The notes under the pieces were generated by a model. The model was not told the origin of the DNA. It saw nothing but the letters and a program-made list of their open reading frames with translations, and did not search any database. The translations under genes and the position numbers were made by a program. Positions 1 through 64,000 of a DNA stretch of 64,000 nucleotides are shown here, piece by piece (the first letter of the stretch is position 1; every line of letters starts with the position of its first letter). The DNA is from Macrostomum lignano (lineage: Eukaryota), in assembly GCA_002269645.1 (NCBI GenBank), contig NIVC01003829.1, positions 10,853 through 74,852 on the forward strand, given 5' to 3'.

Positions 1-426
1 TGTAACACAAAATAGAAAAATACTTGGACAATTTCGGTCACTTCTGCGCGAAAATGCGTGGCGCAACAGCCAAATTACCGGGTAACATCGATTGAGCAAA
101 ATGCATTTTTTTGTTATTCGGACAAAAAAAATATTAAAGCTCTCAATAAACGCAAAGGTAATGTGCTGCTTGGATAGAATAACTTTATGCAGCTACGCAA
201 AACCAACTGAAGTAATGCTCGCAACATAAAGCTACCCGCAGAAACTTCAGCTACACAGCAACTACAAACAGCTGGTACAGAACTGCGCATCACCAGGATG
301 TGAGTCACACAAACACGCATCACTTCAGAAAATCGTTCAGGTCATAACTATGGTTTATTAAATAGCCCTCACTTTGCCACTGTTCGTTAAGGTCGTCGCG
401 GAACCGGATGATAGCACGCGGAGCAG

Positions 427-1421
427 CGATCGTCCTCCGCTTGAGCCGGCGGTCACTGCAGCAAGCGGCAGGCAGCAAACAGTCCTGCGATCGTCCTCCG
501 CTTGAGCCGGCGGTCACTGCAGCAAGCGGCAGGCAGCAAACAGTCCTGCGATCGTCTCCGCTTGAGCCGGCGGTCACTGCAGCAAGCGGCAGGCAGCAAA
601 CAGTCCTGCGATCGTCTCCGCTTGAGCCGGCGGTCACTGCAGCAAGCGGCAGGCAGCAAACAGTCCTGCGATCGTCTCCGCTTGAGCCGGCGGTCACTGC
701 AGCAAGCGGCAGGCAGCAAACAGTCCTGCGATCGTCTCCGCTTGAGCCGGCGGTCACTGCAGCAAGCGGCAGGCAGCAAACAGTCCTGCGATCGTCTCCG
801 CTTGAGCCGGCGGTCACTGCAGCAAGCGGCAGGCAGCAAACAGTCCTGCGATCGTCTCCGCTTGAGCCGGCGGTCACTGCAGCAAGCGGCAGGCAGCAAA
901 CAGTCCTGCGATCGTCTCCGCTTGAGCCGGCGGTCACTGCAGCAAGCGGCAGGCGGCAAACAGTCCTGCGATCGTCTCCGCTTGAGCCGGCGGTCACTGC
1001 AGCAAGCGGCAGGCAGCAAACAGTCCTGCGATCGTCTCCGCTTGAGCCGGCGGTCACTGCAGCAAGCGGCAGGCAGCAAACAGTCCTGCGATCGTCTCCG
1101 CTTGAGCCGGCGGTCACTGCAGCAAGCGGCAGGCAGCAAACAGTCCTGCGATCGTCTCCGCTTGAGCCGGCGGTCACTGCAGCAAGCGGCAGGCGCAAAC
1201 AGTCCTGCGATCGTCTCCGCTTGAGCCGGCGGTCACTGCAGCAAGCGGCAGGCAGCAAACAGTCCTGCGATCGTCTCCGCTTGAGCCGGCGGTCACTGCA
1301 GCAAGCGGCAGGCAGCAAACAGTCCTGCGATCGTCTCCGCTTGAGCCGGCGGTCACTGCAGCAAGCGGCAGGCAGCAAACAGTCCTGCGATCGTCTCCGC
1401 TTGAGCCGGCGGTCACTGCAG
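427..1421. repeat. 60-bp GC-rich tandem repeat, about 16.5 copies
   Basis: Unit CAGTCCTGCGATCGTCTCCGCTTGAGCCGGCGGTCACTGCAGCAAGCGGCAGGCAGCAAA repeats almost perfectly with a period of 60; successive 60-nt lines are identical. Confidence 0.97.
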
Positions 1422-1699
1422 TGCAGCCGAAGCGGCAGCTTTTATCGGATCCTTGCAAAATAGAATATCTTTTCTGGCATCCCAAATCCCAAATGGCTTT
1501 CATAAACGCACAGTTCCCCGTTGGAAAGCCGAATACAAAGTGCGGCGTCAGCGTTAGCTGACTCGCATGTACGCACCTGAAATGATGAGAGTGAAGCGTC
1601 TGAAGTAAAAAATGATGCATTATCTTTTTAAATAATACCGAAACGAAACAATCTTCTCAGTTTCGAACATAAATAGAGACAGTACACAGGGGTACAGTG

Positions 1700-3110
1700 G
1701 GAGATAGCCTGGAAGTGGTTGCCATGGAAGGGGTAGCCTGGGAGGAGTAGCCTGGAAGGGCTGCCTGGGAGGGGTAAAGTAAGAGGGGAGCCTGAGGGGT
1801 AAAGTAGGAGGGGAGCCTGAGGGGCTGTCTGGGAGGGATGCCTAGGAGGGGTACAATGGCAGGGGTAGCCTGGGAGGGGTAGCCTAGAGAGCGTAGCTGG
1901 GAGGGTAGAGTAGGAGGGTTAGCCTGGGAGGGGTTAGGAAGGAGGGAAGCCAGGGGTTAGTAAGGAGAAAGGCCAGGGCCAGGGGGAGAGAAGCCAGGGT
2001 CAGGGGAGGGAAGCCAGGGGTCGGGGGAGGGAAGCCAGGGTCAGGGGAGGTAAGCCAGCGGTTAGGAGTAAAGCCAGGGGTTAGGAAGGAGGGACGCCAG
2101 GGGTCAAGGGAGAGGGAAGCCAGGGGTCAGGAGGGAGTAGCCAGGGGTCAGGAGGGAGAAGCCAGGGTTAGGGGAGGGAAGCCAGGTGTCAAGGGGGAGG
2201 GAAGCCAGGGGTCGGGAGAGAAGCCAGGGTCAGGGGAGGGAAGCCAGGGTCAGGGGAGGGAAGCCAGGGGTCAGGGGAGGGAAGCCAGGGTCAGGGGAGG
2301 GAAGCCAGGGGTCAAGAGGGAGAAGCCAGGGGTCAGGAGAGAGAAGCCAGGGGTCAGGGGAGGGAAGCCAGGGGTCGGGGGAGGGAAGCCAGGGTCAGGG
2401 GAGGGAAGCCAGGGTCAGGGGAGGGAAGCCAGGGTCAGGGGATGGAAGCCAGGGTCAGGGGAGGTAAGCCAGCGGTTAGGAGTAAAGCCAGGGGTTAGGA
2501 AGGAGGGACGCCAGGGGTCAGGAGGGAGAAGCCAGGGGTCAGGAGGGAGAAGCCAGGGTTAGGGAGGGAAGCCAGGGGTCAAGAGGGAGAAGCCAGGGTC
2601 AGGGGAGGGAAGCCAGGGGTCAAGGGGAGGGAAGCCAGGGTCAAGAAGGAGAAGCCAGGGTCAGGGGAGGGAAGCCAGGGGTCAGGAGGGAGAAGCCAGG
2701 GTCAGGGGAGGGAAGCCAGGGGTCGGGAGAGAAGCCAGGAATCAGGGAGAGAGAAGCCAGAGATCAAGTGGAGAGAAGCCAGAGATCAGGGGGGAGAGAA
2801 GCCAGAGATCAGGGAGGGAGAAGCCAGGGATCAGGGGGAGAGAAGCCAGAGATCAGGGGGAGAGAAGCCAGAGATCAGGGGGGGAGAGAAGCCAGAGACC
2901 AGGGGGAGTAAAGCTAGGGATCAGGGAGGAGAGAAGCCAGAGATCAGGGGGAGAGAAGCCAGGGATTAGGAGTTAAGCCAAGAGTCAGGGGAGGGAAACT
3001 GGGGATCAGGAGTGAGAGAAACCAGGGTCAAAGGGAAGGAATTCAAGGGTCAAGGAAGAAGCCAGGGTCAAGGGACGAAAGCTAGTGCTAGGGGAAAGGA
3101 GAACTAAGGA
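1700..3110. repeat. Degenerate purine/G-rich minisatellite, about 19-21-bp unit (GGGAGGGAAGCCAGGGGTCA-like)
   Basis: Dozens of AAGCCAGGG(G)TCAGGGGAGGG variants with strong G/A strand skew; degenerate at both edges. Confidence 0.9.
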
Positions 3111-5413
3111 GGGACAATAAGTCAAGGATCAGATATTTTTAATAAAAATATTGTAGGCTTAATTTTTTATTAGACTAGACTAATTTTTTATTAGTCTAGG
3201 TCTAATGGTAGGCCTAGATACATGTAGTAGATAGATAGAAAAACAAAAAATTTAAGCCTCTGATCTAGTTAGCTAAATCTATTAAGTCAATAAGCTAGGC
3301 CTAGTGCTTATGTTTAATAGGCTTTTACATACATATGGCTGTAGCTAAATAATAGAATTGAATTGAATTGAAGCCTTTTCAATAACTGAATAAAAGCAGC
3401 TTATAAGTAGGTTGCCTCTTATAATATTAGACCCACATTTATGTTTCAAAAGGCATTTATATAAATATTAACATGGCTAAAAAAATCAAATTTAAGGGAC
3501 AAAGAGCTTGTCTAAGTTCTGTATAGTAGGTCTCAAATCATGCAATAATACCAGGCCCAGAGTCAGGCTTATATTAACTGTATTAATAATTAACTGACAG
3601 GCTTTAAACTATAGAACAAAATACTAAAGCAAGCACAATATAATACACAAGAAGTTTAATAAAAGCTCCTTTCATTTATCATGTACACGGAGCCTTCACT
3701 TGTTCAGTCTAGTGCATTGGCCAGCACAGCAATGCACAGTAGGCCCAGCACAACAAATTATATGCCTTGGAAGCTTTTGTTGAACGTTGAACACAGGAAC
3801 CCTTCTTCCTGTAAATTTTGTTTTCAAATTACATGCAAGCGAATTAGCATTAACAACATCAATTTTTCTACTGCAAATCGTTAATAAAAAAAATAACACC
3901 TATGAAAGCTTTCAATTGATTGATACACTCCCATTTGATGGGAGTTGTCGGGCTGACGCGTTAGTCAACGTAAAGTTTGAAAAGAAGTAAAAAGTTAATT
4001 ATGCACGCGTTCGGTTTTTCTTGAAATTCAAAGTACAACTGAAGATTAAGATGTTGTCAATAAAATACAACAGTAGTGCCAACACATCAGTACTCATTAC
4101 AACATAACACAAGTTTTGCTTTGTGCTATATTTTTTGTTATAAATTTGCTGCAACCCCAATATGCGCAATTCTTATTGGTTCACACTGGGAGCATGCTTC
4201 GGGTATAGCTAGCTACGGAGCACAGGAGCATGCTCCAGCCCCTAGCGGACTAGTCAAGTTAGAGCATGCTTCGTCCTAGCTAGCTAGGCACCCTTAACTG
4301 GTCGGCTCTGTCTTGAAGCTTTAGAAGCTTGAGAAGATTGAGACTGCAGTGACATCTTACAGGGAAAAATTTTTCGTCTCATTCATAGTTTAAAAAGTAT
4401 CTAGGTACTGCCTCGCAGCCACGCTTTCTGTCATGTGCAACTGTTTACGAATGAAAAACTTGTCACGACTGAAACGCTATTTTCATTTTTTGCGAAATCT
4501 ATGAAATCTCGAGCCGTCTAAAATTATCAGAGTGGTTGGTCCTCGTGTAGCAACAGTTACTGTTCTCATCCAATAAACATGAGATTCTGGGCCTACGAGC
4601 TCGTACTGTATTTCTCACAAAATCCCGCGAGGAAAAAGATCAGATTTTGTTTCAAGTCTGTAAAACGACAAATTATGAGTTTTCCCATATAATCGTTTCC
4701 TTCTCCCAACAGTTCAGGAAGACAACAAACAATGGACTCGATGGTACTTTCTCAGTGTGATCTCTAGAGTCACATTCTCAAACTTCTGGCGAGGATCTTT
4801 CCTCTTCAATCAGTATATTTTATAAGCCAACACAGTGTACGCAAGCAAGGAGGAATAGGGGAAGAAAGTGAAATGGGGAGGCCCAATAGGAGCCGTCGGC
4901 CAGAGGAGATTCATGCATCATGCGAGGGTCGCATGGCTGCAGGGCCTCTCGCTCGCCGATCATCAGGGCTATTTTTAGGCATGCAGATCTTGTGCATCTG
5001 GGGAGTTGTTGCCAAGGCTGGATACTTGTTCACGCATCACGCGCGCGTCGGCTGATTTCTCCCAATCTCTTGCTAACGGCGCTTTCGTTTCACTTCATCT
5101 GTATACTGACCGAATTAACAGCACTGGGCTTGTTGTATTTTTACGCGTCGTAGCACCTTCGGCTTTCTTTATGCCTATGCCCGCTTTTCCGGTTGAGTCT
5201 TATTGATTTACTAATTTCATTCGACTATTGAGCGGCATTGAAATCACGATTTATATTTCTCCTGCACTAAATGACTCTAGCCATGCGCCATCACGAGCCG
5301 TTGAAGCACGCTTTTACACATTTTAATCAAAGTTTTTAACAAAGTTCAAACAAAAATTCCAATTCTCACATTGATCCCACCAAGTCCTGCGTTCGGCTGT
5401 CCAATCGCCATCA

Positions 5414-5504
5414 ATGACAGCCCGGTGCCTTCGACGAAAGAATCGACTGCTACTAGCAGCTCTGGCCGCCGTCTGTTGCACAGCTCTGCTGCTCCGGCCG
5501 CATC
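5414..5504 (+). CDS. GT14 core-2/I-branching beta-1,6-GlcNAc transferase, exon 1 (signal anchor)
   Basis: ATG at 5414 gives MTARCLRRKNRLLLAALAAVCCTALLLRPH: basic residues then a hydrophobic stretch, typical of a type II Golgi anchor. GTGAGA donor at 5505 is phase 1, matching the phase of the next exon. Not in the ORF track; found by manual reading. Confidence 0.7.
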
Positions 5505-6284
5505 GTGAGAATCCGGTTGCACTGTCGGGGTTCGGGTGTTCGGGTGTTCGGGGTTCGGGGTTAGGTCGGGGTCGGGATTAGGGGTCCCGATGAATGTTCG
5601 GGACGGGATTTTGGACCGGGATTTCGGGGTTTTCGGGGTTTCGCAAATTTTCTGAATTCCCATAGAACTACGAAAAAATCCTTATGAATTAGAATTAGCT
5701 TTTTTTCGTTTTTAACGTGATTGCTTAAGGCTTATGACGCTTAAATTCAAAGCTTTATTTAATGCTTTTCTGTGGTCGTAAGTTTCGTTAATAACATTTA
5801 CACTTGCCGTGCCGTCCATAAACTGCGATGATTATCAAGTCAAAAAGAGTTTTCAAGCTTATTTAAACTCGTTAACTATTACTGTTGGCTAGCTTAAAAA
5901 TGTTTTTTTAAACTTATGGTATATTATTTGTACTATTACAAATATTATTTTTCTATAATTAAGTTTATATTTTTTAAGGTATTGTTTCTTAGGAAAAGAT
6001 TTAGAATCTTAAGAATTTTAAGAATCATAGAAATGTTTGAATTTATAGACCTATTCTTCAATAGAGGGTCATATTTAAGTTTAAGTTGAACTGAAACAGG
6101 CTAATAGTCGTAAGTAGCCGTCAATACCACTTTTTATTAAATGCTATTGCTTACTTCCGGGTTATCGGGGTTCGGGGTCGGGATTAGGGTTCGGGACGGG
6201 ATTCGGGATTCCCGAAAGATGTCCGGGATCGGGGTTAACCCCGAACCCCGAAAAAAATGCCATCCCGAACACCCCTAGTTACAG

Positions 6285-6550
6285 CGCTGCCGACATCCGT
6301 AACGCCGCCGCCAATCAACCGCTCGGCGATCCCACCGCCCAGCTGCCGCGGCCTCCTGTCTGGCAACGCCAACGACATCCGTCGAGCGGAGGCTCGCTAC
6401 GGACGGCCGGAAGACTTTCTGGATGACGGCCAGCTGGCGAGGCTGCCGTGCGACCGGCTCACTGCGGGCTACTGGACCGGGCCGGTCAGCCGTCTGGAGC
6501 TCGGCTTCCCCATTGCCTTCACCGTGATGGCGCATCACAGCTTCTATCAG
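6285..6550 (+). CDS. GT14 GCNT-like glycosyltransferase, exon 2
   Basis: TTACAG acceptor ends at 6284. Encodes a Pro-rich stem, CRGLL..., and ...LELGFPIAFTVMAHHSFYQ (GCNT-type 'E..FPIAF/Y' motif). GTAAAA donor at 6551, phase 0. Confidence 0.85.
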
Positions 6551-7255
6551 GTAAAACGAATCAACTTAATCAGAAACAACAACAACAGCAACAACAACAA
6601 CTACGACAAAATACACCTCGTGCCGACCACAAGTGGCCACAGAGGGGGTGTCAGACACTCAATAAGTAAACCAAAAACACTTATTAACGCTCTCAATTAG
6701 CTCTTAATGCTCGAATGCAATGAGGAATCCATCTGGAGGAGGTCAAGGGTGTAAAATAGCGCTTAAATCCCGCCTGCGGCGCTCTATAACTGGCGCTGAA
6801 AAGATTTGTTAAGCTGGAACTGGGATCTCGTGTAATTGACAACAATTAAATGAGCATTGTGTTGCATCCTGGTCAGCTAAGCGAACATATAAGAGGCTTT
6901 CTAGGAAAAACGGGCATTCAACTTTGAGAGCCTGTGATAAAATTTTCAACCAATTAGTTTTGTTGACCAACTTTAATACTCGAATAATTGACAGTTTTGC
7001 ATAAAAACAGACGCTGAGCAGAATTTTGCTTCCATAGCATGCGTCGGCGTGACTCAGGCGCTGTTCTTTTAACCCAACAGTCCAAGTCAAATGCAAGCTG
7101 CCATTGCTTCATTCTGCAGAGATCGTTGAACTGCATGACTGATTTTTTTAATTAGTTAGAACCTTGCCATGAAGTAGTGGCTTCGTGCCAAGGCGGAAAG
7201 AGGAAAAGGTGCCATAAATGAACAATACATAATCGTCATTATTGCACGATCGCAG

Positions 7256-7468
7256 GTGAACAAGCTGATGCAGGCTGTGCACCGCTCCCACAATGCCTAC
7301 TGTCTGCACGTCGACGCAAAATCCAGCGCCAATTTCTTGGCCGCCGCCAAGCGCCTGGCCGGTTGCCTTGGCAACGTGCTCACGGTCGAGTCGACAGTCG
7401 TCTGGGGTGAGACATCCGTGCTGCTGGCCGACCTCAAGTGCTTCCGTGCTCTGCTTAACGGACACAGA
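7256..7468 (+). CDS. GT14 GCNT-like glycosyltransferase, exon 3
   Basis: CGCAG acceptor ends at 7255. Encodes VNKLMQAVHRSHNAYCLHVDAKS...VVWGETSVLLADLKC ('N.YC.HVD.KS' and 'V.WG..S.L.A.L.C' motifs of the Branch/GT14 family). GTGAGT donor at 7469. Confidence 0.92.
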
Positions 7469-7553
7469 GTGAGTGAGCTATTGTACTTAACCCACTCACT
7501 GCATGAGCGTGCTGTGAGTCTGACTGTACTCGTATCGTACGTAACTTCCGCAG

Positions 7554-8231
7554 AAGTGGAACTACGTTATCAACCTGACTGGGCAGGAATACCCGATCCG
7601 CACCCTCATGGAGATGGTGCACATTCTCAAGCTGATGAACGGCAGCAACAACATGGAGAAGCTGATCCCCTCCAACTACAGGCAGTACCCCGCGATGCCC
7701 AACGCTACGGGCTTGGGGGGCCTTCGCTGGTACAAGGGCTCAGCTCACGCCATCATCAGCCGAGCTGCTGTCCAATACATCATGGAGGACCACAGAGCTC
7801 GCCAGATTCTGGACCACATCCAGCGGCACTATGCCAGAGGTCGCACCATTCCAGACGAGACATACTACGCAACCCTCAACCACAACTACGGAATGCTGCA
7901 GTTCCCAGGCTCCTACACGGGCAACCGGGTGACAACTGCGACGGAGTACCGGCAGATCTACCGCTACAAAATCTGGTCTGGAAGGTGCAGGGCCGGTCTC
8001 AGCGTTCGTGGCATCTGCATTCTGGGCGCTGCCGACCTGCAGGACTTCAACTCGAGACCGGAGCTTATCGCCAACAAGATGTACTTCGACTTCCAGAGCG
8101 ATGCGTTCCGCTGCGTACAGGAGAGATTCTGGAATAACACGAGGGCCGACTATGACTCCAATTTGACCAAGAGCTTCGTGGTACCGCTGAGTTTCTATGA
8201 GAAACTCGAGTTCGTGAGGCACCACGTGTAG
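7554..8231 (+). CDS. GT14 GCNT-like glycosyltransferase, exon 4 (to stop)
   Basis: TTCCGCAG acceptor ends at 7553. Encodes KWNYVINLTGQEYPIRT...YKGSAH...IPDETYYATLN...GICILGAADL...LIANKM, with TAG at 8229-8231. The four exons join to 1248 nt (415 aa), a normal GCNT length. Confidence 0.93.
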   Translation, partial: KWNYVINLTGQEYPIRTLMEMVHILKLMNGSNNMEKLIPSNYRQYPAMPNATGLGGLRWYKGSAHAIISRAAVQYIMEDHRARQILDHIQRHYARGRTIPDETYYATLNHNYGMLQFPGSYTGNRVTTATEYRQIYRYKIWSGRCRAGLSVRGICILGAADLQDFNSRPELIANKMYFDFQSDAFRCVQERFWNNTRADYDSNLTKSFVVPLSFYEKLEFVRHHV

Positions 8232-8923
8232 CTTTACCGAGTTTGTGGGGCACCACGTGTAGCTTTACCGAGCTCGTGAGGCACCACGTGTAGCTTTACC
8301 GAGCTTGTGGGGCACCACGTGTAGCTTTACCGAGCTCGTGAGGCACCACGTGTAGCTTTACCGAGCTCGTGAGGCACCACGTGTAGCTTTACCGAGCTCG
8401 TGAGGCACCATGTGTAGCTTTACCGAGCTCGTGAGGCACCACGTGTAGCTTTACAGAGCTCGTGAGGCACCACGTGTAGCTTTACCGAGCTCGTGAGGCA
8501 CCACGTGTAGCTTTACCGAGCTCGTGAGGCACCACGTGTAGCTTTACCGAGCTCGTGAGGCACCACGTGTAGCTTTACCGAGCTCGTGAGGCACCATGTG
8601 TAGCTTTACCAAGCTCGTGAGGCACCACGTGTAGCTTTACCGAGCTCGTGGGGCACCACGTGTAGCTTTACCGAGCTCGTGGGGCACCACGTGTAGCTTT
8701 ACCGAGCTCGTGAGGCACCACGTGTAGCTTTACCGAGCTCGAGCTTTACCGAGCTCGTGAGGCACCACGTGTAGCTTTACAGAGCTCGTGAGGCACCACG
8801 TGTAGCTTTACAGAGTTTGTGGGGCACCACGTGTAGCTTTACCGAGCTCGTGAGGCACCACGTGTAGCTTTACAGAGTTTGTGGGGCACCACGTGTAGCT
8901 TTACCGAGCTCGTGAGGCACCAC
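8209..8923. repeat. 31-bp minisatellite (CTCGTGAGGCACCACGTGTAGCTTTACCGAG), about 23 copies
   Basis: Direct reading. The first unit overlaps the last codons and stop codon of the GT14 gene. Confidence 0.95.
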
Positions 8924-10509
8924 GAGTGATTAATGCCAGCTGTTTTGGATGGCTCAGATAGTTTGCTTGTGTGAGTGTAGAAGTTGGCCTCTCACGACCG
9001 TAGTGGAGTGGACCGTAGTGGCTCCAATTATTGGAGCATATATGCATGCATACTGATTTAGTACATAGTGAGAACAGCGTGCTACTGTTGCGCAACAGTG
9101 CAAGGGCGAAAACGCGATGCCGGTTCACGTGGGAGAAGGCTAGGGCGAGAGGAAAGAGAGACCAGAGAGTGCAGTACATTTAGATTCTATGCTACGTCAG
9201 TGGCTCAGTGGTATTAGCTCAACGATGTTTTGCTTTATGAAGCTTCTTAAATTTTAAGTGTTAACGCAATTTTTTCTACCTTACTTGAACCTCCCCTGCA
9301 AGGCGCTTCCCTGGCACTGAGATAGAGGGCACTGCCCCCTCTGCCCCCTGTTCCGCTGCCCCTGTCTACTCGTATTTAGAACATAGCTGGTAATATACTG
9401 TATGCGAGCTACTTTCTATGCCCAGAACAGCACAAAATTTTACCGCACAATTATTTACTGCGACTTTCGACTTTTAAGCTCCAGGTTTTGACCACCAAGC
9501 TTATTGAGTCATTTCTCTAGTTTAATTACGAGTATACACGAGTATTCGGTTTTCTGCTTTCAACATTTAGTGCTATAAAAATTGTCTTATGCGGATTCCT
9601 GATCCGTGATGCGAAATACATTCGAATCAATTAAAATACTCTTTTAATGTATATGTTAAGTTATTTTAAATTCAAAACAAGCTGAAATATTCTAGAAAAC
9701 TTGTACTACAGGTGCACCAATGCTTCTAGTTTTTCAAGAAACGAATTTTTCCGAATCTATGAAAAAAAATTCTGGAGCAATCGTGCCCTGCGTGGCGGGA
9801 AAACAGAGAGAGAGAGAGAGAAACTATGACACGGATGTGAACTTTGGAGATATGAAGTTTGAATATATGAAGTTTGGGGAAATTTAAGTTTGGGAATAGG
9901 GAATAATGAAGTCGGATGCCACTGGAGAATTTGCATCCAGTTTTATAGATCTAGTGCTCCAGTTAGACTGCATGTATTCTAACTAGGAGCGTACAAGCTG
10001 TACCACTTTTCCATTTTATAGAAATTAACAGACATTTCCGTTAAGATTAATAATGGGACTTATTGACAAGCATCTTAAACAAGGATTAGCCGTTTTTTTA
10101 TCACGCCCATGTAGCCTGAGATACAAGCATCAGATCGAGGTAGGTAAACAGGCCTAATCTGTATTACTGAGCGACTCACACAGAACTCACGCCGACAGTA
10201 GAGTGCAAGAGAAGCGGTAGGCGGTCGGTAAGAGGGCCTAAGATGAACTAACTCTTAACTCCCATGCCTCATCCCATCCTGAATTCCTCCTCTCGGTCGG
10301 TGTACTTTCCGCCCCCCCCCCAGCTCAGCCAAGCACAGACGAAAGGATTTATCGATTTTTCCGTCTTCTAGCTTCATCTGCTCCCAGAACGTGTGCGAAG
10401 GTGCTTCTTGTTTGCGAAGGGTTGGGTGTGAGCTATGAACATCGCTATCTAGATATCTGGACATACAAGAAACAGTCATTGTCGTTTTCACACGCGAGAG
10501 ATTTTAACA

Positions 10510-13500
10510 ACAGACACAAACTCACTGAATACAATTAAAGTAAAACAGACACAAACTCACTGACTACAAGCTAAAACACACACAAACTCACTGACTACAA
10601 GGTAAACACACACAAACTCACTGACTACAAGGTAAAACGCACACAAACTCACTGACTACAAGGTAAACACACACAAACTCACTGACTACAAGGTAAACAC
10701 ACACAAACTCACTGACTACAAGGTAAACACACACAAACTCACTGACTACAAGGTAAACACACACAAACTCACTGACTACAAGGTAAACACACACAAACTC
10801 ACTGACTACAAGTAAAACACACACAAACTCACTGACTACAAGGTAAACACATACAAACTCACTGACTACAAGGTAAACACACACAAACTCACTGACTACA
10901 AGGTAAACACACACAAACTCACTGACTACAAGGTAAACACACACAAACTCACTGACTACAAGGTAAACACACACAAACTCACTGACTACAAGGTAAACAC
11001 ACACAAACTCACTGACTACAAGGTAAACACACACAAACTCACTGACTACAAGGTAAACACACACAAACTCACTGACTACAAGGTAAAACACACAAACTCA
11101 CTGACTACAAGGTAAACACACACAAACTCACTGACTACAAGGTAAACACACACAAACTCACTGACTACAAGGTAAACACACACAAACTCACTGACTACAA
11201 GTAAACACACACAAACTCACTGACTACAAGGTAAACACACACAAACTCACTGACTACAAGTAAAACACACAAACTCACTGACTACAAGGTAAACACACAC
11301 AAACTCACTGACTACAAGGTAAACACACACAAACTCACTGACTACAAGGTAAACACACACAAACTCACTGACTACAAGGTAAACACACACAAACTCACTG
11401 ACTACAAGGTAAACACACACAAACTCACTGACTACAAGGTAAACACACACAAACTCACTGACTACAAGGTAAACACACACAAACTCACTGACTACAAGGT
11501 AAAACACACAAACTCACTGACTACAAGGTAAACACACACAAACTCACTGACTACAAGGTAAACACACACAAACTCACTGACTACAAGGTAAACACACACA
11601 AACTCACTGACTACAAGGTAAACACACACAAACTCACTGACTACAAGGTAAACACACACAAACTCACTGACTACAAGGTAAACACACACAAACTCACTGA
11701 CTACAAGGTAAACACACACAAACTCACTGACTACAAGGTAAACACACACAAACTCACTGACTACAAGGTAAACACACACAAACTCACTGACTACAAGGTA
11801 AACACACACAAACTCACTGACTACAAGGTAAACACACACAAACTCACTGACTACAAGGTAAACACACACAAACTCACTGACTACAAGGTAAACACACACA
11901 AACTCACTGACTACAAGGTAAACACACACAAACTCACTGACTACAAGGTAAACACACACAAACTCACTGACTACAAGGTAAACACACACAAACTCACTGA
12001 CTACAAGGTAAACACACACAAACTCACTGACTACAAGGTAAACACACACAAACTCACTGACTACAAGGTAAACACACACAAACTCACTGACTACAAGGTA
12101 AACACACACAAACTCACTGACTACAAGGTAAACACACACAAACTCACTGACTACAAGGTAAACACACACAAACTCACTGACTACAAGGTAAACACACACA
12201 AACTCACTGACTACAAGGTAAACACACACAAACTCACTGACTACAAGGTAAACACACACAAACTCACTGACTACAAGGTAAACACACACAAACTCACTGA
12301 CTACAAGGTAAACACACACAAACTCACTGACTACAAGGTAAACACACACAAACTCACTGACTACAAGGTAAACACACACAAACTCACTGACTACAAGGTA
12401 AACACACACAAACTCACTGACTACAAGGTAAACACACACAAACTCACTGACTACAAGGTAAACACACACAAACTCACTGACTACAAGGTAAACACACACA
12501 AACTCACTGACTACAAGGTAAACACACACAAACTCACTGACTACAAGGTAAACACACACAAACTCACTGACTACAAGGTAAACACACACAAACTCACTGA
12601 CTACAAGGTAAACACACACAAACTCACTGACTACAAGGTAAACACACACAAACTCACTGACTACAAGGTAAACACACACAAACTCACTGACTACAAGGTA
12701 AACACACACAAACTCACTGACTACAAGGTAAACACACACAAACTCACTGACTACAAGGTAAACACACACAAACTCACTGACTACAAGGTAAACACACACA
12801 AACTCACTGACTACAAGGTAAACACACACAAACTCACTGACTACAAGGTAAACACACACAAACTCACTGACTACAAGGTAAACACACACAAACTCACTGA
12901 CTACAAGGTAAACACACACAAACTCACTGACTACAAGGTAAACACACACAAACTCACTGACTACAAGGTAAACACACACAAACTCACTGACTACAAGGTA
13001 AACACACACAAACTCACTGACTACAAGGTAAACACACACAAACTCACTGACTACAAGGTAAACACACACAAACTCACTGACTACAAGGTAAACACACACA
13101 AACTCACTGACTACAAGGTAAACACACACAAACTCACTGACTACAAGGTAAACACACACAAACTCACTGACTACAAGGTAAACACACACAAACTCACTGA
13201 CTACAAGGTAAACACACACAAACTCACTGACTACAAGGTAAACACACACAAACTCACTGACTACAAGGTAAACACACACAAACTCACTGACTACAAGGTA
13301 AACACACACAAACTCACTGACTACAAGGTAAACACACACAAACTCACTGACTACAAGGTAAACACACACAAACTCACTGACTACAAGGTAAACACACACA
13401 AACTCACTGACTACAAGGTAAACACACACAAACTCACTGACTACAAGGTAAACACACACAAACTCACTGACTACAAGGTAAACACACACAAACTCACTGA

Positions 13501-16500
13501 CTACAAGGTAAACACACACAAACTCACTGACTACAAGGTAAACACACACAAACTCACTGACTACAAGGTAAACACACACAAACTCACTGACTACAAGGTA
13601 AACACACACAAACTCACTGACTACAAGGTAAACACACACAAACTCACTGACTACAAGGTAAACACACACAAACTCACTGACTACAAGGTAAACACACACA
13701 AACTCACTGACTACAAGGTAAACACACACAAACTCACTGACTACAAGGTAAACACACACAAACTCACTGACTACAAGGTAAACACACACAAACTCACTGA
13801 CTACAAGGTAAACACACACAAACTCACTGACTACAAGGTAAACACACACAAACTCACTGACTACAAGGTAAACACACACAAACTCACTGACTACAAGGTA
13901 AACACACACAAACTCACTGACTACAAGGTAAACACACACAAACTCACTGACTACAAGGTAAACACACACAAACTCACTGACTACAAGGTAAACACACACA
14001 AACTCACTGACTACAAGGTAAACACACACAAACTCACTGACTACAAGGTAAACACACACAAACTCACTGACTACAAGGTAAACACACACAAACTCACTGA
14101 CTACAAGGTAAACACACACAAACTCACTGACTACAAGGTAAACACACACAAACTCACTGACTACAAGGTAAACACACACAAACTCACTGACTACAAGGTA
14201 AACACACACAAACTCACTGACTACAAGGTAAACACACACAAACTCACTGACTACAAGGTAAACACACACAAACTCACTGACTACAAGGTAAACACACACA
14301 AACTCACTGACTACAAGGTAAACACACACAAACTCACTGACTACAAGGTAAACACACACAAACTCACTGACTACAAGGTAAACACACACAAACTCACTGA
14401 CTACAAGGTAAACACACACAAACTCACTGACTACAAGGTAAACACACACAAACTCACTGACTACAAGGTAAACACACACAAACTCACTGACTACAAGGTA
14501 AACACACACAAACTCACTGACTACAAGGTAAACACACACAAACTCACTGACTACAAGGTAAACACACACAAACTCACTGACTACAAGGTAAACACACACA
14601 AACTCACTGACTACAAGGTAAACACACACAAACTCACTGACTACAAGGTAAACACACACAAACTCACTGACTACAAGGTAAACACACACAAACTCACTGA
14701 CTACAAGGTAAACACACACAAACTCACTGACTACAAGGTAAACACACACAAACTCACTGACTACAAGGTAAACACACACAAACTCACTGACTACAAGGTA
14801 AACACACACAAACTCACTGACTACAAGGTAAACACACACAAACTCACTGACTACAAGGTAAACACACACAAACTCACTGACTACAAGGTAAACACACACA
14901 AACTCACTGACTACAAGGTAAACACACACAAACTCACTGACTACAAGGTAAACACACACAAACTCACTGACTACAAGGTAAACACACACAAACTCACTGA
15001 CTACAAGGTAAACACACACAAACTCACTGACTACAAGGTAAACACACACAAACTCACTGACTACAAGGTAAACACACACAAACTCACTGACTACAAGGTA
15101 AACACACACAAACTCACTGACTACAAGGTAAACACACACAAACTCACTGACTACAAGGTAAACACACACAAACTCACTGACTACAAGGTAAACACACACA
15201 AACTCACTGACTACAAGGTAAACACACACAAACTCACTGACTACAAGGTAAACACACACAAACTCACTGACTACAAGGTAAACACACACAAACTCACTGA
15301 CTACAAGGTAAACACACACAAACTCACTGACTACAAGGTAAACACACACAAACTCACTGACTACAAGGTAAACACACACAAACTCACTGACTACAAGGTA
15401 AACACACACAAACTCACTGACTACAAGGTAAACACACACAAACTCACTGACTACAAGGTAAACACACACAAACTCACTGACTACAAGGTAAACACACACA
15501 AACTCACTGACTACAAGGTAAACACACACAAACTCACTGACTACAAGGTAAACACACACAAACTCACTGACTACAAGGTAAACACACACAAACTCACTGA
15601 CTACAAGGTAAACACACACAAACTCACTGACTACAAGGTAAACACACACAAACTCACTGACTACAAGGTAAACACACACAAACTCACTGACTACAAGGTA
15701 AACACACACAAACTCACTGACTACAAGGTAAACACACACAAACTCACTGACTACAAGGTAAACACACACAAACTCACTGACTACAAGGTAAACACACACA
15801 AACTCACTGACTACAAGGTAAACACACACAAACTCACTGACTACAAGGTAAACACACACAAACTCACTGACTACAAGGTAAACACACACAAACTCACTGA
15901 CTACAAGGTAAACACACACAAACTCACTGACTACAAGGTAAACACACACAAACTCACTGACTACAAGGTAAACACACACAAACTCACTGACTACAAGGTA
16001 AACACACACAAACTCACTGACTACAAGGTAAACACACACAAACTCACTGACTACAAGGTAAACACACACAAACTCACTGACTACAAGGTAAACACACACA
16101 AACTCACTGACTACAAGGTAAACACACACAAACTCACTGACTACAAGGTAAACACACACAAACTCACTGACTACAAGGTAAACACACACAAACTCACTGA
16201 CTACAAGGTAAACACACACAAACTCACTGACTACAAGGTAAACACACACAAACTCACTGACTACAAGGTAAACACACACAAACTCACTGACTACAAGGTA
16301 AACACACACAAACTCACTGACTACAAGGTAAACACACACAAACTCACTGACTACAAGGTAAACACACACAAACTCACTGACTACAAGGTAAACACACACA
16401 AACTCACTGACTACAAGGTAAACACACACAAACTCACTGACTACAAGGTAAACACACACAAACTCACTGACTACAAGGTAAAACACACAAACTCACTGAC

Positions 16501-18243
16501 TACAAGGTAAACACACACAAACTCACTGACTACAAGGTAAACACACACAAACTCACTGACTACAAGGTAAACACACACAAACTCACTGACTACAAGGTAA
16601 ACACACACAAACTCACTGACTACAAGGTAAACACACACAAACTCACTGACTACAAGGTAAACACACACAAACTCACTGACTACAAGGTAAACACACACAA
16701 ACTCACTGACTACAAGGTAAACACACACAAACTCACTGACTACAAGGTAAACACACACAAACTCACTGACTACAAGGTAAACACACACAAACTCACTGAC
16801 TACAAGGTAAACACACACAAACTCACTGACTACAAGGTAAACACACACAAACTCACTGACTACAAGGTAAACACACACAAACTCACTGACTACAAGGTAA
16901 ACACACACAAACTCACTGACTACAAGGTAAACACACACAAACTCACTGACTACAAGGTAAACACACACAAACTCACTGACTACAAGGTAAACACACACAA
17001 ACTCACTGACTACAAGGTAAACACACACAAACTCACTGACTACAAGGTAAACACACACAAACTCACTGACTACAAGGTAAACACACACAAACTCACTGAC
17101 TACAAGGTAAACACACACAAACTCACTGACTACAAGGTAAACACACACAAACTCACTGACTACAAGGTAAACACACACAAACTCACTGACTACAAGGTAA
17201 ACACACACAAACTCACTGACTACAAGGTAAACACACACAAACTCACTGACTACAAGGTAAACACACACAAACTCACTGACTACAAGGTAAACACACACAA
17301 ACTCACTGACTACAAGGTAAACACACACAAACTCACTGACTACAAGGTAAACACACACAAACTCACTGACTACAAGGTAAACACACACAAACTCACTGAC
17401 TACAAGGTAAACACACACAAACTCACTGACTACAAGGTAAACACACACAAACTCACTGACTACAAGGTAAACACACACAAACTCACTGACTACAAGGTAA
17501 ACACACACAAACTCACTGACTACAAGGTAAACACACACAAACTCACTGACTACAAGGTAAACACACACAAACTCACTGACTACAAGGTAAACACACACAA
17601 ACTCACTGACTACAAGGTAAACACACACAAACTCACTGACTACAAGGTAAACACACACAAACTCACTGACTACAAGGTAAACACACACAAACTCACTGAC
17701 TACAAGGTAAACACACACAAACTCACTGACTACAAGGTAAACACACACAAACTCACTGACTACAAGGTAAACACACACAAACTCACTGACTACAAGGTAA
17801 ACACACACAAACTCACTGACTACAAGGTAAACACACACAAACTCACTGACTACAAGGTAAACACACACAAACTCACTGACTACAAGGTAAACACACACAA
17901 ACTCACTGACTACAAGGTAAACACACACAAACTCACTGACTACAAGGTAAACACACACAAACTCACTGACTACAAGGTAAAACACACAAACTCACTGACT
18001 ACAAGGTAAACACACACAAACTCACTGACTACAAGGTAAACACACACAAACTCACTGACTACAAGGTAAACACACACAAACTCACTGACTACAAGGTAAA
18101 CACACACAAACTCACTGACTACAAGGTAAACACACACAAACTCACTGACTACAAGGTAAACACACACAAACTCACTGACTACAAGGTAAAACACACAAAC
18201 TCACTGACTACAAGGTAAACACACACAAACTCACTGACTACAA
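10510..18243. repeat. 30-bp satellite array, block 1 (AAGGTAAACACACACAAACTCACTGACTAC), about 257 units
   Basis: Near-perfect period-30 repeat with variants concentrated at the left edge. The minus-strand VYLVVSEFVC ORFs are artefacts of this repeat. Confidence 0.99.
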
Positions 18244-18332
18244 CTTACTTACTTACTACTGACGGGGGGCGCAGGCGCCGCGAATAGGCCGCGAGGCCCC
18301 TATCGCAACCCCAAGGTAAAAGAGCACAAGGA

Positions 18333-23211
<4,879 letters not shown>

Positions 23212-23628
23212 TTATCCCAGGATTGCTCCCAGGCGAGGCTCCGGCAGGCCCCCGGTCCACACTCTGCAAGATCAGGGGGCGGGAGGCCGGCTGTGGGCTT
23301 GGGACACAGGCGCCAGGTCGAGTTGACAGCCGACGCCCGAGCCCTCCCCCACAAGAGCGGCCCTCGAGAACCCGTGTGGTACCAGTTGCAACTAAGGGCT
23401 GTCGATGGGTAGTTGGCGCTTAGCCAGCAGCCAACTACTTAGCAGCCACCTGCCCCGCAAAAAAGCAGCAGGGGGGATCCGTCCCCCACCAGCAGACCAA
23501 GACGAGGAAGCTAGCCGCTTCCACGCCAGGCCAGAACGAAAAGGAGGGGGAAGAGCCTCCTCGAAAAACGAAAAGCTGGCGGATGTCACAGAGTCCCTCG
23601 GTTTAAGTTGCCGTTTGCCCAAGGTAAA

Positions 23629-26600
23629 CAAGGTAAACACACACAAACTCACTGACTACAAGGTAAACACACACAAACTCACTGACTACAAGGTAAACAC
23701 ACACAAACTCACTGACTACAAGTTAAACACACACAAACTCACTGACTACAAGGTAAACACACACAAACTCACTGACTACAAGCTAAAACACACACAAACT
23801 CACTGACTACAAGGTAAAACACACACAAACTCACTGACTACAAGGTAAACACACACAAACTCACTGACTACAAGGTAAACACACACAAACTCACTGACTA
23901 CAAGTAAAACACACACAAACTCACTGACTACAAGGTAAAACACACACAAACTCACTGACTACAAGGTAAACACACACAAACTCACTGACTACAAGGTAAA
24001 CACACACAAACTCACTGACTACAAGGTAAACACACACAAACTCACTGACTACAAGGTAAACACACACAAACTCACTGACTACAAGGTAAACACACACAAA
24101 CTCACTGACTACAAGGTAAACGCACACAAACTCACTGACTACAAGGTAAAACACACAAACTCACTGACTACAAGGTAAACACACACAAACTCACTGACTA
24201 CAAGGTAAACACACACAAACTCACTGACTACAAGCTAAAACACACACAAACTCACTGACTACAAGGTAAACACACACAAACTCACTGACTACAAGTTAAA
24301 ACACACACAAACTCACTGACTACAAGGTAAACACATACAAACTCACTGACTACAAGGTAAACACACACAAACTCACTGACTACAAGGTAAAACACACACA
24401 AACTCACTGACTACAAGGTAAAACACACACAAACTCACTGACTACAAGGTAAACGCACACAAACTCACTGACTACAAGGTAAACACACACAAACTCACTG
24501 ACTACAAGGTAAACACACACAAACTCACTGACTACAAGGTAAACACACACAAACTCACTGACTACAAGGTAAACACACACAAACTCACTGACTACAAGGT
24601 AAACACACACAAACTCACTGACTACAAGTAAACACACACAAACTCACTGACTACAAGGTAAACACACACAAACTCACTGACTACAAGGTAAACACACACA
24701 AACTCACTGACTACAAGGTAAACACACACAAACTCACTGACTACAAGGTAAACACACACAAACTCACTGACTACAAGGTAAACACACACAAACTCACTGA
24801 CTACAAGGTAAACACACACAAACTCACTGACTACAAGGTAAAACGCACACAAACTCACTGACTACAAGGTAAACACACACAAACTCACTGACTACAAGGT
24901 AAACACATACAAACTCACTGACTACAAGGTAAACACACACAAACTCACTGACTACAAGGTAAACACACACAAACTCACTGACTACAAGGTAAACACACAC
25001 AAACTCACTGACTACAAGGTAAACACACACAAACTCACTGACTACAAGGTAAACACACACAAACTCACTGACTACAAGGTAAAACACACACAAACTCACT
25101 GACTACAAGGTAAAACACACACAAACTCACTGACTACAAGGTAAACACACACAAACTCACTGACTACAAGGTAAACACACACAAACTCACTGACTACAAG
25201 GTAAACACACACAAACTCACTGACTACAAGGTAAACACACACAAACTCACTGACTACAAGGTAAACACACACAAACTCACTGACTACAAGGTAAACACAC
25301 ACAAACTCACTGACTACAAGGTAAACACACACAAACTCACTGACTACAAGGTAAACACACACAAACTCACTGACTACAAGGTAAACACACACAAACTCAC
25401 TGACTACAAGGTAAACACACACAAACTCACTGACTACAAGGTAAACACACACAAACTCACTGACTACAAGGTAAACACACACAAACTCACTGACTACAAG
25501 GTAAACACACACAAACTCACTGACTACAAGGTAAACACACACAAACTCACTGACTACAAGGTAAACACACACAAACTCACTGACTACAAGGTAAACACAC
25601 ACAAACTCACTGACTACAAGGTAAACACACACAAACTCACTGACTACAAGGTAAACACACAAACTCACTGACTACAAGGTAAACACACACAAACTCACTG
25701 ACTACAAGGTAAACACACACAAACTCACTGACTACAAGGTAAACACACACAAACTCACTGACTACAAGGTAAACACACACAAACTCACTGACTACAAGGT
25801 AAACACACACAAACTCACTGACTACAAGGTAAACACACACAAACTCACTGACTACAAGGTAAACACACACAAACTCACTGACTACAAGGTAAACACACAC
25901 AAACTCACTGACTACAAGGTAAACACACACAAACTCACTGACTACAAGGTAAACACACACAAACTCACTGACTACAAGGTAAACACACACAAACTCACTG
26001 ACTACAAGGTAAACACACACAAACTCACTGACTACAAGGTAAACACACACAAACTCACTGACTACAAGGTAAACACACACAAACTCACTGACTACAAGGT
26101 AAACACACACAAACTCACTGACTACAAGGTAAACACACACAAACTCACTGACTACAAGGTAAACACACACAAACTCACTGACTACAAGGTAAACACACAC
26201 AAACTCACTGACTACAAGGTAAACACACACAAACTCACTGACTACAAGGTAAACACACACAAACTCACTGACTACAAGGTAAACACACACAAACTCACTG
26301 ACTACAAGGTAAACACACACAAACTCACTGACTACAAGGTAAACACACACAAACTCACTGACTACAAGGTAAACACACACAAACTCACTGACTACAAGGT
26401 AAACACACACAAACTCACTGACTACAAGGTAAACACACACAAACTCACTGACTACAAGGTAAACACACACAAACTCACTGACTACAAGGTAAACACACAC
26501 AAACTCACTGACTACAAGGTAAACACACACAAACTCACTGACTACAAGGTAAACACACACAAACTCACTGACTACAAGGTAAACACACACAAACTCACTG

Positions 26601-29600
26601 ACTACAAGGTAAACACACACAAACTCACTGACTACAAGGTAAACACACACAAACTCACTGACTACAAGGTAAACACACACAAACTCACTGACTACAAGGT
26701 AAACACACACAAACTCACTGACTACAAGGTAAACACACACAAACTCACTGACTACAAGGTAAACACACACAAACTCACTGACTACAAGGTAAACACACAC
26801 AAACTCACTGACTACAAGGTAAACACACACAAACTCACTGACTACAAGGTAAACACACACAAACTCACTGACTACAAGGTAAACACACACAAACTCACTG
26901 ACTACAAGGTAAACACACACAAACTCACTGACTACAAGGTAAACACACACAAACTCACTGACTACAAGGTAAACACACACAAACTCACTGACTACAAGGT
27001 AAACACACACAAACTCACTGACTACAAGGTAAAACACACACAAACTCACTGACTACAAGGTAAACACACACAAACTCACTGACTACAAGGTAAACACACA
27101 CAAACTCACTGACTACAAGGTAAACACACACAAACTCACTGACTACAAGGTAAACACACACAAACTCACTGACTACAAGGTAAACACACACAAACTCACT
27201 GACTACAAGGTAAACACACACAAACTCACTGACTACAAGGTAAACACACACAAACTCACTGACTACAAGGTAAACACACACAAACTCACTGACTACAAGG
27301 TAAACACACACAAACTCACTGACTACAAGGTAAACACACACAAACTCACTGACTACAAGGTAAACACACACAAACTCACTGACTACAAGGTAAACACACA
27401 CAAACTCACTGACTACAAGGTAAACACACACAAACTCACTGACTACAAGGTAAACACACACAAACTCACTGACTACAAGGTAAACACACACAAACTCACT
27501 GACTACAAGGTAAACACACACAAACTCACTGACTACAAGGTAAACACACACAAACTCACTGACTACAAGGTAAACACACACAAACTCACTGACTACAAGG
27601 TAAACACACACAAACTCACTGACTACAAGGTAAACACACACAAACTCACTGACTACAAGGTAAACACACACAAACTCACTGACTACAAGGTAAACACACA
27701 CAAACTCACTGACTACAAGGTAAACACACACAAACTCACTGACTACAAGGTAAACACACACAAACTCACTGACTACAAGGTAAACACACACAAACTCACT
27801 GACTACAAGGTAAACACACACAAACTCACTGACTACAAGGTAAACACACACAAACTCACTGACTACAAGGTAAACACACACAAACTCACTGACTACAAGG
27901 TAAACACACACAAACTCACTGACTACAAGGTAAACACACACAAACTCACTGACTACAAGGTAAACACACACAAACTCACTGACTACAAGGTAAACACACA
28001 CAAACTCACTGACTACAAGGTAAACACACACAAACTCACTGACTACAAGGTAAACACACACAAACTCACTGACTACAAGGTAAACACACACAAACTCACT
28101 GACTACAAGGTAAACACACACAAACTCACTGACTACAAGGTAAACACACACAAACTCACTGACTACAAGGTAAACACACACAAACTCACTGACTACAAGG
28201 TAAACACACACAAACTCACTGACTACAAGGTAAACACACACAAACTCACTGACTACAAGGTAAACACACACAAACTCACTGACTACAAGGTAAACACACA
28301 CAAACTCACTGACTACAAGGTAAACACACACAAACTCACTGACTACAAGGTAAACACACACAAACTCACTGACTACAAGGTAAACACACACAAACTCACT
28401 GACTACAAGGTAAACACACACAAACTCACTGACTACAAGGTAAACACACACAAACTCACTGACTACAAGGTAAACACACACAAACTCACTGACTACAAGG
28501 TAAACACACACAAACTCACTGACTACAAGGTAAACACACACAAACTCACTGACTACAAGGTAAACACACACAAACTCACTGACTACAAGGTAAACACACA
28601 CAAACTCACTGACTACAAGGTAAACACACACAAACTCACTGACTACAAGGTAAACACACACAAACTCACTGACTACAAGGTAAACACACACAAACTCACT
28701 GACTACAAGGTAAACACACACAAACTCACTGACTACAAGGTAAACACACACAAACTCACTGACTACAAGGTAAACACACACAAACTCACTGACTACAAGG
28801 TAAACACACACAAACTCACTGACTACAAGGTAAACACACACAAACTCACTGACTACAAGGTAAACACACACAAACTCACTGACTACAAGGTAAACACACA
28901 CAAACTCACTGACTACAAGGTAAACACACACAAACTCACTGACTACAAGGTAAACACACACAAACTCACTGACTACAAGGTAAACACACACAAACTCACT
29001 GACTACAAGGTAAACACACACAAACTCACTGACTACAAGGTAAACACACACAAACTCACTGACTACAAGGTAAACACACACAAACTCACTGACTACAAGG
29101 TAAACACACACAAACTCACTGACTACAAGGTAAACACACACAAACTCACTGACTACAAGGTAAACACACACAAACTCACTGACTACAAGGTAAACACACA
29201 CAAACTCACTGACTACAAGGTAAACACACACAAACTCACTGACTACAAGGTAAACACACACAAACTCACTGACTACAAGGTAAACACACACAAACTCACT
29301 GACTACAAGGTAAACACACACAAACTCACTGACTACAAGGTAAACACACACAAACTCACTGACTACAAGGTAAACACACACAAACTCACTGACTACAAGG
29401 TAAACACACACAAACTCACTGACTACAAGGTAAACACACACAAACTCACTGACTACAAGGTAAACACACACAAACTCACTGACTACAAGGTAAACACACA
29501 CAAACTCACTGACTACAAGGTAAACACACACAAACTCACTGACTACAAGGTAAACACACACAAACTCACTGACTACAAGGTAAACACACACAAACTCACT

Positions 29601-32600
29601 GACTACAAGGTAAACACACACAAACTCACTGACTACAAGGTAAACACACACAAACTCACTGACTACAAGGTAAACACACACAAACTCACTGACTACAAGG
29701 TAAACACACACAAACTCACTGACTACAAGGTAAACACACACAAACTCACTGACTACAAGGTAAACACACACAAACTCACTGACTACAAGGTAAACACACA
29801 CAAACTCACTGACTACAAGGTAAACACACACAAACTCACTGACTACAAGGTAAACACACACAAACTCACTGACTACAAGGTAAACACACACAAACTCACT
29901 GACTACAAGGTAAACACACACAAACTCACTGACTACAAGGTAAACACACACAAACTCACTGACTACAAGGTAAACACACACAAACTCACTGACTACAAGG
30001 TAAACACACACAAACTCACTGACTACAAGGTAAACACACACAAACTCACTGACTACAAGGTAAACACACACAAACTCACTGACTACAAGGTAAACACACA
30101 CAAACTCACTGACTACAAGGTAAACACACACAAACTCACTGACTACAAGGTAAACACACACAAACTCACTGACTACAAGGTAAACACACACAAACTCACT
30201 GACTACAAGGTAAACACACACAAACTCACTGACTACAAGGTAAACACACACAAACTCACTGACTACAAGGTAAACACACACAAACTCACTGACTACAAGG
30301 TAAACACACACAAACTCACTGACTACAAGGTAAACACACACAAACTCACTGACTACAAGGTAAACACACACAAACTCACTGACTACAAGGTAAACACACA
30401 CAAACTCACTGACTACAAGGTAAACACACACAAACTCACTGACTACAAGGTAAACACACACAAACTCACTGACTACAAGGTAAACACACACAAACTCACT
30501 GACTACAAGGTAAACACACACAAACTCACTGACTACAAGGTAAACACACACAAACTCACTGACTACAAGGTAAACACACACAAACTCACTGACTACAAGG
30601 TAAACACACACAAACTCACTGACTACAAGGTAAACACACACAAACTCACTGACTACAAGGTAAACACACACAAACTCACTGACTACAAGGTAAACACACA
30701 CAAACTCACTGACTACAAGGTAAACACACACAAACTCACTGACTACAAGGTAAACACACACAAACTCACTGACTACAAGGTAAACACACACAAACTCACT
30801 GACTACAAGGTAAACACACACAAACTCACTGACTACAAGGTAAACACACACAAACTCACTGACTACAAGGTAAACACACACAAACTCACTGACTACAAGG
30901 TAAACACACACAAACTCACTGACTACAAGGTAAACACACACAAACTCACTGACTACAAGGTAAACACACACAAACTCACTGACTACAAGGTAAACACACA
31001 CAAACTCACTGACTACAAGGTAAACACACACAAACTCACTGACTACAAGGTAAACACACACAAACTCACTGACTACAAGGTAAACACACACAAACTCACT
31101 GACTACAAGGTAAACACACACAAACTCACTGACTACAAGGTAAACACACACAAACTCACTGACTACAAGGTAAACACACACAAACTCACTGACTACAAGG
31201 TAAACACACACAAACTCACTGACTACAAGGTAAACACACACAAACTCACTGACTACAAGGTAAACACACACAAACTCACTGACTACAAGGTAAACACACA
31301 CAAACTCACTGACTACAAGGTAAACACACACAAACTCACTGACTACAAGGTAAACACACACAAACTCACTGACTACAAGGTAAACACACACAAACTCACT
31401 GACTACAAGGTAAACACACACAAACTCACTGACTACAAGGTAAACACACACAAACTCACTGACTACAAGGTAAACACACACAAACTCACTGACTACAAGG
31501 TAAACACACACAAACTCACTGACTACAAGGTAAACACACACAAACTCACTGACTACAAGGTAAACACACACAAACTCACTGACTACAAGGTAAACACACA
31601 CAAACTCACTGACTACAAGGTAAACACACACAAACTCACTGACTACAAGGTAAACACACACAAACTCACTGACTACAAGGTAAACACACACAAACTCACT
31701 GACTACAAGGTAAACACACACAAACTCACTGACTACAAGGTAAACACACACAAACTCACTGACTACAAGGTAAACACACACAAACTCACTGACTACAAGG
31801 TAAACACACACAAACTCACTGACTACAAGGTAAACACACACAAACTCACTGACTACAAGGTAAACACACACAAACTCACTGACTACAAGGTAAACACACA
31901 CAAACTCACTGACTACAAGGTAAACACACACAAACTCACTGACTACAAGGTAAACACACACAAACTCACTGACTACAAGGTAAACACACACAAACTCACT
32001 GACTACAAGGTAAACACACACAAACTCACTGACTACAAGGTAAACACACACAAACTCACTGACTACAAGGTAAACACACACAAACTCACTGACTACAAGG
32101 TAAACACACACAAACTCACTGACTACAAGGTAAACACACACAAACTCACTGACTACAAGGTAAACACACACAAACTCACTGACTACAAGGTAAACACACA
32201 CAAACTCACTGACTACAAGGTAAACACACACAAACTCACTGACTACAAGGTAAACACACACAAACTCACTGACTACAAGGTAAACACACACAAACTCACT
32301 GACTACAAGGTAAACACACACAAACTCACTGACTACAAGGTAAACACACACAAACTCACTGACTACAAGGTAAACACACACAAACTCACTGACTACAAGG
32401 TAAACACACACAAACTCACTGACTACAAGGTAAACACACACAAACTCACTGACTACAAGGTAAACACACACAAACTCACTGACTACAAGGTAAACACACA
32501 CAAACTCACTGACTACAAGGTAAACACACACAAACTCACTGACTACAAGGTAAACACACACAAACTCACTGACTACAAGGTAAACACACACAAACTCACT

Positions 32601-35600
32601 GACTACAAGGTAAACACACACAAACTCACTGACTACAAGGTAAACACACACAAACTCACTGACTACAAGGTAAACACACACAAACTCACTGACTACAAGG
32701 TAAACACACACAAACTCACTGACTACAAGGTAAACACACACAAACTCACTGACTACAAGGTAAACACACACAAACTCACTGACTACAAGGTAAACACACA
32801 CAAACTCACTGACTACAAGGTAAACACACACAAACTCACTGACTACAAGGTAAACACACACAAACTCACTGACTACAAGGTAAACACACACAAACTCACT
32901 GACTACAAGGTAAACACACACAAACTCACTGACTACAAGGTAAACACACACAAACTCACTGACTACAAGGTAAACACACACAAACTCACTGACTACAAGG
33001 TAAACACACACAAACTCACTGACTACAAGGTAAACACACACAAACTCACTGACTACAAGGTAAACACACACAAACTCACTGACTACAAGGTAAACACACA
33101 CAAACTCACTGACTACAAGGTAAACACACACAAACTCACTGACTACAAGGTAAACACACACAAACTCACTGACTACAAGGTAAACACACACAAACTCACT
33201 GACTACAAGGTAAACACACACAAACTCACTGACTACAAGGTAAACACACACAAACTCACTGACTACAAGGTAAACACACACAAACTCACTGACTACAAGG
33301 TAAACACACACAAACTCACTGACTACAAGGTAAACACACACAAACTCACTGACTACAAGGTAAACACACACAAACTCACTGACTACAAGGTAAACACACA
33401 CAAACTCACTGACTACAAGGTAAACACACACAAACTCACTGACTACAAGGTAAACACACACAAACTCACTGACTACAAGGTAAACACACACAAACTCACT
33501 GACTACAAGGTAAACACACACAAACTCACTGACTACAAGGTAAACACACACAAACTCACTGACTACAAGGTAAACACACACAAACTCACTGACTACAAGG
33601 TAAACACACACAAACTCACTGACTACAAGGTAAACACACACAAACTCACTGACTACAAGGTAAACACACACAAACTCACTGACTACAAGGTAAACACACA
33701 CAAACTCACTGACTACAAGGTAAACACACACAAACTCACTGACTACAAGGTAAACACACACAAACTCACTGACTACAAGGTAAACACACACAAACTCACT
33801 GACTACAAGGTAAACACACACAAACTCACTGACTACAAGGTAAACACACACAAACTCACTGACTACAAGGTAAACACACACAAACTCACTGACTACAAGG
33901 TAAACACACACAAACTCACTGACTACAAGGTAAACACACACAAACTCACTGACTACAAGGTAAACACACACAAACTCACTGACTACAAGGTAAACACACA
34001 CAAACTCACTGACTACAAGGTAAACACACACAAACTCACTGACTACAAGGTAAACACACACAAACTCACTGACTACAAGGTAAACACACACAAACTCACT
34101 GACTACAAGGTAAACACACACAAACTCACTGACTACAAGGTAAACACACACAAACTCACTGACTACAAGGTAAACACACACAAACTCACTGACTACAAGG
34201 TAAACACACACAAACTCACTGACTACAAGGTAAACACACACAAACTCACTGACTACAAGGTAAACACACACAAACTCACTGACTACAAGGTAAACACACA
34301 CAAACTCACTGACTACAAGGTAAACACACACAAACTCACTGACTACAAGGTAAACACACACAAACTCACTGACTACAAGGTAAACACACACAAACTCACT
34401 GACTACAAGGTAAACACACACAAACTCACTGACTACAAGGTAAACACACACAAACTCACTGACTACAAGGTAAAACACACACAAACTCACTGACTACAAG
34501 GTAAACACACACAAACTCACTGACTACAAGGTAAACACACACAAACTCACTGACTACAAGGTAAACACACACAAACTCACTGACTACAAGGTAAACACAC
34601 ACAAACTCACTGACTACAAGGTAAACACACACAAACTCACTGACTACAAGGTAAACACACACAAACTCACTGACTACAAGGTAAACACACACAAACTCAC
34701 TGACTACAAGGTAAACACACACAAACTCACTGACTACAAGGTAAACACACACAAACTCACTGACTACAAGGTAAACACACACAAACTCACTGACTACAAG
34801 GTAAACACACACAAACTCACTGACTACAAGGTAAACACACACAAACTCACTGACTACAAGGTAAACACACACAAACTCACTGACTACAAGGTAAACACAC
34901 ACAAACTCACTGACTACAAGGTAAACACACACAAACTCACTGACTACAAGGTAAACACACACAAACTCACTGACTACAAGGTAAACACACACAAACTCAC
35001 TGACTACAAGGTAAACACACACAAACTCACTGACTACAAGGTAAACACACACAAACTCACTGACTACAAGGTAAACACACACAAACTCACTGACTACAAG
35101 GTAAACACACACAAACTCACTGACTACAAGGTAAACACACACAAACTCACTGACTACAAGGTAAACACACACAAACTCACTGACTACAAGGTAAACACAC
35201 ACAAACTCACTGACTACAAGGTAAACACACACAAACTCACTGACTACAAGGTAAACACACACAAACTCACTGACTACAAGGTAAACACACACAAACTCAC
35301 TGACTACAAGGTAAACACACACAAACTCACTGACTACAAGGTAAACACACACAAACTCACTGACTACAAGGTAAACACACACAAACTCACTGACTACAAG
35401 GTAAACACACACAAACTCACTGACTACAAGGTAAACACACACAAACTCACTGACTACAAGGTAAACACACACAAACTCACTGACTACAAGGTAAACACAC
35501 ACAAACTCACTGACTACAAGGTAAACACACACAAACTCACTGACTACAAGGTAAACACACACAAACTCACTGACTACAAGGTAAACACACACAAACTCAC

Positions 35601-37150
35601 TGACTACAAGGTAAACACACACAAACTCACTGACTACAAGGTAAACACACACAAACTCACTGACTACAAGGTAAACACACACAAACTCACTGACTACAAG
35701 GTAAACACACACAAACTCACTGACTACAAGGTAAACACACACAAACTCACTGACTACAAGGTAAACACACACAAACTCACTGACTACAAGGTAAACACAC
35801 ACAAACTCACTGACTACAAGGTAAACACACACAAACTCACTGACTACAAGGTAAACACACACAAACTCACTGACTACAAGGTAAACACACACAAACTCAC
35901 TGACTACAAGGTAAACACACACAAACTCACTGACTACAAGGTAAACACACACAAACTCACTGACTACAAGGTAAACACACACAAACTCACTGACTACAAG
36001 GTAAAACACACACAAACTCACTGACTACAAGGTAAACACACACAAACTCACTGACTACAAGGTAAACACACACAAACTCACTGACTACAAGGTAAACACA
36101 CACAAACTCACTGACTACAAGGTAAACACACACAAACTCACTGACTACAAGGTAAACACACACAAACTCACTGACTACAAGGTAAACACACACAAACTCA
36201 CTGACTACAAGGTAAACACACACAAACTCACTGACTACAAGGTAAACACACACAAACTCACTGACTACAAGGTAAACACACACAAACTCACTGACTACAA
36301 GGTAAACACACACAAACTCACTGACTACAAGGTAAACACACACAAACTCACTGACTACAAGGTAAACACACACAAACTCACTGACTACAAGGTAAACACA
36401 CACAAACTCACTGACTACAAGGTAAACACACACAAACTCACTGACTACAAGGTAAACACACACAAACTCACTGACTACAAGGTAAACACACACAAACTCA
36501 CTGACTACAAGGTAAACACACACAAACTCACTGACTACAAGGTAAACACACACAAACTCACTGACTACAAGGTAAACACACACAAACTCACTGACTACAA
36601 GGTAAACACACACAAACTCACTGACTACAAGGTAAACACACACAAACTCACTGACTACAAGGTAAAACACACACAAACTCACTGACTACAAGGTAAACAC
36701 ACACAAACTCACTGACTACAAGGTAAACACACACAAACTCACTGACTACAAGGTAAACACACACAAACTCACTGACTACAAGGTAAACACACACAAACTC
36801 ACTGACTACAAGGTAAACACACACAAACTCACTGACTACAAGGTAAAACACACACAAACTCACTGACTACAAGGTAAACACACACAAACTCACTGACTAC
36901 AAGGTAAACACACACAAACTCACTGACTACAAGGTAAACACACACAAACTCACTGACTACAAGGTAAACACACACAAACTCACTGACTACAAGGTAAACA
37001 CACACAAACTCACTGACTACAAGGTAAACACACACAAACTCACTGACTACAAGGTAAACACACACAAACTCACTGACTACAAGGTAAACACACACAAACT
37101 CACTGACTACAAGGTAAAACACACAAACTCACTGACTACAAGGTAAAACA
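23629..37150. repeat. 30-bp satellite array, block 2, about 450 units
   Basis: Same unit and orientation as block 1. Substitution variants are concentrated in 23630-25100. Confidence 0.99.
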
Positions 37151-37877
37151 TCACTCCAATAGCTTCTACCAATGTTCCTTCGTCTGCCGATCATCTGGTT
37201 CTACCAGACCTCCATGACCTATAAGCTGGAACCGTCTCAGAAAGCAGCTGTTTTCCTATCCGAACTCCTCCGGCATCTGTCGAGCGGAGACTCGGAACTT
37301 ACGGTTACCGAGCTCGTGAGGAATAGAGAGGGGAGGAGGAGGAGGAAATGCGAGATGATTAGAGAGAGAAATGGAAATAAGAGGGGAGAGGAGAGACGAG
37401 AGCTGAGAAGAGACACAAACCCTGCGAGCGGGCCGGATTGCTATTGTGAAGTTTCAGAGGACCCGATGGCCGAATAGAGAGGCTTCGAGGGTCGGAGTTG
37501 GCCAATCCCTGGCTCCCTTTTCGGCTGTGAAAGGCTTTACATAGCGGAGGGTTAACATGGCTGCAATTGTCTATGACCAGACCTTTTTAGGTGCTATTTT
37601 TAGAACTCCATGGCCGTCATGAACCAGGGACTTTTAGAAATAGCACCGCTGGACTGGAAGCCAGAATAAAGCTGGGGAGCAGAGCAGATCAGAACAAGTG
37701 AGGGGTGATTTTTAACTGGCAGCAGGCTAGCGCATTCCACTGGATTATTAAAATTATTTGCTTACTTGTAGTTTGAGTTGAATGTCGCGTTTAAAATGGA
37801 GCGTAAAATGGTGAGGCATGTAATCATGTGGGCTGCATGGCGATCACGCACCAGCGGGTATTGATTTATCCTTTTTG

Positions 37878-38830
37878 GTACCCTTTCCTGGAAGGGGTTT
37901 CAAAAAAACAGGAGAAAAATCCTTTCCACAGAAATCTTTGTTGTTAAAACGAGGTGCCGTAAAACTCGGCGCGGATCAGTTCCGAAGAACTCTGCCGCAT
38001 TACATTTTTATTAAAAGGTGAATTTACAAGTGAATTCGATTCAGATATTGAACGTATATTGTAGTAAAATTTTAATGAATCCGTAAAACTATTTTTAAAT
38101 ATTTGGCATTTTTCGTCGCCAAAAAAGAAGCGAGGCGAAAAATGCCTCACAGAGAAGGGATCCGATAAAAAGAGGAAATCTAAAATATTGCGTGCTGGAA
38201 TATTTTAAGTCCTGTTGAAGGTAAAAAGAGGCTATTGAGTAAAAGAATGTTATGGCGTGTATTTATATTTAGCTATAATTGAATAGGTAGTATAGAGGGG
38301 TGTAAAGAGTATTTATCAAAGTTTATAAAAAGAAGTTAGATAAAAACAGTTGGAATCCGGTCTCCAGGCTCGGTGTAGAAGTTCACCAACACGGAGTTGA
38401 ACTTCGGGACATCGAACTGGGTATCATGGTAAATGAAGTCACGAATGTCTTCAATTACCGGATGCCAGTTTAGATTTTCCTTCAGCTCAACCCCGCTGTA
38501 GGTGTACGACGGGCCGATCCAGTAGACGCGGCGCTGCTCACTCGGACGATGCTGAAAGGCTTGAGGCAGCAGGTCGGTGATCAGGCGCTCGTAGACTTGG
38601 TCCGCGACCTCGCTCAGGAACTTGGGCGCGTAGATTATCGCACTGTCGCTGGCGTAGATCGTCTGAGCTTTAAGAGCTTTAAGGGTCAGCACCCAGGAGT
38701 CCACACAAAGTGCGCTCACTGACGACTTAAAATAAAATCATGGGGGGTGGGGCGGCCTAGAGATAAGCAATTTACAAGTGGAATAAACAGAGTCAGCTAT
38801 GTAGTTTAAGATAAACTAATATTGACTTTC
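37878..38830 (-). mobile_element. Unit 0: internally deleted derivative of the AlkB-LINE unit (5' flank, N-half of AlkB, diverged 3' flank)
   Basis: 38354-38662 encodes TIYASDS...NSVLVNFYTEPGDRIP, nearly identical to copy A. It is fused at CAGTTGG/AATCC to a diverged homologue of the AT-rich 3' flank (37880-38353). Confidence 0.8.
38354..38662 (-). pseudogene. Truncated AlkB-domain fragment that stops just before the HxD motif
   Basis: Translation matches the AlkB N-half of copies A and B up to PGDRIP. WHSD and everything downstream are missing. Confidence 0.85.
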
Positions 38831-39416
38831 GTAAAACACAAAATCGGTAAAATCATGAGGTAACACTCATGACGTAATCTTGACGTAAATCGAAGTAAAC
38901 ACACCGGAAACACTCTGCTCAGTTAATCACTGACTTCAAGTATCTTGATTTTCACAAATCAGGGATTCTCGGAAATCTTTGTTACGCGAATTGATATTAA
39001 TATGATCGAATATATACAATTTCACTATTTAAAAGCAGTATTTATGCACGCATTTGGGGATAAAAAAGAGGGGAGGGAAATCCCGCACAAAGAAGGGATC
39101 TAATAAAAGCAGGACATCTAAAAAATACGTGCTTGATATTTGAAGGCCTATTGAGAGTAAAAGCAAGACATTTAAGTAAAAAAATAGAGATTAAAAATGC
39201 AATAGCGCATATTTGAATTTAGTTGTAAAAATAGAATGAATATAGTAAAGGTGTAAAAAAGCAATTAGTGATATTTGTAGAGCAGTTGGGTAAAAAACAC
39301 AGTTGGGAAAATTGTAAAAAGAAACGCGAGGAGACATAGAGATTACCTAATCAGTCCTAATGACTGATCAACCGATCTCTGTCTCAGGCAGCAAGTTTAG
39401 TTTTATTAGTTGCGTT

Positions 39417-42238
39417 TCAGAGCGTGGTCACTTCCGGTTTGGGAGGCTGGTGCCCGGCCTTACCCTGGGGTGGGATTCCCCTGTTTCTTTCCCGACGCCT
39501 CATGGCATCCCAGAGGACATTGAGGACTGGGGTTCGGCCCGGAGCCCGAGGGGCTTCCGGCTCAATGTGGAAGCTGTGGAGCTTGGCTGCCCTCATCTTG
39601 AGCAGCCAAGCCACCCCAGCTGCTTGACCCTGTCTGCGAGCATCGGCATACCTGCCAGCTTGTGCAGGTATTCGATGCTGATGTAGGATGGCACACCATA
39701 GCAGATACGGAGAGCCAGGTTTTGGATTTTCTGCAATTTGATTTGGTTAGTCGCACAAATTTGGCTCAGGATTGGCGCTCCGTAGGTGAGAGCGCTTTCT
39801 CCGTATGCCCTGTACAGCATTCTGAGGGTGGTGCTACTCAGCTTAGTCATTTTTGCAATTCTGCACAGTGACATTACAATGGCTCTGCTGGTATCTGCCA
39901 TGTTGTCCACATGTTTGTTCAGGCAGAGGCTCTGGTCAAGGAGGACACCCAGGAATTTCACCTCCTGACAGTACGGAACCTCAGTGTCCCCCAGATACAG
40001 TTTGGGTCGCAAGTCCATGCGCCTAGTGGGTTTGTAGTTGAAAGCGATTGCTTTGCTTTTACCGGCATTCAGTCTAATGCCTTGTTTACCGCACCAGTCA
40101 AAGACTCGTCTGAGGTAGCTTTGAAGGGATGTTCGGAGCCCCGCAAAGGTGTCTGCTGAGGCCCAGACGGCCATGTCGTCTGCGAATTGACTGCGTTTGA
40201 CGCTTGAGATGGTGGGAGTCGGCATTGAGCTGACGAAGAGGAGATACAGGAGAGGACTCAGAATGCCTCCCTGAGGGACGCCAGCCTGGATGGTGTGGGG
40301 ATCGCTTAGGGCCCCCTCGATTCGAACCTGGATCTGTCTGTCTCGCAGGTAGTCAGACAGGATTCGCATGAGCATAGGTGGAAAACCATCGGTGAGCATG
40401 CTATGCCTGATCTTGTCGTGCCAGGTGGAGTCAAAAGCTGCCTCTGCATCCAGGAAGACTGCAGCGGACTTTTTAGCTTTGCACTTTGCTACCATGACAT
40501 CTTGTGCCAGACGGCACAGGTTGTCATACGTGGAGTGAATTTTGCGGTAGGCGCATTGGTCATCTCCTAGGGTCTTATTATCCTCAAGGTGCTTGGTGAG
40601 TCTTTTTGCTATAAGCTTCTCAAACACTTTGCCCAGACATGAGGTCAGGCTGATTGGTCTGTAGGAGTTGGGGTGTTCGGGCGGTTTGTCCGGCTTGGGG
40701 ATCATTGTCACCACAGCTTTCTTCCAGGCGCTGGGGAAAATCCCTCGACCGTAGCAGGCGTTGAAGAGGTTAGTGAGTCTCGTGATTGCCACCCCCTCTA
40801 AGCCCAGCTTGAGGACGCAGTTGGGAATCTTGTCCAGCCCGGGTGCTCCATCAGGCCTGAGGTGCTCCAGTTCCCACACTGTGTCTGCCACAGAGAATGC
40901 AGCATCAAGTGGGTGGGTCTCAATGGGTTCGATTCCCTCAGGAACGGGGTAGAATGAGGTGAGCTGTGCCACATCGGCCACCTCACGTTTGAGCTGTTCG
41001 CATGTGGAAGGGACTGGGCGCATCTTTGAGTCCAGAGTCTCGGCTAGAAGGTTAGCCTTCTCCAGATCTGTGTGCGCAGTTGTTTGACCCAGGGTGAGGC
41101 TGGGGATCGAGGTTGGCTTAAATTTGCCCATCAGCTTTTTAGTGTCATGCCAGAAATTCTTCACTTTCTTGTTCTTGCTGTTTTCAACAATACTCTCACA
41201 GACTTTGGTTAGCTTTCCATTCTGGAAGGAGTTAATTTCTCTCTTTATGCGATTTGCGAGCTGGTTTGCTTGGGTTTTGAAATTTTGATCCCGTGTGCTG
41301 AAGAAGAGGCGTCTGAGTCGTCTGCGCTCTTTGATCAGGTCGAGGATGTACTTGGGTAGGGCGTTTTTGGCACCACAGTCTGGTACTGTGGAGTCAATCA
41401 CGGTGTGAATGGCCTTTGTGATGTGATCCACTTCGGCATTGATTTGGTCAGCATTTGATAATTTAATATTCTGATCTGAGCTCAAAGCTTCACTGATTTT
41501 GAGTCTGAACTCGTCCCAGTTTGTTTTTGAGAAGTTTTTGGGTCTGGGGGGACCAGCCCATTTCTTCGACTGAATATTGAGCGTGAGGATTATGGGTAAG
41601 TGGTCACTGCCCAGGTCAGGACCCACCTCAAAGTCCTGCACAAATGGGAGAAAGTCCTCAGTGGCCAGGGCGAGGTCCAAGACATTCCTAGAAATCAGCC
41701 CGTTTTTGGTGGCCAGTCTGGTGAACTGACCGGCTTGATTGAGAATGGTTGGCGAGGTGGGGCCCTCAGACAGCCAGTCGTGCAGCTGGTAGCCAGCCAT
41801 GTTGTTGCTGCTGTCACCCCCGAGGAAGCGGTGTCTGGCATTGAGGTCACCCATGAGCACACTGCGCCTACGGGAGAGAAGATTTTTGAGTAGGTTCAGG
41901 TTCAGATGATACGGTGCTGGAGACCTGTACACCAGAGCAAGAATGAAGTCAGGACCAGAGTTGTCAGACAAGCTCACGGTGCAAGAGATGGCTTCATGGT
42001 TGACATTGTCATACTGCAAGCGCACACTTGTGAGTTTGACGCGAGGAGAGTGGGCAAGGAGAAGCCCGCGTTTGACTTGCGGGGTATCATACCGAATGAT
42101 GGAGTACCCGGGAATCTGGACAGTGTGACAACTTTTGAGAATGGTCTCAGAGAAGAGGGCAATGTCTAGCTCCTGACTGACGACCCACTGTGTCAGCTCT
42201 CTGATTTTCGGGTTGAATCCCCTGCAGTTTAAATGCAT
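39417..42238 (-). CDS. LINE ORF2: APE endonuclease and reverse transcriptase (about 940 aa; frameshift near 39615), no RNase H
   Basis: APE: HLNCRG, LFSET, MGDLNARH, LDLAL, GSDHLPI. RT: PGLDKI, SYRPISLTS, AVFLDAEAAFD, GVPQGGILSPLLY, QFADD, VKFLGV. The C-terminal LQKIQNLALRICYGVP is Jockey-like. The track ORF (881 aa) is cut by a C-run indel; copies A and C both end KPEVTTL. Confidence 0.93.
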
Positions 42239-42324
42239 AATCTTCAGGGCTGTGGTTTGATTGTTTGAGTCTACAGTTAACGCACTGAAGTTTCAATTCA
42301 AGTCTTGAGTTTAGCTGCCTGAGA

Positions 42325-44493
42325 CTAGGACTCAGTGGTCATGCCAGCCATGCCCGGCACTTCCTGGAGTGCAGCCCGCACAATGTCCTCAACCATTTTA
42401 CTGGTTGATTCCACAGTGAGGACCTCCCCAGGCGGTCGGGACAGGGCCTGCACAACCACTTGAGTCAGAGAGCGGGTGATCAGGGGCAACAGCATGCTCA
42501 CCACCGACATAAAGTCACTAAGCTGCAGCTGCACCGCCTGGCCGGCATCAGCTGACGGAGCAGTCGCATTGACATCAGACTCGGTCTCTGCCGCCGGAGC
42601 GCTCCTGGCATCATCGGTCACGATGACAAGCGGCCGGATCGCGGCGGGTACCGGCACCGTGCGCCTGCCTCGGCGGATCAGCCAGCCGCTGTCGGAGTCG
42701 TCGTCGGCGGCGGCGTCGTCGGTCTCACTTGACACTGGGGCAGCAGCGGCCGCAGCTTCCGCAGCTCGCGCCGCGGCTTTGGCCTCAGCAGCCGCTCTGG
42801 TCGCCTTGTCGTGCTCCGCCTTGGCGACGGTGCAGGCTCGACTGGTGGTTCGGTGCGAGCCGCCGCAGTTGGCGCAGACCGCTGGGCCCTCGTGCTGGCA
42901 CTCCTTCCAGGAATGCTGGCCGCCGCAAATCCGGCAGCGCTGCTGCCCCCGACACTGAGCAGCGCGGTGGCCGAACTCCTGGCAGCGCTGGCATTGCAGA
43001 GCGCGGACCGGCTCGTCTGTGCGGCTGTCCTCGCAGTTGAACTTCAAGAAGTCGGTGCAGATGCCATCGCGGAGGCACTTCTCGTAGGTCATCGCCGACT
43101 TTGTGAAGATGCGCACGAACTGGGTTGCCTTTCCAGTCGCTCTGGCTCGGATTCTGTGGACGCTGACAATGTCCAGCTTGAGCGTGCCGCGCAACAGGGT
43201 CGCGAAGTCAGCCTCCGAGAATGCGAGGGGCACCTCAGTAGCGACGAAGGTGCGTACCGGCTGCTGCTGCACTCTGTCGGGCCCTGTTCTGTTGTCCAGC
43301 GGTCGGGCTCGGGCTGGACGGCGCTTTACGGGATGCTCGAGCAGCTTCTCCTCGCGCAGCGCGCCGCCCAGGAAGACGTTGTAGTCCCGCTCCGACGCTG
43401 GGAACACGAGATAGGCCGGCTGATTCGCCATCGGCGCAGTGTTGACGGCTCTAGCTTCGCCGGCAAAGTTGGTCTGCAGCCAGGCAACGAACTGCATCAG
43501 CTTGTTGGCCGCGTCCCGGTGCACCTCAAAAACGATCGGCGGGATGGCAGCCTGGGGCCTTCTGGGCGGCGCAGGGCGCGCCGCAACCTGCGCGTAGGGC
43601 CGCGCTGCCGCAGCCGCCTGCGCGCTTGTCGCCGAAGCCGCCGCCGCACCGGCCGGCCATGAAGCCGCCGAAGCCGCCGCCGCACCGGACGCCGCGCCGC
43701 GACCTCCTCGCCTGCCTCGCTGGTGGCCGCCACGGCCGCGCCGACCCCGATCGCTTTCGCGGTCTCGCGTCGCCGTCGCCTGCCGCTCCTGGGGCCTGTC
43801 GTCGCCCCGGCCGCCCTGGTCGTCGTCGTGGCCGCCTTGGTCGTCGTCCCGACCGCCTTGGTCGTCGCCGAATGGGCCGCCGTTGAGCGGCTGGCTGTAG
43901 GTCGGATCATCCGGCAGAGCTCGCTTGCGCCGCAGCTCCGGCTTGGTGACACGGAATGTTAGCGAGATGCGGACGCCATTCTGAGAGTGGGCGGCGGGCA
44001 CCTGGTGCTGCAGGCGTTTCTGGCAGTTTCCTGCCATCAGAATCAGCGAGCCTGGCAGCGTTGGAAAGCGGTGCGTCACGTTGCCGTCCCGACGGCGCAG
44101 CATGAACAGCCGCTCAGCGCCGAAGGACACGGTCGCGATCGTCGGCCTGTCGCCGAGCTCATCCTCATCGTCCGAGTGCCAGGGAATCCGGTCTCCCGGC
44201 TCGGTGTAGAAGTTCACCAACACGGAGTTGAACTTCGGGACATCGAACTGGGTATCATGGTAAATGAAGTCACGAATGTCTTCAATTACCTGATGCCAGT
44301 TTAGATTTTCCTTCAGCTCAACCCCGCTGTAGGTGTACGACGGGCCGATCCAGTAGACGCGGCGCTGCTCACTCGGACGATGCTGAAAGGCTTGAGGCAG
44401 CAGGTCGGTGATCAGACGCTCGTAGACTTGGTCCGCGACCTCGCTCAGAAACTTGGGCGCGTAGATTATCGTACTGTCGCTGGCGTAGATCGT
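42325..44493 (-). CDS. LINE ORF1: AlkB-family 2OG-Fe(II) dioxygenase domain (43951-44493), RGG-rich linker and gag-like domain with three CCHC knuckles; N-terminus missing
   Basis: AlkB motifs: NSVLVNFY, WHSDDE, ATVSFG..R.F, GSLILM, QHQVP, RISLTFR. Knuckles: CQRCQEFGHRAAQC, CRICGGQHSWKEC, CANCGGSHRTTSRAC. An in-frame TAG sits immediately before the AlkB start. Confidence 0.9.
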   Translation of the reverse strand, partial: TIYASDSTIIYAPKFLSEVADQVYERLITDLLPQAFQHRPSEQRRVYWIGPSYTYSGVELKENLNWHQVIEDIRDFIYHDTQFDVPKFNSVLVNFYTEPGDRIPWHSDDEDELGDRPTIATVSFGAERLFMLRRRDGNVTHRFPTLPGSLILMAGNCQKRLQHQVPAAHSQNGVRISLTFRVTKPELRRKRALPDDPTYSQPLNGGPFGDDQGGRDDDQGGHDDDQGGRGDDRPQERQATATRDRESDRGRRGRGGHQRGRRGGRGAASGAAAASAASWPAGAAAASATSAQAAAAARPYAQVAARPAPPRRPQAAIPPIVFEVHRDAANKLMQFVAWLQTNFAGEARAVNTAPMANQPAYLVFPASERDYNVFLGGALREEKLLEHPVKRRPARARPLDNRTGPDRVQQQPVRTFVATEVPLAFSEADFATLLRGTLKLDIVSVHRIRARATGKATQFVRIFTKSAMTYEKCLRDGICTDFLKFNCEDSRTDEPVRALQCQRCQEFGHRAAQCRGQQRCRICGGQHSWKECQHEGPAVCANCGGSHRTTSRACTVAKAEHDKATRAAAEAKAAARAAEAAAAAAPVSSETDDAAADDDSDSGWLIRRGRRTVPVPAAIRPLVIVTDDARSAPAAETESDVNATAPSADAGQAVQLQLSDFMSVVSMLLPLITRSLTQVVVQALSRPPGEVLTVESTSKMVEDIVRAALQEVPGMAGMTTES

Positions 44494-44599
44494 CTAAGGG
44501 TTGGGGCGACTACAAGATAAAATCTTGGGGGATGGGGCGGCCTGGGGAGAGATAAGCAATGTACAGTGGAATAAACAGAGTTAGCTATGAAGTTTAAGA

Positions 44600-45485
44600 T
44601 AGAACCAACATTAGAAATTATAAATTGCTCTCTCTAGAGCGTTATGGACATTCATTCAGGCATACAAACCTTAGAGATTTAGTATATTTAGATTTAAGAT
44701 AGAACCAACATTAGAAATTATAAATTGCTCTCTCTAGAGCGTTATGGACATTCATTCAGGCATACAAACCTTAGAACTTTAGTATATTTAGACTAGAGCG
44801 TTATGGACATTCAAGCAAGCAAGCATACAAACCTTAGAGATTTAGTATATTTAGATTTAAGATAGAACCAACATTAGAAATTATAAATTGCTCTCTCTAG
44901 AGCGTTATGGACATTCATTCGGCATACAAACCTTAGAGATTTAGTATATTTAGATTTAGAAGACTAGCTAATTAGAGCTGGCTGCCAGCAGCCAGAATAA
45001 TTTTTTTATTGCCCCCCTTTAAGTGGAGCGGAGTGAGTTTTCTTATCAGTTGGCTCTGGCGCAATCAATTAAAATCGGCAGTGGTTTCTGGCTGATAAAA
45101 TTTGCATTGAAAAAGGCCATTTAAAACAGTTTTTCGATCCCTTTAATCCCTTTAATCCCTATTTAATCCCTTTAGCATTGAAGCAGATACAAGAAATTTT
45201 AACTGTCTTCTTTCCAGACAATTTTGAATCTTTTGGCGAAAACGCGATCAAAATCGGTGAAGAATTGCTCTCTCTAGAGCGTTATGGACATTCATTCAAG
45301 CAAGCATACAAACAAACCTTAGAGATTTAGTATATTTAGATTAGAAGATTTTAACTGTCTTCTTTCCAGACAATTTTGAATCTTTTGGCGAAAACGCGAT
45401 GAAAATCGGTGAAGAATTGCAGTCTCTAGAGCGTTATGGACAAGCAAGCATACAAATATTAGAGATTTAGTATATTTAGACTAGC
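44600..45485. repeat. Cluster of DINE-1/HINE-like (non-autonomous Helitron/Helentron-like) repeat modules, block 1
   Basis: Repeated core TTTCCAGACAATTTTGAATCTTTTGGCGAAAACGCGATCAAAATCGGTGAAGAATTGC..CTAGAGCGTTATGGACA followed by CATACAAAC..TTAGAGATTTAGTATATTTAGA tails. The repetition is directly visible; the family assignment is by resemblance only. Confidence 0.55.
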
Positions 45486-45984
45486 CATTTAGCCCCCCGC
45501 TGGGGAGCCCTAAAATGACACCAATTGGTTTTTATTTTGACGCAAGAGTAACCTTACTATAATTATCCAAAATGTTGATTTCCATTAATCAAAAATTACC
45601 TTTTCTCATTTTGGCAAAAATAAATTGCCATGAATCAGAACTTTCATCAGCCAAAAAAGGTTCCTTCATCAGCCCAAAACCCTTTCTCAATCAGCAAATA
45701 GTGCTTATCCTTTCAAGCACAAACTCTTAGTGCATATCGTCGCTGGCCGGGGCATATTCTTATCCGCAGCAAATATGCAAATCACTGACGGCCTTAGACC
45801 CTCTCTTTTAATTAGCCTAAATCAAAGAATGAAACCTTTAATAAATGCGCTGGTATTTCCTATTAGCAGAAATCAGCATCACTTGTGTGTACTATTTCAA
45901 TATCTGAACTACATGAGCTACTTCAGCCGTACTACCTGACTATCTGACAATCGCCCAACAACCTAACACCCCTAACAATTCAGC

Positions 45985-48110
45985 CATCATCCATGAGCCT
46001 TGTCATCTTAGCAATTCCCCCCAGTAAGCCTTGTCATCTTAACAATTCCCCCCAGTAAGCCTTGAAATCTCAGCAATTCCCCAAGTAAGCCTTGACAAGA
46101 ATTGCTAAGAATTGCTAAGAATACTTAGCTAACAATTGCTAATACTTGCTAAGAATTGCTGAGAAGCCTCGAGATCTCAGCAATTCCCCCAGTAAGCATT
46201 GACATCTCAGCGATTCTCCCAGTAAGCCTTGAAATCTTAGCAATTCCCCCAGAAAGAATTCACATCTTAGCAATTGCCGCAGTAAGCCTTGAAATCGCTG
46301 CAATTCCCCCAGTAAGCCTTAACATCTCAGCAATTCCCCCAATAAGCCTTGACATCTGAGGAATTCCCCCAGTAAGCCTTGAAATCTAAGCATTTCCCCA
46401 GTAAGCCTTGAAATCTCAGCATTCCCCAGAAAGCCTTCACATTTTAGCAATTCCCAGTAAGACTTGACATCTTAGCAATTCCCAGTAAGACTTGACATCT
46501 CAGCAGTTCCCCCATTAAGCATCGACATCGCAGCAATTAAACTCGAGCCTTGACATCTACGCAGTTCTCTCAGCTGAGTAAGCCTTGACATCCCAACAAC
46601 CCAACTCCCCTCCCCCAAGAATTCAGCAATCCCCTTATGAGCCTTGATATCTCTGCAATTTCTTCATAAGCCTTGTCAACTCAGTGATTCCATTCATGAG
46701 CTTTGATATCTTAGCAACTCCCATCTTAGCAAGTCTTTAGTTGATGGTTAACAGAGTGGTTATTCTATGATTGAACCAAAACTGACCCTAAGCCCCTAAC
46801 CCTAACCCATAAGTGAGTCTTGGCATGTTAGCAATCTCCCCCGTGAGCCTTGAGCCTGAGCATTTAAGTAACTTCCTCATAAGCTTTGAAATCTAAATTT
46901 CACCGAAAGCCTTGAACTGTCAGCAATTCCCTAAGAGCCAAAGCATATAACTAATTCGCCCCTTTAATCTTTGAAATTCCTTGATAAATCATTTATGATT
47001 GACACGACGATCGCTCTATAATTAAACTCAAATCCTAACCCTTAACCTGCAGCCGAGTCACAGCATTTCAGCAACTCCCCCTCTCAGTCCAAGAATTTCA
47101 GCAATTCCCCAATGAGCTTTTGAAATCTTAGCAATTTTCCCATGAGCATGAAACTTTAGCGACTAACCTTTTGATATCTTGGCACTTTCACATGAGTCTT
47201 ATGGTTGAAAACTAACCCTGCCAAGTCACAGCATTTCAGCAATTCCCACCGTAAACCACAGCATTTCAACAAATACCCAATGAACCTTGACATTTCGTGA
47301 ATTTCAGCTATTCGCTTTAGGAGCCTTTGAAATCTCAGTCATTCCCCCGTGAACCTTAGCATCTCAGCAATACCCAAGAGTCACAGCCTACAGCATTACA
47401 GGGATCCCCCGTGAGCTTTGAAATCTCAGCTATTCCCCAATGAGCCTTGATATCTCAGCAACTCCTATTTGAGCCACAAAATTTCGGCATTATGAGCAGG
47501 TACTGCAATCACAACAATCCCCTGTGCATTGAGCCACATTATAATTCGGATATCCCCCCACGATCCTTTACAACTTAGCAATTCCCCAATGAGTATTTAA
47601 TGTTAGACAGGCCTATTCATTTATATGGTTTACGTCTTACTCTTACCCTAACAATGTCGGCAATTCCCTCAAGAGCCACAGCATTCCAGAAATTATTTCC
47701 ATGAGCCTTGACAGCAAATAATTTTAATGAGCCTTGATACCTCAGAAATTTCTCAAATGGAATTTGAAATCAAAGCAATTCTGCCCAGAATCACATCAGT
47801 ATAGAAATTTCCCTCTGAGACTTGACAAGACATCTCAGAATTTCTCTCATGGGCCTTGATCTGGCCCATGGCCCAGTAAGCCTTGAAATCTCAATAATTC
47901 CCCAGTAAGCCTTGACATCTCAGAAATTCCCTCATTAAGATCGACATCGCAGCAATTGAACTTAAGCTTTGAAATCAAAGCAATTCTCCCCAGAATCACA
48001 TCATTATAGCAATTACCGCTGAGCCTTGAGATCTTAGAAATTCTCCCATGAGTCTTGATATCACAGAAATTTTCCATACCAGCCTTGACATCTTAGCAAT
48101 TCACATTGAG
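45985..48110. repeat. Old degenerate satellite, about 30-bp unit (GTAAGCCTTGAAATCTCAGCAATTCCCCCA-like)
   Basis: Recurrent AAGCCTTGA(C/A)ATCT(C/T)AGCAATTCCCC motifs, most regular at 46150-46530 and 47850-48100. Confidence 0.85.
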
Positions 48111-48226
48111 TATTTTATTCTCGACAGACCGCTTCTTTTATGGTTGACATGATGATTCTTTTGTCGCTTTTTCTTGTGTTGAGTTTTCTTCTGTTTAAAG
48201 TAGCATTTATTAAAAACTTACAGTGG

Positions 48227-48320
48227 TTTACCATCACTTTAGCAATGGTTTACCATCACTTTAGCGATGGTTCACCAGCAATTTAGCAATGGTTCACCAG
48301 CAGTTTAGCAATGGTTCACC
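48227..48320. repeat. 22-bp tandem repeat (TGGTT(T/C)ACCA..A.TTTAGCAA), about 4 copies
   Basis: Direct reading. Confidence 0.8.
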
Positions 48321-48644
48321 GGCACTGTTCCGCAAAATCTGGGAGCAGATGGCTACTGATCTCCATATGCTTCTCAATAATCGAAACCATTTGAAATGTT
48401 TGCAACTTGCAGTTTAAAATTGATTTGCAATTCTCTTGCATATTTATTAATTCATTGTACGTCAGATTAGCACTGCTCACCCAGATTAGACCCTTTGCAA
48501 ATTAGTATTTACAGCAGATTAGCACTGCTCTAGAAGACTAACGCAGCCCCAGCAAAAGTATCTTTAAATTTAAGTGTTTACCATCTCCATGAATCTGCAT
48601 AGGATGCAATCATTATTGTCACAGGTCACAAAGATAAATTCGCT

Positions 48645-48729
48645 GCTTCAATGCAGGCTCGAACTGCTGACATCAAAGCATTCTGTTTGCTTCTGCTTGA
48701 TACTGCCTGCCTACTGCGGCTATTGTGCC
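48645..48729 (-). other. tRNA-like Pol III head (possible SINE or pseudo-tRNA)
   Basis: Minus strand reads GGCACAATAGCCGCAGTAGG (A-box-like) ... AGTTCGAGCC (B-box-like). No complete cloverleaf. Confidence 0.3.
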
Positions 48730-49660
48730 TATTGACATGTGGTCGAAATAATCTAGTTTAGCAACTTCAGCCGTTTGAAGTTAACCCCCGGAAATCGGCA
48801 TTTATCCCCACAACAACCTGAAATTATCCCTTCATCTAATCCCGCAAAAAGACTGCAGTTATTTCTTAGCAGCCAGCATTTATCATCCACTTTGCATTTT
48901 AAAACTTTTATTAAAATTAAGAATGCATACCCTCAGCGGCATAGAATTGTCCCCTTAGCCAAAAATATTTCACTTAGCAGCCGCAGAAATCCCCTAAACA
49001 ACTTGTACTTAATCTTCCACAGTAAATATCCACTCAAAACTCAATACTTAGTTATAAGCCTCAGAAGTCTGCCATTATCCTCTAATTAGTCCGCAGTTTT
49101 CCCTCTCAGCAGTCTGCAGCTATACGCTCATACGTCTGGAGGAACTACCTCAGCAGTTTGCAGTTGTTTCCCCTTTGCAATCTGCAATGATCCCTTCGAC
49201 AGTCTGCAGTTCCCCTCAGCAGTCTGCAGTCATTTCATTTTCAGTCTACAACTGTACCATTAACGATTTTCATTCATTCTCTCAGCAGCCTGCAGTTCTC
49301 CTCTCGGCCGGCTCCTCCTCTTTGCAGTCTCCTCTGCAAACTGCAATTTGCTCAGAATTGTACGGCTCACTAATCAATTTTCGATACATATCGGCAGTCT
49401 TGAAAAGCTCAGCATTTAGCAGCATTGTCTGCAGTTTAGTAATTTCGTACTTTTATGGAGCTAGACAATACCCATTGATGGGATCAGTTATACTCAAAGC
49501 AGTTTTTACAAATCAAATTTGATTAGTGGCTTGTGCCGAGTAGCAAAAAATGAATTGCTAATTAATAAAAAAATGTTTCAATTGAAATTAAATAAAAAAT
49601 GTTTCAATTAGTCCAGGCACAAGCTATAAATTATTGAATTATTTGAATTTTTATTATCCG

Positions 49661-49739
49661 CCGGGGAGGCAGACTCGAACCTTGGACCTTACGTCTAGCC
49701 TAAACCTAGTCCTAGTGCCTACACTGCGGCTACTCCGCC
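49661..49739 (-). other. tRNA-like Pol III head (possible SINE or pseudo-tRNA)
   Basis: Minus strand reads GGCGGAGTAGCCGCAGTGTAGG (A-box-like) ... GGTTCGAGTC (B-box-like) with tRNA-like spacing. The T-stem and acceptor stem are imperfect. Confidence 0.4.
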
Positions 49740-50079
49740 TATTGATGGGAGGACAACAAAATCAGCCATATATGCTTCAGAACTGCAGTTAAATACATAG
49801 CAGTGATAGGCTGCTCAGTGTGTAGGCGTGCAGGCGGAGCCAATGCACAGTTGATTGAGTGAAATCTATAAATAGCAATTTTCTATGGAGTCCGCCAGTC
49901 AGAGCCAGGGTCAGAATGTACACACGCAGCCACTGAGCATTTTTTCTCCTTGCACACTGCAACCAGTATTGAAGCTTACACAGTGGAGAGAGAAAAGTTA
50001 TAGCGCAATCATAATTGGAATTGGAATTCAGCCAGTCCAGTCAAGAATTCAACCTAGTTTGCCCTACCATTAAAAGCAT

Positions 50080-51705
50080 TGGGAAAACTCGTTTTTCGAA
50101 TATTTAATACCTTTAGCATTAAAGCCGATTAAAGAAATTTCAACTGTCTTCTTTCCAGATAATTACAAATCTTTTCGTAAAAACGCGATTAAAATTGGTC
50201 AATGGTTCTATCTCTAGAACGTTACACGAATACTAACACAAATTCTCTTCCAGTGAAAGTCACACGAAGCAGCTATGACATAATCAAATACAAATCAGAA
50301 TTCAGTCAGTCGGTTTTTTCTCTAGCATTCTTACAGCGCATTTCAAGTCGAAAGAGCTGCTTGACCTTTGCAAAAAAGCATGTTTTTCGAATATTTAATC
50401 CCTTTAGCATTGAAGCAGATTAAAGAAATTTTAACCGTCTTCTTTCCAGACAATTTTAAATCTTTTGGCGAAAACGCGATCAAAATCGGTGAAGAATTGC
50501 CATCTCTAGAGCGTTATGGACATACAAACCTTAGAGATTTAGTATATTTATACAAGCATACAAATATTAGAGATTTAGTATATGTAGATAGAATAGAATA
50601 GATAGAAGATAGATTAGAATAGATAGAAGATAGAAGACTAGAGCGTTATGGACAAGCAAGCAAGCAAGCATACAAATATTAGAGATTTAGTATATTTAGA
50701 CTAGCTAATTAGAGCTGGCTGCCAGCAGCCAGAATAATTTTTTTATTGCCCCCCTTTAAGTGAGGCCCAGTGAGTTTTCTTATCAGTTGGCTCTGGCGCA
50801 ATCAATTAAAATTGGCAGTGAAGTTTTTCGCTGATAAAATTTGCATTGAAAAAGGCCATTTAAAACAGTTTTTCGAATATTTAATCCCTTTAGCATTGGA
50901 GCAGATTAAAGAAATTTTAACCGTCTTCTTTCCAGACAATTTTGAATCTTTTGGCGAAAACACGATCAAAATCGGTGAAGAATTGCAATCTCTAGAGCGT
51001 TATGGACATTCAAGCAAGCAAGCATACAAACCTTAGAGATTTAGTATATTTAAATTAGATTAGAAGATAGAAGATAGAAGATTAGAAGATAGATAGATAG
51101 AAGATATACTAGCTAATTAGAGCTGGCTGCCAGCATCCAGAATAATTTTTATTGCCCCCCTTTAAGTGGAGCGGAGTGAGTTTTCTTATCAGTTGGCTCT
51201 GGCGCAATCAATTAAAATTGGCAGTGAAGTTTCTGGCTGATAAAATTTGCATTGAAAAAGGCCATTTAAAACAGTTTTTCGAATATTTAATCCCTTTAGC
51301 ATTGAAGCAGAGTAAAGAAATTTTAACTGTCTTCTTTCCAGACAATTTTGAATCTTTTGGCGAAAACACGATCAAAATCGGTGAAGAATTGCAATCTCTA
51401 GAGCGTTATGGACATTCAAGCAAGCAAGCATACAAACCTTAGAGATTCATTCATTCAAGCATACAAACCTTAGAGATTTAGTATATTTAGATTGCAATCT
51501 CTAGAGCGTTATGGACATACAAACCTTAGAGATTTAGTATATTTGGATTAGAAGATTAGATAGATAGAAGAATTAGAAGATTGAAAAAAATCGGTTCAGG
51601 CATTCAGGCTGTAGACTGGAATACCGGTCAAACCTTAGAGATTTAGTATATTGTGATTTAGATTTAGAAGATTAGAAGATTAGAAGAGATTTAGTATATT
51701 TAGAA
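50080..51705. repeat. Cluster of DINE-1/HINE-like modules, block 2 (period about 408 bp)
   Basis: CTAGCTAATTAGAGCTGGCTGCCAGCA at 50701 and 51109 (also about 44964). The same core as block 1 occurs at about 50443, 50929 and 51335, with (AAGAT/TAGA)n tails. Confidence 0.6.
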
Positions 51706-52454
51706 GTACCTTTTCTTGGAAGTAATTCCTTTCGAATCGAAGTAATCTCACCATGGAAATTATTGTTAAAATGAGGTACACTGCTGCGTTAGAGTAATTA
51801 CTTTTGACTTCATTAGTACCCCTTCTTGGAAGGGGTTTCACAAATCAGGGAACACTCATTGAATGTTCCTCTCCACGGAAATCTTTGTTGTTAAAACGAG
51901 GTGCCGTCGAAACCGGCGCGGGTCAGTTCCGAAGAACTCTGCTGCAGTTATATTTTGTATTTGATCGAAAGAATTAAAAATATTTACAAGATTTCGATTT
52001 GAATATTTATACGAATATTGAAATTAAAAATATACATATATAAAACTATTTTTCAATATTTTGCAGTATTTTGCACGCATTTGGGGATAAAAAAGAGGGG
52101 AGGGAAATCCCGCACAAAGAAGGGATCTAATAAAAGCAGGACATCTAAAAAATACGTGCTTGATATTTGAAGGCCTATTGAGAGTAAAAGCAAGACATTT
52201 AAGTAAAAAAATAGAGATTAAGAATGCAATAGCGCATATTTGAATTTAGTTGTAAAAATAGAATGAATATAGTAAAGGTGTAAAAAAGCAATTAGTGATA
52301 TTTGTAGAGCAGTTGGGTAAAAAACACAGTTGGGAAAATTGTAAAAAGAAACGCGAGGAGACATAGAGATTACCTAATCAGTCCTAATGACTGATCAACC
52401 GATCTCTGTCTCAGGCAGCAAGTTTAGTTTTATTAGTTGCGTTTCAGAGCGTGG

Positions 52455-55262
52455 TCACTTCCGGTTTGGGAGGCTGGTGCCCGGCCTTACCCTGGGTGGG
52501 ATTCCCCTGTTTCTTTCCCGACGCCTCATGGCATCCCAGAGGACATTGAGGACTGGGGTTCGGCCCGGAGCCCGAGGGGCTTCCGGCTCAATGTGGAAGC
52601 TGTGGAGCTTGGCTGCCCTCATCTTGAGCAGCCAAGCCACCCCCAGCTGCTTGACCCTGTCTGCGAGCATCGGCATACCTGCCAGCTTGTGCAGGTATTC
52701 GATGCTGATGTAGGATGGCACACCATAGCAGATACGGAGAGCCAGGTTTTGGATTTTCTGCAATTTGATTTGGTTAGTCGCACAAATTTGGCTCAGGATT
52801 GGCGCTCCGTAGGTGAGAGCGCTTTCTCCGTATGCCCTGTACAGCATTCTGAGGGTGGTGCTACTCAGCTTAGTCATTTTTGCAATTCTGCACAGTGACA
52901 TTACAATGGCTCTGCTGGTATCTGCCATGTTGTCCACATGTTTGTTCAGGCAGAGGCTCTGGTCAAGGAGGACACCCAGGAATTTCACCTCCTGACAGTA
53001 CGGAACCTCAGTGTCCCCCAGATACAGTTTGGGTCGCAAGTCCATGCGCCTAGTGGGTTTGTAGTTGAAAGCGATTGCTTTGCTTTTACCGGCATTCAGT
53101 CTAATGCCTTGTTTACCGCACCAGTCAAAGACTCGTCTGAGGTAGCTTTGAAGGGATGTTCGGAGCCCCGCAAAGGTGTCTGCTGAGGCCCAGACGGCCA
53201 TGTCGTCTGCGAATTGACTGCGTTTGACGCTTGAGATGGTGGGAGTCGGCATTGAGCTGACGAAGAGGAGATACAGGAGAGGACTCAGAATGCCTCCCTG
53301 AGGGACGCCAGCCTGGATGGTGTGGGGATCGCTTAGGGCCCCCTCGATTCGAACCTGGATCTGTCTGTCTCGCAGGTAGTCAGACAGGATTCGCATGAGC
53401 ATAGGTGGAAAACCATCGGTGAGCATGCTATGCCTGATCTTGTCGTGCCAGGTGGAGTCAAAAGCTGCCTCTGCATCCAGGAAGACTGCAGCGGACTTTT
53501 TAGCTTTGCACTTTGCTACCATGACATCTTGTGCCAGACGGCACAGGTTGTCATACGTGGAGTGAATTTTGCGGTAGGCGCATTGGTCATGTCCTAGGGT
53601 CTTATTATCCTCAAGGTGCTTGGTGAGTCTTTTTGCTATAAGCTTCTCAAACACTTTGCCCAGACATGAGGTCAGGCTGATTGGTCTGTAGGAGTTGGGG
53701 TGTTCGGGCGGTTTGTCCGGCTTGGGGATCATTGTCACCACAGCTTTCTTCCAGGCGCTGGGGAAAATCCCTCGACCGTAGCAGGCGTTGAAGAGGTTAG
53801 TGAGTCTCGTGATTGCCACCCCCTCTAAGCCCAGCTTGAGGACGCAGTTGGGAATCTTGTCCAGCCCGGGTGCTCCATCAGGCCTGAGGTGCTCCAGTTC
53901 CCACACTGTGTCTGCCACAGAGAATGCAGCATCAAGTGGGTGGGTCTCAATGGGTTCGATTCCCTCAGGAACGGGGTAGAATGAGGTGAGCTGTGCCACA
54001 TCGGCCACCTCACGTTTGAGCTGTTCGCATGTGGAAGGGACTGGGCGCATCTTTGAGTCCAGAGTCTCGGCTAGAAGGTTAGCCTTCTCCAGATCTGTGT
54101 GCGCAGTTGTTTGACCCAGGGTGAGGCTGGGGATCGAGGTTGGCTTAAATTTGCCCATCAGCTTTTTAGTGTCATGCCAGAAATTCTTCACTTTCTTGTT
54201 CTTGCTGTTTTCAACAATACTCTCACAGACTTTGGTTAGCTTTCCATTCTGGAAGGAGTTAATTTCTCTCTTTATGCGATTTGCGAGCTGGTTTGCTTGG
54301 GTTTTGAAATTTTGATCCCGTGTGCTGAAGAAGAGGCGTCTGAGTCGTCTGCGCTCTTTGATCAGGTCGAGGATGTACTTGGGTAGGGCGTTTTTGGCAC
54401 CACAGTCTGGTACTGTGGAGTCAATCACGGTGTGAATGGCCTTTGTGATGTGATCCACTTCGGCATTGATTTGGTCAGCATTTGATAATTTAATATTCTG
54501 ATCTGAGCTCAAAGCTTCACTGATTTTGAGTCTGAACTCGTCCCAGTTTGTTTTTGAGAAGTTTTTGGGTCTGGGGGGACCAGCCCATTTCTTCGACTGA
54601 ATATTGAGCGTGAGGATTATGGTAAGTGGTCACTGCCCAGGTCAGGACCCACCTCAAAGTCCTGCACAAATGGGAGAAAGTCCTCAGTGGCCAGGGCGAG
54701 GTCCAAGACATTCCTAGAAATCAGCCCGTTTTTGGTGGCCAGTCTGGTGAACTGACCGGCTTGATTGAGAATGGTGGCGAGGTGGGGCCCTCAGACAGCC
54801 AGTCGTGCAGCTGGTAGCCAGCCATGTTGTTGCTGCTGTCACCCCCGAGGAAGCGGTGTCTGGCATTGAGGTCACCCATGAGCACACTGCGCCTACGGAG
54901 AGAAGATTTTTGAGTAGGTTCAGGTTCAGATGATACGGTGCTGGAGACCTGTACACCAGAGCAAGAATGAAGTCAGGACCAGAGTTGTCAGACAAGCTCA
55001 CGGTGCAAGAGATGGCTTCATGGTTGACATTGTCATACTGCAAGCGCACATTTGTGAGTTTGACGCGAGGAGAGTGGGCAAGGAGAAGCCCGCGTTTGAC
55101 TTGCGGGGTATCATACCGAATGATGGAGTACCCGGGAATCTGGACAGTGTGACAACTTTTGAGAATGGTCTCAGAGAAGAGGGCAATGTCTAGCTCCTGA
55201 CTGACGACCCACTGTGTCAGCTCTCTGATTTTCGGGTTGAATCCCCTGCAGTTTAAATGCAT
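52455..55262 (-). CDS. Copy B ORF2 (APE-RT), several single-base frameshifts
   Basis: Track ORFs 54714-55262, 54517-54711 and 52455-54512 are pieces of the same protein as copy A ORF2; the DNA is near-identical by eye. Confidence 0.9.
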
Positions 55263-55348
55263 AATCTTCAGGGCTGTGGTTTGATTGTTTGAGTCTACAG
55301 TTAACGCACTGAAGTTTCAATTCAAGTCTTGAGTTTAGCTGCCTGAGA

Positions 55349-58052
55349 CTAGGACTCAGTGGTCATGCCAGCCATGCCCGGCACTTCCTGGAGTGCAGCC
55401 CGCACAATGTCCTCAACCATTTTACTGGTTGATTCCACAGTGAGGACCTCCCCAGGCGGTCGGGACAGGGCCTGCACAACCACTTGAGTCAGAGAGCGGG
55501 TGATCAGGGGCAACAGCATGCTCACCACCGACATAAAGTCACTAAGCTGCAGCTGCACCGCCTGGCCGGCATCAGCTGACGGAGCAGTCGCATTGACATC
55601 AGACTCGGTCTCTGCCGCCGGAGCGCTCCTGGCATCATCGGTCACGATGACAAGCGGCCGGATCGCGGCGGGTACCGGCACCGTGCGCCTGCCTCGGCGG
55701 ATCAGCCAGCCGCTGTCGGAGTCGTCGTCGGCGGCGGCGTCGTCGGTCTCACTTGACACTGGGGCAGCAGCGGCCGCAGCTTCCGCAGCTCGCGCCGCGG
55801 CTTTGGCCTCAGCAGCCGCTCTGGTCGCCTTGTCGTGCTCCGCCTTGGCGACGGTGCAGGCTCGACTGGTGGTTCGGTGCGAGCCGCCGCAGTTGGCGCA
55901 GACCGCTGGGCCCTCGTGCTGGCACTCCTTCCAGGAATGCTGGCCGCCGCAAATCCGGCAGCGCTGCTGCCCCGACACTGAGCAGCGCGGTGGCCGAACT
56001 CCTGGCAGCGCTGGCATTGCAGAGCGCGGACCGGCTCGTCTGTGCGGCTGTCCTCGCAGTTGAACTTCAAGAAGTCGGTGCAGATGCCATCGCGGAGGCA
56101 CTTCTCGTAGGTCATCGCCGACTTTGTGAAGATGCGCACGAACTGGGTTGCCTTCCCAGTCGCTCTGGCTCGGATTCTGTGGACGCTGACAATGTCCAGC
56201 TTGAGCGTGCCGCGCAACAGGGTCGCGAAGTCAGCCTCCGAGAATGCGAGGGGCACCTCAGTAGCGACAAAGGTGCGTACCGGCTGCTGCTGCACTCTGT
56301 CGGGCCCTGTTCTGTTGTCCAGCGGTCGGGCTCGGGCTGGACGGCGCTTTACGGGATGCTCGAGCAGCTTCTCCTCGCGCAGCGCGCCGCCCAGGAAGAC
56401 GTTGTAGTCCCGCTCCGACGCTGGGAACACGAGATAGGCCGGCTGATTCGCCATCGGCGCAGTGTTGACGGCTCTAGCTTCGCCGGCAAAGTTGGTCTGC
56501 AGCCAGGCAACGAACTGCATCAGCTTGTTGGCCGCGTCCCGGTGCACCTCAAAAACGATCGGCGGGATGGCAGCCTGGGGCCTTCTGGGTGGCGCAGGGC
56601 GCGCCGCAACCTGCGCGTAGGGCCGCGCTGCCGCAGCCGCCTGCGCGCTTGTCGCCGAAGCCGCCGCCGCACCGGCCGGCCAGGAAGCCGCCGAAGCCGC
56701 CGCCGCACCGGACGCCGCGCCGCGACCTCCTCGCCTGCCTCGCTGGTGGCCGCCACGGCCGCGCCGACCCCGATCGCCTTCGCGGTCTCGCCTCGCCGTC
56801 GCCTGCCGCTCCTGGGGCCTGTCGTCGCCCCGGCCGCCCTGGTCGTCGTCGTGGCCGCCTTGGTCGTCGTCCCGACCGCCTTGGTCGTCGCCGAATGGGC
56901 CGCCGTTTAGCGGCTGGCTGTAGGTCGGGTCATCCGGCAGAGCTCGCTTGCGCCGCAGCTCCGGCTTGGTGACACGGAATGTTAGCGAGATGCGGACGCC
57001 ATTCTGAGAGTGGGCGGCGGGCACCTGGTGCTGCAGGCGTTTCTGGCAGTTTCCTGCCATCAGAATCAGCGAGCCTGGCAGCGTTGGAAAGCGGTGCGTC
57101 ACGTTGCCGTCCCGACGGCGCAGCATGAACAGCCGCTCAGCACCGAAGGACACGGTCGCGATCGTCGGCCTGTCGCCGAGCTCATCCTCATCGTCCGAGT
57201 GCCAGGGAATCCGGTCTCCCGGCTCGGTGTAGAAGTTCACCAACACGGAGTTGAACTTCGGGACATCGAACTGGGTATCATGGTAAATGAAGTCACGAAT
57301 GTCTTCAATTACCTGATGCCAGTTTAGATTTTCCTTCAGCTCAACCCCGCTGTAGGTGTACGACGGGCCGATCCAGTAGACGCGGCGCTGCTCACTCGGA
57401 CGATGCTGAAAGGCTTGAGGCAGCAGGTCGGTGATCAGGCGCTCGTAGACTTGGTCCGCGACCTCGCTCAGGAACTTGGGCGCATAGATGATGGTGCTGT
57501 CGCTAGCGTAGATCGTCTGCTGACAGTCAGTCAAGTCAGGCTCATCAGGGAAGATGATTTGACTGATGTCAGCGTCCAGTTGCTCGGCAGGGGGCTTTGG
57601 CAGCGTCGAGGCCTGGTCTGCAGCCGATTGCTGGCGCTCCTCAGACGTCGGCGCTGCCGCTGCCGCACTGAGCTCGCTGGACTCGGCAGTTGGTGGCTCG
57701 GTGGTTGCTGCGGCCTCGTTGGATGGCAGGGCGCTTGTCTGGCCTGGCTCGTCGCAGTCGAGAGACATGCGCTGCTCTGCCTCTGCGCCTGCAGCCTCCG
57801 GCAGCTGCTCATTCTCTCGCAGGATCTCCTCTGCGTTGCGCAAGAGCTCGCCGGCCGGGGGCTGATCGAGTGGCGGCCTTCCAGACTGCGTCGAGCTCGC
57901 ATCTGGCCTGCTGGCGGCGGGCTCGCAGTCGATGGCTCAGCTGTCGGCGTCAGTCCAAGAAGCTGGCGACCGTAGGCTTCGTTCGGACGATACCGGTGCT
58001 CGAGAGAGGGCCGGCAGTCCATCTTTTTAGCGCTGGCGCGATTCGCAGCCAT
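55349..58052 (-). CDS. Copy B ORF1, full length (about 901 aa after two 1-nt corrections): disordered N-terminus, AlkB domain (56974-57516), RGG linker, gag/CCHC x3
   Basis: ATG at 58052 (MAANRASAKK). The missing base at about 57860 is present in copy C, and the missing base at about 55972 is present in copy A. 2704+2 nt = 902 codons. Confidence 0.9.
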
Positions 58053-58894
58053 ATGGCGTGATTATTTGGGTGCACTCACACTAAACTAAACTAGACAACT
58101 ACTAATGAGTCAGGAGGCACGCAAAGTGCGCTCGCTGAGAGGGGTGGGGCGACTGCAAGATAAGACTAGGGGTGGGGTAGAGATAAAAACAAATGTACAG
58201 TGGAATGGAAGGCTAACTAAAGTACTTTTTAAGAGCTAAGCTAGGCTAGTCTAAACTATTCTATTTCTAATAAGCCTTTCTAGGAAAGGCCTGCAAAAAC
58301 TAGAGAATTCTCCTAAGAGTATCCCTCCACGGAAATCTTTGTTAAAAACGAGGTGCCGTCGAAACCGGCGCGGGTCAGTTCCGAAGAACTCTGCCGCAGT
58401 TATATTTTGTATTTGATCGAAAGAATTAAAAATATTTACAAGATTTCGATTTGAATATTTGTACGAATATTGAAATAAAAATATACATATATAAAACTAT
58501 TTTTCAATATTTTGCAGTATTTTGCACGCATTTGGGGATAAAAAAGAGGGGAGGGGAATCCCACACAAAGAAGGGATCTAATAAAAACAGGACATCTAAA
58601 AAATACGTGCTTGATATTTGAAGGCCTATTGAGAGTAAAAGCAAGACATTTAAGTAAAAAAATAGAGATTAAGAATGCAATAGCGCATATTTGAATTTAG
58701 TTGTAAAAATAGAATGAATATAGTAAAGGTGTAAAAAAGCAATTAGTGATATTTGTAGAGCAGTTGGGTAAAAAACACAGTTGGGAAAATTGTAAAAAGA
58801 AACGCGAGGAGACATAGAGATTACCTAATCAGTCCTAATGACTGATCAACCGATCTCTGTCTCAGGCAGCAAGTTTAGTTTTATTAGTTGCGTT

Positions 58895-61539
58895 TCAGAG
58901 CGTGGTCACTTCCGGTTTGGAAGGCTGGTAGCCAGGCCTAACCCTGGGTGGGAATCCCCTGTTTCTTTCCCGACGCCTCATGGCATCCCAGAGGACATTG
59001 AGGACTGGGGTTCGGCCCGGAGCCCGAGGGGCTTCCGGCTCAATGTGGAAGCTGTGGAGCTTGGCTGCCCTCATCTTGAGCAGCCAAGCCACCCCCAGCT
59101 GCTTGACCCTGTCTGCGAGCATCGGCATACCTGCCAGCTTGTGCAGGTATTCAATGCTGATGTAGGATGGCACACCATAGCAGATACGGAGAGCCAGGTT
59201 TTGAATTTTCTGCAATTTGATTTGGTTAGTCGCACAGATTTGGCTCAGGATTGGCGCTCCGTAGGTGAGAGCGCTTTCTCCGTATGCCCTGTACAGCATT
59301 CTGAGGGTGGTGCTACTCAGCTTAGTCATTTTTGCAATTCTGCACAGTGACATTACAATGGCTCTGCTGGTATCTGCCATGTTGTCCACATGTTTGTTCA
59401 GGCAGAGGCTCTGGTCAAGGAGGACACCCAGGAATTTCACCTCCTGACAGTACGGAACCTCAGTGTCCCCCAGATACAGTTTGGGTCGCAAGTCCATGCG
59501 CCTAGTGGGTTTGTAGTTGAAAGCGATTGCTTTGCTTTTACCGGCATTCAGTCTAATGCCTTGTTTACCGCACCAGTCAAAGACTCGTCTGAGGTAGCTT
59601 TGAAGGGATGTTCGGAGCCCCGCAAAGGTGTCTGCTGAGGCCCAGACGGCCATGTCGTCTGCGAATTGACTGCGTTTGACGCTTGAGATGGTGGGAGTCG
59701 GCATTGAGCTGACGAAGAGGAGGTACAGGAGAGGGCTCAGAATGCCTCCCTGAGGGACGCCAGCCTGGATGGTGTGGGGATCGCTTAGGGCCCCCTCGAT
59801 TCGAACCTGGATCTGTCTGTCTCGCAGGTAGTCAGACAGGATTCGCATGAGCATAGGTGGAAAACCATCGGTGAGCATGCTATGCCTGATCTTGTCGTGC
59901 CAGGTGGAGTCAAAAGCTGCCTCTGCATCCAGGAAGACTGCAGCGGACTTTTTAGCTTTGCACTTTGCTACCATGACATCTTGTGCCAGACGGCACAGGT
60001 TGTCATACGTGGAGTGAATTTTGCGGTAGGCGCATTGGTCATCTCCTAGGGTCTTATTATCCTCAAGGTGCTTGGTGAGTCTTTTTGCTATAAGCTTCTC
60101 AAACACTTTGCCCAGACATGAGGTCAGGCTGATTGGTCTGTAGGAGTTGGGGTGTTCGGGCGGTTTGTCCGGCTTGGGGATCATTGTCACCACAGCTTTC
60201 TTCCAGGCGCTGGGGAAAATCCCTCGACCGTAGCAGGCGTTGAAGAGGTTAGTGAGTCTCGTGATTGCCACCCCTCTAAGCCCAGCTTGAGGACGCAGTT
60301 GGGAATCTTGTCCAGCCCGGGTGCTCCATCAGGCCTGAGGTGCTCCAGTTCCCACACTGTGTCTGCCACAGAGAATGCAGCATCAAGTGGGTGGGTCTCG
60401 ATGGGTTCGATTCCCTCAGGAACGGGGTAGAATGAGGTGAGCTGTGCCACCTCGGCCACCTCACGTTTGAGCTGTTCGCATGTGGAAGGGACTGGGCGCA
60501 TCTTTGAGTCCAGAGTCTCGGCTAGAAGGTTAGCCTTCTCCAGATCTGTGTGCGCAGTTGTTTGACCCAGGGTGAGGCTGGGGATGGAGGTTGGCTTAAA
60601 TTTGCCCATCAGCTTTTTAGTGTCTAGTAGCTCTTTGATCAGGTCGAGGATGTACTTGGGTAGGGCGTTTTTGGCACCACAGTCTGGTACTGTGGAGTCA
60701 ATCACGGTGTGAATGGCCTTTGTGATGTGATCCACTTCGGCATTGATTTGGTCAGCATTTGATAATTTAATATTCTGATCTGAGCTCAAAGCTTCACTGA
60801 TTTTGAGTCTGAACTCGTCCCAGTTTGTTTTTGAGAAGTTTTTGGGTCTGGGGGACCAGCCCATTTCTTCGACTGAATATTGAGCGTGAGGATTATAGGT
60901 AAGTGGTCACTGCCCAGGTCAGGACCCACCTCAAAGTCCTGCACAAATGGAGAAAGTCCTCAGTGGCCAGGGCGAGGTCCAAGACATTCCTAGAAATCAG
61001 CCCGTTTTTGGTGGCCAGTCTGGTGAACTGACCGGCTTGATTGAGAATGGTGGGCGAGGTGGGGCCCTCAGACAGCCAGTCGTGCAGCTGGTAGCCAGCC
61101 ATGTTGTTGCTGCTGTCACCCCGAGGAAGCGGTGTCTGGCATTGAGGTCACCCATGAGCACACTGCGCCTACGAGAGAGAAGATTTTTGAGTAGGTTCAG
61201 GTTCAGATGGTACGGTGCTGGAGACCTGTACACCAGAGCGAGATTGAAGTCAGGACCAGAGTTGTCAGACAAGCTCACGGTGCAAGAGATGGCTTCATGG
61301 TTGACATTGTCATACTGCAAGCGCACATTTGTGAGTTTGACGCGAGGAGAGTGGGCAAGGAGAAGCCCGCGTTTGACTTGCGGGGTATCATACCGAATGA
61401 TGGAGTACCCGGGAATCTGGACAGTGTGACAACTTTTGAGAATGGTCTCAGAAAAGAGGGCAATGTCTAGCTCCTGACTGACGACCCACTGTGTCAGCTC
61501 TCTGATTTTCGGGTTGAATCCCCTGCAGTTTAAATGCAT
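58895..61539 (-). pseudogene. Copy C ORF2 (APE-RT), frameshifted and internally deleted
   Basis: Track ORFs 60997-61539, 60893-61102, 60187-60864 and 58895-60271 match copy A ORF2. The segment RRRLRR...KNFWH is absent. Confidence 0.9.
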
Positions 61540-61625
61540 AATCTTCAGGGCTGTGGTTTGATTGTTTGAGTCTACAGTTAACGCACTGAAGTTTCAATTC
61601 AAGTCTTGAGTTTAGCTGCCTGAGA

Positions 61626-62535
61626 CTAGGACTCAGTGGTCATGCCAGCCATGCCGGCACTTCCTGGAGTGCAGCCCGCACAATGTCCTCAACCATTTTA
61701 CTGGTTGATTCCACAGTGAGGACCTCCCAGGCGGTCGGGACAGGGCCTGCACAACCACTTGAGTCAGAGAGCGGGTGATCAGGGCAACAGCATGCTCACC
61801 ACCGACATAAAGTCACTAAGCTGCAGCTGCACGATGTAGGTGTACGACGGCCGATCCAGTAGACACGGCGCTGCTCACTCGGACGATGCTGAAAGGCCAG
61901 AGGCAGCAGGTCGGTGATCAGGCGCTCGTAGACTTGGTCCGCGACCTCGCTCAGGAACTTGGGCGCATAGATGATGGTGCTGTCGCTAGCGTAGATCGTC
62001 TGCTGACAGTCAGTCAAGTCAGGCTCATCAGGGAAGATGATTTGACTGATGTCAGCGTCCAGTTGCTCGGCAGGGGGCTTTGGCAGCGTCGAGGCCTGGT
62101 CTGCAGCCGATTGCTGGCGCTCCTCAGACGTCGGCGCTGCCGCTGCCGCACTGAGCTCGCTGGACTCGGCAGTTGGTGGCTCGTGGTTGCTGCGGCCTCG
62201 TTGGATGGCAGGGCGCTTGTCTGGCCTGGCTCGTCGCAGTCGAGAGACATGCGCTGCTCTGCCTCTGCGCCTGCAGCCTCCGGCAGCTGCTCATTCTCTC
62301 GCAGGATCTCCTCTGCGTTGCGCAAGAGCTCGCCGGCCGGTGGGCTGATCGAGTGGCGGCCTTCCAGACTGCGTCGAGCTCGCATCAGGCCTGCTGGCGG
62401 CGGGCTCGCAGTCGATGGCTCAGCTGTCGGCGTCAGTCCAAGAAGCTGGCGACCGTAGGCTTCGTTCGGACGATACCGGTGCTCGAGAGAGGGCCGGCAG
62501 TCCATCTTTTTAGCGCTGGCGCGATTTGCAGCCAT
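61626..62535 (-). pseudogene. Copy C ORF1 remnant (N-terminus and AlkB N-part joined to the C-terminal tail)
   Basis: MAANRASAKK...TIYASDS...RRVYWIG, then a jump to QLQLSDFMSV...MTTES. Confidence 0.88.
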
Positions 62536-63113
62536 ATGGCGTGATTATTTGGGTACACTCAAACTAAACCTAAACTACAACTAACTAATGAGTCAGGAGG
62601 CACACAATTACACAAAGTGCGCTCGCTGAGAGGGGTGGGGCGACTGCAAGATAAGACTAGGGGTGGGGTAGAGATAAAAACAAATGTACAGTGGAATGGA
62701 AGGCTAACTAAAGTACTTTCAAGAGCTAAGCTAGGCTAGTCTAAACTATTCAACTTCCAATAAGCCTTTCTAGGAAAGGCCTGCAAAAACTAGAGAATTC
62801 TCCTTAGAGTATCCCTCCACGGAAATCTTTAGTAAAAGGCGAAAGATTTAATCGTGGAATGAAGAGAAACCAGAGTTGAAGTTAAACAAGAGTGGGTAGC
62901 TTTTCTTATGTAGAAAATTCTGTAACCGCTTTAATTAAACATTCGTTTTCATAAAGCATTCGTTCCTGGCATGCCAATCTCTCTACTGACATAAGTGGAA
63001 CTATTTGCGCATGAAAGCTAGTTTTTGTCTAGGCCTACGCAAACTGTTTTTTTCTATGCTGTAGAGAGTGGGAAGGATAGGCAGTAAAATTTCGGTAATT
63101 TTTTTAAACTTCA

Positions 63114-63960
63114 TAGTAAGTCTTTTCTGAAGTAGCCACTGGTTAGCGAGGGTGATGACCTCTCTTTGGACTCGAAGCGGTGCCCACGGAGTGGCCGCTT
63201 GAGCTGACGGAATAGATGAAAATCGGAGGGTGCCAGGTCTGGTGAATAGGCCGGATGTGGGAGGATTTCGAACCCCGCAGTGGTGGCAGCATTCACCGCA
63301 ACCTGGGCAGTGTGAGCTGAGGCATTGTCGTGAAGCAGCAAGGGGGCCAGCACTCAGCTTCCCCGCTTCTTCTGGACCACTGCCTGACGAAACCGGCCAG
63401 CTGTTCGGAGGACCAGACACTGTGACAGTGTGCCTAACAGACAGTGACAGTGAGCAGATCCCCTGACAGTCCCAGAAAAACAGCCCTGGAATCTCGCTCA
63501 GACACGGGGTCCATAGTGGCAGATCCAGCACTCATCCCCAGTAATGATTCATCGCTCAAATCCATCCAGGTTCTCATTGTAGGGGTCAGGCAGTAGTCCG
63601 ACGAGAAAGCATTCGGGCGCTACTGCCTCAACTTTTATGGCTCACCCTCACGCTTGAATTCGTTGTAAAGTCGCTCGATGGTGCCAGAGAGGGACAAGTT
63701 GTGGGGTACAGACTTTATCTCTCTCTCAATTGCAAAATTTAATATGAGGGCTCGGTATTTCTGCTTGTGTGTGCATTTTGCGAAAAATTCAGGGGGTGCT
63801 TAAAGTTCGTGCAGAAAAGATACAGTTAAAAAGACATGAAAAGAAAACACTGCACCCTATAAATTCTATATAAAAGTACTTTAAAAAGCCGAAAAAAATT
63901 ATGAAAAAAAGCTTTTGAAATGGCTGAACGGCAAAACTATAGATTTGAAGCACCCTCGTA
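63114..63960 (-). mobile_element. Degenerate mariner (DD34D) DNA transposon remnant
   Basis: IITGDE(C)W at about 63525-63550. LLHDNA...YSPDLAPSDF has exactly 34 residues between the second and third Asp. A candidate 5' TIR TA|CGAGGGTGCTTCAAA ends at 63960; no matching left TIR was found. Confidence 0.85.
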
Positions 63961-64000
63961 TTTGACAGTTGACAAGACGGACTGAATATGGGCGCCCCCC

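What the first reader, a model, noticed from the sequence alone, without database searches (positions are those of the whole stretch)
55349..58052. LINE ORF1 that fuses an AlkB-type demethylase domain to a gag-like zinc-knuckle protein
Seen: one reading frame, continuous in copy A and restorable in copy B, joins a 181-aa AlkB/2OG-Fe(II) domain to a Jockey/I-type ORF1p with three CCHC knuckles, followed by APE-RT ORF2. The domain has the Fe-binding HxD (WHSD) and distal His (QHQV), the 2OG-binding RxxxxxR (RISLTFR) and NxY (VNFY). Established: ALKBH2/3-like and plant RNA-virus AlkB domains oxidatively remove m1A/m3C from single-stranded nucleic acids, and ORF1p coats LINE RNA in the RNP. Inference: the element may carry its own RNA or cDNA demethylase into the RNP, either to repair methyl lesions that block RT or to erase host methyl marks. 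I do not recognise this architecture as standard for Jockey-like elements. I cannot exclude prior reports of AlkB in invertebrate retroelements.
Basis: partly seen in the sequence, partly recalled or inferred. Interest (0 to 1): 0.88.

Follow-up and report, generated by a model that had tools for sequence, protein, structure and literature searches.

The report
Flatworm LINE whose ORF1 carries AlkB
A young jumping gene (LINE) of the flatworm Macrostomum lignano, and a whole lineage of its relatives, builds an ALKBH3-type nucleic-acid demethylase into the RNA-binding protein that coats its own RNA. I found no published description of this for LINEs, and it suggests that methyl damage or marks on the RNA limit retrotransposition.

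Summary
On the minus strand, 58052-55349 is ORF1 of a 6.5-kb LINE (copy B). It reads: disordered N-terminus, complete AlkB domain (PF13532, 1.8e-21), RGG-rich linker, two predicted RRMs, three CCHC knuckles. An APE+RT ORF2 follows. Copy B needs two 1-bp corrections. Copy A (44493-42325) is open through AlkB to the stop codon. By sequence and predicted fold the domain is ALKBH3/ALKBH2-type, not ALKBH5/FTO-type, and all Fe(II) and 2OG residues are present.

It is not a one-off capture. All three further copies I examined in the Macrostomum lignano assembly carry AlkB. At least five diverged families have the same fusion, and their ORF2s are 37-60% identical to each other against 31% or less to the nearest LINEs, whose ORF1 lacks AlkB.

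AlkB is under purifying selection: copies A and B differ by 9 synonymous and 0 non-synonymous changes in it (p=2.5e-6).

The most likely role is demethylation of RT-blocking m1A/m3C on the element's own RNA or cDNA inside the RNP. This is inferred, not tested.

My full-text searches found no report of AlkB in a LINE. The nearest precedents are an orchid Gypsy ALKBH5-like ORF and, from my own knowledge, AlkB domains in plant RNA viruses. I rate it a new variant of a known kind.

The parts
51867..58347 (-). Copy B: full-length LINE, 6.48 kb, holding the finding.
   Evidence: blastn self-comparison. It is 99.1% identical over its full length to copies in M. lignano contigs NIVC01002030 and NIVC01002892.
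58053..58347 (-). 5' UTR of copy B. It begins with AAAGATTTCCGTGGAG, which also follows the 3' end of each copy.
55349..58052 (-). ORF1 of copy B (901 codons once restored). It has two 1-bp deletions, at 57859/57860 and 55974/55975.
57517..58052 (-). N-terminal low-complexity region of ORF1 (about 179 aa).
   Evidence: Translation. It is in frame in P0306 and P0155.
56962..57516 (-). AlkB (2OG-Fe(II) dioxygenase) domain, ALKBH3/2-type. NxY at 57229-57240; WHSD at 57193-57204; LQHQV at 57022-57036; RISLTFR at 56974-56994.
   Evidence: PF13532 E=1.8e-21. PDB ALKBH3 E=4e-24. AF2 pLDDT 88, Foldseek ALKBH3 E=3.6e-18, TM 0.80. Motif coordinates.
56569..56961 (-). Acidic then RGG-rich, Ala-rich linker. 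It is not conserved in sequence between families.
   Evidence: dN/dS about 0.9; 26% identity to L001
56050..56559 (-). Two predicted RRM domains of the ORF1 core (about 56338-56559 and 56050-56277).
   Evidence: AF2 pLDDT 88.8. All top Foldseek hits are tandem-RRM proteins.
55856..56016 (-). Three CCHC zinc knuckles (55975-56016, 55922-55960, 55856-55900). The frameshift lies between the first and the second.
   Evidence: the cysteines and histidines are invariant or nearly so in alignment A2
52455..55262 (-). ORF2 of copy B: APE endonuclease plus reverse transcriptase, no RNase H hit. The frame is broken between 54512 and 54714.
51867..52454 (-). 3' UTR of copy B. It ends ...CGTTTTAACAAC with no poly(A).
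39035..44495 (-). Copy A, 99.5% identical to B. The ORF1 frame is open from 44493 to 42325 (AlkB through to the stop). ORF2 at 39593-42238 is 881 aa. A different sequence lies 5' of 44495.
58322..62837 (-). Copy C, head-to-tail with B. It has internal deletions that remove the AlkB C-terminal half and the ORF1 body (equivalent to 55558-57348), plus 180 bp of ORF2.
38352..38665 (-). Fragment F: the N-terminal half of AlkB only. Its 5' junction is the same as in copy A.

Best explanation
This is a recently active APE-type LINE of Macrostomum lignano. It belongs to a distinct LINE lineage whose ORF1 protein is a fusion of five parts: a disordered N-terminus, a complete ALKBH3-like Fe(II)/2-oxoglutarate dioxygenase, an RGG-rich linker, two RRMs, and three CCHC knuckles.

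Shown:
- the architecture;
- its conservation across diverged families;
- intact catalytic residues;
- purifying selection on the AlkB part.

Inferred:
- ORF1p binds the RNA that encoded it, so the tethered enzyme sits at high local concentration on the element's single-stranded RNA and on the nascent first-strand cDNA.
- There it oxidatively removes N1-methyladenine and N3-methylcytosine. These Watson-Crick-face lesions or marks form mainly in single-stranded nucleic acid and stall reverse transcriptases.
- The result would be more full-length, less mutated insertions.
For: Architecture and domain type:
- Domains and frames.
- ALKBH3 is the best solved relative (4e-24), ahead of ALKBH2 (2e-15).
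- The predicted fold (pLDDT 88) matches ALKBH3 and ALKBH2 at TM 0.80-0.82, against 0.58-0.66 for ALKBH5.
- NxY, HxD, the distal His and RxxxxxR are conserved in every transposon-borne homologue whose sequence covers them.
- The ORF1 core is predicted as tandem RRMs followed by knuckles.

Selection:
- A versus B in ORF1: 14 synonymous and 2 non-synonymous changes (p=2.8e-7).
- A versus B in AlkB alone: 9 synonymous and 0 non-synonymous (p=2.5e-6).
- Window versus L001: AlkB dN/dS about 0.26 and 62% identity, the best-conserved ORF1 segment.
- L004 versus L008 shows the same pattern.

Lineage-wide feature:
- L001, L004 and L006 each have an AlkB-ORF1 next to an APE/RT ORF2.
- P0156-P0159 are intact 757-962 aa fusions, and P0161/P0308 is a second M. 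lignano family.
- ORF2s of AlkB-bearing LINEs are 37-60% identical to each other and 31% or less to the next group.
- In that next group, ORF1 lacks AlkB in L011, L012 and L013.
- All three extra M. lignano copies contain AlkB.

Established knowledge (my own): ALKBH3 demethylates m1A and m3C in ssDNA and RNA. AlkB treatment is routinely used to remove RT blocks in tRNA sequencing. Plant flexivirus AlkB domains repair RNA.
Against: - No biochemical or genetic test of activity or substrate was possible.
- No copy in the window has both ORFs intact.
- The element's expression is unknown.
- ALKBH2/3-type enzymes also act on DNA, so the real substrate could be DNA rather than RNA.
- The AlkB phylogeny is unresolved (bootstrap 12/100 for monophyly of the transposon-borne AlkBs). 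A single origin therefore rests on the ORF2 similarity gap and the shared domain order.
- Synonymous sites between families are saturated, so those dN/dS values are rough.
Confidence: 0.55

Rival explanations
1. Epitranscriptomic counter-defence. The domain erases regulatory methyl marks that the host deposits on LINE RNA (m6A, or m1A acting as a mark). The transcript thereby escapes reader-mediated decay, sequestration or chromatin silencing, as proposed for the orchid Gypsy ALKBH5-like protein.
For: - Precedent in LTR elements: an ALKBH5-like ORF with in vitro m6A demethylase activity (PMC9289625).
- A host ALKBH9B promotes Onsen mobilisation (PMC10686560, listed).
- m6A affects L1 (PMC7873242).
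- The conservation and selection evidence applies equally here.
Against: - The domain is ALKBH3/2-type, not ALKBH5/FTO-type. m6A is not the canonical substrate of that subgroup.
- m1A as a regulated mark would fall between this explanation and the best one.
Confidence: 0.2
2. Non-catalytic module. The AlkB fold is kept as an extra single-strand nucleic-acid-binding or oligomerisation domain of ORF1p, with no need for turnover.
For: - ORF1 proteins are modular and exchange RNA-binding domains (PMC4120745, listed).
- Purifying selection alone does not prove catalysis.
Against: - Every Fe(II) and 2OG ligand is conserved across families that share only about 35-40% identity. A purely binding role would not require that.
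Confidence: 0.1
3. DNA-level or host-benefit role. The enzyme repairs 3mC/1mA in genomic DNA, for example off-target products of DNMTs at methylated transposon loci. Alternatively the copies supply the host with ALKBH activity.
For: - M. lignano is reported to retain DNMT1/3 and ALKB2, and DNMTs generate 3mC (PMC9246332).
- Structural similarity to ALKBH2 is as high as to ALKBH3 (TM 0.82).
Against: - By sequence the domain is closer to ALKBH3, the single-strand-preferring enzyme.
- The loop corresponding to the ALKBH2 finger is shorter and lacks the FGK motif (my reading).
- Fusion to an RNA-coating protein and retention across a transposon lineage argue for a cis benefit to the element.
- M. 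lignano has other AlkB genes (P0266, P0184).
Confidence: 0.08
4. Artefact or one-off event. This would be a chimeric gene model, an assembly error, or a single recent capture of a host ALKBH exon by one copy.
For: - The window copies carry frameshifts.
- The assembly is PacBio-based and highly duplicated (PMC5730564).
Against: - The same fusion appears in independent contigs from several sequencing runs.
- A second M. lignano family has it.
- Intact 757-962 aa ORFs exist.
Confidence: 0.02

Closest known systems
Human ALKBH3 (and ALKBH2), the m1A/m3C oxidative demethylases
   Same: - Same fold and same Fe(II) and 2OG residues.
- About 34-42% identity over 150-190 residues.
- Best sequence and structure match.
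   Different: - Here it is a domain inside a retrotransposon ORF1 protein, followed by RRMs and zinc knuckles.
- Activity and substrate are untested.
- Descent from a host ALKBH3 gene is not resolved.
I/Jockey-type LINE ORF1p (RRM plus three CCHC knuckles; 'type I' ORF1 of Khazina and Weichenrieder, from my own knowledge)
   Same: - The C-terminal 400 aa has two predicted RRMs and the CX2CX4HX4C / CX2CX3HX4C / CX2CX3HX6C triplet.
- ORF2 is APE plus RT.
   Different: - It carries an N-terminal AlkB enzyme and an RGG linker.
- The nearest AlkB-less relatives (L011, L012) have ORF2 only 28-31% identical.
- The survey of Jockey-superfamily ORF1 modules (PMC4120745) did not turn up in any AlkB search.
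Orchid Ty3/Gypsy elements with an ALKBH5-like ORF (PMC9289625)
   Same: - A retrotransposon that has fixed an AlkB-family dioxygenase.
- The proposed benefit is through acting on its own RNA.
   Different: - That is an LTR element in plants, with a separate extra ORF.
- It belongs to the ALKBH5 clade and was shown to be an m6A demethylase.
- Here it is a non-LTR element in an animal, fused in frame to ORF1p, and ALKBH3/2-type.
AlkB domains in replicase polyproteins of plant RNA viruses (Flexiviridae and relatives; from my own knowledge, not fetched here)
   Same: - A selfish RNA replicon carries its own AlkB-type repair enzyme for a single-stranded genome.
   Different: - Those are RNA viruses, with the domain inside the replicase.
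- No sequence comparison was made here.
CR1/L2-type LINE ORF1 with an esterase domain
   Same: - Precedent for an enzymatic accessory domain in a LINE ORF1.
   Different: - A different enzyme class that acts on lipids rather than nucleic acid.
- A different LINE group.

Membership tests
AlkB / ALKBH 2OG-Fe(II) dioxygenases (PF13532), ALKBH2/3 subgroup | Profile match above the curated threshold | tested here: met
   77.7 bits against a cut-off of 31.2, E=1.8e-21
AlkB / ALKBH 2OG-Fe(II) dioxygenases (PF13532), ALKBH2/3 subgroup | Fe(II) facial triad HxD...H | tested here: met
   WHSD and LQHQV align to the ALKBH3 WHSD and QH. They are conserved in all transposon-borne homologues and invariant in alignment A1.
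AlkB / ALKBH 2OG-Fe(II) dioxygenases (PF13532), ALKBH2/3 subgroup | 2OG-binding NxY and RxxxxxR | tested here: met
   VNFY and RISLTFR
AlkB / ALKBH 2OG-Fe(II) dioxygenases (PF13532), ALKBH2/3 subgroup | Double-stranded beta-helix fold with the N-terminal nucleotide-recognition part | tested here: met
   AF2 model pLDDT 88, pTM 0.86. Foldseek gives ALKBH3 E=3.6e-18, TM 0.80 over 196 columns, and ALKBH2 TM 0.82.
AlkB / ALKBH 2OG-Fe(II) dioxygenases (PF13532), ALKBH2/3 subgroup | Oxidative demethylation of m1A/m3C | not testable with these tools
   Needs an enzyme assay.
ALKBH5/FTO-type m6A erasers | Closest similarity to ALKBH5/FTO | tested here: not met
   ALKBH5 gives TM 0.58-0.66 and 16-17% identity, ranked below ALKBH3, ALKBH2, ALKBH6, ALKBH8 and E. 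coli AlkB. There is no ALKBH5 hit by sequence.
Non-LTR retrotransposon (LINE), APE-type, I/Jockey-like | ORF2 with an APE endonuclease followed by a reverse transcriptase | tested here: met
   Exo_endo_phos_2 2.2e-11 and RVT_1 1.5e-36
Non-LTR retrotransposon (LINE), APE-type, I/Jockey-like | ORF1 with RRM(s) and three CCHC knuckles | tested here: met
   Knuckle spacing read from the sequence. Tandem RRM prediction.
Non-LTR retrotransposon (LINE), APE-type, I/Jockey-like | Dispersed, near-identical copies | tested here: met
   Four copies or fragments in the window and three more on two other contigs at 99% identity.
Non-LTR retrotransposon (LINE), APE-type, I/Jockey-like | Target-site duplications or a 3' tail typical of target-primed reverse transcription | tested here: inconclusive
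   There is no poly(A). Copies lie head-to-tail and share AAAGATTTCCGTGGAG at the junctions.
Non-LTR retrotransposon (LINE), APE-type, I/Jockey-like | RT phylogeny places it in a named clade (Jockey, I, R1 and so on) | not tested
   No reference clade sequences were available. There is no RNase H hit. The only transposon-specific source name among the ORF2 hits is 'transposon X-element' (P0141, 32% identity).

The most novel reading that the evidence does not exclude
A whole lineage of animal LINEs needs a self-encoded, ORF1p-tethered ALKBH3-type demethylase for efficient retrotransposition, and a Penelope-like element has acquired one as well. This would be the first nucleic-acid repair or eraser enzyme described in non-LTR retroelements. 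It would imply that m1A/m3C-type methylation of transposon RNA or cDNA, as damage or as host defence, is a real barrier to reverse transcription in vivo.
Probability: 0.35. Interest if true: 0.78.

Novelty: new variant of a known kind. Interest (0 to 1): 0.62.

Why it matters
LINE ORF1 proteins are usually seen as RNA chaperones and packaging proteins. The esterase of CR1/L2-type elements is the only well-known enzymatic ORF1 module.

A conserved, selected ALKBH3-type enzyme fused to ORF1p gives a testable hypothesis: base methylation of the template limits reverse transcription in cells, and mobile elements evolve their own erasers. This parallels plant RNA viruses and one plant LTR lineage.

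M. lignano has transgenesis (PMC5730564), so an HxD mutant can be tested in the native host.

There is also a practical point. Transposon-borne AlkB copies can confound presence/absence calls of ALKBH genes in flatworm genomes, such as the DNMT-ALKB2 co-evolution analyses (PMC9246332).

Tried and rejected
- Full-length composite ORF1 as a query in the word-indexed protein search gave no hit. I think low-complexity words filled the 8000-candidate list. The domain-only query and the exhaustive HMMER search worked.
- Exact look-up of the copy A ORF2 found nothing.
- The first homologue list suggested marine bacterial AlkB as nearest relatives. The exhaustive search and NJ tree instead place the transposon-borne domains beside eukaryotic ALKBH3-like sequences, but with negligible bootstrap (12/100 for transposon monophyly). 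I make no claim about the donor.
- dN/dS between families is limited by saturated synonymous sites. The within-species A versus B comparison is the cleaner test.
None found AlkB in a LINE or a Penelope-like element. Repbase and Dfam could not be consulted.
- The species behind the Logan/ENA contigs (for example SRR24204725, SRR31628392/394/403/434, SRR19430222, ERZ27299524) could not be identified. The taxonomic breadth beyond M. lignano is therefore unknown.
Full report
**What is at the coordinates**

The feature lies on the minus strand. A blastn self-comparison shows four copies of one element:
- Copy B (58347->51867) is full length at 6.48 kb and contains the finding.
- Copy A (44495->39035) is 99.5% identical to B. 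Its homology to B stops at 44495.
- Copy C (62837->58322) lies head-to-tail with B. Internal deletions remove the AlkB C-terminal half and the ORF1 body.
- Fragment F (38665->38352) holds the N-terminal half of AlkB only.

In copy B the stretch 58052->55349 is not a single open frame. It has a 1-bp deletion at 57859/57860 relative to copy C. It has a second 1-bp deletion at 55974/55975, in a G run, relative to copy A.

Copy A is open for 723 codons, from the first AlkB residue to the ORF1 stop codon. The N-terminus through AlkB into the linker is in frame in other genomic copies (P0306, P0155). A 901-aa ORF1 is therefore well supported.

**Domain content**

- Pfam gives PF13532 (2OG-FeII_Oxy_2) at 77.7 bits, E=1.8e-21. 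ORF2 has Exo_endo_phos_2 plus RVT_1 and no RNase H hit.
- Against solved structures the best sequence match is human ALKBH3 (4e-24), followed by ALKBH2 (2e-15).
- An AlphaFold model of the domain (pLDDT 88, pTM 0.86) matches ALKBH3 (E=3.6e-18, TM 0.80) and ALKBH2 (TM 0.82). ALKBH5 reaches only TM 0.58-0.66.
- VNFY, WHSD, LQHQV and RISLTFR align with the ALKBH3 2OG and Fe(II) residues.
- After AlkB comes an acidic then RGG-rich linker.
- The next 260 residues are modelled at pLDDT 88.8 as two beta-alpha-beta-beta-alpha-beta units. All of their top Foldseek hits are tandem-RRM proteins.
- Three knuckles follow, with spacing CX2CX4HX4C, CX2CX3HX4C and CX2CX3HX6C.
- ORF1 is therefore an I/Jockey-type RRM/CCHC protein with an N-terminal AlkB enzyme.

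**Host organism**

An exhaustive HMMER search found 99%-identical proteins. The cluster look-up names them as Macrostomum lignano, under accessions PAA54533, PAA54534 and PAA61448. UniProt auto-names them 'Fe2OG dioxygenase domain-containing protein'. Two other contigs of assembly GCA_002269645.1 carry three more copies at 99% identity. All three contain AlkB, and one has an intact 944-aa ORF2.

**Not a one-off capture**

- ORF2 relatives led to L001 (ORF2 57% identical). Its upstream ORF1 carries AlkB (3.5e-20) and the knuckles.
- The HMMER search found intact fusions of 757-962 aa (P0156-P0159) and a second M. lignano family (P0161/P0308).
- L004 shows an 843-aa AlkB-ORF1 followed by a 948-aa APE+RT ORF2. 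L006 shows the same start.
- ORF2s of these elements are 37-60% identical to one another and 31% or less to the next-best LINEs.
- In that next group the ORF1s have knuckles but no AlkB: a complete 402-aa ORF1 in L011, and the ORF1s of L012 and L013.
- AlkB is therefore a lineage-level character. Only nine representatives in 1.84 billion score below 1e-30, so the lineage is narrow in current data.
- All named members are from M. lignano. The hosts of the Logan/ENA contigs are unknown.

**Selection**

- Copies A and B differ by 16 substitutions in ORF1. Fourteen are synonymous, and both non-synonymous changes fall in the linker (p=2.8e-7).
- Within AlkB the count is 9 synonymous to 0 non-synonymous (p=2.5e-6).
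- Between the window family and L001, AlkB is the best-conserved ORF1 segment: 62% identity and dN/dS about 0.26. The linker is at about 0.9.
- L004 versus L008 shows the same ranking.
- The catalytic residues are conserved in every transposon-borne homologue.

**Origin of the domain**

An NJ tree places the transposon-borne AlkBs together, next to eukaryotic ALKBH3-like sequences. Bootstrap support is negligible, at 12/100. I make no claim about the donor.

**Mechanism (inferred)**

ORF1p coats the RNA that encoded it. An ALKBH3-type enzyme tethered there would remove m1A and m3C from the single-stranded template or the nascent cDNA. From my own knowledge, these modifications stall reverse transcriptases, and that is why AlkB is used in tRNA sequencing.

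The rivals are erasure of regulatory marks, a non-catalytic binding role, and a DNA-level role. The ALKBH3/2 rather than ALKBH5 affinity argues against an m6A eraser like the orchid Gypsy protein (PMC9289625).

**Novelty**

Ten full-text searches found no report of AlkB in a LINE or a Penelope-like element. The precedents are:
- the orchid Gypsy ALKBH5-like ORF;
- plant RNA-virus AlkB domains (my own knowledge);
- esterase-bearing LINE ORF1s (my own knowledge).

Repbase and Dfam could not be checked. I rate this a new variant of a known kind, with interest 0.62.

Noticed in passing
L007:2120-7398 (Logan SRR19430222): A 1012-aa ORF with an AlkB domain (PF13532, 5e-31) lies directly upstream of an ORF with weak, sub-threshold RT and GIY-YIG Pfam hits. 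That ORF2 pattern suggests a Penelope-like element. AlkB may therefore have entered a second class of retroelement.
   Followed up: partly
window 58322-58347, 51867-51892, 62812-62837; L014:8706-8727 and 15159-15177; L015:15168-15189: Copies lie head-to-tail. They share AAAGATTTCCGTGGAG at every junction, and there is no poly(A). This suggests insertion into the element's own terminal sequence, a specific target, or template switching.
   Followed up: partly
window 44496-44620 and 38666-38790: Copy A and fragment F share a different 5' flank. It joins the AlkB coding sequence at the same base, as ...AG|ACGATCTAC, with an in-frame TAG just before in copy A. The junction looks like a splice acceptor. 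M. lignano trans-splices 38.8% of its genes (PMC5730564), so an alternative 5' end by splicing is conceivable but untested.
   Followed up: no
window 18333-23073 (-): A second, unrelated LINE with RT plus RNase H. Its upstream ORFs have no AlkB. It is embedded in the 30-bp satellite.
   Followed up: partly
window 10509-37147: A satellite of about 26 kb with a 30-bp unit (AACACACACAAACTCACTGACTACAAGGTA, about 884 copies), interrupted by the RNase H LINE. There are other arrays at 426-1421 (60 bp), 1941-3075 (20-21 bp, G-rich) and 8207-8924 (31 bp).
   Followed up: no
window 56719-56769 (and P0160): The linker after AlkB is RGG-rich, which is a possible RNA-binding or condensate motif. A similar RGG tract follows the AlkB remnant in P0160, which comes from another M. 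lignano family.
   Followed up: no
window 63111-63353 (-) and 7256-8137 (+): A DDE_3 (mariner-type) transposase remnant, and a fragment with a Core-2/I-branching enzyme domain.
   Followed up: no
P0266/P0314 and P0184/P0310-P0312 (M. lignano): M. lignano has other AlkB-domain proteins that may be host ALKBH2/3 genes. The many transposon-borne AlkB copies could inflate or confound ALKBH presence calls in this species.
   Followed up: partly
window 55974/55975, 57859/57860, 62184: The ORF1 frameshifts are single-base deletions. One is in a G homopolymer, and they sit at different sites in each copy. The assembly is PacBio-based, so some may be assembly errors rather than real mutations.
   Followed up: no
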